Source: Pseudomonadota bacterium | Lineage (GTDB): Bacteria; Pseudomonadota; Gammaproteobacteria; JAKAQQ01 | Length of the DNA stretch: 64,000 nt | NCBI GenBank assembly: GCA_021839245.1 | Contig: JAKCBQ010000001.1 | Span: 41,032 to 105,031, forward strand | Direction: 5' to 3' | In this document: piece by piece, positions 1-64,000 of the stretch | Layout: each line of letters opens with the position of its first letter | Position numbering within the stretch: the first letter of the stretch is position 1 | The notes under the pieces: model-generated | Database searches by the model: none | Told to the model about the DNA's origin: nothing | What the model saw: the letters and a program-made list of their open reading frames with translations, nothing else | Made by a program: the position numbers and the translations under genes

Positions 1-910
1 CGATCTGTGTGCGTAGCGCCACAAAGGTTTCCCGGCGCGAATCGGGTGCGACGCCCGGAACCTGGTGGTACCCCTCGTACTGGCCGCGGACGAGGGCCTC
101 CGGGCGTACAGGCTGAACGGCGCTCAGGACCTTGGCCTTCTCGTCGCGCACCGCCTCCATCTCGAAGCGTACCGGAGGCTCCATGGTGAGGATCGCCAGC
201 ACCTGTAAGAGATGGTTCTGGACGACGTCGCGGACCGCTCCGACCTCGTCGTAAAACGCGCCCCGGTCCTCGACACCGAAGTTCTCGGCCATGGTGATCT
301 CGAGACTGCGCACGTGGTTTCGGTTCCATAAAGGCTCGAGGAACCCGTTGGCAAACCGGAAGTACAGAAGGTTCTGTACCGGTTCCTTACCGAGATAGTG
401 GTCGATCCGATAGATCTGCTCCTCCGCAAAGACACGGCGGACGATCTTGTTGAGTTCTTGGGCCGATGTCAGGTCACGGCCAAAGGGTTTCTCAACGACG
501 ACACGCCCTCCTTTATCGATCCGCCCCCGGTGAAGGCCTTCGATGACCGTGGCAAACAGGCTGGGTGGGATGGCCAGATAGAAAAGCGGGCTCTTGCTTC
601 CCTTGAGGTGTTTGGCAACCTCTGCGAATGTCGCTTCCTCGCGGTAGTCCCCGTCGACGTAACTCAGATGGCCGAGCAAGCGGGTCACATCTTCGGTGGC
701 GGCGTGAGGAGCATGCGCGGTGATCGCTGTGCGGGCGTGGTTCCGGAAGTCGTCGGTATTCCAGCCTGATTTGGCAACCCCGAGAACGAGAGAAGGGAGC
801 AGGCGGCGCCGCTCGAGAGCGTAGAGAGCAGGAAGGATCTTTTTGGCGGCCAGGTCACCGCTGGCCCCAAACAGCACGAGGGCATCGGCGGCGGTGTTGC
901 GATCGTTCAT
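1..910 (-). CDS. zwf: glucose-6-phosphate 1-dehydrogenase; N-terminal ~300 aa only, 3' end lies beyond the window start
   Basis: Minus-strand translation from the ATG at 910..908 gives [30 protein letters not shown]..., then EKPFG and RIDHYLGKE, which are canonical G6PD signatures. The start overlaps the gnd stop as ATGA. There is no in-window stop, which is why it is missing from the ORF track. Confidence 0.85.
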
Positions 911-1926
911 CGGGTCGACTCCTCGTGATGGCCACCGAACTCCTCGCGCATGGCGGAGAGAATCTTGTCGGCGAAGAGGTTTTCGCCTCGGGACGAGAAA
1001 CGGGCGAACAGGGCGGCGGCCAGCGTGGGGGCGGGGGACGCCGTGTCGATCGCCGCCTGAAGGGTCCAGCGTCCTTCGCCCGAGTCCGAAACGCGCCCGC
1101 TCAGGTGGGCCAGATCAGGATCGCGCGCCAAGGCGTCGGCTGTGAGATCAAGGAGCCACGAAGAGACCACGCTTCCTCGGCGCCACAATTCGGCAACATC
1201 GGCGAGTGGCAGACGGTAGCGGTAGTTACCGGGTGTCTCGAGCGGCGTCTCTTCGGCACTGGTCTGTGCGGGCTGAAGTCCCCGATCAGCGTGACGGAGG
1301 ATGTTGAATCCCTCTGCGTACGCGGCCATGATCCCGTACTCGATTCCGTTGTGGACCATTTTGACAAAGTGTCCGGCGCCGCTCGGGCCACAGTAGAGAA
1401 ATCCCTCGTCGGCTGTGGATGAAGAGTTTGCCTCGCGGCCGGGTGTGGGGGGAGCAGCGTCGCGTCCCGGCGCCAGCGCGCGAAAAATGGGAACGAGACG
1501 CGTAAATGCTTCTTGCGGGCCGCCGACCATCAGGCAGTAGCCGCGTTTTTCGCCAAATACGCCGCCGGAGGTTCCGACGTCGAGATAATGAATGCCGCGG
1601 GCGGTGAGTTCCTGCGAGCGTCGCAGGTCTGCGGTGTAGTGGGAATTGCCTCCGTCGATGAGGATGTCGCCACGAGCCAGACGAGGAACCAGGTCTTTCA
1701 GAAGGTCGTCGACGGCTCCTGCGGGGATCATCATCCAGACCGACCGGGGGGCGGGAAGGGCGGCGATCAGATTTTCGAGGCTGTCCACGACCCGCAGTCC
1801 GTCTTTCGCAACCTTGTCGCGTGTCTCGGGAAAAGCGTCGTAAACCACAGGGGCGTGTCCGCATCTTTGGAGGCGGCGCGCCATGGCAGCCCCCATTCGG
1901 CCCATCCCGATCATACCTATGTTCAT
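907..1926 (-). CDS. gnd: 6-phosphogluconate dehydrogenase, short (~340 aa) decarboxylating type
   Basis: N-terminal Rossmann motif [18 protein letters not shown]. Length and composition fit the YqeC-like 6PGDH. It sits immediately upstream of zwf on the same strand. Confidence 0.85.
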
Positions 1927-2021
1927 CGGCGTTCTCCTTGAAGTAAAAAACTGAAATCTTCCAGGTGCCTCCCGGAAAATCAGCGCTCGACGTGCGCCCG
2001 GACGGCTTGGCTCACCGTCAT

Positions 2022-4637
2022 TCAGAGCGTAAGTAAATCCTCAAGGCGGACGCGCGCCACACGCATCCCGTGCTCGATGAGGGCCTCGTAATCGCCGTCG
2101 GCCTGGGCACGGATGACTTGTCCGAAGCCGTAACGACGGCCGGGAATAGGAAGTTCGTTCATTGTGTCGTCAACGATCTGGAGAAAGACTCCTTCCCGTG
2201 GTCCTCCTTTGTGCAGTTGCCCCGTCGAGTGAAGAAAGCGGGGGCCAATTCCCAGAGTTGTGGCGGCTCCGGTTCGGTCGCGCAGGAGGGTGCGCAGCCT
2301 TTGGAGTTCCTGAACCTTTGGCGATTCAGGGTCAATGTAAGCTTGAAGAGCAATGTAATCGTTCGGTTGAACCCGCTCGAGGATACGGGATGGCGGGACC
2401 ACCACCGGGGAGGTGGTGTTTTCGGGGTGCTCGAGAATGCGCCCGGCGGCTTTTTTCGCAGACTCAACGTTCGGCTGATCAAACGCGTTGATCCCGAGGA
2501 TGTGCCCCGCGATCGCGGTGGCGAACTCCCAGGCGAAGACTTGCCCACCTATCGGAGCACGGTCAAGATCGTGATCGTGATAAACGGGATGCCCAGCCTC
2601 ACGCAAGGCATCGCGTGCGGCGTCGGGGGCGCCCAAGGCGACAAAGAGACGATCGTGGCCGTAGTGGTCGGGCGGTGCAATCTCCTCGCCGACGACGGGG
2701 ACGATCCCGCGTCCCTGCTTGCCCGTGGATTCGGCCAGGAGTTGTTCGAGCCAGCCGCCGAAGACGCGCAGGGGAGGGGGCAAAAGAATCGTGGCCTTGT
2801 TCCGTCCGGCTCGCGCGTGGAGCCCAAGGACAAGACCGAGTTTGAGTCCTGGGTTGTGACGGGCAGGCACGCTCGGCAGGCAGGCGTGCATCATGCAGTC
2901 CGCTGCGTGCAGGAGTGGCTGGAGGGGAAGCCCGCGAAGAACCCAGGCCACGAGACCAAAATAGCTGAGGGCCGAATACCGGCCGCCGAGGGTCGGATCG
3001 TTGCGAAAAATCTTTAGGAATCCTCGCGACTTGGCCAGTTCGTCGAGTGGGGTGTCGGGGTCCGTCACGGCCACGTAGTGGCGGCCGTTGGAGTCCCGAG
3101 ACCAGAAAAGATCGAGTTGAGCCCTTGTTTCAAGGGTGGTCCCGGACTTTGAGGCGACGACGACAAGTGTCTCACCGACACGATAGTTTTCAAGGCGTCG
3201 GCGGAGAAAATCCGGATGGCTGGTGTCGAGGATGTCAAGACGAGGGGCTCCGCGGACGGGCGTGTCGAGACTTTGCGTGAAAGACGCGAACAGGCTCGAG
3301 CCGCCCATCCCGCACCAGAGAACATGCCGAAGGCCCTCCTGCGAGCAGCGTGCGGCAAAGTCTTCAAGTTCCGAAACTTTGTGACGCATCGCGGGCACGA
3401 TGTGTAACCAGCCCAGACGATTTGCGATTTCGTCCTGCTGGTTGCCCCAAAGCGTCCAATCGTGCTTCCACAAACGGGCAACGAGCTCCTCGTGCTCGAC
3501 CTCCGCCAAGCTTTCGTCGAGAAGCGGGTCGTCTTTGTATGCTTCTTTGGGAGCAGTGGACTGGTGAAGGCGACGGCATTCCTTTTGAAGCTGTTCGATC
3601 AGGGACTGGAAAGAGTGCACAAACGCGTCGCACCCTTTGTTCTGAAGATCATCGGCGGCGCCCGCCAGATTGATTCCACGACTCAGAAGATCGGGAACGA
3701 TGCGGGCTTCCTTCGCGGTCATCGTGGACACCGGCTTCCCTTCGTTGAGAAACGCGAGAAGTGTGGCCTCCGGAACCGTATTGATGGTGTTCGGATAAAT
3801 CAACCGCTCAACGTAGTACGCCGGCGAAAGTGAAGGGTCCTTGCTGCTCGTGCTGGCCCAGAGAAGCTTCTGGGGCTGAGCTCCGTGGGCGGCAAGGCGT
3901 TTCCAGCGTTCCGTTGCGTAAAGTCGGTGATGGGTGTCGTAACAGTGGTACGCCACGGCCAACCCCAAGCGGTTGCGCATGCCGCTGTCCAGCTGAGGGT
4001 TCATGGCCGTGTCCCAGCGCGAGATAAAAACGGAAGCGACCGAAGGAACCCGGAGATCCAGACCCTTCGCCAGCCGTCTCTCGAGCCCGCGGAAGTAGGC
4101 TTCCGCGGCCCGCAAATACTGGCTGGGGGAGAAGAGCAGGGTTACGTTGATCCCCACACCCTCGGTGATCAGCTCTTCGATGGCGCGTGCTCCCGCGGCT
4201 GTTCCCGGCACCTTGATCAGAAGATTGGGGCGCTCGGCGAGAGCATGAAGTCGTTTCGCCTGGGCAATCGACGCATCGGCGTCATCGGCGAGACGGGGCG
4301 AAAGCTCCAGCGAAACAAAACCGTCTTGTCCTTGGCTTTTTTCGTGGATGGGTGCAAAGAGATCGGCTGCGGCCCGCAGATCCTCAAGAGCCAGCGCGAA
4401 GAAAAGGCCCTCGTGATCCTTCTCGAATTGGGGCATGAGGGCGCGAAGCACGTCGTCGTAATCGTGCCCTCGGGCCAGGGCGTGTTCGTAGATCGTGGGG
4501 TTCGAAGTGAGTCCACGTATCCCGCCGGTGTCGATGTATCGGGCGAGGGTTCCGCTTGTGAGGAGAGCGCGGTGAATATTGTCAAGCCAGAGACTTTGCC
4601 GCTGCTGCCGGACCGTATCGATACTGGTTGCTGACAT
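2022..4637 (-). CDS. bifunctional transaldolase / glucose-6-phosphate isomerase fusion
   Basis: 871 aa. The N-terminal ~350 aa is transaldolase-like (SLWLDNI..., LIKVPGT). The C-terminal half is PGI-like (sugar-isomerase SIS region CGMGGSSL...). The fusion architecture is known in several bacterial phyla. Confidence 0.8.
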   Translation of the reverse strand: MSATSIDTVRQQRQSLWLDNIHRALLTSGTLARYIDTGGIRGLTSNPTIYEHALARGHDYDDVLRALMPQFEKDHEGLFFALALEDLRAAADLFAPIHEKSQGQDGFVSLELSPRLADDADASIAQAKRLHALAERPNLLIKVPGTAAGARAIEELITEGVGINVTLLFSPSQYLRAAEAYFRGLERRLAKGLDLRVPSVASVFISRWDTAMNPQLDSGMRNRLGLAVAYHCYDTHHRLYATERWKRLAAHGAQPQKLLWASTSSKDPSLSPAYYVERLIYPNTINTVPEATLLAFLNEGKPVSTMTAKEARIVPDLLSRGINLAGAADDLQNKGCDAFVHSFQSLIEQLQKECRRLHQSTAPKEAYKDDPLLDESLAEVEHEELVARLWKHDWTLWGNQQDEIANRLGWLHIVPAMRHKVSELEDFAARCSQEGLRHVLWCGMGGSSLFASFTQSLDTPVRGAPRLDILDTSHPDFLRRRLENYRVGETLVVVASKSGTTLETRAQLDLFWSRDSNGRHYVAVTDPDTPLDELAKSRGFLKIFRNDPTLGGRYSALSYFGLVAWVLRGLPLQPLLHAADCMMHACLPSVPARHNPGLKLGLVLGLHARAGRNKATILLPPPLRVFGGWLEQLLAESTGKQGRGIVPVVGEEIAPPDHYGHDRLFVALGAPDAARDALREAGHPVYHDHDLDRAPIGGQVFAWEFATAIAGHILGINAFDQPNVESAKKAAGRILEHPENTTSPVVVPPSRILERVQPNDYIALQAYIDPESPKVQELQRLRTLLRDRTGAATTLGIGPRFLHSTGQLHKGGPREGVFLQIVDDTMNELPIPGRRYGFGQVIRAQADGDYEALIEHGMRVARVRLEDLLTL

Positions 4638-4736
4638 ATGCTGGGCCGCCTCGTTCGGTGATGTGTGCTTCTTCGGGATTATAAACCTCTGGCTCGAGTG
4701 CGCGCGCTGCGCCTGTTTCGTCCCGGCGATAACGGG

Positions 4737-7064
4737 TCAAGACTTTTTGTCTTCTGACACTGTCACTGTGTAATCTTTTCCAAGCCACGTTCCGTCCAGC
4801 CAACGGACCGTAAATGAGACGGTCGAGCCGGGAGAACGGTCTTGCATCGGCAGAGTGACCTGATGCATGCCCAACCCGCACGGTGTGGTCGGAAGTTCAC
4901 GAACATTGTTCCAGCCGTCTTGCCCGTAATGCACAAAGCCGGGGTGGGCCAGAAGGATCGTGAGCGGTAGCCCGCGGGGAAGCTCACGAAGGCAGCATCC
5001 TAGGCTCCACGTCGCTGTGTGGCGGGGAGGACGTTCTCCGTTGCAGTGGCGCACGACAGGGGCGGGGCGGTCGAAAATCGACCCTTGTGCCCGTGAAAGA
5101 TAAAGTTTGACGAATTCGGCGTGGGCCCACACAAGCGGCATCGCCGATCCAGAGGGCCGGCCTGGGTAGAGTCTGCGCTCGGGGATGGGTTCGGTGTCCC
5201 AGATCTGCTCGGGAATGAGTCCCGCCCGGCCCGTCATCCGGGTCATGGCGCGAAGATAAGGATAGGGATCCTCTCCACGCGCGAGTGCGTAATGCCCACG
5301 CTCGCCGGTGAGGAGCGGCCACCCCCTTCCGACACCGGATCCGTCGAAGGGGCTTCCGTTTTCGTGTTCACCGTAACCGTCGTTATTGTAGCGATGCCAG
5401 ACGGGTCCGGACGGAGTGTCCACGCGAAGCAGGAGGTCCGCCAATCGAACCGTCGCGTCCACATAGACGTCGTCGGGTCGACGGATTCCGTAACGGACAA
5501 GCTGGAGAAAGTCGAGGGCAACCTGCTCGGAAGCCTCGGGGGACAGATTGTCGGATCTGTTGTGGACCAGAATGCGTTGGTTGAACGCGTGTGTGTCGCA
5601 CAGGACTGAGCTGGGAGCCACGCGAACGTAGTGCCCCGGAAGGCCGTGCTGTTGATCCAGCGCGGTTCCCGTCACGACACACCAGTCCTCGATCATATGG
5701 TTCCATTCGTCGGCCAGACGCAACGCTAGGGCGGCGTCGTTGTCCTCGAGAAAATCGGCCCCGGAAATCAAGGCGCCGATGATCACGGCGAGCGTGAAGG
5801 GGTTGACGCCTTCGTCTTCCTCCCAGCGGTCTTGAGCGCTGGCCGGACCGTGGCGGACCAGATACGACAAGGCTGCGTGCACCATGGGGCGCACGGCAAT
5901 TCCGTGGAGCGCGTCCCGCTCGTGAAGGCTGGACGCCAAAAGGACGGGGAAAGCGGTTTCATCCAGCTGAATGCCTTGCCAGTAAGGGCGTCCGCCAAGC
6001 CATTGATTCTGAAACCAGTGGCCGTCGTCCTGCTGGCTGGCGATCAGGTAGGAGAGAACTTCTCGGGCCTCTTCAATCATCCCGAGACCCAAAAGAGCCG
6101 AGGCGCTCTCGCAAAGATCCCGCGGCCAGACCAGGTGGTATCCCCCTGCGCTCGACGAGCTTTCGCCCCAAGGCGTGGCCAGTGAGGCCACGAGCGCGCC
6201 GGGAAAACTCTTGCACTTGTGGGTCTTGAGAACGCTGGCGGAACGCGCCAAGGCGGCCGCGTCGCCCGGCGGGCAGTGGGCGGGAGGGACGACTTTGTCG
6301 AGCCAGTCCGTCCAGGTGTTTTGGACGTGATGCCAGGAAGACTCGAACGGGACAGTGACGGCCGCGCGTGCCAAGGTGGCGGCGGCGGAAGCACTCGTTG
6401 AAAAAGCCAGAACCAAAACTCCTTCGCGAGCGAGGTCGCCCGCAAGCGTGATGCCGCCGGGTCCTGCGGCGTCAGAGACTTTTGCCAAACGTCCATCTTG
6501 AGCGAACTGGGTGACGAGGTCGTCGTGAGCGAACGTGGCGACGTGTGCGCGCGTGATGCAGTCGATCCCGTCCTGGCCCGCAACAACCGCAAGGCCGTAG
6601 GGGGCACGTTCTGCCGTGAGTGCCCGAAAACCGGCGCGCGTGAACAAGCGCCCCTGCTGGCCATCGGCGACCTCGCCCAAACGGGGTGCAAGTTCGAAAT
6701 AGGGGTGAAGGTTGGCGTCGCCCTCGAGCCGGTAAGAGACCAACAAGGCGTCGCGGAAAGGATCCGGGCACACGCGGAGGGTCAGATGAAAACGTTTGTG
6801 TTCGTGATGAAGCACGACGGTCGGGACACCCGGTTTGACTTCTTCCACACGGGAGCAATCCGTTGCGGAGAGATCCATCCAAAAGCCGAATCCGTCGGCA
6901 ACGAAGAAATTGAGGCTCTTGATCTGCGGAAAATCCACACGTGGGTAGAACACTTCGGTCACCAATCCACCGGCCACGGTAAACCAGAGTCTCGGGTTGT
7001 CGAGCGCGCAACCCACAAAGTCTTTGTCCGCGCGTGTCCAGGAGGTGGGGAGGGAAACAGGCAT
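4737..7064 (-). CDS. glycoside hydrolase family 15 glucoamylase / glucodextranase-like protein
   Basis: 775 aa with N-terminal beta-sandwich and central (alpha/alpha)6 region (GGYHLVWPRDLCESA..., DRWEEDEGVNPFT), typical of bacterial GH15. No obvious signal peptide. It begins 18 nt after the gspF stop. Confidence 0.7.
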   Translation of the reverse strand: MPVSLPTSWTRADKDFVGCALDNPRLWFTVAGGLVTEVFYPRVDFPQIKSLNFFVADGFGFWMDLSATDCSRVEEVKPGVPTVVLHHEHKRFHLTLRVCPDPFRDALLVSYRLEGDANLHPYFELAPRLGEVADGQQGRLFTRAGFRALTAERAPYGLAVVAGQDGIDCITRAHVATFAHDDLVTQFAQDGRLAKVSDAAGPGGITLAGDLAREGVLVLAFSTSASAAATLARAAVTVPFESSWHHVQNTWTDWLDKVVPPAHCPPGDAAALARSASVLKTHKCKSFPGALVASLATPWGESSSSAGGYHLVWPRDLCESASALLGLGMIEEAREVLSYLIASQQDDGHWFQNQWLGGRPYWQGIQLDETAFPVLLASSLHERDALHGIAVRPMVHAALSYLVRHGPASAQDRWEEDEGVNPFTLAVIIGALISGADFLEDNDAALALRLADEWNHMIEDWCVVTGTALDQQHGLPGHYVRVAPSSVLCDTHAFNQRILVHNRSDNLSPEASEQVALDFLQLVRYGIRRPDDVYVDATVRLADLLLRVDTPSGPVWHRYNNDGYGEHENGSPFDGSGVGRGWPLLTGERGHYALARGEDPYPYLRAMTRMTGRAGLIPEQIWDTEPIPERRLYPGRPSGSAMPLVWAHAEFVKLYLSRAQGSIFDRPAPVVRHCNGERPPRHTATWSLGCCLRELPRGLPLTILLAHPGFVHYGQDGWNNVRELPTTPCGLGMHQVTLPMQDRSPGSTVSFTVRWLDGTWLGKDYTVTVSEDKKS

Positions 7065-7082
7065 ATCAGGCGTCCGGCGGGG

Positions 7083-8309
7083 TTAGTGAATCAGGCGGTT
7101 CAATTCGAAAATGGGAAGAAGTATCGCCAAAACGATGGTTAGCACAACGCCTCCCATGATCAGAATCATGGCGGGCTCAAGCACGCTCAGAAAGGTTCCC
7201 ACAATACTTTCGAGTTCGCGCTCTTGATTTTCGGCCGCGCGGGCCAGCATGGCATCGAGTTGTCCGCTGGTTTCGCCACTCGCAATCAGATGAATCATCA
7301 TCGGAGGGAAGAGGCCGCTCTGTCGAAGAGCCCCCGCGAGCGAACGGCCTTCGCGCACCCGGTCTGTGGCTTCATCGACCGCCACTTTCATCGGAACGTT
7401 TGTGATCACCTCCCCCGAGATCCGAAGCGCGTCGAGAACGGGAACCCCGCTTCCTGAAAGAATGCTGAGTGTGCGGGTGAACCGAGCGGTGTTGAGGCCG
7501 CGAATGACGCGTCCGATCAGGGGGACGCGAAGGGCAAAGCGATGCACCCGGCTTCGTACCCGCGCGCGGCGGTATGCCCGGCGGGCCGCAAAAAGCAGTC
7601 CCGCCAACCCGATGACGAGAAAAATACCGTCGTGACGTACGAGACCACTGACCGCAATGAGAGCGCGCGTTAGAAGCGGCAAACGATGCCCAAGATTTTG
7701 AAAGACCGTGACGATTTCGGGCACGACATAGACAAGCAGTCCGGTGACGATCAAGACGGACATCGCCACGAGGAGCAGGGGATAAACCAGAGCCAAACTG
7801 ATTTTCTGATGGACAAGCTGGCGGTTTTCGGCATAATCGGCGAGCCGCTCCAAAACCGCCTCGAGGTGACCGGACTGTTCTCCCGCGGCGACGGTAGCCT
7901 GGAAGATTTCGGGGAAAACATGCGGGAAGAGACGCAGCCCCTCGGCCAACGTCCTCCCCTCGAGGACACGGGCTCGCACGGACATGAGCATTTTGCGCAT
8001 CCGTTCGTTGGCGTTCTGCTCCGCCGCTGTGAGCAGCGCTTCCTCGACGGGAAGCGCCGAGCGGATCAGCGTGGCCAGCTGCCGTGTCACCAGGGCCAGC
8101 TCCTGGGGGCTGACGCCCCGAGCCTGCCACCAACGTACGGTGAGCGCGCGCTCCGGAGCGGCGGCTTTCTCTTCGGTGGTTTCGATCTTGACCGGAATGA
8201 GCCCCTCTTCACGCAGCTGCTGCCTGGCCGCGCGGGGGCTGTCGCTTTCAACCATGCCGCGCCGATGGCGGCCTTCACGGTCCAATGCGGTGTAGCTGAA
8301 AACTGCCAT
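7083..8309 (-). CDS. gspF: type II secretion system inner-membrane platform protein GspF (PilC family)
   Basis: 408 aa polytopic protein with the tandem GspF/PilC repeat architecture. It overlaps the gspE stop by 4 nt. Confidence 0.85.
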   Translation of the reverse strand: MAVFSYTALDREGRHRRGMVESDSPRAARQQLREEGLIPVKIETTEEKAAAPERALTVRWWQARGVSPQELALVTRQLATLIRSALPVEEALLTAAEQNANERMRKMLMSVRARVLEGRTLAEGLRLFPHVFPEIFQATVAAGEQSGHLEAVLERLADYAENRQLVHQKISLALVYPLLLVAMSVLIVTGLLVYVVPEIVTVFQNLGHRLPLLTRALIAVSGLVRHDGIFLVIGLAGLLFAARRAYRRARVRSRVHRFALRVPLIGRVIRGLNTARFTRTLSILSGSGVPVLDALRISGEVITNVPMKVAVDEATDRVREGRSLAGALRQSGLFPPMMIHLIASGETSGQLDAMLARAAENQERELESIVGTFLSVLEPAMILIMGGVVLTIVLAILLPIFELNRLIH

Positions 8310-8311
8310 CG

Positions 8312-9847
8312 TCAGTCCGCGCGTGTCACGCGCAGTACTTCTTCAAGTGTGGTGATGCCTTGAGCGACGCGGTCGAGCCCGTCGTCGTAAATGCTCGGAC
8401 TTTCCGTGCGGGCCTGTTGCTCGATCTCTTGCTCCCCGCGGCGATCGTGAATCATTTGGCGGATCTTGCTGCCGACGGCGACGAATTCGTAAATGCCTGT
8501 GCGGCCGCGAAACCCCGTGCGGTGGCAGAATGTGCAGCCGACAGCACGATAAAGGACGGGATGCTCGGGGTTCGGGAAACGACCGGCCAATAGTTGCTGT
8601 TCGTAGTCTCCAGGCACAAAGGCTTCCCGACATTTGGGACACAAGACCCGCACCAACCGTTGGGCCAAAAGCCCGACAAGGCTGGATGCAAGCAGGAAAG
8701 GTTCAATCCCCATGTCGAGGAGACGAGTGATGGCTCCGATCGCCGTATTCGTATGCAGTGTGGAAAGAACCAAATGCCCCGTCAAGCTGGACTGGACGGC
8801 GATTTCGGCCGTTTCGAGATCGCGGATCTCACCCACCATGACAATGTCCGGATCCTGCCGGAGAATCGCGCGGAGGCCTCGTGCGAACGTCATGTCAACC
8901 TTGTTGTTGACCTGTGTTTGGCCAATACCGTCGAGGTAATACTCGATCGGATCTTCGACGGTCATGATGTTCCGTGTCCGGTCGTTGAGGCGGGTCAGGG
9001 CCGCGTAAAGAGTCGTCGTTTTTCCGGAACCGGTCGGCCCGGTGACCAGGATGATGCCGTGCGGGAGGTGGATGATTTTGTCGACTTTGCGGAGCGTGTC
9101 CGCCGGCATGCCGAGCTGCGAAAGATCGAGGCGTCCCGTCTGCTTGTCAAGTAGTCTGAGAACCACGCGTTCGCCGTGTCCCGACGGAATGGTCGAAACA
9201 CGAACATCAACGGCGCGGCCCGCAAGGCGGAGTGAAATCCGGCCGTCCTGGGGGAGCCGTTTCTCGGCAATATCCAGGCGTGACATGACTTTGATGCGTG
9301 AAACCACGAGCGGGGCCACGGCGTGTCGGGATTGGAGCACTTCCTGAAGCACCCCGTCGATGCGCATGCGAACGATGAGTCGATTTTCAAAGGGTTCGAT
9401 GTGGATATCGGATGCGTTGTTCTTGACCGCTTCGGAAAAAAGGGCATTGATCAGTCTGATGATTGGGGCGTCATCGTTGCTTTCCAGGAGGTCTTCAGGT
9501 TCGGGAAGTTGCTCCGCGACATCCGCAAGATCCGTGCTGCTTTGTAGACCCTCCATAATCGCAATTGATTGTTCGTTTTGTTCTTCGTAAGTCCGTTGCA
9601 GCAAACGTGCGAATGTCTCGTCGTCGACGGGTTCTACCGTGATGGTGGTTCCGAGATGGCGTTGGAGTTCAAGAAAAGCCGCCGACGGCACATCTTTTCG
9701 GGCCATGATCACAAAACGGCCATCCTGATCTTCGGTCAGCAGGAGCCCGTAACGACGAGCGAACGCAAAAGGAAGACGTCGTGCGCCCGATTCTTGTTCA
9801 GTGGTTGCAGGCGGCTCTGAGGAGAAAGGGAGGTGTGCGGCCATCAC
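8312..9847 (-). CDS. gspE: type II secretion system ATPase GspE
   Basis: Walker A LVTGPTGSGKTTTLYA, plus Asp box, His box and the C-terminal tetracysteine CPKC...CTFC of GspE/PilB ATPases. Confidence 0.9.
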   Translation of the reverse strand: MMAAHLPFSSEPPATTEQESGARRLPFAFARRYGLLLTEDQDGRFVIMARKDVPSAAFLELQRHLGTTITVEPVDDETFARLLQRTYEEQNEQSIAIMEGLQSSTDLADVAEQLPEPEDLLESNDDAPIIRLINALFSEAVKNNASDIHIEPFENRLIVRMRIDGVLQEVLQSRHAVAPLVVSRIKVMSRLDIAEKRLPQDGRISLRLAGRAVDVRVSTIPSGHGERVVLRLLDKQTGRLDLSQLGMPADTLRKVDKIIHLPHGIILVTGPTGSGKTTTLYAALTRLNDRTRNIMTVEDPIEYYLDGIGQTQVNNKVDMTFARGLRAILRQDPDIVMVGEIRDLETAEIAVQSSLTGHLVLSTLHTNTAIGAITRLLDMGIEPFLLASSLVGLLAQRLVRVLCPKCREAFVPGDYEQQLLAGRFPNPEHPVLYRAVGCTFCHRTGFRGRTGIYEFVAVGSKIRQMIHDRRGEQEIEQQARTESPSIYDDGLDRVAQGITTLEEVLRVTRAD

Positions 9848-11955
9848 GCGTGAATATGTACCGGGCGGCCCGCGGTCGTAGAGCTGGGTGCGTGCGGCAC
9901 GGCTCCGTGCAGGTGGCGAGACGTCAGGGGCGGCAACACGGGACGATGGCTGTGTGGCATCAACGGAATCGGTCGTTCATGCCGGAGCTCCAAAGCACGA
10001 AGGAACCGGTACGCTCGAGCGGTCTGGATTCCCGTTTGTGTCCGCGTCCGGAGAATGGTGGGTTGCAGGAACACCATGAGGTCCTGTTTTTGCTTGGATG
10101 TACTGGCGTAGCGGAAAAGGTACCCGAGCAACGGGATGTCGCCCAGCAGAGGGACTTTTTCCTTGGTTTCGCTGATCTGATCGCTGATGAGGCCCCCCAA
10201 AACAATGATCTGATGATTGTTGGCGATCACCGTCGTCGAGATTTTGCGGTTGTTGGTGATGAGATCAATCGCACCCTGAACGGACGGAGCCAAGCTCGAG
10301 ACTTTTTGCTTGATGTTGAGGATGACGCTGTTTCCCGCACTGACCCGTGGCTTGATCTGAAGGGTGATTCCCACTTCGTGACGCTGCACGGTCTGGAAAG
10401 GATTGACCACGCCCGCGCCCGCCGTTGACGCGGCCGACGTGTACGCGTACTGCCCCGTCAAAAACGGGACGCGTTGTCCGACCTCGATTTTGGCCTTCTG
10501 GTTGTCGAGCGCAACGACGCTGGGCGTCGACAGAATGTTCGTGTTGGTGTTCGAGGCGAGGGCATTGAGAAGGGCTGCGAAACTCAAGCCGTTGTTCACG
10601 ATGCGACCCACACCGAAGAGCAGGCCGTCGGGGATGTTGATGGACGCGAGAGGGGAGGCGGTGACACCCGTCGACGTTGTTGTGCCTGTGCTCGTCAAGC
10701 CCCCGCTCGTCAGCCCCTCGTAAGCTTCGCCGAGCTGGACCACTCCCGTGCCGGTCCCGCTGAAGTTGGTGAGACTCGCCGCCCCGGCTCCCAGAGCGGC
10801 CCAAGTGATGCCCAGCTGAGCGGCAGCGTTGGAGGTCAGTTCGGCAATGATGGCCTGGACAAGAACTTGTGCCCGTCGAACGTCCAGCTGGTCAATGACG
10901 CTACGGATCGATCGCATCAGTTTTGCCGGTGCGGTGACCACAAGGGCATTGATCGAGTCATCTGCAACGACGACGGGGCGAATCCCGGACGGTGCCGCAA
11001 CGCCTTTGCCGTGAGGCTGCTCATGACTGATGGCCTTGACGTAGGCCTCTAGAATCTTGGCCATGCTTTTAGCTCGCGCGTAGCGCAACCGTATGACCTG
11101 AGTGTTGCCGCCGTTCCGCACCGGGTGATCGAGACTGACGATCAACGCCCGCAATTCAAGGCGCTCCGAGCGCGATCCCGCGATCAGAATGCTGTTGGTC
11201 CTCGGATCGGCGACGAGTCGGATCGGGATGGCCTCGTCTGATTGCTCGCCTCGATAGAGCGTGTTGAGCAGCCGCACGACGTTGCTGGCGGATGCGTAAT
11301 GAAGAGGAACGACGTCGATTCCCATCGTGCTCGGTCTATCAACCCGTCGAATAATGCGCAACATCCGCGCAACGTTTGAAGCTCTGTCCGAAATGATCAG
11401 CATGTTGGAGGGCGTATACGCCGAGAGCTGTGCCGACGGGCTCATGAGAGGGCGGAGAACAGGTACCAGCTGCGCCGCGTTGGTGTAGCGCAACCTCACC
11501 ACCTCTGTGACCGGTTCTTCTCCCGGGATACCAGGAGCAAAGCCGACGGCTCGACCGGGCATTTGGTGGGCCGAAAGCGAGGGAACAATTTTGTAGGTGT
11601 CGTTTCCTACAGGGATGGCGGCATAGCCGTGCACGGCCAGCATGGCGAGAAACGTGGCGTACACCGCGTCCGGCGGGATGGGGTGGGTCGAGATCATCGT
11701 GATATCGCCTTGCACCCTGGGGTCGAGAATAAAGTTCTTGCCCGTGACGCGACTGATCATGCGCACCACGCTGGCGATGGGTGCGTGCTTGAAGTTAAGA
11801 AGCGTTCCTTGCGCGCGACCCGTTTGCGCTGGTGTGGCTTGAGCGGAACATGCGAGAGGGACAAAAAAAGCCGCCGCAACCAGAACCAAAAGACGAATCC
11901 GTCTTGGTCCGATCGGCGACAGCAAGGGGAAGGGCGAGGCGGGCATGAGTGGCAC
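9844..11955 (-). CDS. gspD: type II secretion system secretin GspD
   Basis: 703 aa with signal peptide, N0-N3 domains and a C-terminal secretin domain (VPLLGDIPLLGYLFR...). Confidence 0.9.
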   Translation of the reverse strand: MPLMPASPFPLLSPIGPRRIRLLVLVAAAFFVPLACSAQATPAQTGRAQGTLLNFKHAPIASVVRMISRVTGKNFILDPRVQGDITMISTHPIPPDAVYATFLAMLAVHGYAAIPVGNDTYKIVPSLSAHQMPGRAVGFAPGIPGEEPVTEVVRLRYTNAAQLVPVLRPLMSPSAQLSAYTPSNMLIISDRASNVARMLRIIRRVDRPSTMGIDVVPLHYASASNVVRLLNTLYRGEQSDEAIPIRLVADPRTNSILIAGSRSERLELRALIVSLDHPVRNGGNTQVIRLRYARAKSMAKILEAYVKAISHEQPHGKGVAAPSGIRPVVVADDSINALVVTAPAKLMRSIRSVIDQLDVRRAQVLVQAIIAELTSNAAAQLGITWAALGAGAASLTNFSGTGTGVVQLGEAYEGLTSGGLTSTGTTTSTGVTASPLASINIPDGLLFGVGRIVNNGLSFAALLNALASNTNTNILSTPSVVALDNQKAKIEVGQRVPFLTGQYAYTSAASTAGAGVVNPFQTVQRHEVGITLQIKPRVSAGNSVILNIKQKVSSLAPSVQGAIDLITNNRKISTTVIANNHQIIVLGGLISDQISETKEKVPLLGDIPLLGYLFRYASTSKQKQDLMVFLQPTILRTRTQTGIQTARAYRFLRALELRHERPIPLMPHSHRPVLPPLTSRHLHGAVPHAPSSTTAGRPVHIHA

Positions 11956-11966
11956 GGTCCGTTTTC

Positions 11967-12845
11967 TTAAAGAGCAGAGGTGGAGGGGAGGCTGATCACA
12001 AGATCGGCGCCGTTGCGCTCAATACTGAGCACGATCGGAACATGTTGATTCGCGAAACGTTCGATGAGATTGTAGCCCTGCAATGGATTTGTCAGTTTAA
12101 CTCCATTCACGGCCGTAAGAAGATCTCCGGGGCGAAGGCCCACACGGGCAAAAAGGGAAGAATTGGGCCCGGGGTAGAGACGAATACCTGTAAAGCGGCC
12201 GTTTGTGTAGACAGGGAACGGCCGTAAATAGTTCATGAGATTCGAAGGGTGTGCCAGTAAGCGAGCCGCAAACATGGGAGGCCGTTTCGTACGTCCGGGC
12301 AGGGGCGGGCTCGGCAAGGCCTGGGTGCTGAAACTCCGAGCTCGGGTGAAAGCGATGGACTGCAGGGTCCCCTGGTAGCGCAGAATGACCCTATCACGGT
12401 GAACGCTGACGATTTGAGCGCCACCCGGGATGGTGCCTCCGACACGGTAAACACGTGCAATACCATTCATTTCCAAAATCGCTAGGGATTGACGGTGGTC
12501 TGGAAGAACCGCGACGCCTATCAGTTTCAGCGCCAGGCTTGAAGGGGCTATCCCCCCACCCGTTGAATCGTGGTACGACGGAGGAGGGGTCCCGAAAGGG
12601 TCATCACGATCGAGGAGGGAAGACGCCGATCGCGAAACCACTGCTCCTCTCGTCGGCCCGAGAGCCGGCGATCGCCCCACGGGGAACAGCTCGGAAAGAA
12701 CCGTCCAGAAAAAGGGAACCAGAGCGAACGCCAAAAGTATGACGAAGACGTACGGAAGGCCCGAGGGAGCCTTGCCGACGACACGTCGACCCGCGCGTAT
12801 GGTCCCGCTGACCCACGGTGGTATTTCCTTAGCACGTGAACTCAT
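11967..12845 (-). CDS. gspC: type II secretion system protein GspC (PDZ-containing)
   Basis: N-terminal TM anchor and C-terminal PDZ-like region (LRPGDLLTAVNGVKL). It sits immediately upstream of gspD. Confidence 0.7.
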   Translation of the reverse strand: MSSRAKEIPPWVSGTIRAGRRVVGKAPSGLPYVFVILLAFALVPFFWTVLSELFPVGRSPALGPTRGAVVSRSASSLLDRDDPFGTPPPSYHDSTGGGIAPSSLALKLIGVAVLPDHRQSLAILEMNGIARVYRVGGTIPGGAQIVSVHRDRVILRYQGTLQSIAFTRARSFSTQALPSPPLPGRTKRPPMFAARLLAHPSNLMNYLRPFPVYTNGRFTGIRLYPGPNSSLFARVGLRPGDLLTAVNGVKLTNPLQGYNLIERFANQHVPIVLSIERNGADLVISLPSTSAL

Positions 12846-13052
12846 GGCAACTCGTACGCGTGACGGTTATCCTGTCAACGGCGGCATGGTACGCGCCGAA
12901 CCGGTATCTGCCCCAGGCTCGCGAAGCCAAAAGCCAGCGAAGCAAGCCTTCTCATCATAGCGGACCGAGAGAGCTTTGGGGAGAATCGGGATCGGAATGG
13001 ACCGGTCAGTTTGTTCCCCGTGACCGCCAAGGGGCTGGGGTACAATCGGGCC

Positions 13053-13370
13053 ATGAGCATCTCTTCCACCGACGGCCAAATCAGGGCATCGCCTGACAAG
13101 TCCGCCACGGATATCAGGCGACCGCGCCTCTACCGTGTCGTTCTGATCAACGACGATTACACCCCTATGGACTTCGTCGTGGATGTCCTCGAAAGGTTTT
13201 TCCACATGGAGCGCGTGAGCGCCACCAAGATCATGTTGCTCGTACACACTCAGGGAAGGGGGATTTGTGGTGTCTACCCGCGAGAGATTGCGGAAACAAA
13301 GGTTGATCAGGTTATGCGTTACGCGCGCCGGCACCAGCATCCTCTGTTGTGCGTTATGGAGAAGACGTGA
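13053..13370 (+). CDS. clpS: ATP-dependent Clp protease adaptor ClpS
   Basis: ~105 aa with [24 protein letters not shown], the ClpS core. I took the second Met (MSISS...) as the start. The stop overlaps the clpA start (TGATG). Confidence 0.85.
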
Positions 13371-15643
13371 TGCTAAGCAAAGAGCTCGAGAACTGTTTGA
13401 ACGCCGCGTTCCGTGACGCGCGTGAGAAACACCACGAATACATGACGGTTGAACATTTGCTCGGGGCGCTTCTCCTTTCGCCAACGGTGGTGGAGGTTCT
13501 TCAGGCGTGTGGAAGCGACATCGATCAGCTGCGTCAAGATCTTCTGTTCTATGTCGACGCACATACACCGACTTCAAGTGCGATTCAAGAAGTTCAGACC
13601 ACACTGGGTTTTCAGCGGGTCCTCCAGAGGGCTGTGCTGCATGGACAATCGGCGAACGAGAGAGAAGTGACGTGCGTCAACGTTCTCGTGGCTATCTTTG
13701 GGGAGCGAGAATCGCACGCGGTTTACTTGCTCAATCATCAAGGTGTCACACGTCTTGATGTTGTGAATTACCTTGCCCATGGAAGAGTCAAATCACGCGA
13801 AGATCACGGCACCCCTTCGGAAAACGAAAGCGACTCCGAAGGGGACAGTTCCGAAACACGCACGCTCGAGCACTACGCCACAAATCTGACACGCCTTGCC
13901 CGTGAGCGCAAGCTCGATCCCTTGATTGGTCGTGATTTGGAACTGGAGCGGGCGATAGAAATCCTCTGTCGCCGAAGGAAGAACAATCCTCTCTTCGTCG
14001 GCGAAGCGGGCGTTGGCAAAACGGCTTTGGCCGAAGGATTGGCGTGGAGAATCGTCGATGGACAGGTTCCTGATGCCCTCGCCGATGCCGCGATCTACGC
14101 CTTGGATATGGGCTCGTTGGTGGCCGGAACCAAATACCGCGGAGACTTTGAAAAGCGGCTTAAAAACGTCATCAACGAGCTGCGACGCCGCCCCCAGTCC
14201 ATTCTTTTTATTGATGAGATTCACACGGTCATCGGAGCCGGAGCCGCGTCCGGTGGTGTGATGGACGCCTCGAACCTGATCAAACCCATACTTTCCAGCG
14301 GAGAAATCCGCTGCATCGGCTCGACCACGCATCAGGAATACCGGTCGATTTTCGAAAAAGATCGCGCGCTCGCGCGACGCTTCCAAAAAATTGATGTTCC
14401 CGAGCCGTCCATAGCCGAGACCATCGCGATTCTCAAGGGACTCAAGGCTCGGTTTGAAGAGCATCACCACGTGCGCTATCCCAATCGGGCACTTGAGGCG
14501 GCTGCTCAACTCGCCGCGCGCTACATTACTGACAGACACCTCCCCGACAAAGCGATTGATGTGATCGACGAAGTGGGGGCTTCTCTTCAGGTGCGTGTTC
14601 AATCGGGTAAGAAAAAATCACGTCACTCAGTCACCGTGCGGGACGTTGAGAGTGTGATAGCCAAGATTGCCCGCGTTCCAACCGTGACCGTTTCGGCGAC
14701 TGACCGTGAAACGCTTCAGCAATTGGAACGGAATTTATCTTTGACTATTTTTGGGCAAGACGAAGCCGTGCGTGCCCTCGCGAGCGCTATCAAAATGGCT
14801 CGCTCAGGACTCCGCGATGAGCGCAAGCCGATTGCATCGCTTTTGTTTGCGGGCCCAACCGGCGTGGGGAAAACCGAAGTGACACGGCAATTGGCGCTGG
14901 GTTTGGGCATGGAGTGTGTTCGTTTTGACATGTCTGAGTATATGGAGCGCCATGCTGTATCCCGTCTCATAGGCGCGCCTCCGGGTTACGTTGGCTTTGA
15001 CCAGGGCGGACTCCTTACAGAAGCCATTTTGCGTACGCCGCACGCTGTTCTTCTGCTCGATGAGATTGAGAAGGCACACCCCGATCTTTTCAATATTCTT
15101 CTGCAAGTCATGGATCACGGTACGCTGACGGACAGCAACGGTCGGTCGGTGGATTTTCGTCATGTGATACTGGTGATGACCAGCAACTGCGGCGCTCAGG
15201 ACCTGACGCGGCGTAGTATTGGCTTTACCGAACAAGATACGAGCCACGATGCACGCGAAATCATTCGCCGAACATTCAGCCCGGAATTCCGCAATCGTCT
15301 GGATGGCGTGATCGTCTTCCAGTCTCTGTCGACAGAAACTGTCCGACGAATCGTTGATAAGTTTGTTATTCAGCTTGAGAGCCAGCTGGAACCCAAGGGA
15401 GTGATACTCGACGTTGCCGAAGAGGCGAGAATGCTCATCGCCGAACTGGGGCACAACGAGAAGATGGGCGCGCGTCCCATGGAACGCATTATCCAGGAAC
15501 AGATTAAACGGCCCTTGGCCGAGGAACTTCTTTTTGGCCGTCTGGTTCATGGAGGCCGCGTTCGTGTTGTGGTACGCGACGGGAAAATCGAGGTTGATTG
15601 CGTGCCCGCAGCAGCGACTTCACCACACGAAGCCTCCACCTAG
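13370..15643 (+). CDS. clpA: ATP-dependent Clp protease ATP-binding subunit ClpA
   Basis: N-domain [31 protein letters not shown], followed by two AAA+ modules (GEAGVGKTA; GPTGVGKTE). Confidence 0.9.
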
Positions 15644-15667
15644 TTTTGACGTTCTCTGGTTTAAGCG

Positions 15668-16534
15668 GTGCTGAACTCTCCGACGCAGGAAGACACAACG
15701 GCCGCAGCCGGTCGAGTCTGGCGCAACGTCTACTACATCTCCGACGGCACGGCAATTACGGCTCAAACCGTGGGGCGAAGTTTGTTGACGCAGTTTGAGA
15801 GACGCTACCGATTTCGTGATGCGCTTATTCCTTTTGTCGATAGTGAAGAAAAAGCGCGCAAGGTTGCCGAGCGCCTCGCGGACGATCAGAGTCGTCACGA
15901 ATTGCCATCCATTGTATTCAGCACGTTCGTGAGTGAAACGCTGGACCGTATCGTTCGGGCGGCCCCTGGTGTTCATGTTGCTGTTTTTCACGAGTTTATC
16001 CCTCGATTGGAGCACGAACTCGGGATGTCCGCCGAGCACACTCGAGGGTTGGCTCATGGAGCCAGCGATTTCGCACACTACACGCGACGTATTGACGCCA
16101 TCAACTACGCGCTGCTCCACGACGACGGCATGACAACAGAGGGTTATTCCAAAAGCGAGATCATCCTCATCGGCATCTCTCGGGTGGGGAAAACGCCCAC
16201 ATCGCTCTATCTGGCACTACAGCACGGCATCTTTGTTGCCAACTATCCGCTTTCTTCTGAAGATCTTGCGGCACAAACACTTCCGTCGGCTTTGCGCCCC
16301 CATCGGCGCAAAATCTTCGGCCTCACCATACAACCCGAGCGCTTGCAAGTCATCCGTCAAACCCGGCGCCCTGATTCTCATTACGCATCCCCGCGGCAGG
16401 TACAAGATGAGGTTGACGCGGCGGAAGGTCTTATGCGCCTTTCCGGGGTCCCGTTCCTGGATACGACAAAACGGTCTATTGAAGAAATCGCTTCGACGAT
16501 TCTGCAAAGGCACTCGTCCATCACCGCCGAATGA
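15668..16534 (+). CDS. ppsR: PEP synthase regulatory protein (bifunctional kinase/pyrophosphorylase, DUF299)
   Basis: VYYISDGTAITAQT N-terminus and P-loop GISRVGKTPTSLYLA are characteristic of PpsR/YdiA. Confidence 0.8.
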   Translation: MLNSPTQEDTTAAAGRVWRNVYYISDGTAITAQTVGRSLLTQFERRYRFRDALIPFVDSEEKARKVAERLADDQSRHELPSIVFSTFVSETLDRIVRAAPGVHVAVFHEFIPRLEHELGMSAEHTRGLAHGASDFAHYTRRIDAINYALLHDDGMTTEGYSKSEIILIGISRVGKTPTSLYLALQHGIFVANYPLSSEDLAAQTLPSALRPHRRKIFGLTIQPERLQVIRQTRRPDSHYASPRQVQDEVDAAEGLMRLSGVPFLDTTKRSIEEIASTILQRHSSITAE

Positions 16535-17052
16535 TCAGCCACCTCGAACAAAAATGGATGACGGCGCCTTCCGTCGCAGATCTGCTCTCTTCGACCACGG
16601 AGCGTGGCCTAGGGATGTGGCTCGCAGAACTTTACGAAGGTAACTACCGTCTTTTCTCGATCCTTTGCGGATCACTCAGGGATCTTCCCGAACGTTGGGT
16701 TTCCCGAAGAGAGGGATCTCTTCTCTGCACCTTGGAGGCTGTGCGCCTTGGTCCCTACACTACGGCCATCCGTTACCGCTTCACTCTTCCGGATCTTGCC
16801 GTGGCCGCTTTGGCTCGTTTGTATCACGATGCCAAGATTTGCGAAGCTCTCTGCTGCCTTCGTGAGATACCTGGCCCCCATGGGGCTGATGACGGTGACT
16901 TTGTGCCCGCTCTACGACGTCCTCAAGATCTGTCGATAGCCGTAAAATGGGCCATCAACCATCAGTTTCGCCGCTGGCTTGAGTACGGATTGGCCCGGGG
17001 CCACTTTACAGCCAGACGTCTGTGCATCGATCCGCGCGCGCTGTCTCTATGA
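16531..17052 (+). CDS. hypothetical protein, 4-nt overlap with ppsR
   Basis: 173-aa ORF translationally coupled to ppsR. I recognise no motifs. Confidence 0.4.
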   Translation: MISHLEQKWMTAPSVADLLSSTTERGLGMWLAELYEGNYRLFSILCGSLRDLPERWVSRREGSLLCTLEAVRLGPYTTAIRYRFTLPDLAVAALARLYHDAKICEALCCLREIPGPHGADDGDFVPALRRPQDLSIAVKWAINHQFRRWLEYGLARGHFTARRLCIDPRALSL

Positions 17053-17235
17053 CAGTGAAGAAGGCACGAGTCCCTAACCTTGGTCGAGAAATGTGGCAGA
17101 ATCATAGCCATGGCATAGCCACCGGAACATTCGGATGGGAGGAGGTACGGATTGAAGACGAACAACACTCAAAGGCTCCTTATGAGAAGGCTTTTTCAAT
17201 GATGCGCACGTCTTGGTGTTGGCTCTAAGTGGGAT

Positions 17236-18276
17236 TTGCAGATGCCTTCCAACGAGCGTGAATCCGACCTGCCCTACAATAGTAACGAGCTGACAATACG
17301 TGCTCAGGACATTCTTGAGCAATACGAAGCCGTACGCAAGGAACTTGGAGAAACAATTGCCGAGCGTGACAATCTCCGCCAAAAAATGGAGCGCCTCTGG
17401 ACACAGTTCCGTGAACTCGAACAGGTTTTGGCAGACCCTGAACAAGGAACGGCCGCCATCGTCTATTATCGATTGCGTGCTGTTTGGAGCATTTGCCAGC
17501 AGCAGTTGGCCACACTCGCCCGGCAATCGGTTGACCGATTGATCGTTCCCGATCGTCAACGGTACGAGCAAAAAATAGCGATTGCGCTACAAACCAAACG
17601 ACAGGCCATGGAAGAGCGCAAGTCACAAATTCAAGCCGAACGGGCGTCCATCTATGCCACCGTCTTGCGCCTCGAAGAGGAGCTTAAAAAAAACACGGGT
17701 TTTCATCGCGCAATCGCCCGGCGCAGTATCGAGCGGTCACTGCAGACGGCCCGGGAACGTCTAATCCCTTACGATGCGCGCATCAAAGAGCTCAGTAAAC
17801 AAATTGAATCTTTGGATCAAGAGCCGCTCCCTCCATATCCCGGGTTGCCAATCAATGTGCGCCGTGACATCAATCTTCTTTTGATCGCTCTCGCGCAACA
17901 AAACTATCTTCTTTTCCGTGCAGACAACGTTGCCGACCATGCCCTGACAGCACACCGCAAGACTCTCAAGGAGGCCTATTTCGGCACGCTGGCGGATTGT
18001 CAAAAACTGGACCGATGCATTCGTGAAGCTCTGGTGACGTTCCGTAGCCGTAGTGCTGACAGCGCTTCGGTGCGGCGGCGTGCTTCGGATTTACGCTTGC
18101 AGGCTCGTTACCTGAACGAGGAGCATACTGTTCCCATTCCTGAAACGCTGAACTTTATCCACGAAACCAAGATTTCGGATCAGAAACGCGGCTTTGCTTC
18201 TGATTTTGATCAACCCATTCCCGTCAACGTTCTCGCTCTGAATTACTGGAATCTCCAGGATGTTCTCATGCCTTAA
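17236..18276 (+). CDS. hypothetical coiled-coil protein
   Basis: 346 aa. The N-terminal half is heptad-rich (LEQYEAVRKELGETIAERDNLRQKMERLWTQFRELEQ). There is no signal peptide. Confidence 0.45.
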   Translation: MQMPSNERESDLPYNSNELTIRAQDILEQYEAVRKELGETIAERDNLRQKMERLWTQFRELEQVLADPEQGTAAIVYYRLRAVWSICQQQLATLARQSVDRLIVPDRQRYEQKIAIALQTKRQAMEERKSQIQAERASIYATVLRLEEELKKNTGFHRAIARRSIERSLQTARERLIPYDARIKELSKQIESLDQEPLPPYPGLPINVRRDINLLLIALAQQNYLLFRADNVADHALTAHRKTLKEAYFGTLADCQKLDRCIREALVTFRSRSADSASVRRRASDLRLQARYLNEEHTVPIPETLNFIHETKISDQKRGFASDFDQPIPVNVLALNYWNLQDVLMP

Positions 18277-18372
18277 CGGGGCAGTGAGAACGTTGTATGG
18301 CAGAACGTTCCATAACGTTTGTTGAATTTGTCGTTGCGCGGCTGTCCGATAGACAGTCCCCGAGACGCGATT

Positions 18373-20490
18373 CTAACCGCCCCGCACATTTTCTGCGGCA
18401 GCCCAGATGGCAGCCACATGCTCGGCAGCAATCAGCGGCATGTCGGGAATACGAAAATGGCGTCCTCTGAGCTGCGCGAGAGTATGTATAGGCGCCTGGC
18501 CTGCAATATGTAGCCACGCGTTGTCAAGCCTCAACTGACGTGCATTGCGGGCGCGTCTTTGGGACTCATAAGCCTTCCAATTGAGAGGAACGCTGTCGAT
18601 TTTTTCGTCGTGACGCGCCTGTTCGATGGTGCGGACATAGAGTTTGTAGCGTGGATTGGTGTGGGCCCAAGCCAGGAACTCTTTCTTGATCATGGGAAGT
18701 TTGTGATCGAGACCCACGTGCATGACGGTATAAGGTGACGTGGGGATCTTGCTCCACGGTAGCGCGTTCGGTGAGTCTTCTTCACCAAACTCGTTGTCGA
18801 GAAGTGTCGATGGAATGGCGATATCGGGCGTAATCCCACGGTCTTGCGTGCTATCGCCGTTGATGCGATAGAACTTGGCAATAGTGAGCTTGATCTCGCC
18901 CGCATGCAGTCCCGGAAGAATGCGGTGCAAATTCATCAAAGTTTGAACGGTCCCCTTTCCGTAGGTGCGGCTACCCATCACGATGGCACGGTGATAGTCT
19001 TTCAGGGCTGCAGTAAAAATCTCTGTGGCTGACGCCGAGAGACGATTGACAAGAATGACGATCGGTCCAGTGTAGACAGGGCCACGGTTGGGATCCGGCA
19101 TGATTTGCCGTCCGTCGGCGCTCATGATCTGGACCACGGGCCCTTTATCAATGTAGAGCCCTATCGCACGAGCCGCCTCTCGAAGAGAACCTCCACCGTT
19201 GTTGCGAAGTTCGAGCACCAGGGCGTTCATCCCCTCGTGCTCCAACTGAAGCGTAAGCCGCTTCATATCACGGTAGGTGCTTCGGTAATGTTTTTTCCCT
19301 TCCTGCTCACTGCGAAAGTCCAAATAGAACGTTGGAAGTGTGATGACCCCAATTTTGTAGACTTTGCGTCCGAGTGTTACGGGAACCAGGCGTGCGTGAG
19401 CCGCACCGCTTTTCAGTCGAATCGTTCCCCGGACGAGCGTGACAAGCTGTTTGGGCCCACCGACAGGGGCCCCGGAGGGCAGGATGCTCAGGCGGACGAT
19501 GCTGCCTTTGGGGCCACGAATCATTTCGACAATGCTGTCCAAACCGCGCCCTACGACATCTCTCATGGCTCCCTTGGCGCCTTCCCCGATCGCCGTGATG
19601 CGATCACCAGGGTGCAGCTCTCCGTTTTTTGCCGCTGGGCCACCCGGAAGAATACGAACGATCGTGGCATAACCGTCCCGCTCTTCCAACTGTGTTCCGA
19701 TCCCATGGAGCTTTAGTGACATGGCGATCCGGAACTGCTGTTGGGCAATCGGTGAAAAGTATGAGGTGTGCGGATCGATGCCTTTCGCGAAAGCCGTCAT
19801 AAACGTATCGAACACGCGATGTTGCGGGATCTGTCGCAAACGTCTCAGTTGCCTTGTGTAGCGTCGGCGCAAAATCATGCGGGCTTGGGCCACCGTCTTG
19901 CCGTCGGCACGCAACCCAATGATCTCGCTTAGCAATCTCTCTTTCCATATCGACTCGAGGCTTTTCAACGATGGTGCCCACGGTGCATGCTCGCGGGCAA
20001 AAACAAATGATTGATTCCTCTTAAAGTCGTATTGACCTTGACGAAGGTAGGCAATCGCGAAGTGGAGCATTCGAGACACTTGATCTCGGTAGAGGATGTA
20101 AATCCTAAAACCCGGACGGAGATCGCCCCTCTTGAGGTCCTGGCTGAGATGCTGTCCATACTGGTGTTCAAAGGACGTAACTTGTGCGGCCGTAAAGAAA
20201 TAATGATCGGGATCGAGGAGGTGCAAATATTCTTTGAGGATCAGTAGCCCGCGATGACGGCTCATTCGCACGGGCGGGTAATGAAACCGCCGAACTTCGT
20301 CGTAAAAGATGCGCGCAATGAGAACCTGTGCGGGACGTGGTTTCAGGTTCGCTACAGGAACCACTGCCTTGCGGGCATTTGGCGCGACTTTCATCTGTGG
20401 CTTGGCAAGAGCCAGGGCTGTGGCTCCGGCGCCCAAGACAGCAAAAAAGATCGAAACGACAAAAAGGCTTCTGCGCATGAACATGAACAC
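18373..20490 (-). CDS. prc: carboxy-terminal processing (tail-specific) protease, S41 family
   Basis: 705 aa with signal peptide, a PDZ region (GGPAAKNGELHPGDRITAIGEG) and the S41 catalytic region (LVLELRNNGGGSL). Confidence 0.8.
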   Translation of the reverse strand: MFMFMRRSLFVVSIFFAVLGAGATALALAKPQMKVAPNARKAVVPVANLKPRPAQVLIARIFYDEVRRFHYPPVRMSRHRGLLILKEYLHLLDPDHYFFTAAQVTSFEHQYGQHLSQDLKRGDLRPGFRIYILYRDQVSRMLHFAIAYLRQGQYDFKRNQSFVFAREHAPWAPSLKSLESIWKERLLSEIIGLRADGKTVAQARMILRRRYTRQLRRLRQIPQHRVFDTFMTAFAKGIDPHTSYFSPIAQQQFRIAMSLKLHGIGTQLEERDGYATIVRILPGGPAAKNGELHPGDRITAIGEGAKGAMRDVVGRGLDSIVEMIRGPKGSIVRLSILPSGAPVGGPKQLVTLVRGTIRLKSGAAHARLVPVTLGRKVYKIGVITLPTFYLDFRSEQEGKKHYRSTYRDMKRLTLQLEHEGMNALVLELRNNGGGSLREAARAIGLYIDKGPVVQIMSADGRQIMPDPNRGPVYTGPIVILVNRLSASATEIFTAALKDYHRAIVMGSRTYGKGTVQTLMNLHRILPGLHAGEIKLTIAKFYRINGDSTQDRGITPDIAIPSTLLDNEFGEEDSPNALPWSKIPTSPYTVMHVGLDHKLPMIKKEFLAWAHTNPRYKLYVRTIEQARHDEKIDSVPLNWKAYESQRRARNARQLRLDNAWLHIAGQAPIHTLAQLRGRHFRIPDMPLIAAEHVAAIWAAAENVRGG

Positions 20491-20648
20491 GAACCGTAAT
20501 CAAGTGGGGGGCTGGAGAGCCCCGAGCGGGAGGGCAGGGGGCGCGAACAGCGAACAGGTGTTATAAACACATGTTAGCACGAGTTTCCTACATAATACGC
20601 CATGATGTATGCAACAATTGAGGCTTCGGAAGCGGTGGAAACATTCCG

Positions 20649-21671
20649 ATGAGTGAACGAACACGCATACGTGACATACCCGTCGTTCCCGCCGGCCAGA
20701 AATACAGCCGCCCGGAGGGATTCACCGCTATCCGCCACGGGGCGAAAGCGCGCGAAGTGGGCGACCCGCCACAACAGTTGGCACAAAGGAAGCCGGCCTG
20801 GCTCCGGATCTCGATGCCGGGTGGTGCCGATTATGAGCGCGTTCACGCCTTGGTGGAACATCATTCTCTTCATACCGTATGTCAGGAAGCTTTATGCCCC
20901 AACATTGCCGAATGCTGGAGTCGCGGAACGGCGACTTTTATGATTCTCGGCGCTGTTTGCACGCGGGCTTGCCGTTTTTGCGCGGTCGATACCGGCAATC
21001 CCCGGGGTTGGTTGGATCCTGAAGAACCGGCTCATACGGCCCGTGCTGTAGAACTCATGGGTCTGCGCTATGTGGTCCTGACTTCTGTGGATCGGGACGA
21101 TTTGCCCGACGGAGGCGCCAGCCATTTCGCGGCATGCGTTCGAGCCATACGCCTTCGGACACCCGAAGCTCAAGTGGAAGCTCTCACGCCCGATTTCCGG
21201 GGCTCGGAAGAGGCTGTCGCGGTCGTCCTCGATTCTGGTGTGGATGTTTACGCCCAGAATCTCGAGACCGTGGAACGGCTCACCGCTCGGGTTCGTGACC
21301 CGCGCGCTGGCTACGGGCAGACATTGGCTGTCTTGGCCTATGCCAAAACCCACCGTCCGGACATCTACACAAAAACCAGTCTTATGCTGGGCCTGGGGGA
21401 AACGGACGAGGATCTTGAGGCCTGCTTCCGTGATATCCGCTCGGCCGGAGTTGACATCCTGACACTGGGGCAGTATCTCCAACCGACCCGCAACCACCTT
21501 CCTGTTGAAAGGTTTGTCCCTCCTGAAAAGTTCCGGATTTACCGGGATCAAGCTCTCAGACATGGTTTCCACGAAGTCGTGGCCGGTCCGCTCGTACGCT
21601 CAAGCTACAGAGCCGAGCAAGCCTTTGCTCGCAACAATGCGGGGCTGAATGGAGGAGGGGTGAAGGCGTGA
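20649..21671 (+). CDS. lipA: lipoyl synthase
   Basis: Both LipA cysteine motifs: [12 protein letters not shown] and the radical-SAM motif CTRACRFC. Confidence 0.9.
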
Positions 21672-21824
21672 CGAGCGCTTAGGCTTCCCCAGCTTGGGAT
21701 GGATTTGGGGGTATGTGCTCTACACGTTGGCTCTTTTTGCTTCGATGTGGTACATTCTTCGCAGTGTCGGCGGGTTCCGTCGAGAGCGGTCTTCCCCGGC
21801 AGCCACCTATCTGATGAGGTCACC

Positions 21825-23138
21825 ATGAGAAAAGGCTACTGTTTGCGACTGTCTTGGATGGGCGTATGCGCTCTGGCGGTTGCTCTCTTACTCAACCCCA
21901 AGGCCGCGATGGCCAACCGTCTGGGACAGCACTATTCCCATAACAGGTACATGCTGAATCACACGGACTACTTGCACATCAAGCGGGCCGAGCATTTGAT
22001 TAACCGGAAGGAATACGCGCGCGCGCGTCAGGGCCTCGTCTCCTTTCTGTCGTTCGTCCGTTACGACCGTTACCCAAAGGCTTTGGTGCTTGATCTCATT
22101 GCCGAAACCTATCTCGACGAAGGGAACTATCGAGGGGCCGTTCCCTACATGGAACGGGCTCTGGCCGTCCACGGGTTGCCTCGTGCTCAACAAAGGAACC
22201 TGTCCTACAACTTGGTGATCGGGTACGTGAACATGAGGCGTTATCACGCCGCGCTCAATCTCCTCAACCACATCCTCCCGCAGTTCCGTCATCCACCTCT
22301 TTCGCTCCTCTCATTTGCCGCCGTCGTCCATTATCAGGCTGGCGATTATGCGGGAGCGACTCATTATGCGCGAGAAGTCCTGGCCGCTGATCATACCGCC
22401 GGGAAAACACCCGATAAGTCGGCGTACGAAATCATCCTCAACTCGGATGTCAAAGATAAAAATTATGCTCAGGCCGCACACACCCTTCATGCCATGCTCC
22501 GCTATTGGCCGCACAACGGTGCCTATTGGTCCGCATTGGTCAGTACAGAGCTTGAAATGAAGCACGACCGACGTGCGCTGGGAACGCTCAACCACGCTTA
22601 TCAGTTGGGTTTGATTCGTGATCAAGCGGATCTGAACAACCTGGTTTCTTTGGAGCTCTCCTACGGCAACCCGGTTACTGCGGCCACCCTCCTTAAGTCT
22701 CTCATTGCCTCGGGACGTATTCCCAATTCACAGCGCAACAAAGAGCTTCTCGTCGCCGCCTGGGCAAGAGCGCACAATACGGTAGAACTCGCTCGGGCTG
22801 TGGCGGCGGCCGCCCCGGGTGCGAAATCGGGCAGCATGTACATGTACGAAGCCAGCATGTGTTATCAGAAGAGCGACTGGGTCTGTGTGACGCGCTCTGT
22901 TCGCAAGGCTCTCGCCAAGGGGGCTATGAGCAGAACCCAAACCGGGAATGCATACGTTCTTCTTGGTACGGCCTACGTGAAGAGAAAACTGTATGGACCT
23001 GCTCTTCCTGTGTTCAAAAAGGTTCTTGCCGGTTACGGAGCGGGTGTGCACAAGCAGGCCGCTCAGTGGATCAAGTACCTGAACTATCGCTTGAGCATTG
23101 AGGAGGCCCGTCACGGACCCGGTGTCCTCAAACCGTAA
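21825..23138 (+). CDS. secreted TPR-like repeat protein
   Basis: Signal peptide MRKGYCLRLSWMGVCALAVALLLNPKAAMA followed by helical-repeat sequence. The ORF track starts 42 codons upstream, before the signal peptide. Confidence 0.5.
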   Translation: MRKGYCLRLSWMGVCALAVALLLNPKAAMANRLGQHYSHNRYMLNHTDYLHIKRAEHLINRKEYARARQGLVSFLSFVRYDRYPKALVLDLIAETYLDEGNYRGAVPYMERALAVHGLPRAQQRNLSYNLVIGYVNMRRYHAALNLLNHILPQFRHPPLSLLSFAAVVHYQAGDYAGATHYAREVLAADHTAGKTPDKSAYEIILNSDVKDKNYAQAAHTLHAMLRYWPHNGAYWSALVSTELEMKHDRRALGTLNHAYQLGLIRDQADLNNLVSLELSYGNPVTAATLLKSLIASGRIPNSQRNKELLVAAWARAHNTVELARAVAAAAPGAKSGSMYMYEASMCYQKSDWVCVTRSVRKALAKGAMSRTQTGNAYVLLGTAYVKRKLYGPALPVFKKVLAGYGAGVHKQAAQWIKYLNYRLSIEEARHGPGVLKP

Positions 23139-23423
23139 TGGTCGGTCAGACTCTGTCCATTTAACCAGACCATCCAGAGGGGCCAACTGACGACTCGGTT
23201 GGCCCCTTTATTGATTCACGGCTTTGAGACTACAAGTGAAGGGACCCGAGCTTCTGGGGGCATTGAGATATGTTCCTATTTGTTTGATGTGTTTTTTCAT
23301 TGAGATCAGAAAAATCAATAAGATGACAACCATCACGCTCTGGGAGCAGACGTGACAGGAAACTTATTTGAAATAGACGTATAGTGCATCTCAGCTCTCT
23401 AAATACTGGTGGGAGATTTTCGG

Positions 23424-23969
23424 GTGGGCGCAGAACGGAACTTCTTCCCCTTTGGATATGGATCCATACTCGTCTTGGCAGCTGTGCTTGTTGGGTGCAC
23501 CCCCTATTACCAGGCTGGCCAAGGGGGCTACTCGGCATATTCCACGCAGGACTTGGGGGGAACATATCAGTACGGAGGTTTTGAGGACACGTTTGGTCCT
23601 CCATCAGGTGGTTGGATCTATGGAAGCTTTGGGTACCCGAATCTTTATCCACTGTCCCCCAACTGGTATGTGTCTCCTTACCCCTATAGCCCCTATCCTG
23701 TGTACGGGCCGCCGGTGTTCGTGGGATCACCGCCCACCCCGCCACCTCCGCCAAGCGGACCTTTACCACCACCTCCGCCGGGCGGTAGCCCGCCGCCTCC
23801 CCCGCCTGGGGCTGGACCTCCTCCTATGGGCCCGCCTAATCCCGCCCCCGTGGGCCCACCGCCTCCTCCCGCCGGACCGCCCGGTGGAAGATACTCGCCA
23901 TTAATGCCGACGATTCCCAACCCAGCACGTCCCCATCCCTGCCCCAGAGGCAAGCTCGTATGCCCCTAA
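23424..23969 (+). CDS. Tyr/Gly/Pro-rich lipoprotein, family 1 (member a)
   Basis: GTG start chosen by nucleotide and protein homology to the 25549 N-terminus. Lipobox LVGC. A YQYGGFEDTFGPPSGGWIYGSFGYP...SPYPYSPYPVYGPP module is followed by a degenerate Pro-rich tail. It is a paralog of 27125 and the 28142 C-terminus. Confidence 0.55.
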   Translation: MGAERNFFPFGYGSILVLAAVLVGCTPYYQAGQGGYSAYSTQDLGGTYQYGGFEDTFGPPSGGWIYGSFGYPNLYPLSPNWYVSPYPYSPYPVYGPPVFVGSPPTPPPPPSGPLPPPPPGGSPPPPPPGAGPPPMGPPNPAPVGPPPPPAGPPGGRYSPLMPTIPNPARPHPCPRGKLVCP

Positions 23970-24119
23970 TTCTGGCCCGTCAACTTTTTTGAAGATTGTG
24001 CGTTTTAGTGATATGCAAAAATCACTGACGCCGGAGATGCTGATTGATCGAACAGAAGATGGTGAACGACTTGTGTAAAGCTGTCGCGCTTTGCGCTTCT
24101 TGCTCTTGAAGGAGGATTT

Positions 24120-25076
24120 ATGAAACACAAAACCCGATGGTACGCCTGTGCTCTTTTGGTTGTTTCGCTCGCATTGATTCCTGCACCCAAAGCACGAGCG
24201 GGTTTTTTTATCGGTCTCAGCGGAGCTAACTTCGCCTTTTCCATCAACAGTGGTCTTGGCGTCTATCAGGCCGCGGAGTATCCTGGGTTTCTGTACTGCA
24301 CGAACGTCTTCTGTTACCGGTGGGCGGGTTACGGATGGTATTACGCACCCTGGGGCGGAGGGCCCTGGATGTTCGCCCCAGCCGATTTTTTGCTGCCCCC
24401 CCCTCTTGTCTATGGCCCGCCGCCTCCTCTGGTCGTCGTCTACAGGCCGTATTTCGTATGGTGGCGTGGGTACATCGGTCCCTGGTACGCCATTCACCAC
24501 CCCGTTTGGTGGCGTCAGAATCGCGTTTACATCACGCACTACACCGTATGGCGTACCCACGTGATTCGCACGTATGGGCCGCATGTCTCTTCCGCGGTCT
24601 GGACGCGACCCCGGGCCTTGGGCATGCGCCCTCGATTTTTGCCCAAGAGCCACCCAGATATTCGCTGGGCGCAGCACCAGTGGGCAAGAAACCGGCCGGA
24701 CCTTTACGGCCGAGCCCGTGTTGAAGCCTTTTATCGCCAGCATCCCCAGTTTGGTCGCGCGCGTCCGATGCGACAGCCGATCAGGCGCTTCGGCGGGCCT
24801 GCCGGGTTCCGTGGTCCTCGAGGCAGAGGTTTTCCGCAAGGTGGGATGGGCAACAGGATGCATCCTGTCCCCAACAGGGGTTACGGCTACCGGCAGGGGA
24901 GAGAAGGGCAGCCATTTCGTCCTGTCGGACCCGGCGTTCGTGGGCCGGGCAGGGTCTATGGAAGACCCATGGCTCCGGCGATGCGTCCACAGGGGTATCG
25001 CCCTGCTCCGCTGAGGCGTTTACCGCAGCGTGGTGGGGGCCCCCGTCGTTGTCGCAATCCCAGACACTGTTTCTGA
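24120..25076 (+). CDS. secreted Trp/Tyr/Arg-rich protein, family 2 (member a)
   Basis: Sec signal peptide. SNFAFSINSGLGVYQ...YRPYFVWWRGYIGPWYAIHHPVWW core. Very basic C-terminus ending CRNPRHCF. About 90% identical to 25549. Confidence 0.55.
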   Translation: MKHKTRWYACALLVVSLALIPAPKARAGFFIGLSGANFAFSINSGLGVYQAAEYPGFLYCTNVFCYRWAGYGWYYAPWGGGPWMFAPADFLLPPPLVYGPPPPLVVVYRPYFVWWRGYIGPWYAIHHPVWWRQNRVYITHYTVWRTHVIRTYGPHVSSAVWTRPRALGMRPRFLPKSHPDIRWAQHQWARNRPDLYGRARVEAFYRQHPQFGRARPMRQPIRRFGGPAGFRGPRGRGFPQGGMGNRMHPVPNRGYGYRQGREGQPFRPVGPGVRGPGRVYGRPMAPAMRPQGYRPAPLRRLPQRGGGPRRCRNPRHCF

Positions 25077-25102
25077 GGGCCTGAAAGTTCGCAAAATTCG
25101 TT

Positions 25103-25136
25103 CGTGGGGTGTCATGTTTGTGCATGACGCCCCACG
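25103..25136 (+). terminator. stem-loop (CGTGGGGTGTCATG/CATGACGCCCCACG) 3' of gene 24120, no U-tract
   Basis: Inverted repeat read from the sequence. The equivalent stem-loop with compensatory changes lies at 26558..26589 after the paralog. Confidence 0.35.
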
Positions 25137-25548
25137 AAGTGGTAGGAGACTACGACGTTTGTGACAATGGGTCGCACTTGTGCACTGGCGCAAAGGATGC
25201 TCAAAGACCTGTGGCCCCTTCAGTGAAGACGATTGATGCGTGAAAAACAAGATAACTGTCTTGGTAAACGCTGAGGAGGTCATTCCTTAAAAGCCCAAGC
25301 GTCTTCGCCTTTCCAACCTCTTTCCGATGAGGCTAATTCTAATTAGCGCGTCAAAGTGAACACAACCAGAATCCCGGAGGTTATCGAGTGATCCATATCC
25401 GGCGAGTTTTGCTTATTTAAATAAATAATATCAACATGATAATGATCATCAAGAGATTATGCATGAAGAATAAGTGGACGATTTGAAGTCGATGTATAGT
25501 AATGGTTAAATTCGCGGCTCAATCAACACCGAGGGAGGAGATTTTCAG

Positions 25549-26532
25549 ATGCGCGCAACGGGGAAGTTATTTTCTTGCAGATATTGGTCGATCCTTGTCA
25601 TGGCAGCGTTGCTTGTTGCCTGCACCCCTTATTATTACCAGGTTGGGCAAGGTGGTTACTACGCCGGCGGATCTAACTTCGCCTTTTCCATCAACAGTGG
25701 TCTTGGCGTGTATCAGACGGCGGGCTATCCTGGGTTTCTGTACTGCACGAACGCCTTCTGTTACCGGTGGGCGGGCTACGGATGGTATTACGCACCTTGG
25801 AGCGGAGGGCCCTGGATGATCGCTCCCGCCAATTATTTATTGCCTCCCCCTCTTGTCTATGGCCCGCCGCCGCCTTTGGTCGTCGTCTACAGGCCGTATT
25901 TCGTATGGTGGCGTGGGTACATCGGCCCTTGGTACGCCATTCACCACCCCGTTTGGTGGCGGCGGAATCGCGTTTACATCACGCACTATACCGTATGGCG
26001 TACCCATGTGATTCGGACGTATGGGCCGCATGTCTCTTCCGCGGTCTGGACACGACCTAGGGCTTTGGGCATGCGTCCTCGATTTTTGCCCAAGAACCAC
26101 CCAGATATTCGTTGGGCGCAGCACCAGTGGGCAAGAAGCCGGCCGAATCTTTACGGCCGAGGCCCTGTTGGAGCTTTTGATCGCCAGCATCCCCAGTTTG
26201 GTCACGCGCGCCCGATGCGCGCGATGCGGCAGCCGATCAGGCACTTCGGCGGACCTGCAGGGTTCCGTGGCCCTCGAGGCAGGGGTTTCCCGCAAGGTGG
26301 GATGGGCAACAGGATGCATCCTGTCCCCAACAGGGGTTACGGCTATCGGCAGGGGAGAGCAGGGCAGCCATTTCGACCTGTTGGACCCGGCGTTCGTGGG
26401 CCGGGCAGGGTCTATGGAAGACCTGCAGCTCCGGCGATGCGTCCACAGGGGTATCGCCCTGCTCCGCTGAGGCGTTTACCGCAGCGCGGTGGAGGCCCCC
26501 GTCGTTGTCGCAATCCCAGACACTGTTTCTGA
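25549..26532 (+). CDS. Trp/Tyr/Arg-rich lipoprotein, family 2 (member b); chimeric family-1-like N-terminus
   Basis: Lipobox LLVAC plus TPYYYQVGQGGYY are shared with 23424. From SNFAFSINSG onward it is near-identical to 24120, and the substitutions are mostly synonymous or conservative. Shine-Dalgarno GGGAGGAG precedes the ATG. Confidence 0.6.
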   Translation: MRATGKLFSCRYWSILVMAALLVACTPYYYQVGQGGYYAGGSNFAFSINSGLGVYQTAGYPGFLYCTNAFCYRWAGYGWYYAPWSGGPWMIAPANYLLPPPLVYGPPPPLVVVYRPYFVWWRGYIGPWYAIHHPVWWRRNRVYITHYTVWRTHVIRTYGPHVSSAVWTRPRALGMRPRFLPKNHPDIRWAQHQWARSRPNLYGRGPVGAFDRQHPQFGHARPMRAMRQPIRHFGGPAGFRGPRGRGFPQGGMGNRMHPVPNRGYGYRQGRAGQPFRPVGPGVRGPGRVYGRPAAPAMRPQGYRPAPLRRLPQRGGGPRRCRNPRHCF

Positions 26533-26557
26533 GAGCTTGAAAGTTCACAAGTTAATA

Positions 26558-26589
26558 CGTGGTGTGTCGTACGGACATGACGCACCACG
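26558..26589 (+). terminator. stem-loop 3' of gene 25549 (paralogous to 25103..25136)
   Basis: CGTGGTGTGTCGT/ACGGACATGACGCACCACG with G-U compatible changes relative to the first copy. Confidence 0.35.
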
Positions 26590-26605
26590 TGGGATCAGCC
26601 CAGGA

Positions 26606-27010
<405 letters not shown>

Positions 27011-27124
27011 CGCGGCGAAAGCCAAGGTGTTTTTATACAAGGCCTCAAGTTTGGCATTGTCAATGACATGCTGGCTCTCAACATTCATGTTTTTTATGAA
27101 AATTATCCTCATTAGACGTTCTGC

Positions 27125-27958
27125 ATGAAAAGTGATAGATTGAGTGTAAGTGAGACTTGTTCTCTGTCAGCAACTAGGCACAAAGTGAACAGGCGCAGAT
27201 GGGCTCATTTTTTTCGATGCGCGGCTCCGTTAGCCATGGCCATCACTCTAGGTCTCTCTGGTTGTGCAATCACACCCTACTCTGGGTCCCAGGCCTACGG
27301 TTGGTACTCCACATATGGAGGGGGAGGCGGAACCTACGACTTCAATGGCTTCCAGGAAACCTTCGGATGGCCAGGGGCATGGGAAGGGGGAAGCTATAAC
27401 TACCCTGGGTACTATGAATACAACTACCCGTACGTTCCTCCTTACTCCGCATATCCTTACCCTGTCTTTACCCAGTCTCCCCCGCCGCCTCCCGGAGGAG
27501 GGCCCCCGCCGCCTCCCGGAGGAGGGCCTCCGCCGCCTCCCGGAGGAGGGCCTCCGCCGCCTCCCGGAGGAGGGCCTCCGCCACCTCCCGGAGGAGGGCC
27601 TCCGCCACCTCCCGGAGGGGGGTTCCCGCCACCTCCTGGAGGGGGGTTCCCGCCACCTCCTGGAGGAGGGCCCCCGCCACCTCCTGGAGGGGGGTTCCCG
27701 CCATCTCCTGGAGGAGGGCCCCCGCCACCTCCTGGAGGGGGGTTCCCGCCACCTCCTGGAGGAGGGCCCCCGCCACCTCCTGGAGGAGGGCCCCCGCCAC
27801 CTCCTGGAGGGGGGTTCCCGCCATCTCCTGGAGGAGGGCCCCCGCCACTTGGTCCTCTTGGGGGAGGGCCATTTGGGCCGCCGCCCGGTGGCCCGCCTGG
27901 AGGAGGACCTCCGTCCCCTCCCGGCCCACCTGGTGGTGGACCACCGTTCAATCCCTAA
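27125..27958 (+). CDS. Tyr/Gly/Pro-rich lipoprotein, family 1 (member b) with (PPPPPGGG)n tail
   Basis: Lipobox LSGC. YGWYSTYGGGGGTYDFNGFQETFGWPGAWEGGSYNYPGYYEYNYPY module homologous to 23424 and 28142. It is followed by about 15 tandem PPPPPGGG units. The start codon is uncertain. Confidence 0.5.
   Translation: MKSDRLSVSETCSLSATRHKVNRRRWAHFFRCAAPLAMAITLGLSGCAITPYSGSQAYGWYSTYGGGGGTYDFNGFQETFGWPGAWEGGSYNYPGYYEYNYPYVPPYSAYPYPVFTQSPPPPPGGGPPPPPGGGPPPPPGGGPPPPPGGGPPPPPGGGPPPPPGGGFPPPPGGGFPPPPGGGPPPPPGGGFPPSPGGGPPPPPGGGFPPPPGGGPPPPPGGGPPPPPGGGFPPSPGGGPPPLGPLGGGPFGPPPGGPPGGGPPSPPGPPGGGPPFNP
27478..27846 (+). repeat. 24-nt tandem coding repeat (cctcccggaggagggcctccgccg)n encoding (PPPPPGGG)n
   Basis: Direct reading of the sequence: about 15 near-perfect units with G-to-F and P-to-S variants. 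It generates spurious long ORFs on the other five frames. Confidence 0.9.
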
Positions 27959-28141
27959 CCATCGCCGCTTCCCCAGCGCGTCCCGAGCCCTCTTCCATTA
28001 CCGAGGATGCCGCGGTCGTTTGATCCCTCATCTCTACCCTGGCGGGCGGGTCTCGTATCCCTAAGTTCGATGATCGTCAGACCAGTAAGTTCACAAGTCA
28101 TAGCTTGAGGGTTCAATTATTCATTTCTGGAGCACATCGCC

Positions 28142-28654
28142 ATGAAACATCGCAAACTATCGGCAGGCGTGCTCGCAGCCACTTGCCTCCTTCTGGTTTT
28201 GCCCCTAGCTAAAGCGGGATCTTCCGGCGCTGAGCACAGGCCCGACCATAAGCCCGGAGCCTCCCGTCCGGTATTTCGGCCGAGGCTTGTCTATCGTCTT
28301 CCCTTTCAAGATACGATGCATCTTTATCAGGGTCAGCATAGTCTCCAGATCAAACGTCGCAGTTGGCATGGATGTCAAAACCCGCGCCTCTGTGTCGAAT
28401 TGCCTCATCAGTGGTGCCTGTTTGGATGCGCAATCAAACTCGGCAGTTTTCCCCGCGTTAATCCCCAGGATTATGGTTGGTACACTGCGTACGGAGAAGG
28501 AGGAGGGCTAGTCAACAACATCTACGACATTGGTGGGTTCCAAGAAAACTTTGGCTGGCCGCCAAAGGCATGGGTGGGCGGAAATTACTACGATACCGGG
28601 TACTATGAATTCGGCTATCCGTATCTCTCTTATCCTGCCTACCCTAAACGCTAG
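28142..28654 (+). CDS. secreted Tyr/Gly-rich protein, family 1 (member c)
   Basis: Sec signal peptide (PLAKA/GSS). C-terminal YGWYTAYGEGGG...GGFQENFGWPPKAWVGGNYYDTGYYEFGYPYLSYPAYP module homologous to 27125 and 23424. Confidence 0.5.
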   Translation: MKHRKLSAGVLAATCLLLVLPLAKAGSSGAEHRPDHKPGASRPVFRPRLVYRLPFQDTMHLYQGQHSLQIKRRSWHGCQNPRLCVELPHQWCLFGCAIKLGSFPRVNPQDYGWYTAYGEGGGLVNNIYDIGGFQENFGWPPKAWVGGNYYDTGYYEFGYPYLSYPAYPKR

Positions 28655-28736
28655 TCCCTCTAGATCTCTGTAGCCGGTCTTTAATCAAACGATTGTCGTG
28701 ATCGTTTACGTGTCAGCGTCTCTTGTGCCCGTAACC

Positions 28737-28808
28737 AGATGACGTTTCCGACAACGTCTCACCAGACTAGAGATACCCATGATTCACATGTGAGAAAAAA
28801 TCGATTGC
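28737..28808. repeat. ~75-bp repeat element, copy B
   Basis: Homologous to 26606..26680. Located between the convergent genes 28142 (+) and 28839 (-). Confidence 0.6.
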
Positions 28809-28838
28809 CTCCCACTGGCATCATCGTTTGCCATATCG

Positions 28839-29432
28839 TCAAAGCTGTGACCAGCACTGATTCCAAAACTCGATCGCTGGGCTGTTATGTTCCCATCCCA
28901 GGCGGGAAATACTAGCGGCATCGAGACGCAATTGATCGCCAAACCGCAGATTCATGTCAAGCCAAATACAGGCTAGAGACCGCAAGATATGCCCGTGGGC
29001 GAAGCAAAGTATCTGCTCACAGCCGGCAGACGACCAACCTTTCAGCAGCCTCCGGCAGCGCCGACGGATGTCATGACGACTTTCACCTTCCGGCGCGCCG
29101 CAGCGAAAAATGCTCCAGTTGGGATTTTCTTGATGGATCTCGGCTGTGGTTTTGCCCTCATAGCGGCCGTAATACCATTCGTGAAGATCCGGTTCCACCC
29201 GTGGATCAAAACCGGCGATCATCGCCGTGTGACGGGCTCGCAGCAAAGGGCTTGTGTAGACACTGTCGAAACGGTATTTGCCGGCTTCGAAGTAGCGTCG
29301 TAATGCCTCGGCTTGATTTCGACCGTTGTCATTCAGGTCAAGGTCGGTGACCGAGGTATGCCTTCCCGTGGCCGCCCATTCCGTCATTCCGTGTCGGACC
29401 ATTGTGATGGAACGAATCGAAGAGTGGTTCAT
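28839..29432 (-). CDS. histidine phosphatase family protein (phosphoglycerate-mutase-like)
   Basis: N-terminal catalytic RHG motif (ITMVRHGMTEW) and a downstream conserved His (CFAHGH). Confidence 0.65.
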   Translation of the reverse strand: MNHSSIRSITMVRHGMTEWAATGRHTSVTDLDLNDNGRNQAEALRRYFEAGKYRFDSVYTSPLLRARHTAMIAGFDPRVEPDLHEWYYGRYEGKTTAEIHQENPNWSIFRCGAPEGESRHDIRRRCRRLLKGWSSAGCEQILCFAHGHILRSLACIWLDMNLRFGDQLRLDAASISRLGWEHNSPAIEFWNQCWSQL

Positions 29433-29703
29433 GGAGCACCTCGATGACGACGGCAGTCAGTGGAGAATCATTATGAGCGTGCTGGTGCTGCAGGTGTCGC
29501 CATGGATTGAGGTCCGCCTTTACAATCCAGGTCGCATGAGATATAGACGCCACGCCGCAGCAATCATTGGTGACGTTTTTGGTTTGTGTGCCCCGATCCA
29601 AATCCAGTCAGGATCATGACGGGCACTGAATTACTTCCTCGGAAGAGCATTGCCCGGAGGGAATGCGTGCCCCTTCCGTCGAAGGGTCAGTTTTAAAGCC
29701 TCA

Positions 29704-31680
29704 CTATCGGACAAGGAACGTTACCGCGAAGATCATCACAAGCAGGATCCCAATATAGGCCAGATAAACATTCATTGATCCTGACTGAATACGGCCAAGC
29801 GCATCCGCCAGTTTGTGCACCAACCGTGTGATGGGCTCGAAAACCCATGTCCCAAAAATAGGCGCCTGACTGTAGGTGAAATGCAAATGTGTGATGAAAT
29901 ATTCACGTCCCACGCTTTCACGTTTCGTGACTGTCTGGGGGCGATAAACGAAACTATAAAAGTTTCGCAGCGCATTGGAGAAAACCAGAGCCGTGGTGGC
30001 GCTTTCCCGAGGTACGGCCGCTGTCCCGTGGGCCCAAATCGGGGCTCTCCGTACACCACGACGTGAGGACCAGAAGAGCAATCCTAAGGGGATAAGAGCG
30101 AGCAACGGTCCGACGATCATCAGCAGGGTAGGGGAGATGAACGCAAATTTTGGCGTGAGCGGCACCAAGAGCCACCCCCGAACCATCGAGGCCACCGCTT
30201 GCGGGTGAGGCGGCCATCCGCTCTGGCCCAGGAATGAAAGCCACCAGGGCATCCCGACGGCATACAGGAGGATCGTAAGGCCGGGGACCAATACGGCGAC
30301 TCGGCCTGTTCGGCCTAAAGGTTTCTGTGCAGCTCCGTTTTTCCCGAGCAGTCCGACACCAAAAATCTTAGCCATGGTTGCCAAAGCGATGGCTGCCGTC
30401 AGAGCAAGCCCGGCTCCGGCTAGGGCCAAGGTGACGCGCGCCGCGCTACTGGCGAGATGGAAATCCTGGAAAATGGTCTGGAAGAGGTACCATTCGCCGA
30501 CGAATCCGGCCTGCGGCGGTAGGGCGGCGAGGCTCATGGCCCCAAAGAGCGTGGCCAGTCCGAGTGTCCAAGGGGCCAAAGCCATAAGATGGCTTTGGAC
30601 GATCCGGTAATCGCCCTTGGCTTCCTGAACACGATCGGCGGCGAGCATGAGAGTGCCTTTTGCGAGACTGTGTCCGCCGAGCTGGATGAGGGCAACCACC
30701 CACGCGAAGGTGGAAAGTATGGGCAGCCCCCCCGCCCGGAAGAGGATGGCCGCCCCCAGCGCCGTGACAGCCAAGGCCGCGTTTTCAGCCGACGAAAAGG
30801 CAAGAAGCGAGCGCCAATCTTCCTGCTGGAAGGCATAAAGGATGGTGAGTATGGCGGTCAGAGTGGCCACTGCCACAACCACGATCCCGAAGGCGGTGAG
30901 ATGAGAAAAAGCCGGCATCCATGACAGTAGGGTCCGACCTAAAGCGAAGAAGGCCATGTTGAGGACTACACCTGAAAGGATGGCGCCGCTGGCTCCGCTT
31001 CCGCTGCCGTACGCACTCGGGTACCACTCATAGAACGGCAACAGGCCCAGCTTGGCTCCAAAACCGATAAGAAAGAGGATTCCGACGCCGAAGGCAGCAG
31101 CCGTCGGAAGGGCGGTCCACGCGGCGGGCCAGGATGCGAATGTCAAACCGCGTCCCCCCAGCGTGATGACGGCCAGTAACAGAGCCACCGCCCCAACCTC
31201 CAAGAGACCCAGCATGAATAGACTGGCTTGACCAGCCTCCGTTCGAGGGGCTTGCCGGTCGGCAAGCAGCATGACGGCCGCGCCGAAACTCATCAGTTCC
31301 CAAGCGATGAGAAGGCCGATCCCATCCTGTACCGTCCCCACTCCAAGAGCACCGATGAGACAAAGAGCCACCCCGGCTAGCCAGGCGCGGGGATAACGGG
31401 TCGGGCCGCCTGCAAAAACAGCGAACAGGGCCGGAATCAAGCCCCATCCCAGAAGCCAGGCGGCGCTGGGGTCGAGATGAACGTCAAGGGCGGTGGTGCC
31501 GATCGTGTAGAGAGACCCCCAACCGGATCCCCCGGGGAGGGCAAGCGCGGCGCCCACCAGAGCCGCCAGAATCCCGAGAGTCAACAAGAGACGGACCAGG
31601 GTTTCCCAGTGGGTCAAGACGGCAAAACTCAGGGCCAACAGCCAGCAGAACAAGGTTAGAGCGAAAAAATCAAGGCTCAT
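29704..31680 (-). CDS. NuoL/HyfB-like antiporter-type membrane subunit of a group-4-hydrogenase-related complex
   Basis: ~660 aa polytopic protein with the NuoL/MrpA-like core and a C-terminal extension as in HyfB/HycC. I chose the internal Met (MSLDFF...) as the start. The ORF track begins 33 codons earlier, overlapping the upstream gene. Confidence 0.6.
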   Translation of the reverse strand: MSLDFFALTLFCWLLALSFAVLTHWETLVRLLLTLGILAALVGAALALPGGSGWGSLYTIGTTALDVHLDPSAAWLLGWGLIPALFAVFAGGPTRYPRAWLAGVALCLIGALGVGTVQDGIGLLIAWELMSFGAAVMLLADRQAPRTEAGQASLFMLGLLEVGAVALLLAVITLGGRGLTFASWPAAWTALPTAAAFGVGILFLIGFGAKLGLLPFYEWYPSAYGSGSGASGAILSGVVLNMAFFALGRTLLSWMPAFSHLTAFGIVVVAVATLTAILTILYAFQQEDWRSLLAFSSAENAALAVTALGAAILFRAGGLPILSTFAWVVALIQLGGHSLAKGTLMLAADRVQEAKGDYRIVQSHLMALAPWTLGLATLFGAMSLAALPPQAGFVGEWYLFQTIFQDFHLASSAARVTLALAGAGLALTAAIALATMAKIFGVGLLGKNGAAQKPLGRTGRVAVLVPGLTILLYAVGMPWWLSFLGQSGWPPHPQAVASMVRGWLLVPLTPKFAFISPTLLMIVGPLLALIPLGLLFWSSRRGVRRAPIWAHGTAAVPRESATTALVFSNALRNFYSFVYRPQTVTKRESVGREYFITHLHFTYSQAPIFGTWVFEPITRLVHKLADALGRIQSGSMNVYLAYIGILLVMIFAVTFLVR

Positions 31681-32458
31681 AACGTCCCCCGTGGACTTTC
31701 TGTGGGACCCGCTCGAGAAGGAGGAGAAGGGCGTGGATGAAGGCTGCCGGATTCGGTGGGCAGCCAGGCAGCCAGACATCGACCGGTACGATGCCTTCCA
31801 GGCCGTGACCGGCCGCGTAACCTTGATCCATCGGTGCGCCGGATACGGCGCAGGTTCCTGCCGCCATCACCATGCGGGGTTCAGGCATGGCCTCCCAGGT
31901 GCGGATCAGGGGGAGCCGCATGGCCGGTGTCACCGGTCCGGTCACAAGCAGCAGGTCGGCGAAACGAGGCGAAGGAGTAAAGAAAATGCCCAGACGGTGC
32001 AGGTTGTAGAAAGGATTGCTCAAAGCCTGGAGCTCTGATTCGCAGCCGTTGCAAGATCCGGCGTCGACGTGACGGATATGCAGGCTCCCTTTGAGGCTGG
32101 ATGCGATGCGGCGGCTGAGCGCCCGCTCTTCGTTCGCTGCAGCCGACTGGGTCAGGACCAAATCCTGGCGGTCACGGACAGCGAAAGCCCACTGGTCCGA
32201 GGTTGTAAGCGCGCCTTCGGGGCACGCTTCTACGCAACGTTGGCAGACGATGCAACGCCCATAATCGATGGCGATGCTTCCATCCGCGGTGATGGCTCCT
32301 GTCGGGCAGGATGCCACACAAGCCGCGCAGCCCGGTGGGCAGTGCCCGGGATCGAAAACGGGCATTCCCCGATGACCCTCTTGTCCGTCGGGACCATGGC
32401 GCGGCCAATCGGTGGCGGCGCATCCTGCCTTCATTCCCAACCAGACCCAGTTTGGCAT
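31670..32458 (-). CDS. fusion of 2x[4Fe-4S] ferredoxin domain with NuoB/HycG-like small subunit
   Basis: Two CxxCxxCxxxCP motifs (CPPGCAACVASCP; CIVCQRCVEACP) are followed by the small-subunit cluster ligands SCNGCESE, GTCAVSG and PGCPP. Confidence 0.7.
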   Translation of the reverse strand: MPNWVWLGMKAGCAATDWPRHGPDGQEGHRGMPVFDPGHCPPGCAACVASCPTGAITADGSIAIDYGRCIVCQRCVEACPEGALTTSDQWAFAVRDRQDLVLTQSAAANEERALSRRIASSLKGSLHIRHVDAGSCNGCESELQALSNPFYNLHRLGIFFTPSPRFADLLLVTGPVTPAMRLPLIRTWEAMPEPRMVMAAGTCAVSGAPMDQGYAAGHGLEGIVPVDVWLPGCPPNPAAFIHALLLLLERVPQKVHGGRYEP

Positions 32459-32466
32459 AGGACCTC

Positions 32467-34056
32467 CTAACGATCGCAACCGGCCACCGTGAGGCCGAAG
32501 CTCGCCTCGTTGATGGCAAAATCCATCATGTTCGACCCGTGTACGGTAAAAGGGAAAACTCGCCAGTTGGAGAACGATGGGGATTTAATCTTGACTCTGA
32601 ACAACCGGCCATCCCGGATATGCACGGCGTAATAAAGAGAACCTCGGGGGCTTTCGGTCCAGCCGAGCCCTTCTCCATGGTCCGCCGGCGCTAGGGGAGC
32701 GGCGCATACGGGGCCTGGTTTCAGATTTTTGGCGGCCTGAACAATCAGATCGAGAGCGCCCCTGAGGGATTCCATCCTGACCTGCGTCCGGGCTTGAGCG
32801 TCGCCTTGCTCGTGCAGTGGAACCATAAAATGTAAAAGCTCATAAGCCGCGTAGGGGTGGTCACGGCGCATATCGCGATCCAAGCCAGAAGCCCGGGCGA
32901 CAGGCCCGGTGGCTCCTTGGTCGAAGGCTGTCTGCCGCGGCAGGATGCCGGTGCCGATGAGGCGATCCTGGTGGCTGGCCGTACGATTGAGGCGCTCGAG
33001 GTAAGCGATTCCCTCATCGGCGATCGTCCGAATGACCTCGCCGATACCTTCTCCCGCGAGGTCCCGCCGCAAGCCGCCCACGGTCAAGCAGTTGCGCAGA
33101 AAGCGGCTGCCGGTCAGTCGGGCGTTCACCTGCTTCACCCGTTCTTCCAGAAGAGTCCCGAAAGCTTCGCCCACCTTCAGGGTGGTGGTCTTACAAAGAT
33201 GCCCGAAATAGTGGAAATGGTTGTAGAGCCTTTCCAGTTCCGCCAGGATGACCCGTAGCATCGCGGCCCGAGGGGGCACCTCCAACCCGAGTGCGGCTTC
33301 AACCGCTTGGCAGTAGGCGAGGGCATGGCAAACACTACCAACCCCTGAGATTCGCTCGGCCAGCGGGACCCCTTGCGTGGGCAAGAGATCATGGAAACGC
33401 CGCTCGAGCCCCCGATGCTTGTAAAAGAGGCGCATCTGGTAGTGCAGGATGCCCTCTCCGATGTAAGAGTAGTGGTGTTCTCCCGATTCTAGAACGTCGC
33501 CGCGAATCGGCCCCCAAATGAGATCCTGTACCTGATCGGCGCGTACCTCGGGCATAGTGGGAGGGCCCGATTCACCTGCAAGCCGGCTTTCGGCTTCTCT
33601 CTCAGGTCCCAGCGGAGGCGGCTGAACACTCATGCCTTCGTGGACGATCAGAGGCCAAGGCTCGGGGTGTTCCAGGAAACGCACCCCCGCAAGGTCCATC
33701 ATCTCTCGCTCGTACCACCCCAAGAGTGGGACTTCCCGAGCCAAAGAAGGCAGTTCTCCTTCGCCACGAACTTTTAGGAGAAGGAAGGGGCGTTTGCCTC
33801 CCTGAGCGATCAGGTATCGGACTTCCACCGTAGGGCCTTCCCATACGGCATAGGCCATCTGGAATCGCTTGCCCTGCCGCACCAGATCCTCGGCCGCGGG
33901 ACGGAGCTCAGAGGCCGTAAGAATGCGCGACTCACATTCGTTCACGGCAACCCCCGATGCGCCGCTGCAGCAAAGAACCGCCAGAGAGCGCTCGGCCACC
34001 AGAAGCCTAGCACCAAGACGGCCGCCAAGGTCAGCCCTAGCGGCAAGGTATTCCAA
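32467..34056 (-). CDS. fused NuoC-NuoD-like (HycE-like) large subunit; canonical NiFe cysteine ligands apparently absent
   Basis: N-terminal 30-kDa (NuoC) domain (WYEREMMDLAGVRF). C-terminal NuoD / [NiFe]-large-subunit fold. The N-terminal metal-binding motif reads ERISGVGSVCH instead of R-x-C-G-x-C-xxx-H. The C-terminus ends GLTVAGCDR instead of DPCxxCxxR. The 115-nt overlap with the upstream gene means the start is uncertain. Confidence 0.6.
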   Translation of the reverse strand: MEYLAARADLGGRLGARLLVAERSLAVLCCSGASGVAVNECESRILTASELRPAAEDLVRQGKRFQMAYAVWEGPTVEVRYLIAQGGKRPFLLLKVRGEGELPSLAREVPLLGWYEREMMDLAGVRFLEHPEPWPLIVHEGMSVQPPPLGPEREAESRLAGESGPPTMPEVRADQVQDLIWGPIRGDVLESGEHHYSYIGEGILHYQMRLFYKHRGLERRFHDLLPTQGVPLAERISGVGSVCHALAYCQAVEAALGLEVPPRAAMLRVILAELERLYNHFHYFGHLCKTTTLKVGEAFGTLLEERVKQVNARLTGSRFLRNCLTVGGLRRDLAGEGIGEVIRTIADEGIAYLERLNRTASHQDRLIGTGILPRQTAFDQGATGPVARASGLDRDMRRDHPYAAYELLHFMVPLHEQGDAQARTQVRMESLRGALDLIVQAAKNLKPGPVCAAPLAPADHGEGLGWTESPRGSLYYAVHIRDGRLFRVKIKSPSFSNWRVFPFTVHGSNMMDFAINEASFGLTVAGCDR

Positions 34057-35399
34057 AGGCTCAGTTTGAGCGTTGGCTCCGCCCCGGATTCCGGTTCATC
34101 GCCAAAAGCCATGGCACGGAAATGATTCAGAAAGGCGATGAAGATCAAAATGAGGAGGAGGCCCATCACCCAAACAGCCCAGGCATTGGGGCCTTGAAGG
34201 CCGCCCCGCATGATCGTAATTTCGGAAAGAAAGAGGCCGAAGGGAGGAGCGCCGGTAATCGCCACCGCGCCCAGAAGCCATAAAAATCCACTGATGGGAT
34301 AGAAACTGAGAATACTCCGCACGGCACTCATCTCCTTGCTGCCGTAGGCACGCATCATGTTGCCTGAGCCGAAAAACATATGAGATTTGGCAAGGGAATG
34401 GTTGAGCATGTGATACATGGCACCTGCCACTCCCAGCACGCCCCCGAAGCCGAACCCGAGAGCGACGATTCCCATGTGTTCCACGCTGGAGTAAGCCATG
34501 AGCCTCTTGGCCCCCGTCTGACGGATGATGAAAAAAGCCGCCAAAAAGAGCGACAGGGCACCGAGGACCACCAGGGCCGTTCTCCCTAACAGCCCTACGC
34601 CGCCTCCCTGCACGACACCCAGAAACCGTACGATGCCCAACATGGCGGTGTTGAGAAGAGCCGCTGAAAGCATGGCGGAAACGGGTGCGGGTCCTTCGCT
34701 GTGAGCGTCGGGCAACCAAGTGTGCATGGGGGCCAGCCCAACCTTGGTGCCAAAACCTACAAGAACCAGGAGAAAGGCAAGCAGCAAAAGGGCTTTGGGC
34801 ATGAAGGGGGCGCTCGCGGTGAGATTGGCCCAAGTCATGGCGTAAACGGGTCCCAAGTGAAGAGTTCCCCCCCAGTAGAAAAGCACGATTCCAAGGAGCG
34901 CCAGTGACAACCCCGCCGAAACGATGACGATGTATTTCCAAGCCGCCTCAACGCTCTCCGCTTCACGTTCGAAACCCACCAAAAAGGCACTCACAATCGT
35001 CGTCAGATCAATGACAATCCAGTACAGTCCCGGATTGTTCATGAGCGGGGCTACCAGCATTGTGAGAGCGAAACCCGCCATCAGCGCGTAAAAAAGAGGC
35101 AGACGTGATTCTTCCTTTCGCAGCAGGCGCATATAGCCCACGGCGTAGAGGCTTGCCAAAAGGTAAACGATGGCAACGCAGAGCTCGACCCAGTTTCCTA
35201 AGGGGGCAAGAATCAGGTAGCCACCCCCCAAGACCAAAGATCGATCCGGAGCGATGAGGAGTAGTGTGACCGCTGCCCCAAACACCACGATCGCCGCCAT
35301 CAGGTTCAGATATTCAGCTGCTCGCGGACGGTTCAGCAGCAGGATGGCAATAATGGCCGCTGTCGGCACACCCCAAAGGATGGTGATGAGTGAGCTCAT
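33942..35399 (-). CDS. NuoM/NuoN (HyfD/HyfF)-like antiporter-type membrane subunit
   Basis: 485 aa, about 14 TM helices, with conserved complex-I antiporter-subunit residues (GTKVGLAPMHTWLPDAH). Confidence 0.7.
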   Translation of the reverse strand: MSSLITILWGVPTAAIIAILLLNRPRAAEYLNLMAAIVVFGAAVTLLLIAPDRSLVLGGGYLILAPLGNWVELCVAIVYLLASLYAVGYMRLLRKEESRLPLFYALMAGFALTMLVAPLMNNPGLYWIVIDLTTIVSAFLVGFEREAESVEAAWKYIVIVSAGLSLALLGIVLFYWGGTLHLGPVYAMTWANLTASAPFMPKALLLLAFLLVLVGFGTKVGLAPMHTWLPDAHSEGPAPVSAMLSAALLNTAMLGIVRFLGVVQGGGVGLLGRTALVVLGALSLFLAAFFIIRQTGAKRLMAYSSVEHMGIVALGFGFGGVLGVAGAMYHMLNHSLAKSHMFFGSGNMMRAYGSKEMSAVRSILSFYPISGFLWLLGAVAITGAPPFGLFLSEITIMRGGLQGPNAWAVWVMGLLLILIFIAFLNHFRAMAFGDEPESGAEPTLKLSLWNTLPLGLTLAAVLVLGFWWPSALWRFFAAAAHRGLP

Positions 35400-35400
35400 C

Positions 35401-36081
35401 TCAACCTACCAGCTTCTGCAGCGCACGGCTGCTTGTGGCGCCGGCGTGCACCTTGAGGTAGCGCACGAGGATTCCAAACGTCATGACAATGACGAGAAGA
35501 TCGAAGAGAATGACCAACTCCAGAAGCAAAGGCATTCCCGGGACCAGGATCTGGGATCCCAAGAAGATGCCGTTCTCGATGACGAGGAGTCCCAGGATGT
35601 GGCTGATGGCTTCTGAGCGTAGGACCATCAGTAGGAAACCGATCAGCACAAGGCTGAACATACAGGTGAGGGCCAGCACGGCAATGCCTGAAGGCAGGTC
35701 CAGTCGCCTTCCGAGTGCCTCGGCTACGCCGTAAGCAAAGATCACCAGGAATGCTCCGATCATCATGCTCGACGCGGGTTTCAGGAGCGGCGTGAATTCT
35801 CGCTCGATCCCCAACCGATCCACCAGCCGCAACAGCAGGTAGGGGAGTAAGCTGCCGCGGAAGAGAGCTGTTAGGATCGCGATGAAATAGAGCTCCTCGT
35901 AATGGCCGTAGTAGCCCACAGAGGCCGAGAGAAAGGCAATGACCCAGGATTCAGCGGCAAACGAATAAACATGATTTTTAAGCCAGTGAGAACCTAACAT
36001 CACGAAGGACAGCACCAACGCCACGATGGCCAGAAGGCTGAACACTGATGTCGGCAGGAGGCCGAGATGGAAAATCAGCAT
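35401..36081 (-). CDS. HyfE-like small membrane subunit
   Basis: ~226 aa with 6-7 TM helices, placed between the NuoH-like and NuoM-like genes as in hyf/ehr loci. I chose the internal Met start (MLIFHLGLL...). Confidence 0.5.
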   Translation of the reverse strand: MLIFHLGLLPTSVFSLLAIVALVLSFVMLGSHWLKNHVYSFAAESWVIAFLSASVGYYGHYEELYFIAILTALFRGSLLPYLLLRLVDRLGIEREFTPLLKPASSMMIGAFLVIFAYGVAEALGRRLDLPSGIAVLALTCMFSLVLIGFLLMVLRSEAISHILGLLVIENGIFLGSQILVPGMPLLLELVILFDLLVIVMTFGILVRYLKVHAGATSSRALQKLVG

Positions 36082-36097
36082 GAAGCTTCCCCTGGGT

Positions 36098-37060
36098 TCA
36101 TATCTGAGAGGCGACAATCGCAAGCACGGCGAACAGGAAAGACAGCGCCAGTGGTTCTTGATAACGGTAAAAGCGCAGCCGGGACTGCATGGTGTCCACA
36201 GCGGCCATCGAAAGTCCAAGGGCTCCGTACTTCAAAAAAATGATGAGGACCGCGAGCCCCACGGAGGCAAGGCTTCCTGTGATCGACAAGCCCCAGGGGA
36301 AGAGAAAGACGTTCAGAAAGATGGTGTAAAGGATGAACTGCTTCATCCAGGACGACCATTTCAGAAGCCCCAGGAGAGGGCCCGAATATTCAAGGACACG
36401 CGCTTCGTCGATCATGTAAATTTCGTAATGAATCGACGAATGGATTGGCAACCGGTCTGTTTCGACCGTCAGCAGTATCAGGAAGGCAAAGACCAGGAAG
36501 AGATGGGAAGGACCCCAGTAGGCCACAGGATCCTGGGCCAAAAGATGATTCGCCACAAACGGAAGCATGGCGTGATCCAGAAAGGTAATCCCGACGAGCA
36601 CCAGGATCAGTGTCGGCTCGGCGAGGATGGTGAGCATCACAGATCGACTGGACCCAAGGCCGCCAAACGGTTGCCCGGAATCCAAGCCGGCCAGGAGGAT
36701 CATGAAACTGCCGAGAGTGAGGATCAATCCGCCTCCCAGGATGTCGCCCATATCCGAGAGAGGTAGAGGGTAGTTGGTCAAGACAGGGATCAGGAGCGGC
36801 ACTGTAAGCATGGCTGTAAAGGCCACGACAGGTGCTGCCCAGAAGATCCAGGTGGCTGTCTCAGGAAGAACTAATTCTTTGTGGAAAAGCTTCCAAAGAT
36901 CGCGGTAAGGTTGGAAGATAGAGGGACCGCGCCCACGCTGTATGCGCTCTTCAGCCTTGACGATAAAACCGTGGAGCAGCGGAGCGAGAAGAAGAACGGT
37001 CAGAACTTGACCGATCTGCAAAACGATGGGGCTCAAAATCATACTTAGGCTTCCGATCAC
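36098..37060 (-). CDS. NuoH/HycD-like membrane subunit
   Basis: 320 aa polytopic protein with NuoH-family architecture. It is the first gene of the six-gene minus-strand operon, preceded by a 228-bp AT-rich intergenic region. Confidence 0.7.
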   Translation of the reverse strand: MIGSLSMILSPIVLQIGQVLTVLLLAPLLHGFIVKAEERIQRGRGPSIFQPYRDLWKLFHKELVLPETATWIFWAAPVVAFTAMLTVPLLIPVLTNYPLPLSDMGDILGGGLILTLGSFMILLAGLDSGQPFGGLGSSRSVMLTILAEPTLILVLVGITFLDHAMLPFVANHLLAQDPVAYWGPSHLFLVFAFLILLTVETDRLPIHSSIHYEIYMIDEARVLEYSGPLLGLLKWSSWMKQFILYTIFLNVFLFPWGLSITGSLASVGLAVLIIFLKYGALGLSMAAVDTMQSRLRFYRYQEPLALSFLFAVLAIVASQI

Positions 37061-37288
37061 ACAGACACTAAACTCCCCTGTTGCTTATGTGCAAACAGAG
37101 GGGGTAGGGGTCATTAGCCGTGATCGGCACTTAATATTGGCGAACCCCATCGCCTATGTGAATAGTCTACTACATCGTTAGGAGTTTGGGGGTTCTATAA
37201 CTTTACATAATATACATTCTGGGTTATTCGGCCTAGGGTGGCTAGAGCCTTTCTGACGTGTTTCCCGCTTCCGTCTCTGCGACCACCA

Positions 37289-38233
37289 TCAACTCTTCGG
37301 GCATCCCGATGTGGTGCAGCGCTGGTACAGGCGATGCATGGTCTTTTTTACCTGTCGAAGGTTACCGATGATCACATAGGCGTGGAAGTGGTAAGGCCCA
37401 GGCCTTACGGGACGGTAGCGATAAACGCAATTCCATTTGACGACACGTGGAAAGTCGACACTCCCGTAACCCGCATGAGGCCAGTCGGCTTGGGGCAGGC
37501 CCGGACAGTAGATGCCCATGGCGTAACGATGATCTGGCGTACTCCGGATCACGGGGTAAGGTTGCTCTCCTCTGCGACCACGGGCAGGAATCAAGCGCAT
37601 GGACCAGGGATGAAAGTAAAAAGCTTGAGAGAACCTTGGCGGCATGTAGCCGGTCAACGCCTCAAAGGTAGCACTTCGGTAACGAGCCGGTACGTCAAAG
37701 GTGAGCGAGTCACGAAGGACGTTGTGGAAATCGCGCAGGCCTATCGTCAGATGTTTGTGCAGCACGACCTTGGAAAGCACCGCCCGATTGACGGCACGGT
37801 GCAGATAAGTGTGGCTCCCACAGACCCGGGGGTAGGACGATTGCCCAGGCTGCAGCCAGAAGGCCATCTGCGTGACCGTCCACAGTTGGTTGCCGCGAAC
37901 TTTTATGGCACGCAGGACACTGCTGCTTCGATTCCCAGCACCGTTCGCGCGAGAACCAGCCTCCGTCGGGTTGTAGCAGACACCGAAGTTATTAAAGAAC
38001 ACGTCGCTTTGCAGCTCTCGGCCGTGATCCCGGCTGTTGATAAAAGACTGCCCCTTCCAGGTCAACGCGCTGATGGCCCCCGCGAAACGGCTGCGTGTTT
38101 GGAGGGTAAGGGTAGAGCCGAGAATCTGTACCGAGATCGTCCGATTTCCGTCGACACCCCGAGCCATTGCGGGGTAAAGGAACTCGGTCGCAGACAAGAC
38201 GCAAAAAAGCGGAACCAAGTATATTGCACGCAT
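37289..38233 (-). CDS. hypothetical secreted protein
   Basis: Start set at the signal peptide MRAIYLVPLFCVLSATEFLYPAMA. The ORF track starts 54 codons earlier, overlapping the uppS-like gene. No recognisable domain. Confidence 0.45.
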   Translation of the reverse strand: MRAIYLVPLFCVLSATEFLYPAMARGVDGNRTISVQILGSTLTLQTRSRFAGAISALTWKGQSFINSRDHGRELQSDVFFNNFGVCYNPTEAGSRANGAGNRSSSVLRAIKVRGNQLWTVTQMAFWLQPGQSSYPRVCGSHTYLHRAVNRAVLSKVVLHKHLTIGLRDFHNVLRDSLTFDVPARYRSATFEALTGYMPPRFSQAFYFHPWSMRLIPARGRRGEQPYPVIRSTPDHRYAMGIYCPGLPQADWPHAGYGSVDFPRVVKWNCVYRYRPVRPGPYHFHAYVIIGNLRQVKKTMHRLYQRCTTSGCPKS

Positions 38234-38306
38234 GGCACCATGTTTACCCGATCCCATGCTACACAGGCGTTGTACGGTCTGCCGCAGGCTCATATTGCCA
38301 CCTCTT

Positions 38307-39233
38307 CTAGCGCCCAAAACGACGCTCTCGCTGTTGATAGCTGCGTAAAGCGCGTAGGAAATCGATCCTTCGGAAATCGGGCCACAGCGCATCACAGAAA
38401 TAGAACTCGCTGTACGCGGACTGCCACAGAAGAAAACCGGAAAGGCGCTGCTCCCCGCTCGTCCGGATGATGAAATCTGGGTCGGGCGTGCCGGCTGTGT
38501 ATAGGTAGCGCTCCAAGTCTTCCGGAGTAAGATTTTTTGCCAGCTCCTCTAGGGTCAGCTGCTTGGCCTGGGCGTCCCTCAGTAGCGCTTTACAGGCATC
38601 TGTAATTTCTTCCCGCCCACCGTAGGCCAAGGCGATAGTCAAGAGCATGCCCTTGCGGTTGGCCGTGGATATCTCGATTTCTTCGGAAGCTTCAATGACG
38701 TGTTGTGGAAGACGATGACGCTGCCCAATGACCCTCACCCGTACCTCCTCGGATGACAAGCGCGGATTCTTGAGCATCTCCGCGCTTTCCTTGACGAAAA
38801 GATCAAGCAGGGTCTGCACTTCTTCTGTGGATCGTGTGAAATTCTCTGTGCTGAAGACATAGAGAGTTACGTGTGAAATGCGGAAATCCAGGCACCACTG
38901 AAGAAACTCTCGAAGTTTCTTGACACCGTATTCGTGCCCACGGATGGCTCGTATTCCGAAGTTTCTAGCAAAACGTCGATTCCCGTCCAGAATGAGTCCT
39001 ATGTGGCACGGCGGCTGCCCCGCACGGACCTGCTTATCGAGTCTCTTTTCATAGTACCAGTAAATCGGCCTTATGAAATAACCAAAGAGACACAAAAAAT
39101 AGGTTCGTAGTGAACTCCGAGCAATTGGAAGATGCGGGAGAGAGTCTTGTTCGGAGACGTCGCTCGCATCTGATTTTGAGCCGTTTTCTACATTGTTCTT
39201 GGTGCGGGCATCTTGATGGATGGATTGTCTCAT
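38307..39233 (-). CDS. cis-prenyltransferase (UppS-family isoprenyl diphosphate synthase) with N-terminal hydrophobic extension
   Basis: UppS-family motifs HIGLILDGNRRFA, TIALAYGGREEI and IIRTSGEQRLSGFLLWQSAY. Unusually, about 75 aa precede the DGNRR motif and include a hydrophobic stretch (TYFLCLFGYFIRPIYWYY). Confidence 0.75.
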   Translation of the reverse strand: MRQSIHQDARTKNNVENGSKSDASDVSEQDSLPHLPIARSSLRTYFLCLFGYFIRPIYWYYEKRLDKQVRAGQPPCHIGLILDGNRRFARNFGIRAIRGHEYGVKKLREFLQWCLDFRISHVTLYVFSTENFTRSTEEVQTLLDLFVKESAEMLKNPRLSSEEVRVRVIGQRHRLPQHVIEASEEIEISTANRKGMLLTIALAYGGREEITDACKALLRDAQAKQLTLEELAKNLTPEDLERYLYTAGTPDPDFIIRTSGEQRLSGFLLWQSAYSEFYFCDALWPDFRRIDFLRALRSYQQRERRFGR

Positions 39234-39330
39234 CTTGGTCTCGGATGTCCTCTCCTACGTGACAAGAACCCAACGGTGCGGTGCCATTCTTTGTTAGCAC
39301 CGCACCATGGAGTGCCTTTTGTCCCACCTG

Positions 39331-42300
39331 TCAATGAAGAACCATAGGCGATACATGAGGAATCTGTAAGTGATAGTTCCGATACGGTTCGCGATGGTAG
39401 CGAGGAATGGGATGTTCACGAAGCATGCGCAATGCGAGATGGACGGCTTCGACAAGCTGGGGGTCGATTCCTTTGCGCACAAGCGCGGGATTGTTCCAGA
39501 TTTTGACCGTGGGCGCAATCCCATGATCCTCGACGGGGAAATGCCCGTTCAGGCCCTCAATTGCTTCACGAGGTGCGGTGACTCGCCCTCCGTCCATGAG
39601 CGGTGGGTACCCCCAAATTCCAACCAGCCCACCCCATGTTCTCGTGCCCACCAAGGGCCCAAGGTGCGCCATTTTGAAAAACCACGGTAGCGCATCGCCT
39701 CCGGATCCCGAGTAGCGGTTGATGATCATGACCTTGGGGCCCTGCATGACCTGTGACGGTTCAACGTACGTTCGTCCGTAGCGGTTGACATGCAGAGCCA
39801 TCGGCTTGCGCTGCAGATACTGAATGACGTAGTCGGCGAGATCGCCCCCCGTGTTGAAACGTTCGTCGATGATCACTCCTTCCTTGTTGACCTGCGAGAA
39901 AAAATACCGATTGAAATAACGCAGTCCTGCACTATAAGTGTTGGGAAGATATACGTAACCCAACCGCCCATGGCTCATGCGATTCACCACACGAATATTG
40001 TGATCGACCCACGCCGCGAGATTGAGTGGGGCTTCATTGCTGATCGCGTGCACCACCAGATTGCGTGCTCCAGACCCGTTGGCGTTTTTGGCAACCGTCA
40101 GGAGAATATCTTTGTCGGCTAAACCTTCAAACGCCGCGTATATGCTTTTGCTCGCTCGAATCTGATGTCCGTTCACCGCGAGCACGTAATCGCCTCTGTG
40201 GATGTTCAAGCCGGGTTGAGCCAGTGGGGCGTAGAGAGACGGGTTCCACTCCCCTCCCCTCAAAATTCTGGTGATTTGATAACGTCCATGCTTGATTCGG
40301 TAACGAGCACCGAGAAGCCCGACGCCGACGTGGAGTGTATGCGGCTCCATCCCTCCACGGACAAACATATGTCCCACAGCGAGATAACTGAGCATCTCTC
40401 TGAAGAGAATGTTGAGTCCGTGGCGGCTCCCGACCCCAGGGAGATAGCGTTCAAAAATCTTGGCGACGCGGTCGATTGGCGTTCCGTCGAAGATAGGACT
40501 GTAGAAGTATGTATGCTCCATACGCCAAACGTCTTGATACATTTCCGACCAAGCCAATTGAGGTACCACTCGAACAATCATGTTCTCTGTGGGGATTGGG
40601 CGCCGAGTGAATTTGCCGATCGTCGAGTCGACATACCATTTGTGACCGACGGCGACAAGCATTCTCTTTCCGTCTCTTGCAATATGGAAAACGCGTGCCT
40701 GCGTAACCAGCGCGGTCTCTTTGCGTTTGGTGAGATTGTAACGAAGCACGGAAAAAGTGGGGAGACTGCTCAGCGGAGGGATCGGGGCGGCGCGAAGCAG
40801 GATCAGGCGGTCTCCCGGCAAGGATTCCAGTCCAACGTAATTAGCCGCTGGTACCGGGAGCGCCACCAGCCGGTCCCTTAGGTGGTCCAGGTCGATCCGT
40901 GGCTCTACGATGTTTTGTGGTTTCTTTGTGTCAACTGCGTTTTTGCTTCCCAGCCCAGGAAATTGCACGCGTGCTGGTATGGGCGATGGGGTTCTTCGCC
41001 CCAGAGCCAGAGCGTATACGCTGCGGCGGATTCTGTGGTCGAGACCGGTCATGTCCAGCGTTGTGGCAGAGAGACCCAAGTCAGTGCTTTCGGTGAAATA
41101 CAAATAACGCCCGTGAGGTGAGAAAACAGGATCACGACAATCGCTTGAACCGTGGGTGACCATGTGGTTTGTGTGTCGCCTCACAGAAAACAAAACAATC
41201 GCGTGGCGAAAGTTCGGCTCAAGCCTTGTGTAGACAATCCACCGGCCGTTAGGTGACCAACGAGCATCGAAATGCTGTGCGGTCGAATCGTAGATGTCGG
41301 TGGCAATGAGGCGTGGGTGCGAATTGCGTTTTTTGAGATTGATTTCGTAGAGATGCAAACGCACGTCCGCGTACAAGAGTCCGTTGCCGCTTGGCGACCA
41401 GCGGAGATGCCTGTAAAAATCGTATCGCGAACCCAGCGAGAAGGCCCGAACCGGACCAATGCCGTCGGCTTTACGTACATACAGGGCGTAAGCACCAGAT
41501 TGATCTGAGAAATACGCGATTCTCGACCCATGTGGTGACCAGGCCGGATCGCGAACCATCTCTCCCGCATCATGAGTCAGTGTCACCATTCCCTTGTGCC
41601 GGACGGACAGTTCGAGCAGTTTGCCGTAGGCCGTGAAGGCCACCCAATCACCGCGTGGGTCGATGGCTGAATTCTGGAGATAAGGTTGTGCCTTGACAAA
41701 GCGTGGACGGAGATCGGGAATGTTGCCCTCGAGCCGGATGGGAATTGTCCGCACACGTTGCGTGTGTAGATTGTAGAGCTCAATCCGGCCAAACCTGTCG
41801 AGGACGATAGCACCGGGTCCGCTTGCTGCGGAAAGCATGTCGAAATGGTGACGCGAAACCGGTAGTCTTTCCCGGAGGCGATGATTACGTACGTTGTAGG
41901 AGTACAGGGTAAATTGCCCGGCGGCATTGGAAAGGAAAAAGATATGGTTTCCTATCCAAAGGGGATCACGGTCTTCGGCAGGTCCGTGGGGTATACGCAC
42001 AAGAATGCGTGAAGTCCCCAGTTGTGCAATGCGGATCGTGGTCTTTTGACCGCCTTCGTAATGCTGCCAGAAGCGCTCCCACTGAAGTTCGGGAACGTAT
42101 GCGATTTCGTGATTGTGAGGAGAAAATGATCCTGCCTGGCCGGTGGGCAAAGGGAGCGGACGTGCGAATCCGCCTCGCCGAGAAACCAGAAAGAGGCGGG
42201 GAATGTAGTGTGGCCCATAACGATCGGAGCGAAACAAAACATCCCGACTGTTCGTTGTCCAACCTACGGCAATGTTGGGCGACGGATAATAGGTCAACCG

Positions 42301-42609
42301 ATGGACGTCCGCACCGTCGGCACGTGCGACGTAGACATCCGTGTTGCCCTGGTATGTTGCGGTAAAAGCAATGTACCGGCCGTTCGGGGAATAAAGCGGC
42401 CGCCTCAAATTGCCGTGCCCTGTGATCAGTGGATGAGCCACACCGCCCTGCCGCGGAACGACCCAGATCAGTCCACCGTAAGCAAAAGCTATACTCGTCG
42501 CAGAGAGCGTCGGGTCTAGGAATAGCTTAGGGAGAGCTTTCCCATATCCGATACTGAGGGAAATTGCCAGGGCCACAGGCAGGAAGAGGTTTAGAGCAAA
42601 GCGTTTCAT
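39331..42609 (-). CDS. tricorn-protease-like peptidase (S41B family) with signal peptide
   Basis: 1092 aa: a signal peptide, then long beta-propeller regions (repeated Y/W-rich blades). The C-terminal part carries a PDZ-like segment and an S41 catalytic region (INRYSGSGGDALPWFFK; GTRTWGG). Confidence 0.7.
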   Translation of the reverse strand: MKRFALNLFLPVALAISLSIGYGKALPKLFLDPTLSATSIAFAYGGLIWVVPRQGGVAHPLITGHGNLRRPLYSPNGRYIAFTATYQGNTDVYVARADGADVHRLTYYPSPNIAVGWTTNSRDVLFRSDRYGPHYIPRLFLVSRRGGFARPLPLPTGQAGSFSPHNHEIAYVPELQWERFWQHYEGGQKTTIRIAQLGTSRILVRIPHGPAEDRDPLWIGNHIFFLSNAAGQFTLYSYNVRNHRLRERLPVSRHHFDMLSAASGPGAIVLDRFGRIELYNLHTQRVRTIPIRLEGNIPDLRPRFVKAQPYLQNSAIDPRGDWVAFTAYGKLLELSVRHKGMVTLTHDAGEMVRDPAWSPHGSRIAYFSDQSGAYALYVRKADGIGPVRAFSLGSRYDFYRHLRWSPSGNGLLYADVRLHLYEINLKKRNSHPRLIATDIYDSTAQHFDARWSPNGRWIVYTRLEPNFRHAIVLFSVRRHTNHMVTHGSSDCRDPVFSPHGRYLYFTESTDLGLSATTLDMTGLDHRIRRSVYALALGRRTPSPIPARVQFPGLGSKNAVDTKKPQNIVEPRIDLDHLRDRLVALPVPAANYVGLESLPGDRLILLRAAPIPPLSSLPTFSVLRYNLTKRKETALVTQARVFHIARDGKRMLVAVGHKWYVDSTIGKFTRRPIPTENMIVRVVPQLAWSEMYQDVWRMEHTYFYSPIFDGTPIDRVAKIFERYLPGVGSRHGLNILFREMLSYLAVGHMFVRGGMEPHTLHVGVGLLGARYRIKHGRYQITRILRGGEWNPSLYAPLAQPGLNIHRGDYVLAVNGHQIRASKSIYAAFEGLADKDILLTVAKNANGSGARNLVVHAISNEAPLNLAAWVDHNIRVVNRMSHGRLGYVYLPNTYSAGLRYFNRYFFSQVNKEGVIIDERFNTGGDLADYVIQYLQRKPMALHVNRYGRTYVEPSQVMQGPKVMIINRYSGSGGDALPWFFKMAHLGPLVGTRTWGGLVGIWGYPPLMDGGRVTAPREAIEGLNGHFPVEDHGIAPTVKIWNNPALVRKGIDPQLVEAVHLALRMLREHPIPRYHREPYRNYHLQIPHVSPMVLH

Positions 42610-42743
42610 GGCCTTCGATTCTCCCGAGACAGCGAAGCTCAGCCCATCCTACACGAAATATTGACTCTCGGGTCAACCAAAAACGGGCTTGGTGCGTTAG
42701 ACTTCACGTGTGCAACCCTTGGTTCCTATAGAGGGTTTCCCCC

Positions 42744-43340
42744 GTGCACCTGCGCCTTTATCTTCGCCCTCAACAATTCCTTCTTGCCGCTCTCTCTGTG
42801 CTTGCGGTGATGGCGCTCCCAGCGCACGCTTACATCATAAGAACGAAAATTCTTCAACACGCTCACTTCTCGAGCTACAAGGATTTTTATCTCATCAAGC
42901 AAGGAGCTTCTCCTCGTCTTCTCAGACTGGTTGCCCATGACTACGAGACCCTCTCATATACGAGAGTTTCCGATCCTGACCAGGCTCAGTTCTTTCTCAG
43001 AGTCAGTGTTCGTCGAAAGGTCATCAGACTGCGCGTTCCCGTCCCGTACCCCACCTACGGATACGGCTATGGCTACGCCCCTTTTGGGGGGCCGGGATGG
43101 GGACCGTTCCCGTTCTGCTGCGTCTATGGGCCCGCGTGGGGATGGGGCGTTTACGGCTATCCCGCTTACGGTCCAGCGTACCGATGGATCAGAAGAAGAG
43201 TGAGGATCATCGCAATTACGGCCGTCAGCCGCCGTGACAATGTCCCGGTATGGAGAGGGACGGCCATCACGCGTATTCGCAGCCGAACCGCCCTGTGGGC
43301 CATCGTATGGCACTTGGTGAACACCTTCCCGATCCTTTGA
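42744..43340 (+). CDS. DUF4136-family secreted protein with Tyr/Gly-rich insert
   Basis: Signal peptide (ALPAHA). The C-terminal IIAITAVSRRDNVPVWRGTA motif matches the DUF4136 signature ...LVIDLVDA..LVWRGTA. Insert YGYGYGYAPFGGPGWGPFPF...YGYPAYGPAYRW. Confidence 0.5.
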   Translation: MHLRLYLRPQQFLLAALSVLAVMALPAHAYIIRTKILQHAHFSSYKDFYLIKQGASPRLLRLVAHDYETLSYTRVSDPDQAQFFLRVSVRRKVIRLRVPVPYPTYGYGYGYAPFGGPGWGPFPFCCVYGPAWGWGVYGYPAYGPAYRWIRRRVRIIAITAVSRRDNVPVWRGTAITRIRSRTALWAIVWHLVNTFPIL

Positions 43341-43451
43341 TCGCCTCCGCCGAGTCGTCTGCAGCCGGATACCTCCGTCGCTTACGCGTGTGAGAGCATC
43401 ACTCAACGCCAACTAGTCTTATCATTTAGGGAATCGTCGCGTCTGGCGTAC

Positions 43452-44354
43452 TTGCCTATGAAAACTCTTTGTGCTCTCCGTTTCGCTGCCGCGACCGTGC
43501 TGCTGGCCTTTCTGGCATCTTGCAGTCACCCACGATACACAGTTCCGCTACACCTCGTGATGGGGATGGGTCCCAAAATCGTGGATGTGACCACAGGAAC
43601 ACACGGTCGGGTGCAAATGACGGTTCTTGGTCGTCTACCGCATTCACTGAATGTCGATGTTCTCAGCCGCGTCAGTCCGACAAAACTCCTTGTCAGCACT
43701 TATCCGAAGCATGAAATCTTTCTCTTCGATACGACTGATCATCGTTTCCGACTTGTGCATCAAGGGTGGAACGCCGTCTATTTCCCTGCGCTCAAAGCCT
43801 TCGTATTTCTGAACAGCTCAAAAGGGGAATTCATGGCGCAAGAGCTCTGGATCGCCCCGCTTACAGACCCTAAAGCTGCCAAACGTTTGGACCGTGGGCC
43901 CTTTCCCATCCCGATGCCGGTTGTCCCGATCGCGCCTAATGCTTTTGTCTACAGCAGTTGGCGGAAAACCGGCAAACAAAGGCTGTGGCTGTACAACCTG
44001 ACTTTCGGAACATATATCCCGCTGCACATCTCCGGTGTTTACCCTGAGCTTTGGCTTGCGCAAAGTCATCTTCTCCTTTGCGTAAACCTTGCCAAGCTCG
44101 ACCACCCCTACACTTTACGGTCTCTCAACGGTCAAATTGTCTCTCACCTCTCTCTGGGCAATTGGTACACTCCCGCGCTCGCCCTCCCCCATCGCCATGT
44201 CGTCCTCGTCGGGCGGCAGGCGCAGGCCATGTCATCGCCGTTTGCCGGCGACACGCTCATGGCTTACGGTCTCAAGAGCAAACGCTTACGTGTCGTTCTC
44301 CCGCATACTTTCGTTGGACTTGGAACGATTGTGAAATCGGTAGGGAGTGGGTAA
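43452..44354 (+). CDS. hypothetical lipoprotein
   Basis: Lipobox LAFLASCS after a positively charged n-region. No recognised domain. Confidence 0.45.
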   Translation: MPMKTLCALRFAAATVLLAFLASCSHPRYTVPLHLVMGMGPKIVDVTTGTHGRVQMTVLGRLPHSLNVDVLSRVSPTKLLVSTYPKHEIFLFDTTDHRFRLVHQGWNAVYFPALKAFVFLNSSKGEFMAQELWIAPLTDPKAAKRLDRGPFPIPMPVVPIAPNAFVYSSWRKTGKQRLWLYNLTFGTYIPLHISGVYPELWLAQSHLLLCVNLAKLDHPYTLRSLNGQIVSHLSLGNWYTPALALPHRHVVLVGRQAQAMSSPFAGDTLMAYGLKSKRLRVVLPHTFVGLGTIVKSVGSG

Positions 44355-44903
44355 TTGCAAAGCTTCATTTTCTATGCTCGCCGCTTGGGAGCGCTACTTT
44401 ACGATGGGCTTCTTCTTGTGGCGTTCTGGCTTCTTGCCACGTTTTGCCTCGTTCTCGCCAAAGGGCACGGAATCGTTGCGCCCGCAACCGGAACGATCGC
44501 CAAAACTCCGTACTGGTTTTTTCTGCTTCTGATCGCTTGGGCTTTTTTTTCTTGGTTCTGGTCCCACGGAGGTCAGACACTTGGTATGAGGGCCTGGAAG
44601 CTTCAACTTCGCCCCACGGTGCAGTCCGATGGCAACCTGGAGAAACATCCCTCGAGCGTGAGCTGGAGTCGTGCAAGCCGACGCTATGTAATTACGCTTG
44701 CCGTTTGGATTGTTGGAGCGGCGATGGTCATCACTCCGGCATGGGATCTCACGGCAAACATACACCTCCCTTTTGCAACACGAGTCACAGTTCTACTTTG
44801 CACGTGGGTGGCTGTCTCATTTTTTCTGTCCTTGGTGCCGATGTGGCATGGCAAGACCGTTATTGATGCCCTATCTGGCACAAGTATTGTCGCTGTTGTC
44901 TAA
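44355..44903 (+). CDS. RDD family membrane protein
   Basis: YARRLGALLYDGLLL N-terminal RDD signature and ...GQTLGMRAWKL. Three TM helices. The TTG start is the one given by the ORF track. Confidence 0.6.
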   Translation: MQSFIFYARRLGALLYDGLLLVAFWLLATFCLVLAKGHGIVAPATGTIAKTPYWFFLLLIAWAFFSWFWSHGGQTLGMRAWKLQLRPTVQSDGNLEKHPSSVSWSRASRRYVITLAVWIVGAAMVITPAWDLTANIHLPFATRVTVLLCTWVAVSFFLSLVPMWHGKTVIDALSGTSIVAVV

Positions 44904-45112
44904 CCGATTGAGAACCATTCCGTGAATCCAAGAAACTAAGGAGCTAAACAGCTCTCAAGCCCACCAACCCTACCCCTTGGGTCGCGATACCCCGGAGCGA
45001 ATCGTCGGAACAATATAGGCAAGAAAAATTCTGAAGCCGATCTTGCTCTGATGCGGTGACACTATACGAAGGTCATTATTTGACCTGTGTCGATACCTGG
45101 GTGTTGGTGATT

Positions 45113-45760
45113 TTACCGACTGCCCATCTTGAGAAGCATTTCGTATTGGTGCTGTATGGCGTTCAAGAGAGCAGCCACCGATCCGTGATGCAGGAATGCC
45201 TGATATTCTGCGCGCCTGATCGCCATGTCGCTTACGCCGTCAGCCACGATGTTCACAATCAGCCAGCGGTTACCGCTGTGATGCAAAACATAATCAAACT
45301 GATGTTTGTGACCGTGGCCTGGGGTAAAAAATGTTGTGTAGACGTAAGCGTTATTCCCCCTGACGAGACTACGATCGATCTTGATTTCCTGCCCGCCGTA
45401 CCCGTTGAAATTGTACGCATAGGTCACAGCCACAAGGCGTGAAAAGAGATGCATGAACCGTGTTTGTTGAGTCGGCGTGAAACTGTTCCAGTAGTGACCA
45501 AGCACAAGCCGGGAGATGAACGGCAGCCCAAACGAACTGCGCACGGCGGTTCTCATGATGGCACAGCGCTTGAGCATCCCCGCGCTTTTCCCCGCTTTCA
45601 TCGTGGCCAAGAGCGATTGGTCAAAACGACTGACAACCTTAGCCGGTGTCTTATTCGTTGTGGCCACAACGTTGGCGCGAGAAATTTGAAGGAGAGTAAA
45701 GGCTAGGGCAAGAAACAGAAAGGCATTCAGAACATATTTGCGGTGACCGATCTTGGGCAT
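45113..45760 (-). CDS. MlaC/Ttg2D-family lipid-binding periplasmic protein (HpnM-like by context)
   Basis: 215 aa with signal peptide and the MlaC-fold family pattern. It is divergent from the hpnN-like RND gene, and the HpnM assignment rests on that context. Confidence 0.6.
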   Translation of the reverse strand: MPKIGHRKYVLNAFLFLALAFTLLQISRANVVATTNKTPAKVVSRFDQSLLATMKAGKSAGMLKRCAIMRTAVRSSFGLPFISRLVLGHYWNSFTPTQQTRFMHLFSRLVAVTYAYNFNGYGGQEIKIDRSLVRGNNAYVYTTFFTPGHGHKHQFDYVLHHSGNRWLIVNIVADGVSDMAIRRAEYQAFLHHGSVAALLNAIQHQYEMLLKMGSR

Positions 45761-45906
45761 GGTTACTCCACCTGCGGAGGAGCAGGTTTGGCTATGTGAG
45801 TAAGCGGTAGGTCATTTGTGAGGGTCGTGTGATGGATTATAGCTGGATCGCAGTTGCGTTGATATGAAGAATCTGGACCACCTTCCATAACCATTGGTGT
45901 AACAAA

Positions 45907-45937
45907 TTGTTATAGCCATAAAACATTCGCCTATAAT
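45907..45937 (+). promoter_or_regulatory. candidate sigma70-type promoter (TTGTTA, 19-nt spacer, TATAAT) upstream of the hpnN-like gene
   Basis: Read from the sequence in the AT-rich divergent intergenic region. The spacer is 2 nt longer than optimal. Confidence 0.3.
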
Positions 45938-46061
45938 ATTCAGCGGGTCACAATTCAGACTGAAGTCACGGTTGGGGATGTGCACGCAAAGATATTACTC
46001 ACCGTTACATCTCTGTTTGAGTCTTATCTCTTGCAGGCACACCCTGGCTTGATGTGACGCG

Positions 46062-48740
46062 ATGACCACAGCGAACACACCGAAAGAATCGGGGCGGTGG
46101 ACTCGCCGGATGCTCGTGGGAACCGTCATGTTCTCACGTCGTCACGCGTGGTCGATTACGGCACTGGCCACGGTCGCGGCTCTCGCCAGTCTCATTTTTA
46201 TCATCTCGAACTTCAAAATTGATACCAGCGTATCCCGCCTTCTCTTCCGAAGGGGCGACTTCACGCACGTCAACAAAGAACTTGTTCATGATTTCCCCTC
46301 CCTCGGGCGGCGGATCATCGTTGAGGTACACAGCGACGATGCATCGACGACAGCGCAGGCTACCCGTGACATTGTCCAGATCCTCAAACTCCATCCTCAT
46401 TCCTATCCATTCGTTTACGCCCCGACTTCCGAGCCCCTATTTAGGCGAGATGGTCTTTTGTACCTTTCGACCCCTCGTCTTCGACAGGTTTTGACACGCC
46501 TCACGAAGGCGGAACCCCTCCTGGGATCTCTGCAAGCTCACCCTAACGTACGGGGCTACGCGCATCTTCTTGGGGAGATTATCCGCAACCTCCGAGAGCT
46601 TCCCACCCAAGAAAGACATATGGTTGCCTCAATTATTGATAAGGCGACCTTCGCAATGAATCGGAAGGAACGGAGTTCACCCGGCGCACGGACTCCCCTG
46701 GATTTTGAGAGCACACTTCTTGGATCGTCATCACGGTTTGCGCAAGCGCATACGAGAACAAGTGTCGTCATCGTCTCTCTACCACGCACCGACAACACCA
46801 GCGACCGAATGCATGAAGCCGTTTCTCGCCTGAAATCCCTTCTTCACAATGACGCCCAACTTTTGCGCACGCGTGCACACTGGGCGTACACGGGTTCTGT
46901 CATTCTCAGTCTTGACCAGCTACGGGCGGTGACAAGCGGGACGGATCTGGCAACGCTGCTTTCCATAGTCTTAAGTATCGTGATCTTGATCATAGGGCTA
47001 CGCAGCATCAGACTTCTCCTGCCGATTTTGATCTGTTTGCTGATCGGCCTGATCGTGACGGCGGCGTTTGCCCTCATGGCTCTTGGACCCCTTAACCTGA
47101 TCACTGTAGCGTTTGGCGTCCTCTTTATTGGACTAGGAGTCGACTTTAGCATCCAGTTCTGTATTCGTCTGCAGGAAGAACTTTCCAAGCAAGCCAACGC
47201 CGAGATGGCGTTTAGCGCCACCGCCTACCGGATCGGCTTTGCGCTTTTTCTGGCCGCTCTCGCAGCCGCCAGCTGTTTCTATGCCGTTATCCCCTCCGGA
47301 TATAGCGGCATTCGCGATCTCGGCATCATCGCGGGCACCGGTGCACTCATTGCGCTTGTCTTAAACCTTACTCTACTGCCCGCTCTTTTGACAGTGTTCC
47401 GTGCGGGCCGCATCACAATTGCTCGCCCCCCTGTTCCGTTCGCCAAACTGCCGGTTAAAAAACTCGCACGCCCCATTTTTCTGTTCTCGCTCGTCATGCT
47501 GGCCATCTCGGTCGTCGTCATCCCGCGGCTCGAGTTCGATTTTGACCTAGCGCATCTCGAAAATCACAATACCTCTGCCTACCGTGTTCTTCATCAACTG
47601 GAACGCAAACTGTCTTTCTCTCCGTACACCCTCGAAGCGGTAGCACCCAATCTGGCACGGGCGAACCGCTGGGCGGTCACGCTCCGTCACCTCACATCTG
47701 TCGGTCGTGTCCTGACGCTCAGCAGTTATATTCCTGAGCATCAGAAAACAAAGATGGCGATGATATCGAATGCCGCGTTGCTTTATCCACCGCCGTTTGC
47801 TTCATCCCCTCGGGCCTCATTGGCTCGCGATCCACAACGAGACTGCCGTGTTTTGCGAAGCTTGGGTCGCGAGGCCCATCAACAAAGTCGAACTGCGCCT
47901 CTCTCGATGCGGGAGGTGCTCGTCCGCTTTGCGAATGCCACAAACTCGGCTTTCGGAAGCCGCTGTGCTCTCCCGGCATTGGAATCTTTAAATCGGCACG
48001 CAGTTCGGCCGTTACTTGAACTGAGCCGTGAAGTGGCCCGTCTGCTTAATCCGGTGCCCGTCACAATCCGTTCGCTTCCGGCAACGATCCGTGAGGATTA
48101 TCTCGCCTCCAACGGAAAGGCTCGTGTCGAAATCTTTTCGCGACTCGATCTTCACAAATCCCGAAATCTTCAGAAGTTTGTCTCTCAAGTCACACGAGTC
48201 ATCCCTGATGTCGGTGGAACGCCTGTTCTGTTTGTTCGTGGGGGAAAAATCGTTACATCAGCTTTTCGCGAAGCCAGCCTTCTGGCTTTTCTTTTCATCA
48301 TCATCGTTGTCAGCGTTGTTCTACGAAGCTTACGCGATCTTTCTCTCACCATTGTTCCTCTTGCTCTCAGTGTCAGCTTGACACTGACCACGCTGTCTCT
48401 CCTAGGGATACAGTTCAACATCGCCAACATCATCGTGATACCTCTCTCCATCGGGTTGAGCGTGGCTTTCGGTATCTACATGATTCTGCGCTGGAAAAAC
48501 AATCACTACGATATTCGGCAGGTGCTACGCTCCAGTGTCCCGGAAGGAATTCTTGTTAGCGGCATGACGACGCTCCTTGTGTTTGGAACGCTGGTTTTGA
48601 CACCGAGTCCGGGCCTTTTTAGCCTGGGCATCACACTGGTGGTCGCGCTTTTCTGGACACTCGTCAGTAGCCTTATCATCCTTCCGTCAATGCTTTATTT
48701 GGTCGAAGCCTCGATCCACCATCGGGGAACACAAACATGA
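46062..48740 (+). CDS. hpnN: hopanoid-associated RND (MMPL-type) transporter HpnN-like
   Basis: 892 aa with 12 TM helices arranged as two 6-TM bundles and two large periplasmic loops. Length and architecture match HpnN. MlaC-like and HpnL-like genes are adjacent. Confidence 0.65.
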   Translation: MTTANTPKESGRWTRRMLVGTVMFSRRHAWSITALATVAALASLIFIISNFKIDTSVSRLLFRRGDFTHVNKELVHDFPSLGRRIIVEVHSDDASTTAQATRDIVQILKLHPHSYPFVYAPTSEPLFRRDGLLYLSTPRLRQVLTRLTKAEPLLGSLQAHPNVRGYAHLLGEIIRNLRELPTQERHMVASIIDKATFAMNRKERSSPGARTPLDFESTLLGSSSRFAQAHTRTSVVIVSLPRTDNTSDRMHEAVSRLKSLLHNDAQLLRTRAHWAYTGSVILSLDQLRAVTSGTDLATLLSIVLSIVILIIGLRSIRLLLPILICLLIGLIVTAAFALMALGPLNLITVAFGVLFIGLGVDFSIQFCIRLQEELSKQANAEMAFSATAYRIGFALFLAALAAASCFYAVIPSGYSGIRDLGIIAGTGALIALVLNLTLLPALLTVFRAGRITIARPPVPFAKLPVKKLARPIFLFSLVMLAISVVVIPRLEFDFDLAHLENHNTSAYRVLHQLERKLSFSPYTLEAVAPNLARANRWAVTLRHLTSVGRVLTLSSYIPEHQKTKMAMISNAALLYPPPFASSPRASLARDPQRDCRVLRSLGREAHQQSRTAPLSMREVLVRFANATNSAFGSRCALPALESLNRHAVRPLLELSREVARLLNPVPVTIRSLPATIREDYLASNGKARVEIFSRLDLHKSRNLQKFVSQVTRVIPDVGGTPVLFVRGGKIVTSAFREASLLAFLFIIIVVSVVLRSLRDLSLTIVPLALSVSLTLTTLSLLGIQFNIANIIVIPLSIGLSVAFGIYMILRWKNNHYDIRQVLRSSVPEGILVSGMTTLLVFGTLVLTPSPGLFSLGITLVVALFWTLVSSLIILPSMLYLVEASIHHRGTQT

Positions 48741-49813
48741 ACGGGGCGTCTCGCTCACAAAAAACGACGAGCATCCGTTCACGTTTCGGCCTTTTGATTC
48801 AGGTTCTGGGCGTTGCGGGCGGCTTTGCACTTACGGGTTTTTTGATTACTCGTATCCATATCACCGCACTTGAGTACGCCCTCTCCGAGATTGGATACGG
48901 CATCGTTTTTCTCGTCTTACTGCATCTCGTCTCGATCCTCTTGGATTCTCAGGGTTGGTACATTGCACTTCACAGGCTACGCGCGCGGCTCGGAAGAGGC
49001 CTTGTGGCCAGTGCTGCGTGCCGACGTAATGCGGTACAAACCCTCGTGCCGCTAGGAGCCAGCGGCTTTGTCTCCGGCTATCGTACGTTGCGCCACCATC
49101 ATGTTCAGCCTCATACCGCTCTCTCGAGCCTCATTTTTGAGACTACGATCACGACAGCCGGAGAGCTTTTCCTGTTGCTTACATCGGCCGTGATGGTTTT
49201 CAGGGGTGCGTCTCCGACGGGACGCTCCACCTTCCTTGATTACGCTCCCATTGCCGGGTTCCTTGCCGCCGTTCTGGCCGCTGCACTTGTCCTCCAGCTT
49301 CGCGGGAAGGTCTTCGATACTCTTGGCCGTGGCTTAGACAAATTGGGTCCGAGCACCCGCCGCTCGTCCTGGAGCCGTTTCCCTCTGCGTGTCAAACATG
49401 GGCTCTGGCGTCTTTACCGGTCACCGGCCGCTTGGGGCTGGGGCTTTCTTTGGCAGTTGGCCAGTCTTCTTACCGGCGCCGGCGCTGTCTGGCTGGCTTT
49501 CTTCCTGATTCACGCGCAGGTCTCGTTCATGGTTGCGCTCTTCTTTTTGTGTCTCGCACGAGCGTTACGTTCCTTTGGGTTTTTGATCCCTTCAGCCTGG
49601 GGTCTTCAGGAAGGACTCTTTATCCTGCTCGCCCCTTTGGCGGCTGTCTCGCCCACTGCGGGTCTGACGGTGTCGCTCATCCTTCGCGTTCGTGATTTTT
49701 TCTTTGCTTTTGCGACCGTTGCGGTCGGACGCTTCGCTTGGGGTTGGCATTCCGAGAAAAACTCCCCCCCACCGCTGCCGGAGGTCGCCCGGGGCTCCCT
49801 GGTGGACGATTGA
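48737..49813 (+). CDS. hpnL: HpnL-like integral membrane protein (UPF0104 / lysyl-PG-synthase TM-region family)
   Basis: Polytopic membrane protein of UPF0104 type. Its start overlaps the hpnN stop (ATGA). Confidence 0.5.
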   Translation: MNGASRSQKTTSIRSRFGLLIQVLGVAGGFALTGFLITRIHITALEYALSEIGYGIVFLVLLHLVSILLDSQGWYIALHRLRARLGRGLVASAACRRNAVQTLVPLGASGFVSGYRTLRHHHVQPHTALSSLIFETTITTAGELFLLLTSAVMVFRGASPTGRSTFLDYAPIAGFLAAVLAAALVLQLRGKVFDTLGRGLDKLGPSTRRSSWSRFPLRVKHGLWRLYRSPAAWGWGFLWQLASLLTGAGAVWLAFFLIHAQVSFMVALFFLCLARALRSFGFLIPSAWGLQEGLFILLAPLAAVSPTAGLTVSLILRVRDFFFAFATVAVGRFAWGWHSEKNSPPPLPEVARGSLVDD

Positions 49814-49817
49814 TCTC

Positions 49818-51089
49818 ATGAGCGCACGCTACGATCTCAGCTATCAGCTCCGCCTCCTTCGCGCACGGGCATTGCGCCGTTCGTTCCGTGCAACCACTCC
49901 GATTTTCGATACGCTGCGGTCTTCGTTCTCGACGTCCGTCTATGACGCGGAAGCCCTGATCCTCAAAGCACAGAACGAGACAGGTCTTCGAGATTTTTTT
50001 ACCCCCCCTCCGAAAGAAGCTCTCTCCGCGCTCCTGTCCTCGATACGCGCAAACAACACCTTGAACACTATCGGGCGGACGGCCCTGCGCGTGGACGTTC
50101 TGCGTCTTTTGTCCAACCATCTTCGTCTGGTCGAATTGTGCCGGCAAAACCCCAACCTTGCACGTAAGCCGATCTTTTCACCCGTGTTTATCATGGGATT
50201 GCCGCGAACTGCAAGCACCTTTCTTCACTCCATGTTGATCCTGGACCCCCGGCACCGTGCGCCCACGATTGCGGAGGTGACCTACCCCTACTTTGCGCTC
50301 GCCTCCCCTCGCGGCAGCAACATGCGCATGCGCCGGGCTCTCCACTGGCTGGACGTTCTCGAGCCCGACTTCCAAAACGCGTACCCGTCGCACCCCAAAT
50401 CACCCCAAGAATGTTCCGAGATTCTCAGTAACACCATGGAAAGCCTGCGCTTTGACAGCACTTACGACGTCCCTGAGTATCTGGCGTGGATGGATCAGCG
50501 CACACACACCGGCGCCTACGAGTTTCATCGTCGCTTTCTTCAATCGCTCGACCATGTCTCATCCGGGGAAAAACGTTGGGTCCTGAAATGCCCGGACCAC
50601 GTGTTCTATTACCAGGATCTCCTCCGGGTTTATCCCGACGCGCGCATCATCGTCACCCACAGGGATCCCGGTCGAGTGCTGCCTTCTGTGGCTTCTCTGA
50701 CAATGATCCTCCAGGGCTTGTTCAGCGATCGTGTCGAGCCCGCCCGTGTTGCTCAGCGGGTTTTGGATCGTTGGATCCTTGGAGCGCAACGAGTGATCGA
50801 AATCGCCGACTCCGAGCACGCACGTTCGCAGAGGGTCCTACATGTTTTTTACGATGAGCTCGTCCGTTTTCCCCTTCCGATGCTGGAGAAGATTTACCGG
50901 TTCCTCGAAACACCGTTTCATGGAACGACGGCATCCAAGGTTCGTGAACATCTTGAGCGTTCTGAAGTCGGCAGTTATCGGGCCAACCGCTACAGCGAGC
51001 AATTCCAAAAGCTCCTCCCCGCTGCGTTCGTGCGCGAGCACTTCCGTGATTACCTTGCCCGCTTTGATCTGCGGGAAGGAGAAAAGTGA
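49818..51089 (+). CDS. sulfotransferase family protein (PAPS-dependent, Sulfotransfer_3-like)
   Basis: 5'-PSB-like motif FIMGLPRTASTFLHSML and 3'-PB-like motif IIVTHRDPGRVLPS. It starts 4 nt after the hpnL stop. I set the start at MSARYDLSY; the ORF track begins 42 codons earlier, inside hpnL. Confidence 0.65.
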   Translation: MSARYDLSYQLRLLRARALRRSFRATTPIFDTLRSSFSTSVYDAEALILKAQNETGLRDFFTPPPKEALSALLSSIRANNTLNTIGRTALRVDVLRLLSNHLRLVELCRQNPNLARKPIFSPVFIMGLPRTASTFLHSMLILDPRHRAPTIAEVTYPYFALASPRGSNMRMRRALHWLDVLEPDFQNAYPSHPKSPQECSEILSNTMESLRFDSTYDVPEYLAWMDQRTHTGAYEFHRRFLQSLDHVSSGEKRWVLKCPDHVFYYQDLLRVYPDARIIVTHRDPGRVLPSVASLTMILQGLFSDRVEPARVAQRVLDRWILGAQRVIEIADSEHARSQRVLHVFYDELVRFPLPMLEKIYRFLETPFHGTTASKVREHLERSEVGSYRANRYSEQFQKLLPAAFVREHFRDYLARFDLREGEK

Positions 51090-51125
51090 GGGTTTAGCAG
51101 GAAGCTCGGGTTCCACTCAACATAC

Positions 51126-51455
51126 TCATGGGCCACGCAGTTTGATCCGACCCGTGAGCACGTCCCCGTACATCCGCCAGTCGCTGACAAAGCTCCAGAA
51201 AGGCGCACCAAAAGTTGCCGGTCGATTGTGCTCGAACACGTAATGACCGATCCACGCGCATCCATAACCAAGGATGGGGGCAAGAATGAGGAGCCACAGC
51301 GAAAGAATAAGCGAGAGAACAATGTCGACGAGCACGAGGCTCGAGCCAACAACATGAAAAAGGCGGCATCCATATGTTGAGTGTTGCTTGAGATAATAAG
51401 AATAAAACTCTGAATACGATGAGAATTCTTTCATAGATTTGCACTCCAAAGCCAC
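51126..51455 (-). CDS. DUF962 (Mpo1-like) small membrane protein
   Basis: MKEFSSYSEFYSYYLKQH...GHYVFEHNRPATF matches the DUF962 / YGL010w-like family. Confidence 0.6.
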   Translation of the reverse strand: MALECKSMKEFSSYSEFYSYYLKQHSTYGCRLFHVVGSSLVLVDIVLSLILSLWLLILAPILGYGCAWIGHYVFEHNRPATFGAPFWSFVSDWRMYGDVLTGRIKLRGP

Positions 51456-51792
51456 TCCGTCTCAGAAGCTTACCAGAATGCGGTGTCCAGCCCTTGCCTT
51501 CGGGGATGCGGATAGAGGAGGGAAGGCACACACGGATGCGAATGCCGCGGTGGGCCGTCAGGGTTGGGACATAGACAGCGCTGTCCGCTGGATCATGGGG
51601 CTCCGGCGGACGGACCGTATGAAGCCGACCTGAACCCGGTAAGCCAAGCTTCCGCGCAAACGGCAGCGTAAGGAGCCCAAGGGGAGCCCCGTCCAGCATC
51701 CACCCGAGTGCCAAAGGCGCTGGATGAGTGCATGGGTTGACAAGAGGCTTTAATCAGGACTAGAATAGTCCAGTATTCAACTGTTCGCCCTC

Positions 51793-52380
51793 ATGCTCAG
51801 ACTCCGACGTCTTACCGACTACGGCACCGTGATCCTCGCACAACTCGCGGCGATGCGAGTCGGATGGATGACTGTCTCCTCGATTGCTCAGGCCACGAGG
51901 CTTCCGGAGGCTACCGTGGGTAAGCTTCTCAAGCAATTAACTCATCAAGGACTTGTGGTCTCACAGCGCGGAACCCACGGGGGGTATCGGCTCTCACGCG
52001 ATCCGACGGACATCTCAGCGCTCGAGATCTTGGAGTCCCTCGAGGGCAGCATGGCGGTCACAGAATGCAGTCTCGGGAACCTCGGCTGCAACCACGCCGG
52101 CTACTGCCGTGTCCGAACACCGTGGCAAACGATCAACGAAGCCATTCGTCGCACTCTCGCGGGCATCACGCTCGCCGAACTCGCGGCTGCCCTGCCCATT
52201 CCCGCGCTCTACATGAGCCGCTCCGTCCCCCGCTCCAAGAATGCTCTCCCCGGCGTCGTTCAGGGCGAATCGACGGCTCACGAACCCGAGCAATCTCGTT
52301 CCGCCACCGCCCCATCGCGCCATCGCCCTGCCCTTTCGTCCGGATCACAAGACAGCAACCGTGAACACGTCCACCGATGA
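51793..52380 (+). CDS. Rrf2-family transcriptional regulator (IscR/SufR-like, putative [2Fe-2S] sensor)
   Basis: N-terminal w[19 protein letters not shown]. Cys triad [14 protein letters not shown] (C-x5-C-x5-C) as in IscR. It sits immediately upstream of sufB. Confidence 0.75.
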
Positions 52381-53812
52381 GCTGACGCCGCTTCTCCAGC
52401 GCGGCTACGAAGCGGGTTTCGTCACCGATATTGAGACGGATCAGTCCCCACCGGGACTGTCCGAGGAGGTGATCACCCGTCTTTCCGAGACCAAAAAAGA
52501 GCCACGTTATCTTCTCGACTGGCGTCTCCAAGCCTACCGTGCCTGGCTCGAAATGAAGGAACCCCATTGGTCGATTGCCGCCTACCCTCCGATCGACTAT
52601 CAGGCCGTCAGTTACTACGCCGCCCCGCGAAGTGTCGACCCCAAACGGCCCAAATCTCTCGACGAGGTCGACCCTCGCCTTCTCGAAACGTACCGCAAGC
52701 TCGGCGTCCCCTTGCATGAGCAGGCGGCCCTCGCGGGGGTAGCCATGGACGCCGTCTTCGACAGCGTCTCCGTCGCCACAACGTTTCGGGAAACGCTGAA
52801 AAAAGCGGGAGTGATCTTTTGCCCCTTTTCAGAAGCGGCCGTCGAATATCCCGAGCTTGTGCGCCAATACCTGGGGAGCGTCGTTCCTTACCGCGACAAT
52901 TTCTTTGCCGCGCTCAACTCGGCGGTCTTTAGCGACGGATCTTTCGTCTACGTTCCCCCGGGTGTGCGCTGCCCCATGGAACTCTCCACCTATTTTCGGA
53001 TCAACGCCGCCAAGACGGGACAGTTCGAGAGAACGTTGATCATTGCCGATCGTGGCTCCTACGTCAGCTATCTTGAGGGCTGCACAGCCCCGATGCGTGA
53101 CGAAAACCAGCTCCATGCCGCGGTGGTTGAACTCGTGGCCCTGGAAGGCGCCGAAATTCGCTATGCCACCGTACAGAACTGGTACCCCGGCGACGAGGAG
53201 GGACGCGGCGGAATTTACAACTTCGTTACGAAGCGCGGCGATTGCCGAGGAGCCCGATCCAAGATCTCATGGACCCAAGTCGAAACGGGCTCGGCGATCA
53301 CATGGAAGTATCCGAGTTGCATCCTGCGCGGCGACGAGTCGGTCGGGGAATTCTACTCCGTCGCACTCGCCCGCCACCGCCAGCAGGCGGACACAGGAAC
53401 AAAGATGATCCACATGGGGCGACGTACACGAAGCGTCGTGATTTCGAAAGGAATCTCGGCGGGTCATGGCCGTAACGCCTACCGCGGTATGGTGCGGATG
53501 GCCCCCACCGCTCTCCACGCCCACAACTACACGCGCTGTGACTCGCTCCTGATCGGCCCCCACTGCCAAGCGTACACGATCCCGGTTCTCGAGGTGCGTC
53601 ATCCCTCGGCGCGTGTCGAACATGAGGCGACGGCATCCAAGATTGCCGACGATCAGATTTTTTACTGTCGGCAGCGTGGGCTGGACGAGGAAACAGCGGT
53701 CCACCTGCTCGTCAACGGGTTCTGCCGCGAAGTCTTCCAAAAGCTGCCGCTCGAATTCGCCGTTGAAGCCCAAAAACTGATCGCCGTCAGCCTGGAAGGA
53801 GCCGTCGGATGA
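52361..53812 (+). CDS. sufB: Fe-S cluster assembly scaffold SufB
   Basis: The N-terminus aligns with SufB from ...[29 protein letters not shown]. An in-frame GTG at 52361 is the likely start. The ORF track begins at 52241, inside the regulator gene. Confidence 0.85.
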
Positions 53813-54576
53813 ACAATGAACAGCCTCTCCTGGATGTCCGAAATCTTTGGATCAAGGCCCAGGATCAATTCATCCTGAACGGCCTCGATCTCCGAATCGG
53901 GCTCGGCGAAGTGCATGCCATCATGGGCCCAAACGGCTCCGGTAAGAGCACTCTCGTCCAGAGCCTCGCGGGGCATCCGGGCTACACCATCGAGAAGGGA
54001 GAGATCTCGTTTGACGGCGAGGATCTCTTGACGTTGACGCCGGAGGAACGGGCCCGGCGCGGGCTTTTCCTGGCCTTCCAGTATCCCGTCGAAATTGCCG
54101 GTCTCGGCAACGGCTACTTCCTGAAGGCGGCGGTCAACGCCGTCCGTGAAGCCCGGGGCCAGACCCCCTATGACGCCGTCGAATTCCTCAAGGTCTTCCG
54201 TGAGCTCGCTCCGCTTGTCGGTCTCGGGCAGGATTTTCTCGAACGGGGCGTCAACGCCGGCTTTTCCGGAGGGGAAAAGAAACGCAACGAAATTCTCCAG
54301 ATGCTCCTCCTCGAACCTCGCCTCACGCTCCTCGACGAAACGGATTCGGGGCTCGATGTCGATGCTCTCAAGCTGGTTGCCCGCGGGGTCAACGCCACCC
54401 GCTCCAAAGACCGGAGCATCGTCCTCGTCACCCACTACCAACGTTTGCTCGATTACATTGATCCCGATGTTGTCCACATCCTGATCAAAGGGCGGATCGT
54501 GCGCTCGGGAACACGGGAACTCGCGCGTGAGATCGAGCGGGAGGGTTACGAGCCCCTTCTCACGGCCATGGCTTGA
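53809..54576 (+). CDS. sufC: Fe-S cluster assembly ATPase SufC
   Basis: Walker [13 protein letters not shown] signature and the SufC-specific [16 protein letters not shown] overlap with sufB. Confidence 0.9.
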
Positions 54577-54583
54577 AACGTTG

Positions 54584-55894
54584 ATGTCCTCCCCCGTCGA
54601 ATCCTTCCGCCCGCGTGCACTGTCCGGATCCTCGCCGACACGGATTCGCAGTTGGGACGATGCCCGCACGCACGCGGAAAAAGCTCTCGAGGTCCACGCT
54701 CCACCCGACAGGCACGACGAACGCTGGCGCTACACGCGGGCACAGGATTTTCTGCCTCCTCTTGCGAGATCCAACGAAACGACGGCATCGGCGGAGAGGA
54801 AGCTTGGGACAGAACTCACGACTCCGGCCCCGTCAGAAGAGATTCTTCTTCTCGAAGACGGGAAAATCGGTGATCCCGAGGCCCGCCGCCGAGACGGACT
54901 TCGCCACGGTGTGACCCTGCGAACGATGCGTGAGGCTTGGACTGAAGACCCGGCGCTCATGAAACGCATCGTTCTCTCCTCGCCTATCCGCGACCGCTAC
55001 TTTGTCTGGTGGAATACCGCTCACCTCGACGACGGTTACGTGATCGTGGTCCCCCGAGAGCGTCCCCATGACCGCCCGCTACAGATCCTCTGGCAAAGTC
55101 CGAATGCGGTTGTCGTCCGGCGTCTTCTGCTCGTTCTCGAACCCGGAGCACGGCTGGACCTCGTGGAAGGCGAGGCCGCTTACCCCAACCAGCTCCGGCA
55201 TCTCGTCCGCGATATTCATTTAGACCGTGAAGCCACACTTCACCACGCGCTCCTCGACGCACCCGGGGTCCACGAAAACTGGCTCTGGACGACGGGTGTC
55301 GTCGTTGATGAAGGGGCCGCGTATCACGCCCTTGGTGTGCACGCGGGCGCCCGCAAGGCCCGTCACGAGATCTGCGTCGACCTGAGCGGGTCGTGGGCAC
55401 AAGCGACTCTTGATGCGGCGGTTCTGCTTCCTTCAAAACATGTTTTCGATCTTCAAACGGAGATCGTCCATCGGGCCGACGCCACAGAAAGCCGCCAGCG
55501 CGTTCACTCCGCAACCGCCGCTCGAGCGACGGCCGTCTACGGTGGCACGATTGTGGTCGAATCAGCCACCAAGGGTGTCGTCGCTCACCAGCAGAGCCGG
55601 GGCCTGCTGCTTGATCCTGCCTCGGACATCAACAGCCGACCCGAGCTTCATATTCGCAGCGACGACGTCCTCTGCACGCACGGCGCCAGCATCGGGGCGA
55701 TCGATCCAGAGGGGTTGTTCTACCTCCAAAGCCGCGGTCTCAACGCCTCTCAGGCCCGCGCCCTTCTTCTCAGGGCGTTTGCCCTACGTGTGCTCGAGAC
55801 GTTTCCCGCCGCGGCGTCTGAGGTCCTTCGGACAGCTCTGGCGAAGCGACTGGAGGTTCTCGTGCGCCTTCTTGTCCCCGAGGTTGCCCTGTGA
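54584..55894 (+). CDS. sufD: Fe-S cluster assembly protein SufD
   Basis: ~437 aa with SufB/SufD family C-terminal beta-helix. Start set at MSSPVESF, 5 nt after the sufC stop. Confidence 0.8.
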   Translation: MSSPVESFRPRALSGSSPTRIRSWDDARTHAEKALEVHAPPDRHDERWRYTRAQDFLPPLARSNETTASAERKLGTELTTPAPSEEILLLEDGKIGDPEARRRDGLRHGVTLRTMREAWTEDPALMKRIVLSSPIRDRYFVWWNTAHLDDGYVIVVPRERPHDRPLQILWQSPNAVVVRRLLLVLEPGARLDLVEGEAAYPNQLRHLVRDIHLDREATLHHALLDAPGVHENWLWTTGVVVDEGAAYHALGVHAGARKARHEICVDLSGSWAQATLDAAVLLPSKHVFDLQTEIVHRADATESRQRVHSATAARATAVYGGTIVVESATKGVVAHQQSRGLLLDPASDINSRPELHIRSDDVLCTHGASIGAIDPEGLFYLQSRGLNASQARALLLRAFALRVLETFPAAASEVLRTALAKRLEVLVRLLVPEVAL

Positions 55895-57150
55895 ACGCTC
55901 CTCTCCTTCATACGCCACCGCCTCCGACCGGCTATGACGTGGACCGTGTGCGTGAAGATTTTCCGATTCTCCGCACGCGCGTCCACGGTCACCCTCTGGT
56001 GTATCTCGACAACGCCGCGACCACGCAAAAGCCCCAGTCCGTCATTGACGCTCTCGTCCGGTATTACACGGAAGAAAACGCCAACGTGCACCGAGGGGTC
56101 TATCAGCTCAGCGCTCTCGCCACGGAACGCTACGAGGAAGCCCGCGAAGCCGTCCGTGCCTATCTTCATGCGCAAACGCCCAACGAAATCGTCTTTTTGC
56201 GCGGGGCCACCGAAGCGATCAACCTTGTTGCGAACAGTTTCGGGAAGGCCTTCGTTCGCGCAGGGGACGAGATTGTTCTCACGGAAATCGAACACCACTC
56301 CAACATCGTCCCGTGGCAGATGCTCTGTGCGCGCACCGGCGCGCGTCTGCGAATCATCCCCGTTGATGAGGCCGGCGAGATCGATCTCAAACAGGCCGCT
56401 GAAATGATTGGCCCGAAAACACGAATGGTCGCTTTTTCCCACGTTTCGAACGCCCTGGGGACGATTCTTCCCGTGGCCGAGTTGACCTCGCTGGCCCACG
56501 CCCAAGGGGCCGCCGTCCTCATCGACGGCGCCCAGGCCGCCTCGCACCTTGCCGTCGATGTTCGGCGTTTGGCTTGCGACTTCTACGTCTGTTCGGGACA
56601 CAAGATGTACGGGCCGACGGGCATCGGGGTTCTCTACGCCCGCGAGCAGTGGCTCGAAGACCTGCCCCCCTGGCAGGGGGGCGGAGACATGATTGAGACG
56701 GTCCATTTCGACAAGACCACCTATGCGTCCGCACCGGCCAAGTTTGAGGCCGGGACGCCCAACATCGCCGGGGCCTGCGGCCTGACCGCCGCTCTTCGCT
56801 ATCTCCAGACGCTCGGTCTCTCGCGCATCGCCCACCATGAGCACGATCTTCTCGAGTATGCGACGGCGCGCATGCACGAGCTCAAGGGAGTACGGATCAT
56901 CGGCCAATCCACCCGCAAGGCCGCGGTCCTTTCGTTCGTGGTCGAGGGCGTCCACCCCCACGATGTTGGCACCCTCCTCGACCAGGACGGGATCGCGGTG
57001 CGCGCCGGCCACCATTGCGCGATGCCGACCATCGAACATTTCCAGGTTCCGGCGACAGTGCGCGCGTCCTTCGGTCTGTACAACACACGCGAGGAAGTGA
57101 ACCGTTTTATCGAAGCTTTGGCTCGTGTGCGCGAGATGTTCCTGACATGA
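55891..57150 (+). CDS. sufS: cysteine desulfurase SufS
   Basis: Class-II aminotransferase V motifs (YLDNAATTQKP; PLP-lysine region SGHKMYGPTGIG; RAGHHCA). Confidence 0.9.
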   Translation: MNAPLLHTPPPPTGYDVDRVREDFPILRTRVHGHPLVYLDNAATTQKPQSVIDALVRYYTEENANVHRGVYQLSALATERYEEAREAVRAYLHAQTPNEIVFLRGATEAINLVANSFGKAFVRAGDEIVLTEIEHHSNIVPWQMLCARTGARLRIIPVDEAGEIDLKQAAEMIGPKTRMVAFSHVSNALGTILPVAELTSLAHAQGAAVLIDGAQAASHLAVDVRRLACDFYVCSGHKMYGPTGIGVLYAREQWLEDLPPWQGGGDMIETVHFDKTTYASAPAKFEAGTPNIAGACGLTAALRYLQTLGLSRIAHHEHDLLEYATARMHELKGVRIIGQSTRKAAVLSFVVEGVHPHDVGTLLDQDGIAVRAGHHCAMPTIEHFQVPATVRASFGLYNTREEVNRFIEALARVREMFLT

Positions 57151-57617
57151 ATCCGATGCTTTCGCTTTATCAGGAAATCATTCTGGACCACAACCGTCAT
57201 CCGCGAAATTTCGGACATCTCGATCCTTGCACGCATCAGGCGCAGGGCTTCAACCCGCTCTGCGGAGACAAGGTGTTTCTTACGCTCAAGGTGGGCGATG
57301 AGGGCGATGAGATTCGTGAAATCGCGTTCGAAGGCACAGGATGCGCCATCTCCGTCGCTTCGGCCTCCCTGATGACCGAAGCTCTTCGCAACCTCCCTGT
57401 CGAAGATGCCCGAAGGCTCATCGAGGCGGTTCATGAGCTCATCGTCGGGGGAACGGTCCCCGCGCTTCTCGAGGAAGAACGTTACGCCCGCCTCAAGGCT
57501 CTCGCGGGCGTTCACGAATTTCCAGCCCGTGTCAAGTGTGCCACCCTGGCCTGGCAGACCCTGCGTGCGGCGCTCGACCGGAAGACGCAGGAAATCAGCT
57601 CCGATCCCCGCTCCTGA
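57147..57617 (+). CDS. sufU: SufU-type sulfur acceptor (NifU-like N-terminal domain)
   Basis: NPLCGD and EGTGCAISVASAS motifs with the SufU-specific insertion. ATGA overlap with sufS. Confidence 0.85.
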   Translation: MNPMLSLYQEIILDHNRHPRNFGHLDPCTHQAQGFNPLCGDKVFLTLKVGDEGDEIREIAFEGTGCAISVASASLMTEALRNLPVEDARRLIEAVHELIVGGTVPALLEEERYARLKALAGVHEFPARVKCATLAWQTLRAALDRKTQEISSDPRS

Positions 57618-57623
57618 CCCGCG

Positions 57624-58178
57624 ATGCCCCGCGTCTACGAACCCGTCCGTTTCATCCGCGACTGCAACGCCACTCTTGTCCCCTCGGGAGCGGAAGTGAT
57701 CGTCCCTGAAGGCGCCGAAGGAACACTCACCCAGGCTCTGGGGGGAAGTTTCACCGTTTACGTCGGCGGAAGCCTTCTCCGTATCAAGGGATCCGACGCC
57801 GAGGCCATCGGCCGTGAGCCCCCTCCTCCCGTCCCTGTTCCGGAGAATCCGACGGCGGATGACATCGAGACGCTCGTTCGCGAGCAGCTCCGTGAAGTCT
57901 ACGACCCCGAGATTCCGATCAATATCGTCGACCTGGGACTCGTCTACGAACTCAAGGTTGAACGGACCGCCCCCGAAAGTCACACGTTCCGTGTGGCGAT
58001 CAGCATGACACTGACGGCCCCGGGATGCGGGATGGGGGGTGTGCTGGTCGACGAGATTCGCACACGGCTCGCCGCCATCCCTCCTGTCCAAGACGTCCAG
58101 GTCGACCTCGTTTTTGATCCGCCGTGGGACACAAGCCGCATGTCGGAAGAGGCACGTTTGGAATCCGGGCTTCTCTGA
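57624..58178 (+). CDS. sufT: SufT-like Fe-S assembly protein (two-domain; C-terminal DUF59/MIP18)
   Basis: C-terminal DUF59 pattern (REVYDPEIPINIVDLGLVY...). It is the last gene of the suf operon. Confidence 0.65.
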   Translation: MPRVYEPVRFIRDCNATLVPSGAEVIVPEGAEGTLTQALGGSFTVYVGGSLLRIKGSDAEAIGREPPPPVPVPENPTADDIETLVREQLREVYDPEIPINIVDLGLVYELKVERTAPESHTFRVAISMTLTAPGCGMGGVLVDEIRTRLAAIPPVQDVQVDLVFDPPWDTSRMSEEARLESGLL

Positions 58179-58265
58179 AAAAGACACACGCGGGCGCCCC
58201 GTGAAACGGGATTTGCCAAAGATACGGACTCCGTTGCCGAGTGAGCCGCTTCGACATCCGCGTAC

Positions 58266-58835
58266 TTACCGAGGACGGTGGAGGGTCGTGTCTGGGACGG
58301 GCGGACGATTCAGGATCCGCGCCGTCATCACGTACGACGGCTCGAAACTGTAGATTCGGGCTCCGCCAAACGGGGTCCAACGAACGAGAGAGAGCACGGG
58401 ATGACGCAGCGGATGGGGTACGGCCTTGAGCCAGCTCGGCAGGTGCGACCGGAGGAAAATGTAGAGACGAAGGCGCTTGTTCCCCTGCGTCGCACGCCGG
58501 AGGATGTCCCGATCGGGACCGCTTCGGAAATCAATGGGGATGCCGACCTTGATGGACAAAACTTCGCCGAGATGAACCATCGGGCCGCTGCGCCGTACGA
58601 CGATGGTGGCGGGAAGGGAAAAACGCAGCAAGCGAGCGACGTTGTGAGCAAGAGCCAACTCCTCGTGCGACCGTGAAAGCGGAGCGGCCGGGAGCGTCAG
58701 GAGGAGGAACGCACGGTGCTCGCGTGCGAGATCGAGCGTCCGGACGATGAGAACGATGAGAACGGCGGCGACGAGAAGGGCGCCAATGAAGACCGTCCGA
58801 CGGCGAAGATCCGACATATTCTTTGCACCGATCAT
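58266..58835 (-). CDS. hypothetical membrane-anchored protein
   Basis: One N-terminal TM helix (TVFIGALLVAAVLIVLIV). No motif recognised. The exact C-terminal extent is unverified. Confidence 0.35.
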   Translation of the reverse strand: MIGAKNMSDLRRRTVFIGALLVAAVLIVLIVRTLDLAREHRAFLLLTLPAAPLSRSHEELALAHNVARLLRFSLPATIVVRRSGPMVHLGEVLSIKVGIPIDFRSGPDRDILRRATQGNKRLRLYIFLRSHLPSWLKAVPHPLRHPVLSLVRWTPFGGARIYSFEPSYVMTARILNRPPVPDTTLHRPR

Positions 58836-58884
58836 GCTTAGCCCTATGATACGATCGCGAGACCGTCTTCGTATTCGTTAACTT

Positions 58885-59679
58885 ATGCCGCCCCCTTTGT
58901 TGACCGCCGTCGTTCTCGCACGTGACGAGGCGAATAATCTCGAAGAACTTCTTCCCACCCTCGGCTTCGCGGACCGCGTTCTCGTCGTCGACGCCGGAAG
59001 CCGTGATGCGACGGTCGAAGTGGCCCGCCGTCACGGTGCCGACATTCTCGTCGCCGACGATTGGCAGGGATTTGGCGTTCAGAGGCAACGGGCCGAAGCG
59101 GCCATCCCAGAAACCGTGTGGATTTTCATGATCGACAGCGACGAGCGTATCCCGCCCGAACTCGCCAAGGAAATCCGCGAGGTCATCACGACAACGACAG
59201 AGCCCACAGTCTTCATAGTACGTCGTAAAACCTGGGTTTTCGGCCGCTATCTCCGTCACGGAGGCTGGTACCCAGACGAAGTGGCGCGCCTTTACACAAA
59301 AGGCAGCGCCGGTTACGACTCGAGCACCGTCCATGAAAAGCTCGTCCCCTACAAGGGAACCCGGGTGAAGAAGCTTGCCAACCCTCTCCTGCACTACTCT
59401 TACCGTGATCTCGAGCATTACCTGGTGAAATCGGCCCGCTACGCCGCCCTTTCCGGCCGCGAGAAAAAGCGCCGAGGCGAGCGCTACCTTCTCGCGAGGG
59501 GAATATACCACGGAACTTGGGGTTTCTTTCGTATGTACTTTATAAGATTAGGTTTTCTCGACGGTAGATCCGGCCTCCTGATTGCGATCCTCTCCGCTCA
59601 CTCGATCTTCTGCAAATACGCTGATGCCTGGGTCCGCAATCAAGACCCCCCTGCGGCGGAAGGCACGAGATCGGCTTAA
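58885..59679 (+). CDS. family 2 glycosyltransferase (LPS-core KdtX/WaaE-like)
   Basis: N-terminal VVLARDEANNLEELL, then DxD region (IFMIDSDERI) of the GT2 fold. 264 aa, typical of KdtX-like core glycosyltransferases. Confidence 0.7.
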   Translation: MPPPLLTAVVLARDEANNLEELLPTLGFADRVLVVDAGSRDATVEVARRHGADILVADDWQGFGVQRQRAEAAIPETVWIFMIDSDERIPPELAKEIREVITTTTEPTVFIVRRKTWVFGRYLRHGGWYPDEVARLYTKGSAGYDSSTVHEKLVPYKGTRVKKLANPLLHYSYRDLEHYLVKSARYAALSGREKKRRGERYLLARGIYHGTWGFFRMYFIRLGFLDGRSGLLIAILSAHSIFCKYADAWVRNQDPPAAEGTRSA

Positions 59680-59757
59680 CGACTGAAGAAGCGCATCTGC
59701 ACCTCTTGCTCCTTTGAATCGCTCATCACAGCTCAGGGAGGCCATGGTGACGGCGGC

Positions 59758-60834
59758 TCAAGGCGAACGCAGATGACGCTCGAGAAATGCGCAGACGCGA
59801 CGGTTGTCTTCATCCGAGGGGGGCAGGAGAGCGTCGCCACGCGCCGCCTCTGGACGCGTGACGGGAAGGTGGAAACCCTCCTTTGTCGGAGGGCACCAAC
59901 GTGTCGCGTTGGCACTTCTTTTTTCGGGGAAAAACCCCACTGTCGGGACACCCAGACATCCGGCAAGATGCAAGGGGCCGGTCGAGCCCGAAAGGAAGGC
60001 ATCGACGACGCTAAGATCCAGCGCAAAGCGTGCGAGACCCGTGCTCGAGACGTGCAAGCGGTTGGGCAATCCTTCCGCGTCAAGCCGTCGGGAGAGATTC
60101 TCGGCGTACGCACACTCCTCAGGGGCAGGCCCGGAGGTCACGAGAAAAGTCACACGCTGAAACAACCGTCCGATGGAACCGCAGAGCTTCACGTATCCCT
60201 CAAGGTCGAGGTTGCGGGCGGACCCGCCGTGGCCCGGGTGGACGGCGATCAGAGGAGTCCGCTCCCCGAGTCCGTATTGCTCACGAAGCTCACGAGCGTG
60301 CGCGCGACGGCGGTCGACGGGGAAGCCGAGGTAGGGGGGATCCTCCAAGGGATCTGGGGGCTCGATCCGCCAGAGCTCGAGCGCGAAAATCGCCAGATCG
60401 AGGTTGTAGCGGTATTCGGGTTTCAACGAGCGCGAGCGGTGCTGGTGCAGGCGATGAGTGTGGTGGACCTGGGCCAGTTTGACGGCGGGGGCAATCCGGA
60501 TCGGGATTCCAGCGCGGCGGAATGCACGAGCCGTATGGTAGTGCGAAAAAAAACTGATGACGGCGTCGTAACTCTGATCACGCAATCGTTCGGCCAGGGC
60601 GGTGCCGTCTGTTCCGTTACGCACGGCATGCGAAACGACGAGGACATCATCGAGACTGGTGCAGAGTCGACCCAACGGAGCGGTGTACTCAGGAACCAGA
60701 GCCGTGATTCTCGTCTCCGGCAAAGCCCGTCGGAGAAGGGCAAACGCCGGCCACGCCAGCATGAAATCACCGAGCCGGTCATCGCGAACGACGAGCAGAG
60801 ATCGCGGCGAAGGGGTTTGGCGGGCGGCACTCAT
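59758..60834 (-). CDS. family 9 glycosyltransferase (ADP-heptose:LPS heptosyltransferase-like)
   Basis: GT9 pattern (LLVVRDDRLGDFMLAWPAF...; GSTGPLHLAGCLGVPTVGFF). Confidence 0.75.
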   Translation of the reverse strand: MSAARQTPSPRSLLVVRDDRLGDFMLAWPAFALLRRALPETRITALVPEYTAPLGRLCTSLDDVLVVSHAVRNGTDGTALAERLRDQSYDAVISFFSHYHTARAFRRAGIPIRIAPAVKLAQVHHTHRLHQHRSRSLKPEYRYNLDLAIFALELWRIEPPDPLEDPPYLGFPVDRRRAHARELREQYGLGERTPLIAVHPGHGGSARNLDLEGYVKLCGSIGRLFQRVTFLVTSGPAPEECAYAENLSRRLDAEGLPNRLHVSSTGLARFALDLSVVDAFLSGSTGPLHLAGCLGVPTVGFFPEKRSANATRWCPPTKEGFHLPVTRPEAARGDALLPPSDEDNRRVCAFLERHLRSP

Positions 60835-61039
60835 GGAACGGCTCAGGATACACGAAGAGTCTTCCGCATCGATCGCGGAAGGAACTTCTCGACACGGGCG
60901 GCGTTCGCATGAGTTCTCTCACACGCGGACGGCCCACCCGCTTTGCGGAAGAAGACCGTCTTGCACCAACAGCCCGAGAATGACAAAAGCCCCCCCTGGA
61001 GAGGCGCCTCCTGCGACAATCAAGACCCGACTTCCATTC

Positions 61040-61132
61040 TGGCGGAGGCGGTGGGATTCGAACCCACGGTACCCGTATAGGTACGGCTGATTTCAAGTCA
61101 GCTGCGTTCAACCGCTCCGCCACGCCTCCGCC
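61040..61132 (-). tRNA. tRNA-Ser (anticodon UGA), class II with long variable arm
   Basis: The reverse complement folds as a tRNA: acceptor stem GGCGGAG/CUCCGCC, D-arm GUGGCGGAGCGGUUGAA, anticodon loop CUUGAAA, 18-nt variable arm, T-arm GUGGGUUCGAAUCCCAC. CCA is not encoded. Confidence 0.85.
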
Positions 61133-61177
61133 GGATATTGTAACGATGTGACCAAGAAAGTCGTCCACATGGCGCTC

Positions 61178-62395
61178 TCACGGGGCACGCCGACGACACC
61201 GCCCGTGTCGTTGAAGGGCATAGAGAGCCACGACGCTCGTGGCCAGGGAGAAGATGATCACCGCCTGGGGTTGGGTCGCCTCGAGCCATCCCATCATCAC
61301 CCCCCCCAGCATCCACGCGCCTCCGTAGACAGCATCGAAGATCCCGAAGAGCCGCCCCCGCGCCGCCGGCGTGGAGGCGTGCCGTGCCACGGCGGCGTGG
61401 AGCATTCCCTCCATCGCGCCTAGACTGAGACCCCATCCCGTCAATCCCCACACCAAATCAGCGAACGACGGGTGCGCGGTGCTTAGGGCGAACATCGTGA
61501 GAGGAACAAGCACAATCGGGAACTTGAGCGCCGGTGTCCCGTAGCGGTCATAGGCTCTTCCGAAAACGAGCGCCGAAAGGGCGCTGACCGCCATGGACCA
61601 GGCAAAACCCAGCGCAATGAGACGGGGCGACCAGTCTCCACGCGCCATCAGGGTGTAGCCGAAGAGAATCATGGGCGAAAGCCCCATGATCAGGACCCCT
61701 CCGCATACGCACAGCCAGAAAAAGCCCTGCGACGGCGGATCATCGCTACGTGGGACTTCCCCCGCGGATGGCGTCTCGGTCGGGGCTCTGAGGCTGCTCG
61801 TTCGCCTGTAGAGGCGCATGGCCAGGAGCAGGATGAGGACGGCTCCGGCGGCCGGTATAAAAAGCCAGAGAAATGCCCGGCTGTATCCTTCGGCAATTGT
61901 TGCGGCGATCAGAAGTGGTCCGGCGACAGCCCCGATCTGGTCCATGGCCTCGTGCAACCCGAAAATCCGACCCGAGCCGAGAAGGTCCCCGGCGCCGGCC
62001 AACAAGGTCTTTTTGGGGGGATTGCGCAAACCCCGCCCGAGCCGTTCGAGGAAGAGAAGTGCGATGGCCCAGCCAAGCGCATGAACGAACGCGAGAAGCG
62101 GCAACGCCACGAGGTTGATCAGATAACCGAGATAGAGAAGAACGGTCCTCGACAGCTCGCTCTTGGCCAGCAATCCGGCAGGGTAGCGGACGGCGTAGCC
62201 CAAGAACTCGCTCGCCCCCGCCACGAGGCCGACCGCCACAGGACTTGCCCCCAGGACCAGAAGGAACGGACCAAGGAGGCTTCGCCCACCTTCGTAGGTC
62301 GCGTCGGCAAAGAAGCTGACGACTCCGAGAAGGAGAACAAAACGAAAAAGAAGTGCTCTCTGTTTCCGCAGCCGATCGCCGACATCAAGATTCAT
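61178..62395 (-). CDS. MFS transporter
   Basis: 12-TM topology with the MFS pattern. Start set at MNLDVGDRLRKQ...; the track ORF starts 19 codons earlier. Confidence 0.6.
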   Translation of the reverse strand: MNLDVGDRLRKQRALLFRFVLLLGVVSFFADATYEGGRSLLGPFLLVLGASPVAVGLVAGASEFLGYAVRYPAGLLAKSELSRTVLLYLGYLINLVALPLLAFVHALGWAIALLFLERLGRGLRNPPKKTLLAGAGDLLGSGRIFGLHEAMDQIGAVAGPLLIAATIAEGYSRAFLWLFIPAAGAVLILLLAMRLYRRTSSLRAPTETPSAGEVPRSDDPPSQGFFWLCVCGGVLIMGLSPMILFGYTLMARGDWSPRLIALGFAWSMAVSALSALVFGRAYDRYGTPALKFPIVLVPLTMFALSTAHPSFADLVWGLTGWGLSLGAMEGMLHAAVARHASTPAARGRLFGIFDAVYGGAWMLGGVMMGWLEATQPQAVIIFSLATSVVALYALQRHGRCRRRAP

Positions 62396-62564
62396 GTTTG
62401 GAGCCTCTCTCTCCGGAAAGCGCCGCCAGTATAGCGAGAGACCCCAAGCCAAAAACGGGCTGGGCGCACAGCCCTCTTCAGGCCTCGTCGGATGTCGCGT
62501 CGGGAATCACGCCTATAATGATCGTCCGGTGACGCGCTTGCGCATCGGGATATGATCTTTCGCA

Positions 62565-63665
62565 TTGCCGTCCCCGCGCCTCATGTCCGGTTCCTCTGTC
62601 ATTTTCTCCGCCCCTGGAAAAGTGGTCCTCATCGGCGAATACGCCGTTCTGGAAAATGGAGCCGCCTACGTACGTGCGGTCGACGTCCGCGCACGCGCGT
62701 GTATCGAACCGCACGCCTCCAAATATCTTCTGGAGGCGCCGGACATCAACGTCGCGGAAATCGAGTTTGGAACTACGGCAGACCGCAAGCCGATCTGGCG
62801 ACGCCCGGACGGCAGCCTGCAAGCACCGCGCGAACTTGACCTGGCGGGCACCGTTCTGGCCAACGCCCTCGCCAGGAGTCCCCTCTCCCCTTGCCGCATC
62901 CGTCTTGATACCTCGGCGTTTTTTGCCGAACTCGCTCGAGGAGGACGCGCCAAAATCGGTCTCGGATCGAGCGCAGCCCTGACCGTCGCCCTCGATGCCG
63001 CCCTCCGCGTCTGGACGTTGGGGCCCGAGCACGGCGGGGAGCACGAGGATCAGACCACCGCCCTCGCTCGCCTTCAAGCACTCCACACGGGGCATCAGGG
63101 CGGCCGGGGCAGCGGCCTCGACATCGCGGCGAGCCTGTGTGGAGGGACCTTCGTCTATCGACGGAGCGAATCTCACCCCAAACTCACCCCTCTCCCACTC
63201 CCGGACGGGCTTGAGCTTTTCTGCGTCTGGACCGGTCGTTCTTCCTCAACGGGCGGGTTTCTCGAACGCCTGGCCACCTGGCGCCGCCGCAACGAGCGGG
63301 CGTACGAACGCTTCATGCAGGATCTTGCACATCTCTCGGATCAAGGAATCGACGCGGCCGCCCGTGGCGACGGTGATCGGTTTTGCGCGACTCTGCGTGA
63401 CTACAGGCGGCTCTTGGACGGGCTCGGATCGGCCGCATCGCTTCCGATCGTCTCACCGGTTCATCGACGCCTCGAACACCTTGCCACGAAAAATGGCGTG
63501 ACGTACAAGCCGTCCGGCGCCGGCGGGGGCGACATCGGTGTGGCGTTCGCAGCGGATCCCCGCGGTGCGCGGCGATTCCGAGATGCGGCAGGTGACGAGG
63601 GGTTCCTCGTCCTCTCCTGTCCCGAGGCTCCCACCGGTCTCCGGCGGGAGAAGGAAGCGATTTAA
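62565..63665 (+). CDS. GHMP-family kinase (phosphomevalonate-kinase-like)
   Basis: N-terminal SAPGKVVLIGEYAVL, KIGLGSSAA and YKPSGAGGGD, the three GHMP kinase motifs. The N-terminal motif is closest to the PMK type. Substrate unknown. Confidence 0.6.
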   Translation: MPSPRLMSGSSVIFSAPGKVVLIGEYAVLENGAAYVRAVDVRARACIEPHASKYLLEAPDINVAEIEFGTTADRKPIWRRPDGSLQAPRELDLAGTVLANALARSPLSPCRIRLDTSAFFAELARGGRAKIGLGSSAALTVALDAALRVWTLGPEHGGEHEDQTTALARLQALHTGHQGGRGSGLDIAASLCGGTFVYRRSESHPKLTPLPLPDGLELFCVWTGRSSSTGGFLERLATWRRRNERAYERFMQDLAHLSDQGIDAAARGDGDRFCATLRDYRRLLDGLGSAASLPIVSPVHRRLEHLATKNGVTYKPSGAGGGDIGVAFAADPRGARRFRDAAGDEGFLVLSCPEAPTGLRREKEAI

Positions 63666-64000
63666 GCGCTTCGCCCGGCTTGCCGCCGCAGCTCGTCGAG
63701 GCTTACGGCGACCGTCGACCCTGTGAGGGATTCATTCGTGTTCGGCCTCTCATAGAGGATGGGAAGCTCGGGGGCGAAAGATCCTTCGGTGCGCGGCCCG
63801 CGCAAATGTACCAGAAGGGCCTTGAGGGGGTGAGCAAACGTGTCGTTGACCGCCGTTCCCTCGTAGCCACAATGCGCCATGCAGTTGTCGCATTTGGGGT
63901 GCTTGCCGTACCCGTAGGATTCCCAATCGGTTTCTTCCATGAGAGCACGGAACGTCTTCGCTGTCCCCTCCCCGACCAAGAGATAACAGGGCTTCTGCCA
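63662..64000 (-). CDS. hpnH: C-terminal fragment of an HpnH-like radical SAM protein (DUF3463 tail); 5' part beyond window end
   Basis: KTFRALMEETDWESYGYGKHPKCDNCMAHCGYEGTAV... matches the conserved C-terminal domain of adenosylhopane-forming HpnH. The reading frame runs off the window at 64000. Confidence 0.55.
   Translation of the reverse strand, partial: WQKPCYLLVGEGTAKTFRALMEETDWESYGYGKHPKCDNCMAHCGYEGTAVNDTFAHPLKALLVHLRGPRTEGSFAPELPILYERPNTNESLTGSTVAVSLDELRRQAGRSA

Follow-up and report, generated by a model that had tools for sequence, protein, structure and literature searches.

Two paired families of predicted exported proteins, rich in aromatic residues and in proline or arginine, in a gammaproteobacterial genome

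Several described systems offer points of reference for the proteins considered here. TonB and other polyproline-II proteins that span the periplasm have a membrane-anchored N-terminus, a rigid and extended spacer rich in Pro, and a short element at the C-terminus, a possible dock for a partner; the outer-membrane lipoproteins Lpp, LpoA/LpoB and NlpI (the last with the Prc protease), which serve as tethers and adaptors, are small proteins with a lipobox, a +2 residue other than Asp and an elongated or disordered region that reaches into the periplasm. The Trp/Tyr grooves of SH3, WW, GYF and EVH1 domains and of profilin bind Pro-rich helices. A cluster of five genes in a window of 64,000 nucleotides (the whole stretch of DNA analysed) encodes, judged from its sequence, two protein families that had not been described before and that leave the cytoplasm by the Sec or Lol route. 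Family 1 is predicted to have the TonB-like and lipoprotein features listed above, and the core of family 2 invites an analogy with the proline-binding domains.

Five genes and two families

The open reading frames starting at 23424, 24120, 25549, 27125 and 28142, all on the + strand, are named genes A to E; each had been placed there by the first-pass annotation of this DNA, and the start codon of A at 23424 is GTG, not ATG. Paralogy among the five far exceeds chance: BLASTP gave 89.9% identity over 296 aa for B versus C, 45% for A versus D (E = 1e-41), 42% for D versus E (E = 1.7e-23) and 35% for the N-termini of A and C (E = 2.8e-15). The plus-strand frames had been taken as coding, which is borne out by + frame 0 alone combining low dN/dS with zero stop codons; A, B and C have intact frames and dN/dS values of 0.10-0.25 against their orthologues. 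Substitutions between B and C are mostly synonymous (39 of 61), as first described, with a dN/dS of 0.16 between the two copies. The AT-richness reported for the intergenic DNA was also recovered, with GC as low as 35-47% between the genes of the cluster, where the window, taken in 1-kb bins, has 52-65%.

By inspection, lipoboxes are present in A (LVGC), C (LVAC) and D (LSGC) and Sec-type cleavage sites in B (KARA↓G) and E (AKA↓G), the same division of five signal peptides, three with a lipobox, that had been annotated. With a lipobox or an AxA site in each, all five proteins are predicted to be exported. No domain had been recognized and none was found here: the five genes gave zero matches in Pfam and NCBIfam at E <= 1 and in PHROGs and PADLOC at E <= 0.01, and neither family matched the PDB sequences. 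The intact members and their upstream neighbour are as follows.

21699..23138, + strand: exported TPR-repeat protein, conserved upstream neighbour of A-B (Pfam TPR)
23424..23969, + strand: gene A, intact family-1 lipoprotein of 181 aa with a GTG start (ORF; public contigs, family alignment)
24120..25076, + strand: gene B, intact family-2 protein of 318 aa (ORF, dN/dS, family profile)

Both families share an architecture in which an anchor or signal is followed by an aromatic domain, a long low-complexity spacer and a C-terminal Cys loop. Family 1 is a lipoprotein family with a Tyr/Gly/Trp module of ~65 aa beside the lipid anchor, a fast-evolving Pro/Gly-rich tail of ~65-165 aa and a terminal motif, CPxGxxxCP. 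The Pro/Gly spacer is retained though its sequence differs by member (PPPPPGGG, PPPPGQ, PPPPPPGG or GPxPGPI). In gene A the lipobox and the module are followed by a degenerate poly-Pro tail and, at the C-terminus, by a CPRGKLVCP loop; public contigs are annotated with the same gene of 181 aa, and comparison with the L009 orthologue gave a stop-free frame and a dN/dS of 0.25.

Gene B consists of the Sec signal, an aromatic basic core and an Arg/Gly/Pro tail ending in CRNPRHCF, and the mature protein has a pI of 11.5. The family-2 profile matches B at E = 5e-87. Against the L009 orthologue dN/dS is 0.098 (core 0.07), and the value of 0.13 for the low-complexity tail indicates that this part is also constrained. 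The core, of ~170 aa, has an extremely high content of aromatic and basic residues, has invariant Trp, Tyr and Pro positions and is conserved across distant lineages, Ca. Acididesulfobacter included. Structure prediction and HMM or HHpred searches had been suggested at the outset. AlphaFold2 (25 sequences; pLDDT 76.5, pTM 0.75) modelled the core confidently, as a five-stranded sheet with an invariant LPPxLxYGPPPP strap and helices rich in Trp, Arg and His, a model on which the core probably folds; a search of the PDB for similar folds returned no match to it. About 21 of 52 family-2 relatives have a lipobox, nearly all have a pI of 9-12 and some lack the tail altogether.

An Arg/Pro/Gly tail with a terminal Cys-x5-Cys loop, a gene paired with that of a small lipoprotein, expanded paralogues and fast-evolving tails might be expected if family 2 were a cationic antimicrobial protein that is secreted, and family 1 its lipoprotein partner, acting in immunity or as a helper. 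We regard this as highly improbable, since it is the core, folded in the model, and not the sometimes missing tail that is conserved, the many lipid-anchored members could not diffuse, and selection is strongly purifying (dN/dS about 0.1) and not diversifying. Moreover, the surroundings of distant members contain no gene for a partner, a transporter or immunity, and PADLOC and Pfam gave no toxin or bacteriocin match.

The A-B pair also follows LipA and the TPR protein in a sister MAG and, further away, in a less closely related genome, and from this shared site vertical inheritance of the pair is deduced. The order family 1, family 2 is found in three gene neighbourhoods that are unrelated to one another, namely after the TPR protein (window, L009, L011), adjoining an intact katG (L021) and after a Tricorn-like protease (L022); in this lineage the two genes make up a conserved module, with family 1 upstream of family 2. 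The TPR protein keeps its position in L001-L012, and none lies beside the pair in L021 or L022. A Prc/Tsp protease and the TPR protein, just upstream of the cluster, recall NlpI with Prc.

Family 2 is represented by about 29 clusters among 1.84 billion representatives. Its distant members are solitary, in unrelated housekeeping contexts and without a family-1 partner, and the family-2 core must therefore work without family 1. Those sources that could be identified are acidic: sediment from acid mine drainage (pH 2.5-2.8), a metagenome of mine drainage and a Kunashir study that covered two thermal pools, one of pH 2.0 and one of pH 6.0, to which Ca. Acididesulfobacter is added. Both families have so far been found mainly in bacteria of very acidic waters, a restriction that may partly reflect the studies that dominate the databases.

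Rearranged genes in the cluster

That the modules of the two families recombine had been recognized from the outset, and the exchange goes further than was then seen: C and E are reciprocal chimeras.

25549..26532, + strand: gene C, chimera of 327 aa (BLASTP, self-BLASTN, DNA comparison with A)
24220..25136, + strand: duplication copy 1, extending ~60 bp beyond the B stop codon (self-BLASTN)
25667..26589, + strand: duplication copy 2 (self-BLASTN)

Gene C, already described as a mosaic, joins a gene-A-type 5' region and lipoprotein signal (LVAC, then TPYYYQVGQGGYY) to a gene-B body. Its DNA between the ribosome-binding site and approximately codon 37 is 70-80% identical to the 5' end of A; the duplication of B to C covers 926 bp at 91% identity. 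The sister MAG L010 (P0001) keeps the chimeric type of C, with a dN/dS of 0.195.

26611..28814, no strand assigned: 2.2-kb segment with katG fragment plus genes D and E (lacking in sister MAGs L009 and L010)
26606..26677, + strand: 72-bp direct repeat, left copy, at the segment boundary (86% identity between copies)
28737..28808, + strand: 72-bp direct repeat, right copy, at the segment boundary (86% identity between copies)
about 26682..26960, - strand: katG 5' fragment, approximately residues 18-99 (translations, L021 DNA collinearity)
27125..27958, + strand: gene D, family-1 lipoprotein with lipobox LSGC and 15 PPPPPGGG units (ORF, BLASTP, alignment)
27479..27848, + strand: tandem repeat encoding PPPPPGGG inside D, 24 bp x 15.4 copies, 90% matches
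27959..28069, + strand: decayed 3' end of D (PSPLPLPRMPRSFDPSSLPWRAGLVS in frame past the stop codon)
28142..28654, + strand: gene E, chimera of 170 aa (BLASTP versus D, alignment)

The cluster had been thought accessory, to be checked by synteny in relatives. This holds for 26611-28814, the only lineage-specific part, and does not hold for A-B, which occupies the same place in relatives; L009 and L010 read GGAAAATG joined to CCTGGCATC at the empty junction. The segment is collinear with the L021 locus of katG, family 1 and family 2: 26682-27567 matches L021 1215-2090 at 62.5%, and 27953-28069 also matches L021 2121-2234. A decayed katG had been described as abutting the cluster; the remnant instead lies within it, between C and D, and contains stop codons and a frameshift near 26775-26782. 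L021 has an intact KatG at the same relative position. Decay of katG in place was ruled out on this position and the DNA collinearity, and the fragment is read as a relic that was carried along.

By inspection, gene D probably starts at the GTG at 27185, giving a 27-aa lipoprotein signal; the public gene calls chose a wrong, overlapping frame. The product has a pI of 4.05 and zero Arg or Lys. A stop codon ahead of the C-terminal Cys loop cuts the gene short, and its decayed 3' end encodes a CPxGRFxCP loop without its cysteines. Near-identical public contigs have 11, 9 and 8 repeat units in D, all in frame. In gene E a family-2-type Sec signal and ~25 residues precede nearly a whole family-1 precursor, inside which a relic of the former lipobox can still be read, WCLFGCAIK. 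BLASTP aligned residues 52-168 of E with residues 5-111 of D, and the signal peptide of E shares 65% identity with P0007 and 58% with the L021 family-2 signal. A family-1 module with a Pro tail had been assigned to A, D and E; E has the module and lacks the tail.

By these comparisons the A-B pair is ancestral, and two such pairs gave rise to the five genes. The events were a tandem duplication, two swaps of the signal peptide, reciprocal to each other, in C and E, the insertion of 2.2 kb with the katG stub, and repeat expansion and truncation of D. The rearranged D and E, which have no orthologue outside one population, may be decaying. Least probable of the explanations weighed here is that the cluster is largely non-functional, with low-complexity frames drifting after duplication and no cellular role. 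The lost Cys loop of D, the chimeric E with its degraded internal signal peptide, the lack of wider orthologues for both and the katG stub in their segment fit such drift, but A, B and C are under constraint in intact frames, the family-2 core persists as far away as Ca. Acididesulfobacter, and D and E themselves retain open frames, export signals and aromatic modules.

A possible role in the cell envelope

We tentatively propose, with less than even confidence, that families 1 and 2 form a tether or scaffold pair of the cell envelope, of which the proteins would be structural components. The residue after the lipid-bearing Cys is Thr, Ala or Val, never Asp, and the E. coli +2 rule, the sole basis for this placement, would therefore anchor the family-1 lipoprotein in the outer membrane. 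From there a stiff polyproline-II spacer, with a helix rise of about 0.31 nm per residue, might reach into the periplasm over tens of nanometres. By aromatic-proline and cation-pi contacts, either the aromatic core of family 2 or its tail could bind this spacer or else anionic polymers of the envelope, and such a structure may help the envelope in acidic habitats. A signal-peptide swap would switch a domain between lipid-anchored and soluble forms. Against a tether, the spacer of D, at ~160 residues, would exceed the typical width of the periplasm, distant family-2 members are solitary and some members are tail-less.

The same proteins could instead act beyond the outer membrane, an idea that goes back to the first-pass annotation: as adhesins, as binders of minerals or as part of a matrix at or outside the cell surface, they would attach cells to minerals or to one another, perhaps with oxidatively cross-linked Tyr. 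Their composition (Tyr, Gly, Trp, Pro and Arg) and the acidic, mineral-rich habitat are in keeping with this, as is a type II secretion cluster ~11 kb upstream (secretin 9844-11955), but there is no surface-export signal or autotransporter or sortase-like motif, Pfam and NCBIfam gave no adhesin domain, and the family-2 relatives stand singly among housekeeping genes. The in-frame variation of D, from 8 to 15 repeats among near-identical contigs, is of a kind common in surface proteins, but may represent collapse in short-read assembly. The L021 pair adjoins katG; this KatG has no signal peptide and is hence cytoplasmic, so that enzymatic cross-linking by it is unlikely. Overall, we judge such a role beyond the outer membrane to be unlikely.

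Comparison with known systems

The envelope tether or scaffold that we prefer resembles several known systems in part. Where TonB-type proteins have a transmembrane helix and a Glu-Pro/Lys-Pro spacer, family 1 has a lipid anchor and a Pro/Gly spacer; it has no TonB_C domain in Pfam and carries an aromatic module at its anchored end. Unlike Lpp, LpoA/LpoB and NlpI, with which it has no sequence match, family 1 has no coiled coil, and it has no C-terminal Lys by which it could be attached to peptidoglycan. Plant extensins and other hydroxyproline-rich wall proteins are likewise exported and structural in appearance, with runs of 4-6 Pro and Tyr-rich stretches. Family 1, however, is bacterial, is built on GGGPPPPP and not Ser-Pro4, has no YxY or VYK cross-link motifs in its repeats and lacks both a known prolyl hydroxylase and a match in Pfam.

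For family 2, the Arg/Pro-rich tail with its terminal Cys-x5-Cys loop recalls Pro/Arg-rich antimicrobial peptides (PrAMPs) and peptides with a disulfide end-loop, such as Bac7, PR-39, thanatin and the Rana box, but here it is attached as a tail to a 300-aa protein with a conserved core and, in relatives, is often absent or lipid-anchored. In composition only, the pair is like FUS-like domains and mussel foot proteins, D being Gly/Tyr-rich and uncharged and its partner rich in Arg, Gly and aromatic residues, with a pI of 11.5; such Tyr/Arg sticker chemistry drives cation-pi coacervation, whereas family 2 has a core that is predicted to fold. The likeness of that core to SH3, WW, GYF and EVH1 domains and profilin is one of analogy only, through its invariant Trp, Tyr and Pro, and family 2 has, as the analogy would have it, a neighbour protein with long Pro runs, FPPPP included.

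Gene layout and coding frames

The cluster consists of five plus-strand genes, here called A to E.

Features in and around the cluster
20649-21671: lipoyl synthase, upstream of the cluster
21699-23138, plus strand: exported TPR protein, upstream of the cluster
23424-23969, plus strand: gene A (ORF scan)
24120-25076, plus strand: gene B (ORF scan)
25549-26532, plus strand: gene C (ORF scan)
27125-27958, plus strand: gene D (ORF scan)
28142-28654, plus strand: gene E (ORF scan)
28839-29432, opposite strand: histidine phosphatase, downstream of the cluster
Opposite strand: group-4 hydrogenase-like cluster, downstream of the cluster

Pairwise BLASTP relates B to C (89.9% identity over 296 aa, E = 0.0); these are the family 2 proteins, with an aromatic basic core. 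It also relates A to D (45%, E = 1e-41) and D to E (42%, E = 1.7e-23), which have the Tyr/Gly/Trp module of family 1, the lipoprotein family. The N-termini of A and C are themselves alike (35%, E = 2.8e-15). The five genes of the first-pass annotation were confirmed with small corrections, and a six-frame profile scan of the 64 kb gave no additional family copies.

Mature A is 34% Pro, 16% Gly and 10% Tyr (pI 7.9), mature D is 41% Pro and 31% Gly with no Arg or Lys (pI 4.05) and mature E is 13% Gly, 10% Pro and 10% Tyr (pI 9.05). Mature B contains 14% each of Arg, Pro and Gly, with 7% Tyr and 4.5% Trp (pI 11.5), and mature C resembles it (pI 11.4). Intergenic DNA in the cluster falls to 35-47% GC, compared with 49-65% in 1 kb bins of the window. 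Seven promoter-like sites were found where 2.6 were expected, the majority on the wrong strand. The terminator scan gave a count at chance level; a terminator-like hairpin lies at 24073-24096 (+), between A and B and 24 nt 5' of the B start, and could be the end of the A transcript or a regulatory structure.

The dN/dS ratio was calculated by the Nei-Gojobori method in all six frames. Its value of 0.16 between the two family-2 copies, B and C (39 synonymous and 22 non-synonymous), bears out the expectation that the plus-strand frame is coding. Against orthologues in L009 the values are 0.098 for B (0.07 in the core and 0.13 in the Arg-rich tail) and 0.25 for A, and against the L010 orthologue of C the value is 0.195; L009 and L010 are sister MAGs. 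Low dN/dS occurs together with zero stops in plus frame 0 only. The antisense frame that shares the wobble position also gives low dN/dS, yet it contains 10-21 stops, and the remaining frames exceed 1. A long antisense ORF at 23901-24863 (320 aa) was therefore rejected as an artefact, the antisense frames having either dN/dS > 1 or 21 stops.

In public gene calls on near-identical contigs, gene D is read in an overlapping 'LPEEGLRR' frame and not in the PPPPPGGG lipoprotein frame.

Wrong-frame calls over gene D
27264-28064, plus strand, in the window: overlapping call
11797-12420 in contig L001
5474-6130 in contig L004

Family 1 is therefore probably under-represented in protein databases, such calls in the repeat-rich D probably hiding its relatives from view. 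An exact-sequence look-up of D gave no match, because the public assemblies hold fewer repeats and use another frame.

Origins of the five genes

A and B are the ancestral pair: their synteny is kept in L009 (~89% at the nucleotide level) and in a more distant relative, L011 (~75%). A 926 bp duplication of B (24220-25136 to 25667-26589, 91%) provides most of C, the 5' region of which, between the ribosome-binding site and codon ~37, is 70-80% identical to that of A. Gene C is a chimera of a B duplicate joined to a copied A 5' region. It predates this species, since L010 carries the same type of chimera (P0001). In L009 a 142 bp relic (11082-11223) of a second family-2 3' end follows B, and a C-type copy was therefore once present there and then lost.

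The segment 26611-28814, by comparison, is lineage-specific, and both L009 and L010 read through the junction GGAAAATG/CCTGGCATC. The suggestion that this is an accessory segment consequently holds for the D-E insert and fails for A-B, with its retained synteny. Direct repeats with 86% identity bound the 2.2 kb segment.

Direct repeats bounding the insert
26606-26677: 72 bp repeat, first copy
28737-28808: 72 bp repeat, second copy

Neither copy of the repeat is present in the sister MAGs. Parts of the insert are collinear with L021, a database locus in which an intact katG homologue adjoins a family-1 and a family-2 gene. Positions 26682-27567 align at 62.5% with a stretch of L021 that runs from the 5' end of katG across the intergenic region into the 5' end of the family-1 gene, and 27953-28069 align with the 3' end of that gene. 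The katG piece (26682-26960, minus strand) is a Pfam-negative ORF with stops and a frameshift that covers only residues ~18-99 and is thus far from the full-length two-domain haem peroxidase ORF of ~730 aa expected of KatG. That katG decayed in place was rejected: the stub, absent from L009 and L010 and collinear with L021, was carried in with the inserted segment.

In D a 24 bp unit is repeated 15.4 times (27479-27848) to encode 15 octapeptide units. The gene stops before the terminal loop, and a decayed loop from which the cysteines have gone is readable in frame. In contigs of ~99.8% identity the number of PPPPPGGG units is 15 (the window), 11 (L001), 8 (L002) and 9 (L004), always in frame; the differences could reflect either a true variable-number repeat or short-read assembly collapse.

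Gene E encodes a family-2-type signal peptide (65% identity to that of P0007, a family-2 relative), and residues 52-168 match residues 5-111 of D in BLASTP, which is nearly the whole family-1 precursor. A relic of the family-1 lipobox, WCLFGCAIK, persists in a stretch that is no longer hydrophobic, and there is no Pro tail. Gene E is the reciprocal chimera of C, with a family-2 signal on a family-1 precursor. Its CQNPRLC motif (28360-28400, residues 74-86) resembles the family-2 CRNPRHC, with 21 of 39 nt identical, and also aligns with the D signal peptide.

Chimeras C and E lend support to the view of the first-pass annotation that the modules recombine. They make the locus a clear natural case of gene birth via signal-peptide swapping, in which the two reciprocal chimeras would each have switched a domain between lipid-anchored and soluble forms. 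That the cluster as a whole lacks a function is most improbable, given the dN/dS values for A, B and C; for D and E alone, with their decayed loop and lipobox relic, the probability is higher.

A conserved pair and the family-2 core

In every case where the contig extends far enough, a family-1 lipoprotein gene comes before the close family-2 gene, on the same strand. The surroundings of this pair vary.

Contexts of the pair
3' of the TPR protein: the window, L009, L011 and L012
Beside an intact, divergently transcribed katG: L021
3' of a Tricorn-like S41 protease: L022

The protease in L022 (966-4241, 1091 aa) shares the strand of the pair and is directly upstream of it; another Tricorn-like S41 protease, of 1092 aa, is encoded in the window at 39331-42609 (-). 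Directly downstream of the pair in L011, in the place taken in the window by the histidine phosphatase, is an IS256-type (Transposase_mut) gene (11699-12891, minus strand). A Prc/Tsp tail-specific protease (PDZ and S41 domains; 18373-20490, minus strand) lies close upstream of the pair, along with the TPR protein. A fluoride riboswitch (crcB motif) at 37098-37163 (-) scores 48.4 bits, the gathering score being 34.

All family-1 members have a lipobox. They share the module Y.(W)YS....GG.Y.(Y/F)(G/N)GFQETFGWPSG.W...SY.YP..YP....YPY.PYP, a Pro/Gly tail in which the unit differs between lineages (PPPPPGGG, PPPPGQ, PPPPPPGG or GPxPGPI) and the ending PCPxG(K/R)(F/L)xCP. A word-index search with the module gave one relative and a scan of JGI metagenome contigs gave none; further family-1 genes were located only via the DNA upstream of family-2 genes. 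Distant family-2 genes are solitary, in unrelated housekeeping contexts, with no conserved partner in the five contexts inspected, and family 1 is therefore a clade-specific partner. Family 2 of the paired clade has gained Cys pairs, one in the core (YCTNVFCY) and one at the terminus (CRNPRHCF).

The consensus of the family-2 core is FAFSxxxGVNAYYxP..Y.Y..NGYYYRW.NGGW.YA...GPW.P....LPP.L.YGPPPPVV.YRPYF.WWR...GPWY..HHP.WW.RH..Y..HY..WR.H. Of ~50 relatives nearly all are strongly basic (pI 9-12). Since the basic tail varies from 0 to 224 residues, the core is the conserved unit. AlphaFold2 gave a pLDDT of 37.7 for full-length C with nine sequences. When the core was modelled by itself from 25 aligned sequences, the pLDDT was 76.5 and the pTM 0.75, and the predicted structure shows a sheet of five strands with helices after it. 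In the relative P0037 (350 aa) the N-terminal beta sub-domain of the core, of ~50 residues, occurs without the rest and is present three times in tandem; it is therefore an independent evolutionary unit.

Family 2 is rare. Among 5.8 billion sequences it formed eight clusters with a single-sequence query and 26 with a profile, and among 1.84 billion representatives 29 clusters at 50% identity (E <= 0.001), every relative being named 'hypothetical protein' at source. A pattern scan of 185,579 species genomes gave one locus, in the MAG 'Proteobacteria bacterium TL1-5.bin26', with patterns derived from the close clade that would miss distant members. Distant members are present in Ca. Acididesulfobacter guangdongensis and in 'Deltaproteobacteria' MAGs, and the families span two distant lineages or more, among them a proteobacterium and Ca. 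Acidulodesulfobacterales. Of the sources that could be traced, TL1-5 is a sample of acid mine drainage sediment, from a study with sediments of pH 2.5-2.8 (PMC7779479), AUZY01 is a metagenome from mine drainage (PMC5891951) and SRR7903764 comes from work on two thermal pools of Kunashir, at pH 2.0 and pH 6.0 (PMC8468003). With these sources and the two or more distant lineages, the families are candidates for low-pH envelope adaptation, a subject on which molecular leads are few.

Export, known families and a possible envelope role

The proteins are exported, constrained and modular, and the pair is conserved. By inspection, A, C and D have lipoboxes (LVGC, LVAC and LSGC, respectively; LVAC, LAAC or LTGC in family-1 orthologues). 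In each, an n-region of positive charge leads into a hydrophobic h-region, with [LVI][ASTVI][GAS]C within the first ~15-50 residues, so that all three are predicted substrates of Lgt, LspA (signal peptidase II) and Lnt. About 21 of 52 family-2 relatives matched a lipobox regular expression and the rest have a Sec-type signal.

The earlier statement that no known domain is present withstood searches of Pfam and NCBIfam (zero matches for the five proteins at E <= 1), of PHROGs and PADLOC (zero at E <= 0.01) and of PDB profiles (best E = 0.12 for family 2 and 0.31 for family 1). The 29 family-2 members searched individually against Pfam gave a best E-value of 0.034. The core, as modelled, is a confidently predicted domain to which no characterised protein is related in sequence or, across the PDB, in fold, and both families would be new entries of the unknown-function (DUF) type. 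Whatever its biological importance may be, the cluster has no characterised counterpart in protein family or in fold.

In both families an anchor or signal seems to be followed by an aromatic domain, a long low-complexity spacer and a Cys loop. In E. coli the +2 residue of a lipoprotein governs outer-membrane sorting, and Thr, Ala or Val at this position would predict an outer-membrane location here. Pro runs form polyproline-II helices of ~0.31 nm per residue, making the A spacer roughly 20 nm long and that of D longer. The well-studied polyproline readers known to us all bind their ligand in Trp/Tyr grooves, and Trp, Tyr and Pro are the invariant residues around which the family-2 core is organised. 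On the strength of these points we tentatively favour an envelope tether or scaffold, while giving it rather less than an even chance. The basic aromatic family-2 protein would bind the Pro-rich family-1 lipoprotein or anionic envelope polymers.

A role at the surface, as an adhesin or matrix protein, is unlikely. Curli and Fap functional amyloids gave no Pfam or NCBIfam match, and csgG/E/F and fapF were not seen beside the pair in the window, L009, L011, L021 or L022. If the proteins do reach the surface, a type II secretion cluster is a possible export route; a secretin gene (GspD) lies ~11 kb upstream (9844-11955, minus strand), adjoined by large same-strand ORFs, and the secretion region is probably 4737-12845. 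An antimicrobial protein with its immunity partner is a very doubtful explanation of the conserved pair, and the PHROGs and PADLOC searches place the five proteins outside the phage and anti-phage families.

TonB has an N-terminal transmembrane helix, whereas family 1 has a predicted cleavable lipoprotein signal and no TonB_C (PF03544) match in Pfam or NCBIfam at E <= 1. Braun lipoprotein (Lpp) ends in a Lys for peptidoglycan linkage; family 1 ends in ...CP and D in FNP, and the heptad coiled coil (PF04728) was unmatched in Pfam. Collagen-like proteins have Gly-X-Y triplets (PF01391, likewise unmatched in Pfam), in contrast to the period of 24 bp or 8 aa in D. PEP-CTERM substrates combine, at the C-terminus, a PEP motif with a transmembrane helix and a cluster of basic residues, and an exosortase is encoded close by; here the C-termini are Cys loops (CRNPRHCF and CPRGKLVCP), and the TPR protein next to the cluster reaches 24 bits in a comparison with PrsT (cut-off 312). 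As a conjecture, the upstream Prc/Tsp protease and TPR protein recall the E. coli Prc-NlpI protease-adaptor pair, and it is pure conjecture that the conserved C-terminal motifs of both families could be read by a PDZ domain.

A more speculative idea, to which we give only a slim chance, is a two-component extracytoplasmic material: a gel, condensate or layer that would be stable in acid and would lie in the periplasm or at the surface of extreme acidophiles. The uncharged Gly/Tyr/polyproline lipoprotein and its Arg/Trp/Tyr-rich partner would associate via cation-pi and aromatic-proline contacts, with octapeptide repeat number setting the thickness and signal-peptide swapping the anchoring. Such a material would be the equivalent, in bacteria, of coacervates of the FUS or mussel-adhesive type.

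Follow-up and report, generated by a model that had tools for sequence, protein, structure and literature searches.

Gene Content and Predicted Export Signals

Three genes on the forward strand of the window, the whole 64-kb stretch of DNA that was analyzed, are here termed A, B, and C (Table 1). The product of gene B combines a W/Y/P-rich core with an Arg/Gly/Pro-rich tail that ends in RRCRNPRHCF, and its mature protein has a pI of 11.5. Signal classes were assigned on the basis of regular expressions and conservation. A PS51257-type rule, calling for a positively charged n-region, an uncharged h-region, and the motif [LVI][ASTVI][GAS]C with its Cys at 15-35, was matched by A and C, and not by B. 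The signal of C, MRATGKLFSCRYWSILVMAALLVAC (lipobox LLVAC), conforms to this rule and its lipobox is conserved in P0001, the ortholog from a sister species, while that of B (MKHKTRWYACALLVVSLALIPAPKARA/GFF) has the AxA-type site (ARA/G) of a Sec/SPase I substrate and lacks a lipobox match. Going by these motifs, the B form would be freed into the periplasm following cleavage by SPase I, and the C form would be N-terminally lipidated and tethered to a membrane after processing by Lgt and SPase II; the same mature domain would exist in two forms, driven from two different upstream regions. With Thr at position +2, C would be sorted to the outer membrane by the E. coli rule.

TABLE 1. Features of the A-B-C locus and the adjacent genes (window coordinates; a slash marks the predicted signal peptidase cleavage site).
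Feature	Coordinates	Strand	Basis and content
A 5' cassette	23364..23532	+	TTTGAA..GACGTATAGT box, GGAG ribosome-binding site, GTG start, signal peptide, CTPYYQAGQGGY; aligned to C cassette
Gene A, predicted lipoprotein, lipobox LVGC	23424..23969	+	ORF, lipobox regex; Tyr/Gly-rich N-domain, polyproline region, C-terminal CxxxxxxC
Gene B, 318 aa, Sec/SPase-I-type signal (…PAPKARA/GFFIG)	24120..25076	+	ORF; signal conserved in P0002, P0004-P0007
Repeat copy 1, B body plus 60 nt of 3' flank	24220..25136	+	91% identical to 25667-26589
Hairpin 3' of B	25101..25138	+	17-bp stem, no T-tract; -35.5 kcal/mol, z -5.3
B-C spacer	25137..25483		AT-rich 25400-25480; promoter-like site 25416-25443; orthologous spacer in sister contig L020
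A-type 5' cassette of C	25484..25660	+	TTTGAA..GATGTATAGT box, GGAGGAG ribosome-binding site, ATG 25549, signal MRATGKLFSCRYWSILVMAALLVAC, then TPYYYQVGQGGYY; 72-74% identical to A cassette
Gene C, 327 aa, chimeric lipoprotein form of B	25549..26532	+	ORF; lipobox regex; ortholog P0001 in sister species
Chimera breakpoint	25661..25666	+	A-type homology stops, B-type starts
Repeat copy 2, C body plus 57 nt of 3' flank	25667..26589	+	Local alignment, repeat search
Hairpin 3' of C	26557..26590	+	14-bp stem; -31.1 kcal/mol, z -4.3
Gene D, A-family lipoprotein	27125..27958	+	Lipobox LSGC read by eye; likely start GTG 27185
Gene E, B-family-type Sec signal on D-type body	28142..28654	+	Decayed copy of D's own signal retained

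The Repeat Shared by Genes B and C

Most of gene B, most of gene C, and the hairpin 3' of each are covered by a single repeat. Local alignment of its two copies gave 843 identical positions in 928 columns (91%), 16 of which were gap columns, and the same pair was recovered in a repeat search as families D3 and D4 at 92-94% identity. About 75 positions are substituted between B and C, in addition to indels (gaps of 4, 5, 2, 2, 1, and 2 columns), and the 3' flanks of the two copies differ. The identity of 90-95% given in the first-pass annotation for 24301-25076 and 25741-26532 agrees with this value, but the limits do not: the repeat extends ~80 nt further 5' and ~57-60 nt further 3', and the partner of 24301 is 25748, not 25741. 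Likewise, the proposed 1.43-kb tandem duplication was too large, as 0.92 kb alone is duplicated per 1.45-kb period. The copies are offset by 1447 nt at the 5' end and by 1456 nt at the 3' end and, with 917 or 923 nt repeated within that period, they do not form a strict head-to-tail tandem repeat. The 530 nt between them (25137-25666) lie outside the repeat; the final ~180 nt of this segment are A-derived, and no homolog of the 347-nt B-C spacer was found upstream of A or elsewhere in the 64-kb window.

The sequence GAAAGTTC(G/A)CAA stands directly after the stop codon in both B and C and, as had been noted at the outset, this motif and a 3' stem-loop are part of what was duplicated and follow each gene. 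A compensatory change is seen at one position of the stem, where GGGG/CCCC in one hairpin corresponds to GGTG/CACC in the other. Neither hairpin qualifies as an intrinsic (Rho-independent) terminator, since no T-run follows the stem and a terminator scan made no call. Both stems are nevertheless strong, and they may serve to stabilize the RNA 3' end or as noncanonical terminators. A third copy of AAGTTCACAAGT occurs at 28087, and a search for extended homology around it found none.

Gene C as a Chimera

The 5' ends of B and C were described in the first-pass annotation as unrelated, with N-terminal peptides that proved to be quoted exactly, and their best local alignment score of 20 is indeed that of background. 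Homology of the C 5' end to the upstream region and start of gene A had been suggested instead, and it was confirmed by local alignment of 23412-23532 with 25537-25660 (95/128 columns, 74%; score 87), with shuffled sequences giving a mean score of 18 and a maximum of 27. A-type homology runs from 25484 to 25660 and B-type homology from 25667, an architecture that is repeated in ortholog P0001. Gene C is a chimera of an A-type 5' cassette joined at a sharp junction to a B-type body, in line with the earlier proposal of recombination between family members. The cassette supplies C with a lipobox signal and the ~12 mature residues that follow it, along with the promoter-like box and ribosome-binding site ahead of them; gene A is, as indicated by the aligned sequences, the donor type. 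All four A and C genes of the window and sister genomes have the upstream box GAYGTATAGT without variation, and the two sites found in the 64-kb window are those of A and C alone. A promoter scan identified no convincing sigma-70 promoter at this box.

Age of the Fusion and Evolution of the Two Copies

The chimera also occurs in the sister species. One sister contig (L020) carries the 3' end of B, the orthologous spacer, the lipobox-type ortholog P0001, and then a His_Phos gene, and another of the same lineage (L001) carries B, a 100-N scaffold gap, and the 3' end of C. The orthologous chimera and its flanks share ~89-90% nucleotide identity between the two species (about 10-11% diverged). For the 5' cassettes of the window (w) and the sister (s), identities of 83% (wA-sA), 77% (wC-sC), and 66-72% (A-C) were obtained; A and C differ by 26-34% in this cassette, and the four sequences pair up as (wA,sA) and (wC,sC). 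On the evidence of these sequences, the A-B fusion is older than the split of this species from its sister.

The bodies of the two genes behave differently from their cassettes. Over the shared region, the paralogs are 91.8% (wB-wC) and 96.0% (sB-sC) identical compared to 88.7 and 88.0% for the orthologs, and dS is 0.22 for the window paralogs versus 0.37-0.44 for the orthologs. The identity of sB and sC reaches 100% across alignment columns 400-800, a tract that could be partly an assembly-graph effect as the two sequences come from two MAGs of one lineage whose contigs break at the repeat. Among the informative sites of the four-sequence alignment, 56 group the paralogs, 7 group the orthologs, and 1 supports the other arrangement, indicating that the copies have been homogenized by gene conversion. 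All seven ortholog-grouping sites fall within columns 1-260 of the 926-column alignment; random placement would give this with a P of about 1e-4. Paralogs that are closer than orthologs despite a duplication preceding speciation, in a tract-like pattern, are characteristic of concerted evolution. Both B and C are under purifying selection: dN/dS is 0.09-0.17 in all pairs, and between species the signal modules give values of 0.33 for C and 0.20 for B.

These data bear on three other accounts of the locus. Expansion or mis-joining of a single gene during metagenome assembly might be suspected from sister-lineage contigs that break or have a gap exactly at the B/C repeat, and from several contigs of the species itself that stop inside the neighboring repeat array of D. 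Such an artifact, which the first-pass annotation had itself raised, is contradicted by the identical A-B-C arrangement in six independent assemblies from different samples (ENA ERZ27237xxx, GCA_027436645.1; 99.8-100% identity to the window). The copies also differ by 9%, with the substitutions and indels noted above, unrelated 5' ends and different 3' flanks, and the two ORFs are uninterrupted and evolve under purifying selection, making the artifact extremely unlikely. The duplication had further been called recent, and a lineage-specific event in which B was copied shortly ago and the new copy then gained the 5' end of A would explain why B and C, at 91% DNA identity, are nearer to each other than either is to its own ortholog (88-89%). 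Against it stand the same chimera, junction, spacer, and flanks in the sister species, the depth and grouping of the cassette divergence, and the confinement of ortholog-grouping sites to the 5' 260 columns, which fits conversion tracts and not independent duplications. We consider a recent origin very unlikely and attribute the high identity of B and C to homogenization by gene conversion rather than to young age. Finally, C (or B) could be a decaying, redundant copy without a distinct role, its difference in signal being inconsequential, and the neighborhood is clearly in flux: it contains a fragment of katG and variable repeats, and chimera E is specific to the species. However, both ORFs are intact in two species, the C comparisons give dN/dS values of 0.15-0.17, the signal modules are conserved between species, and the exact C protein is found on 15 contigs; redundancy is very improbable.

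Origin of the Lipoprotein Form

The arrangement in outgroups provides a direction for the exchange. In L027, the gene order is lipA, a TPR gene, an A-like lipoprotein, and an SPI-type B homolog, and the outgroup L030 also keeps the A-B pair; an A-like lipoprotein gene is situated directly upstream of the B homolog in L001, L027, and L030. The B-type signal (PKARA/GFFIG) is conserved in P0002 and P0004-P0007, and A orthologs natively carry the residues (…GQ..AYG.YST…) that come after the lipobox Cys. The A-B pair and the B-type Sec signal in the outgroups show that these are ancestral and that C is the derived form. The ancestral unit is a gene pair, A encoding a polyproline lipoprotein followed by B with its cleavable Sec signal. 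Before the species split, a second B body was joined at 25661-25666 to an A-type cassette of about 180 nt, giving rise to C. Most simply, the A-B pair would have been duplicated and then have lost an internal segment, or A would have recombined illegitimately with a copy of B; the first of these routes is not directly supported because the spacer has no homology to the region upstream of A. Since then, the 3' two-thirds of B and C have been homogenized repeatedly by intragenic gene conversion, such that the duplication looks young. As a whole, this account of adjacent paralogs, an ancestral A-B pair, an old fusion generating C, purifying selection with conversion, and two export forms is considered probable.

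The opposite direction would have the lipoprotein form C as ancestral, with B having gained a Sec signal and A having borrowed the 5' cassette of C. Lipoboxes are present in about half of the family, distant members included, and some members have C-x-x-YY…GY linkers after the Cys; the Y/G-rich linkers of some distant lipobox members loosely resemble that of C, which may retain an ancient lipoprotein N-terminus. Yet the B-type signal is found in every close relative of B/C (48-65% identity), in each case with an A-like lipoprotein upstream. A orthologs and D both align with the post-Cys segment of C (TPYYQxGQGGY), which in those proteins runs into the A-family domain, and no C-type gene was found in L027 or L030. 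This reversal is very unlikely, and derivation of C from an A-B pair is preferred.

Neighboring Genes and the B/C Family

Gene D carries a 24-nt (PPPPPGGG) tandem array, and gene E appears to be the reverse of C, combining a B-family-type signal with a D-type body. At the DNA level, the 5' end of E showed homology neither to that of B nor to the contig encoding P0007 (L031), the signals of E and P0007 being similar at the protein level only; a search for homologs of E returned none besides E itself. Matches to mir-671 within the D array in an Rfam search of 23000-29500 were dismissed as spurious, and no other Rfam match was found in this region.

The B/C family is rare, and its exported proteins are extremely basic and rich in W, Y, P, and R. 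In a set of 1.84 billion representatives, it comprises 31 clusters at 50% identity; those members that could be located are from mine-drainage-type MAGs. Searches of Pfam and NCBIfam with A-E and ten family members gave no match, with TPR hits for the upstream gene only, and a sequence search of the PDB with the family profile was also negative; the B/C body corresponds to no curated family (Pfam-A, NCBIfam) or solved fold. An AlphaFold model of full-length B with 9 sequences was unusable (pLDDT 43), and one of the 160-residue core with 29 sequences reached a pLDDT of 82; for this confidently modeled core, no solved structure offers a relative. Inspection of 17 distant family loci for a conserved neighborhood revealed only lineage-specific synteny, and no A-like neighbor. 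Our best guess is that the B/C domain serves acid-mine-drainage bacteria as a structural or binding protein associated with the envelope. It is an unlikely possibility that A, B, and C belong to an undescribed envelope system of these bacteria, in which A (and also D), as a lipid-anchored polyproline protein, would bind the invariant Trp/Tyr-rich core of the hyper-basic B, and C would be self-anchored and bypass A. Repeated re-sorting of signals and bodies at the locus, with an A signal on a B body in C and a B-type signal on a D body in E, would tune envelope location, and the B/C core would be a novel fold whose equally new function might lie in polyproline binding or at the membrane surface.

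Relationship to Known Systems and Implications

Members of the Borrelia burgdorferi ospE/ospF/erp families reportedly share an "upstream homology box," an upstream region and lipoprotein leader that precedes unrelated mature domains and was spread by recombination between paralogs. These genes are plasmid- or prophage-borne, numerous, and all encode lipoproteins. The locus described here resembles them in placing a conserved upstream-plus-leader cassette before unrelated mature domains. It differs in being chromosomal, in having two or three cassette carriers (A, C, and weakly D), and in that the same mature domain is retained by B, a sibling that is not a lipoprotein. Concerted evolution by gene conversion is familiar from, for example, the tuf genes and the omp paralogs of Helicobacter pylori. 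As with these, the paralogs within a genome are closer than orthologs and their similarity is tract-like, but conversion between B and C ends before the 5' cassette and the two targeting signals stay distinct.

The lpl cluster of Staphylococcus aureus consists of tandem lipoprotein-like paralogs in which recombination within ORFs shuffles the 5' and 3' parts to yield mosaics, and the intergenic DNA upstream of an ORF moves together with its 5' end (Tsuru and Kobayashi, 2008; PMC2568036). Tandem exported or lipoprotein paralogs, 5'/3' shuffling, and the carriage of upstream DNA are common to both loci. In contrast to lpl, there are two body copies only, the 5' donor A is of a different family, no central conserved recombination site was found, and it is the signal class (SPase I versus SPase II) that has changed and not variable regions that were exchanged. 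The relocalization of eukaryotic duplicates, where near-identical mature proteins with different N-terminal targeting are both kept (PMC2397506; PMC3879971), offers a further parallel to the nearly identical mature proteins and different predicted N-terminal targeting of B and C; those cases concern organelles, unlike the bacterial envelope compartments that are here predicted from signal motifs.

The B/C case is a clean and fairly ordinary duplication with shuffling of the 5' end, and it gives no pointer to a new genetic mechanism. It provides a compact natural example of how soluble and lipid-anchored forms of one exported protein would arise through the swap of a ~180-nt promoter-plus-signal cassette, and of how gene conversion can keep two bodies alike over the long term and yet spare their signals. 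It also serves as a caution that high identity between paralogs does not date their duplication. The small, unannotated B/C family could deserve characterization.

Organization of the Locus and the Repeat Shared by B and C

Genes A to E form a five-gene cluster on one strand, flanked by a TPR-protein gene and a histidine-phosphatase gene. A encodes a polyproline lipoprotein, B a protein with a Sec-type signal, C a lipoprotein-signal version of the B body, and D a second lipoprotein of the A family; none of the five products has a Pfam or NCBIfam match at E ≤ 1. The interval between A and B contains a terminator-like hairpin whose tail is T-rich (24073-24096), just 5' of the AGGAGG ribosome-binding site of B, and hence A and B may be transcribed separately or attenuated.

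Genes of the cluster and its flanks (window positions)
Feature	Position	Strand	Remark
TPR-protein gene	21699-23138		cluster flank
Gene A	23424-23969	same as B-E	
Gene B	24120-25076	same as A, C-E	
Gene C	25549-26532	same as A, B, D, E	
Gene D	27125-27958	same as A-C, E	
Gene E	28142-28654	same as A-D	
Histidine-phosphatase gene	28839-29432	minus	cluster flank

Local alignment of 24220-25136 with 25667-26589 gave 843 identical columns of 928 (91%) with few short indels, and a repeat search of the window recovered the same pair. The repeat comprises the bodies of B and C, from codon ~34/40 through the stop, plus ~60 nt 3'. The first-pass annotation had described a tandem duplication of ~1.43 kb; the repeat and its ~90-95% identity are real, but it is longer than was then supposed, its copies are offset at their 5' ends by 1447 nt, and the duplication takes up only 0.92 kb of each 1.45-kb period. 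Within the 530 nt separating the copies, the last ~180 nt are A-derived, while a search of the window found no homolog of the remainder. The 3' stem-loop and post-stop motif are duplicated, as had been claimed: GAAAGTTC(G/A)CAA lies inside the repeated 3' stretch of both genes, and a strong hairpin follows each (z -5.3 for B, -4.3 for C), with one compensatory stem change between the two. A third copy of this motif, AAGTTCACAAGT, occurs between D and E (28087-28098); the 10-mer is found three times in the window against 0.2 expected, and no extended homology was detected around the third copy.

The 5' ends of B and C were rightly called unrelated, their alignment score of 20 being background. 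That of C instead matches the 5' end of A (23412-23532 and 25537-25660; 74% identity), with a score of 87, whereas the best of 300 shuffles scored 27, so that the alignment check proposed earlier bore out both the B/C repeat and the A/C similarity. In global alignment, this similarity also takes in a TTTGAA…GAYGTATAGT block further upstream, which does not vary among the A and C genes of the window and sister genomes and is absent from the window beyond these two sites. A-type homology stops at 25660 and B-type homology begins at 25667. Judged from these alignments, C is an A-type 5' cassette (upstream box, ribosome-binding site, signal and first mature residues) joined to a B body at a sharp breakpoint, in keeping with the original reading of recombination between family members.

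Age of the Chimera, Gene Conversion and Selection

The arrangement is not an assembly artefact. The public collection has 15 contigs that encode an identical C protein. Six of these, fetched from different ENA samples and GCA_027436645.1, match the window at 99.8-100% identity over a stretch that runs from the TPR gene across A, B and C into D. Moreover, assembly errors do not give rise to copies that differ at ~9% of positions, as B and C do.

Nor is the chimera recent, as had been proposed. Two sister-lineage contigs, L001 (JAJZYM010000002) and L020 (DAIAOW010000020), are 99.9% identical to each other and collinear with the window at ~89-90% nucleotide identity. In L001, A and B are followed by a 100-N scaffold gap, beyond which the final ~80 nt of a second copy are present together with the hairpin. 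L020 fills in this stretch: after the 3' end of B come an orthologous spacer, the gene for P0001 (330 aa) and the phosphatase gene. P0001 has the lipobox N-terminus and junction of C, and thus the chimera predates the split of the two lineages. Cassette identities agree: 83% between the A genes of the two lineages and 77% between their C genes, vs 66-72% between A and C. Residues 39-45 of P0001 (L020 about 690-720) show a 7-codon tandem duplication, YAGESNF/YAGGSNF, precisely where the two parts of the chimera join. Both sister assemblies are interrupted at the B/C repeat, the gap in L001 falling right after B (10981-11081) and L020, from another MAG, beginning inside the 3' end of B (position 1); at first sight, these breaks look like a deleted C gene.

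The youthful appearance of the B/C pair is accounted for by gene conversion. Body identity between B and C is 91.8% in the window and 96.0% in the sister lineage, compared to 88.7% between the two B genes and 88.0% between the two C genes. The paralogs are grouped by 56 of the informative four-sequence sites and the orthologs by 7, with 1 following the third pattern; all seven ortholog-grouping sites lie within the first 260 of 926 columns. The sister B and C are 100% identical in alignment windows covering columns 400-800 (98% in the last window), and dS is 0.22 between the window paralogs vs 0.37-0.44 between orthologs. Such a pattern is characteristic of repeated conversion over the 3' two-thirds of B and C, the bodies being in concerted evolution. 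Values of dN/dS are 0.09-0.17 in all pairs; the two signal modules, compared between species, give 0.20-0.33. Both copies are thus under purifying selection, which maintains both genes and both signals.

Direction of the Exchange

The nearest homologs (P0002 and P0004-P0007; 48-81% identity to C) all possess a B-type signal ending …P.PKARA|GFFIG. In L027, a contig of a more distant relative, synteny is kept through lipA, the TPR gene, an A-like lipoprotein (172 aa, lipobox FLAAC) and the SPI-type B homolog P0004, followed by a transposase; in L030, an A-like lipoprotein (209 aa) is immediately 5' of P0006. The sequence that follows the lipobox Cys, …GQ.AYG.YST…YGGFQETFGWP, runs on into the A-family domain in both A orthologs and in D, which marks the CTPYYQxGQGGY segment as native to A. 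This comparison shows the A-B pair and Sec-type B as the ancestral state, and C as the derived form, an A cassette on a B body.

In all close relatives whose flanking sequence is long enough (L027 5386-6981; L030 4522-6206; window 23424-25076), a B-type secreted protein is immediately preceded by an A-like polyproline lipoprotein, and A and B both end in a short Cys-x5/6-Cys motif (…PCPRGKLVCP and …RCRNPRHCF). The pairing and common motif hint that A and B may work together. Comparison of the family loci found no conserved gene neighborhood beyond this pairing in the close clade. Mutator/IS256-type transposase genes adjoin B-family genes in two other lineages (L027 7699-8891; L031 2-199), that of L027 occupying the place held by C in the window. 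Since ~20 lipobox and ~17 AxA forms are present among ~45 sequences inspected from the wider family, the domain would evidently function in either signal context.

Gene E and the 2.2-kb Segment

E looks like a second chimera, opposite to C, with a B-family Sec signal on a D-type body. Its N-terminus, MKHRKLSAGVLAATCLLLVLPLAKAG, scores 65 in Smith-Waterman alignment with the signal of P0007, a B-family protein, vs ≤36 for 19 other signals, and 0 of 500 shuffles reach 65. Over 122 residues, the body aligns with D at 43% identity, and the aligned stretch takes in a decayed copy of the signal region of D itself; E thus has a D-like 5' region and N-domain with a decayed lipoprotein signal inside, and ends before the polyproline part. 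The case is weaker than that for C because it depends on the resemblance of a short signal at the protein level, and E may be either a working chimera or one in decay. With both C and E, the cluster would hold all four combinations of two signal types with two body types. Homolog searches found E in the window species only, and the sister lineage (L001, L020) has neither D nor E.

A tandem array in D (27479-27870) has ~15 copies of a 24-nt unit encoding PPPPPGGG/FPPPPGGG. Between fixed flanking markers it spans 411 nt in the window, but three independent contigs lack 4, 6 and 7 of the units, with spans of 315, 267 and 243 nt; this reflects either real copy-number variation or assembly collapse, and three other contigs stop inside the array. 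On contigs with the shorter array, gene callers chose an alternative frame (that of the 27264 ORF). Rfam 'mir-671' matches in the array were rejected as spurious.

A 72-nt direct repeat (26606-26677 and 28737-28808; 86% identity), with no further copy in the window or fetched loci, flanks a 2.2-kb segment containing a katG fragment, D and E. This segment is missing in full from the sister lineage, together with both repeat copies, about 26610 being joined directly to about 28815. The fragment (26779-26886, minus strand) matches the catalase-peroxidase N-terminus, KatG residues ~35-72 of ~720 (NCBIfam E 2e-7); as its reading frame decays beyond this remnant, it is a pseudogene scar between C and D.

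Predicted Role and Known Parallels

Mature B and C are extremely basic, having a pI of 11.4-11.5, with Arg, Gly and Pro at ~14% each. An invariant Trp/Tyr-rich core of ~150 residues with a central PPPLVYGPPPP motif precedes an Arg/Gly/Pro tail of ~140 residues (pI 12) ending RRCRNPRHCF. Searched with a family profile, 1.84 billion representative proteins yielded 31 clusters only; genome matches were MAGs labeled Proteobacteria, Acidiferrobacter, Acidithiobacillus and 'Deltaproteobacteria', and sample names suggest mine tailings or acid drainage as the habitat. As a guess, B and C may have an envelope-associated binding or structural role, and their aromatic core might conceivably interact with the polyproline tract of A.

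B would be released to the periplasm after SPase I cleavage, and C would be lipidated and tethered; under the E. coli rule, its Thr at +2 would direct it to the outer membrane. B and C would each be transcribed from a different upstream region. C may have arisen when A-B was duplicated and an internal stretch deleted, or through an illegitimate exchange.

In Borrelia, cassettes of 'upstream homology box' and leader reportedly sit before unrelated lipoprotein bodies and are among the closest described parallels. Likewise among the closest described parallels is the lpl tandem paralog cluster of S. aureus, where recombination shuffles lipoprotein-like ORFs between their 5' and 3' halves (PMC2568036). 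A more general parallel is that duplicates are retained through subcellular relocalization (PMC2397506 and PMC3879971). Overall, the original observation is confirmed and a module swap is supported, though neither a recent origin nor a 1.43-kb tandem unit is; the event is of a known type, here in an uncharacterized protein family.

Follow-up and report, generated by a model that had tools for sequence, protein, structure and literature searches.

A six-gene operon of an uncultured proteobacterium very probably encodes an Ehr-type relative of group-4 hydrogenases and complex I that has lost its NiFe ligands

What does a membrane complex built like a group-4 hydrogenase do once its catalytic subunit has lost the NiFe ligands? 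This question is raised by an operon in a 64-kb stretch of DNA (64,000 nucleotides, here called the window) from an uncultured proteobacterium distinct from Acidithiobacillus. A preliminary description had proposed a six-gene, hydrogenase- and complex I-like operon on the minus strand, and this was borne out by six co-directional, closely spaced ORFs between 29704 and 37060 and by Pfam and NCBIfam matches well above chance for every gene (Table 1). The architecture is that of a pared-down Hyf-type group-4 hydrogenase or complex I core with six membrane-complex subunits. With curated starts, which were backed by homologue lengths, gene H begins at the ATG at 37042 (36098-37042, 314 aa), and its longest ORF at a GTG at 37060. 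The junctions H/E, E/F, F/G, G/I and I/B are then +16, +1, -4, +8 and -11 nt, so that the 8-16 nt first given for gaps and overlaps was about right. The upstream region holds a single weak sigma-70-like match (TTCACA-18-AATATT, 37162-37133), which we regard only as a candidate because promoter-like matches there are no more numerous than in shuffled sequence.

Table 1. Positions of the operon genes, the former NiFe motifs and the upstream region in the window
Feature	Position	Strand	Family match or counterpart
Gene H, NuoH/HyfC/HycD-like membrane subunit	36098..37060	-	PF00146, 2e-32
Gene E, HyfE-like small membrane subunit, 226 aa	35401..36081	-	NCBIfam PRK11492, 2e-13
Gene F, HyfF/NuoM/N-like antiporter-like subunit, 485 aa	33942..35399	-	PF00361, 6e-51; HyfF models, 8e-105
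Gene G, fused NuoC-NuoD/HycE-like large subunit, 492 aa (GTG start, 33945)	32467..33945	-	PF00329 + PF00374 (NiFeSe_Hases) + PF00346
Gene I, HycF-ferredoxin + NuoB/HycG fusion	31670..32458	-	Fer4 families + PF01058 (Oxidored_q6)
Gene B, HyfB/NuoL-like antiporter-like subunit, 658 aa, final gene of the operon	29704..31680	-	NCBIfam PRK06521 (HyfB), 1e-76, full length
Former L1 NiFe motif of gene G, residues 197-207, ERISGVGSVCH	33325..33357	-	HycE counterpart DRVCGICGFAH
Former L2 NiFe motif of gene G, residues 484-492, GLTVAGCDR	32470..32496	-	HycE counterpart DPCYSCTDR
AT-rich intergenic region upstream of the operon, presumed promoter region	37061..37288	-	

The large subunit was aligned with E. 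coli HycE, HyfG and NuoCD using MAFFT. The alignment confirmed the placement of both motifs and showed that all four NiFe ligand cysteines are substituted, by Ser, Gly, Thr and Gly, where at least three of four had been claimed. The protein terminates at GLTVAGCDR, without a C-terminal processing extension, and the cysteines remaining in VCH and GCDR do not coincide with ligand positions and vary among family members. The Cys-less motifs are conserved across the 120 best homologues: E197, R198, S200, G201 and H207 of the L1 motif are invariant family-wide, as is G489 of the L2 motif, T486 is conserved in 96%, and C490 in 89%, with Ala or Val in the remainder. Beside the old NiFe site, this mostly conserved Cys490 is joined by an invariant, family-specific Cys212; E153, the hydrogenase-type Glu in the beta1-beta2 loop, is retained together with the motif His (H207), and many family-specific invariant polar residues ring the former active site. 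The quinone-site Tyr and His of complex I NuoD are also absent in the alignment with NuoCD. The closest PDB sequence match is HycE (7z0s_E, 4e-48), and an AF2 model (pLDDT 85.8) gave HycE as the top fold match (TM 0.90), followed by NuoCD. Among group-4-like large subunits the protein groups in an all-Cys-less clade; Cys-less representatives as a whole form many distinct clades.

The electron-transfer part is preserved. Gene I joins a HycF/HyfH/NuoI-like ferredoxin domain of the 2x[4Fe-4S] type (residues ~1-115) to a NuoB/HycG-like small subunit (residues ~125-262), and the two parts were aligned with HycF, HyfH and NuoI and with HycG, HyfI and NuoB, respectively. The proximal-cluster cysteines first noted in the small subunit (SCNGC, GTCA and PGCPP) stood in the alignment, the N2-like cluster having hydrogenase-type CxxC ligation. 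Both ferredoxin motifs had been described as CxxCxxCxxxCP; this holds for the second, but the first is one residue longer (CxxxCxxCxxxCP), a minor correction. Over 121 homologues, all fused and 261-281 aa long, 12/12 Fe-S ligand cysteines are invariant, and the chain of three [4Fe-4S] clusters, two in the NuoI/HycF-like domain and one N2-like, is strictly conserved.

The charged transmembrane residues are likewise kept in the NuoH-like subunit and in both antiporter-like subunits. Gene F retains the TM5 Asp and gene B the TM5 Glu, and both have the TM7 Lys, TM11 His/Lys and TM12 Glu. Gene H, aligned with HyfC, HycD and NuoH, keeps the QxYRD, GLDxG..SR, EP and EYSG motifs, and its TM5-6 loop carries a family-specific PIHSSxHYEIYMIDEAR in place of PFDxxEAExEL. 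The Glu residues that E. coli HyfE has in the membrane (ENG, ELV) recur in gene E, whose length of 226 aa is the same across all related loci.

We then looked for accessory genes. A tblastn search of the whole 64 kb found none of HypA-F, HycI/H, HyfA/J/R, FocB and NuoE/F/G, and Pfam scans of ~30 neighbouring ORFs detected no hydrogenase-maturation, endopeptidase, formate-dehydrogenase or NuoE/F/G-type families, in agreement with the preliminary description; the searches covered these 64 kb of the genome, and hyp or partner genes may lie elsewhere in it. Taken together, the loss of all four ligands, the invariant Fe-S chain, the lack of maturation and input genes nearby and the Cys-less clade support the Ehr-type reading proposed at the outset. 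The operon therefore very probably encodes an intact, selectively maintained and functional Ehr-class complex that is not a [NiFe]-hydrogenase. It is a member of a widespread, already described class and not a discovery, since the family has been flagged as non-hydrogenase or Ehr in the literature (PMC7735108, PMC4378227): the catalytic subunit of A. ferrooxidans hyfBCEFGI was called a non-hydrogenase by the HydDB classifier and its complex was undetected in H2-grown cells (Kucera 2020, PMC7735108), a Sulfobacillus cluster of six genes with a comparable set of subunits was named Ehr in 2014 (PMC4378227), and Nitrospira Ehr showed no induction by H2 (PMC12342949).

The H-E-F-G-I-B operon with an identical fusion occurs in Acidithiobacillus, Acidiferrobacter, Frateuria, Rhodopila and alphaproteobacterial and actinomycete MAGs, and is conserved across classes and phyla. 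Gene order is identical in all 12 related loci that cover the complete operon. The fusions had been called unusual, which did not hold: a NuoC-NuoD fusion is ordinary for HycE/HyfG, and ferredoxin-NuoB fusion is found in 120/120 best homologues of the gene I protein. Similarly, the NuoL-like gene B does stand last, but as a fixed family trait (terminal in all related loci) rather than an oddity. The flanks are unrelated between loci (Acidithiobacillus, Frateuria, several MAGs), and at the loci examined the six genes form a self-contained unit, always together, with no conserved partner gene. The closest genome is MAG TL1-5.bin26, at 90% identity. Against the 90%-identical MAG locus L001, dN/dS is 0.04-0.13 over all six genes, with 0.04 for gene H.

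The nearest named relatives are the A. caldus and A. ferrivorans loci, with the same six genes, order and ferredoxin-NuoB fusion and with the Cys-less motifs ERVSGVGSxxH and FGLTxAGCDR; large-subunit identity to these and the other listed Acidithiobacillus entries is 63-68%. A. ferrooxidans hyfBCEFGI (AFE2149-54, DN052_15040-15065) is tied to the family by published description only (PMC7735108). The Acidithiobacillus loci have crcB and DUF190 directly downstream, and in A. caldus a paralogous second cluster lies in tandem with the first; both features are absent from the 64 kb here. At the A. ferrivorans locus L015 the NuoH-like gene is split, and in the second A. caldus paralogue the ferredoxin domain is degenerate. 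Ehr complexes in general (G. sulfurreducens GSU0739-45, Coppi 2005; Marreiros et al. 2013; Sulfobacillus, Nitrospira, AOA) share the group-4-hydrogenase/complex I-like subunit set, a large subunit without the NiFe CxxC motifs and a small subunit with Fe-S cysteines, and a syntenic cluster of six genes, among them nuoH-, nuoL-, HyfE- and HyfB-like ones, is likewise present in Sulfobacillus (PMC4378227). However, Ehr is a heterogeneous, polyphyletic-looking collection of many distinct Cys-less clades, and the Geobacter cluster, compared by description only, is reported with seven genes (GSU0739-45) against six here.

The best sequence and fold matches are E. coli hydrogenase-4 (HyfA-J) and formate hydrogenlyase-1 (HycB-G; PDB 7Z0S). 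Counterparts of HyfB, C, E, F, G, H and I are all present, and the NuoC-NuoD fusion of HycE/HyfG and the CxxC ligation of the proximal cluster are shared. Unlike the E. coli enzymes, protein G lacks NiFe ligands and a cleaved C-terminal tail; HyfA/HycB, HyfD, HyfJ/HycH, HycI, HyfR and FocB are missing; the equivalents of HyfH and HyfI form a single fused protein, and HyfB is shifted to the operon end. The Hyq complex of Azorhizobium caulinodans (hyqRBCEFGI, AZC_4355-4360), also from an aerobic proteobacterium, has six structural subunits homologous to NuoL/H/J/M/CD/B, and HyqG is a NuoC-NuoD fusion without both CxxC motifs, like gene G (PMC3357923). In Hyq, however, the B gene is first and a sigma-54 regulator, HyqR, lies within the operon, whereas here B is last and the 64 kb holds no HyfR-like gene. 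The CxxC of HyqI at residues 55-58 implies no fused ferredoxin domain, in contrast to the ~135 N-terminal residues and two extra clusters here; and, with Hyq compared by description, the reported Cys pattern of HyqG (258/491/497) is unmatched by protein G. Complex I and ferredoxin-dependent NDH-1 share NuoB, C, D, H, I, antiporter-like modules and the transmembrane Lys/Glu; like NDH-1, the complex here has no NADH module and carries its outermost clusters in a NuoI-type domain. Unlike complex I, the operon lacks NuoA, J, K, E, F and G, has only two antiporter-like subunits, lacks the NuoD quinone-site Tyr/His and has CxxC instead of the tandem CC of NuoB. The MBX/MBS sulfane reductase comprises 13 subunits with a Mrp-type module in archaeal hosts. 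This group-4-derived enzyme of Pyrococcus furiosus (PDB 6U8Y) no longer makes H2; its MbsL is homologous to protein G (1e-22), at a similarity far below that of HycE or Nqo4.

Based on this architecture, the best overall explanation is that the Ehr complex acts as an ion-translocating oxidoreductase from a ferredoxin-type carrier to quinone with a non-NiFe site, to which we assign a probability of roughly 0.45. The outermost redox module would be the bare NuoI-like ferredoxin domain. Since it comes without genes for NuoEFG, HycB/HyfA or a dehydrogenase partner, the most likely electron source would be a soluble carrier of low potential, either ferredoxin or flavodoxin, as it is for photosynthetic NDH-1, Ech and Mbh; we put the odds of a ferredoxin-type carrier at about even. 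The electrons would then pass the three [4Fe-4S] clusters to the remodelled pocket at the interface of the large, small and NuoH-like subunits. Given the aerobic, quinone-containing hosts, a membrane quinone is the foremost candidate for the acceptor there, but a tentative one with chances well short of even: the NuoD Tyr/His are missing and the NuoH-like TM5-6 loop is remodelled, so quinone reduction would need another binding mode. The reaction would be coupled to H+ (or Na+) translocation via the HyfE/HyfF/HyfB-like module, and the complex could operate in reverse at high proton-motive force, but with ubiquinone this direction would, by rough estimate, not computed, be energetically marginal at only ~3 pumping channels. 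In the literature the function of Ehr complexes, donor and acceptor included, is still called unknown (PMC12342949). Against this explanation, related complexes have been linked to other substrates: in G. sulfurreducens, Ehr subunits reach higher abundance on formate (PMC7894505), and the genetics of the Cys-less Hyq complex were read as H2 turnover (PMC3357923).

The same architecture would serve a complex that runs mainly in reverse, in which the proton-motive force of an acidophile drives quinol electrons uphill to ferredoxin or flavodoxin. Such a complex would be a functional analogue of Rnf or Fix and provide nitrogenase, 2-oxoacid:ferredoxin oxidoreductases and similar enzymes with low-potential reductant. 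The family is frequent among acidophilic chemolithoautotrophs (Acidithiobacillus, Acidiferrobacter, AMD MAGs), and for the A. ferrooxidans cluster Valdes et al. proposed that the proton-motive force drives ferredoxin reduction (PMC2621215). Moreover, the related Azorhizobium hyq operon is under NifA control, and mutants that lack it grow more slowly as diazotrophs (PMC2650096), a phenotype that fits reductant supply equally well as H2 recycling. However, the operon is also found in non-diazotrophic, CBB-cycle hosts such as A. caldus (PMC3826726), and no ferredoxin-consuming pathway is linked to it at any locus examined. The energetics are a further objection. By rough estimate, transfer from ubiquinol to ferredoxin needs ~1 eV per 2 e-, beyond the yield of ~3 H+. 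We therefore consider mainly reverse operation unlikely, though the strongest of the alternatives.

Less probable still is a membrane module of a formate-oxidising supercomplex, formate hydrogenlyase-like or FDH-Ehr, with the FDH encoded elsewhere. Its appeal is that the subunits are closest to E. coli Hyf/Hyc, that FDH coupling was proposed for A. ferrooxidans (PMC2621215), A. caldus (PMC3826726) and Margulisbacteria Ehr (PMC6349859), and that the formate-linked abundance in G. sulfurreducens noted above points the same way. But the 64 kb hold no FDH, HycB/HyfA-type connecting ferredoxin, FocB or HyfR/FhlA, the unrelated flanks of related loci are also without FDH, and a hydrogen-lyase half-reaction is implausible without a NiFe site.

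That the complex still metabolises hydrogen at a non-canonical active site, the claim made for the Hyq 'endo-hydrogenase', seems very improbable, although hyq deletion alters diazotrophic growth and H2 evolution (PMC2650096, PMC3357923) with HyqG lacking both CxxC motifs, and E153, H207, Cys212 and Cys490 sit near the old site of protein G. The S/G/T/G replacements, the absent C-terminal extension and the protease and hyp genes not found in the 64 kb argue against it, as do the HydDB rejection and non-detection in H2 growth of the A. ferrooxidans homologue and the uninduced Nitrospira Ehr. The Hyq phenotypes are explicable indirectly, via electrons supplied to nitrogenase; a NiFe site is, in the Hyq authors' own words, 'uncertain, if not unlikely' (PMC3357923); and Hyq differs in gene order and in its unfused small subunit. 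Finally, a decaying hydrogenase relic, or a secondary cation/proton antiporter without redox chemistry, could draw on the vanished ligands and on the split and degenerate Acidithiobacillus genes, but is strongly disfavoured by sequence statistics: low dN/dS in six of six genes, invariant Fe-S cysteines, invariant polar residues around the former active site, and intact, tightly coupled frames in a broadly conserved operon.

The six co-directional ORFs at 29704-37060, all on the minus strand, encode NuoH-, HyfE-, HyfF-, HycE-, ferredoxin-NuoB- and HyfB-like proteins (genes H, E, F, G, I and B), with starts chosen by ribosome-binding sites and homologue lengths. Their Pfam and NCBIfam assignments bore out the subunit identities of the Ehr-type (energy-converting-hydrogenase-related) complex proposed in the preliminary description, and the PDB matches of the large subunit G included HycE, Nqo4 and MbhL. 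The gene junctions from H to B measured +16, +1, -4, +8 and -11 nt, indicating a translationally coupled operon. Upstream of the operon there was a single weak candidate promoter, and the hairpin on its downstream side lacks a T-run; promoter and terminator counts were not above those of shuffled sequence.

Table. Coordinates of the operon genes and of features next to the operon
Feature	Position	Strand	Match or description
H, NuoH-like	36098-37042; longest ORF to 37060	-	PF00146, 2e-32
E, HyfE-like	35401-36081	-	NCBIfam PRK11492, 2e-13; no Pfam match
F, HyfF/NuoM/N-like	33942-35399	-	PF00361, 6e-51; HyfF models, 8e-105
G, large subunit	32467-33945	-	Complex1_30kDa + NiFeSe_Hases + Complex1_49kDa
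I, fused small subunit	31670-32458	-	several Fer4 families + Oxidored_q6
B, HyfB-like	29704-31680	-	PRK06521, 1e-76, full length
Histidine phosphatase	28839-29432	-	PF00300
Upstream ORF	37289-38395	-	334-368 aa; no Pfam family
ORF opposite the upstream ORF	37238-38470	+
Repeat-bearing ORF	27125-27958	+	no Pfam match
Tandem repeat	27479-27848		TRF score 523, 90% matches
Tyr/Gly-rich ORF	28142-28654	+	170 aa; no Pfam match

We aligned the window large subunit and seven relatives with HycE, HyfG and NuoCD by MAFFT, the hyc, hyf and nuo references being those of E. coli K-12. ERISGVGSVCH lay opposite DRVCGICGFAH of HycE and GLTVAGCDR opposite DPCYSCTDR, indicating that all four Ni/Fe ligand positions are replaced (none of the four cysteines is kept; Ser, Gly, Thr and Gly stand in their places). 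The earlier count of at least three of four, made from the sequence alone, was an understatement, as the alignment with HycE and HyfG gave four of four. This four-ligand loss was common to the 120 closest homologues. The cysteines left over in the two stretches (VCH and GCDR) are one residue off the ligand positions and vary in the family: most relatives have Ala at the VCH position, and the Cys of GCDR is 89% conserved. The protein ends at ...GCDR in a NuoD-like manner, whereas HycE and HyfG are 32 residues longer; the C-terminal tail of HycE is removed by HycI. Aligned against E. coli NuoCD, it has Gly in place of the quinone-headgroup Tyr of NuoD and Leu in place of the beta1-beta2-loop His.

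Around the former active site, we identified family-specific invariant polar residues, namely R148, E153, H168, K176, S200, H207, C212 and Y241, together with TTTLK at 253-257, E480 and T486. The pocket itself carries Ser200, His207, Glu153 and Arg148, all invariant, Cys212 and a mostly conserved C-terminal Cys490. Cys212, five residues past the motif residue His207, is kept in 120/121 family members, and its position is occupied by Thr in HycE and HyfG and by Val in NuoCD. An AlphaFold model of the large subunit, with a 54-sequence alignment as input, reached a pLDDT of 85.8 and a pTM of 0.91, with low confidence only in the beta1-beta2 loop and the last four residues. The closest solved fold was formate hydrogenlyase HycE (7Z0S_E, TM 0.90), followed by complex I NuoCD; no other structure in the PDB fold search came nearer than these two.

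The N-terminal ~115 residues of the small subunit I aligned with HycF, HyfH and NuoI and carry the cluster motifs C-x3-C-x2-C-x3-CP and C-x2-C-x2-C-x3-CP, while the C-terminal part aligned with HycG, HyfI and NuoB and bears the hydrogenase-type cysteines SCNGC, GTCA and PGCPP. The proximal [4Fe-4S] cysteines C136, C139, C203 and C233 are present, and they are invariant or near-invariant in 121 sequences; among all 12 Fe-S ligand cysteines, 11 are kept in 121/121 and one in 120/121. In the membrane part, the key residues of NuoL/M/N and HyfB/F recur in each of the two antiporter-like subunits (TM5 Glu/Asp, TM7 Lys, TM11 His/Lys and TM12 Glu), and the motifs common with HyfC, HycD, NuoH and HyfE are retained by the NuoH-like and HyfE-like subunits. 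At about residues 215-235 of the NuoH-like subunit, the family has PIHSSxHYEIYMIDEAR, with two conserved His, in place of the acidic TM5-6 loop PFDxxEAExELxxG of NuoH, HycD and HyfC. Because the same loop lines the quinone cavity in complex I, it may belong to the active site. A conserved three-cluster wire ends beside a remodelled pocket that is neither of the NiFe nor of the canonical quinone type; the ion-translocation residues are intact, and no partner is encoded.

We then considered the class of the complex, using Ehr criteria taken in part from papers that cite Marreiros et al. 2013. That study reportedly requires the proximal [4Fe-4S] cysteines to be retained in the small subunit, as was found here; moreover, the window large subunit lacks RxCGxCxxxH and DPCxxCxxR/H, and no maturation genes or NADH input module were found at the locus within 64 kb. 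At the level of class, these findings agree with the Ehr-type reading proposed earlier. Compared with group 4 [NiFe]-hydrogenases (Hyc/Hyf), the window lacks the four NiFe ligand cysteines and the C-terminal extension, and HycI and Hyp were not found in 64 kb. Compared with complex I (Nuo/NDH-1), it lacks the NuoD quinone-headgroup Tyr and His, and NuoA, J, K, E, F and G had no match in 64 kb, the only membrane subunits being the NuoH-like, the HyfE-like and two antiporter-like ones. We consider it highly probable (about 0.9) that the complex is Ehr-type and functional and is not a NiFe hydrogenase.

The complex is a further member of a known, already flagged kind. The six-gene cluster AFE2149-54 of A. 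ferrooxidans was initially termed a group-4 hydrogenase (PMC2621215), and Kucera et al. 2020, using HydDB, described the hyfBCEFGI cluster as having 'non-hydrogenase catalytic subunit sequences' (PMC7735108). The name Ehr was also applied by Justice et al. 2014 to six syntenic Sulfobacillus genes (nuoH-, nuoL-, HyfE- and HyfB-like) that surround a Cys-less large subunit (PMC4378227). HydDB explicitly leaves out Ehr as non-H2-metabolising, and Ehr function is still given as unknown in the 2023-2025 literature. For the A. ferrooxidans cluster, a locus-tag search of the literature for expression data gave the genome paper only.

Relatives of the large subunit number in the thousands. The best 120 of them (56-99% identity) all carry ERVSGVGSxxH and FGLTxAG[C/A/V]DR; their hosts include Acidithiobacillus ferrivorans, A. 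ferruginosus, A. caldus and Acidiferrobacter as well as MAGs of Xanthobacteraceae, Hyphomicrobiales, Stellaceae and Actinomycetota. They are labelled 'nickel-dependent hydrogenase large subunit', 'formate hydrogenlyase subunit 5' or 'NADH-quinone oxidoreductase subunit C/D' in their sources. An exhaustive HMMER search over 1.84 billion cluster representatives gave 6516 matches, and among the 121 full-length top representatives, all four cysteines were present in ~26 and absent from ~90, the latter mostly with a Ser...Ser/Thr...Gly pattern. In a rough NJ tree, the window protein fell in a clade of Cys-less sequences only, and its nearest named relatives share 67% identity. The features singled out as unusual in the preliminary description turned out otherwise: the NuoC-NuoD fusion is ordinary for HycE-type subunits, and the ferredoxin-NuoB fusion (120/120 best database homologues, 261-281 aa) and the terminal position of the HyfB-like gene are fixed in the family. 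The locus by itself offers nothing categorically new and leaves current knowledge unchanged; the analysis sharpens one large, uniform Ehr subfamily with a fixed six-gene module, the ferredoxin-NuoB fusion, three conserved Fe-S clusters, intact pumping residues and a fully remodelled yet highly conserved pocket. In acidophiles, nitrifiers and soil bacteria, Ehr-type complexes rank among the commonest bioenergetic clusters of unknown function. They are routinely mis-annotated as 'nickel-dependent hydrogenase' or 'formate hydrogenlyase', and genome-based predictions of H2 metabolism are inflated as a result. The subfamily has cultured hosts, Acidithiobacillus spp., Frateuria sp. Soil773 and Rhodopila globiformis, in which the role of Ehr could be tested.

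By analogy with NDH-1, Ech and Mbh, electrons would enter at the exposed NuoI-like domain, and a ferredoxin-type carrier (ferredoxin or flavodoxin) might well be the donor, the most likely one for such an entry. Given aerobic, quinone-using hosts and a preserved NuoB/NuoD/NuoH interface, the most plausible acceptor is quinone, which we propose tentatively and which would be bound otherwise than in complex I. A literature search found no solved or characterised Ehr-like ferredoxin:quinone complex. Turnover would drive H+/Na+ translocation, and at high PMF it would instead be driven by it. An alternative is that the complex acts mainly in this reverse direction, from quinol to ferredoxin. Another is coupling to a formate dehydrogenase: Ehr subunits of G. 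sulfurreducens were more abundant on formate (PMC7894505), but no formate or other dehydrogenase, nitrogenase or ferredoxin-linked enzyme was present in the flanks of 11 related loci.

A further alternative is an H2 enzyme that works without nickel, of the kind claimed for Hyq, the Cys-less 'endo-hydrogenase' of Azorhizobium caulinodans. HyqG lacks both CxxC motifs, yet the genetics were read as H2 recycling and H2 evolution (PMC2650096, PMC3357923), and by its published description the window large subunit resembles it as a Cys-less NuoC-NuoD fusion. However, the hyqRBCEFGI operon begins with a sigma-54 regulator and has its HyfB-like gene before C, E, F, G and I (PMC2650096, PMC3357923), whereas the window order is C-E-F-G-I-B with no HyfR-like match in 64 kb, and HyqI is an unfused NuoB-like protein, unlike the window small subunit with its 2x[4Fe-4S] domain. 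The published Cys pattern of HyqG (13 and 7 residues from the C-terminus) matched none of the representative sequences. In addition, the hyfBCEFGI complex was undetected during H2 growth (Kucera et al. 2020, PMC7735108), and Nitrospira Ehr was not induced by H2 (PMC12342949). That the remodelled pocket is a new catalytic site, for nickel-free H2 turnover or with another small substrate or metal bound, appears very improbable; if it were so, the enzymes of this very widespread family would be energy-converting ones of an undescribed type and not ferredoxin:quinone oxidoreductases. Finally, the complex could be a relic or an antiporter, but a relic or pseudogene was rejected on two grounds: the Fe-S cysteines are invariant, and comparison with the closest genome copy (MAG TL1-5.bin26, 90-97% amino-acid identity) gave a dN/dS of 0.04-0.13 in each of the six genes. 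Judging from these sequence data, the complex is a maintained enzyme.

The gene order H-E-F-G-I-B was constant in related loci, with unrelated flanks, and the six-gene module is self-contained. By tblastn, E. coli HypA-F, HycI, HycH, HycB, HyfA, HyfJ, HyfR and FocB had no match in the 64 kb, nor did NuoA/E/F/G/J/K; together with the Pfam scans of the neighbours, this upheld the earlier statement that hyp, endopeptidase, formate dehydrogenase and NuoE/F/G genes are missing nearby. The Pfam scans covered ~30 neighbouring ORFs, and those annotated include genes for type II secretion, ClpB, proteases, lipoyl synthase, the histidine phosphatase, UppS, a tricorn-like protease, MlaC, MMPL and SufB. 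A second complex-I-like cluster considered at 2-13 kb was rejected: a type II secretion system is encoded by the long ORFs there, along with pentose-phosphate and glucoamylase enzymes. All-vs-all BLAST and Pfam contexts of the flanks of 11 related loci revealed no partner genes shared across the family. The sole recurrences were crcB with DUF190 in Acidithiobacillus-like loci and, loosely, the histidine phosphatase; a loose iron-sulfur-biogenesis-type gene (PF01521) lay ~2.7 kb downstream in locus L016 only. In Acidithiobacillus, crcB (a fluoride channel) and DUF190 directly follow the HyfB-like gene, as does at least the DUF190 gene in two AMD MAGs (together loci L002, L003, L009, L011 and L015, about 14260-14980); the window and the remaining family members have neither.

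The histidine-phosphatase gene lies on the same strand, 270 nt downstream of the operon. Homologues occupy the same position in locus L001 of MAG TL1-5.bin26 (14493-15086, 87% identity) and locus L006 (15177-15785, weak, 33%), with more distant copies elsewhere in L005 and L007; possibly it is just a local neighbour. The ORF directly upstream of the operon overlaps an equally long one on the opposite strand; it is also called in a 99%-identical ENA contig and is not beside the operon in MAG TL1-5.bin26.

GC content was 0.61-0.62 at 30001-34000, the distal operon half, against 0.53-0.55 in 28001-30000 and 36001-40000, and the AT skew of this half was strongly positive. These contrasts, the unrelated flanks elsewhere and the report of one A. 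caldus copy on a genomic island (PMC3826726) hint that the module is horizontally mobile. In A. caldus, a second, tandem paralogous H-E-F-G-I-B cluster lies ~2 kb downstream of the first (locus L009 of GCA_001931655.1, 16075-21494, plus strand; also L010 and L011), preceded by DUF211 and a 174-aa ORF. Its large subunit is Cys-less with other motifs (AERFAGASAFAH ... LSIAENDR), and the ferredoxin domain of its small subunit lacks most cysteines of both cluster motifs. In A. ferrivorans GCA_000750615.1 (locus L015, 6861-7852), gene calling split the NuoH-like gene into two overlapping parts of 99 and 232 aa with the rest of the operon intact, suggesting a frameshift, by sequencing error or in a pseudogene. 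Further downstream of the window operon, the repeat-bearing ORF begins with an N-terminus that resembles a signal peptide, after which come ~15 copies of a 24-nt repeat (GGGPPPPP units). The adjacent Tyr/Gly-rich ORF has no repeat array and shares 'GWY..YGGGG..GFQExFGWP...YYE..YPY' with it, and the two are a pair of probably secreted paralogues.
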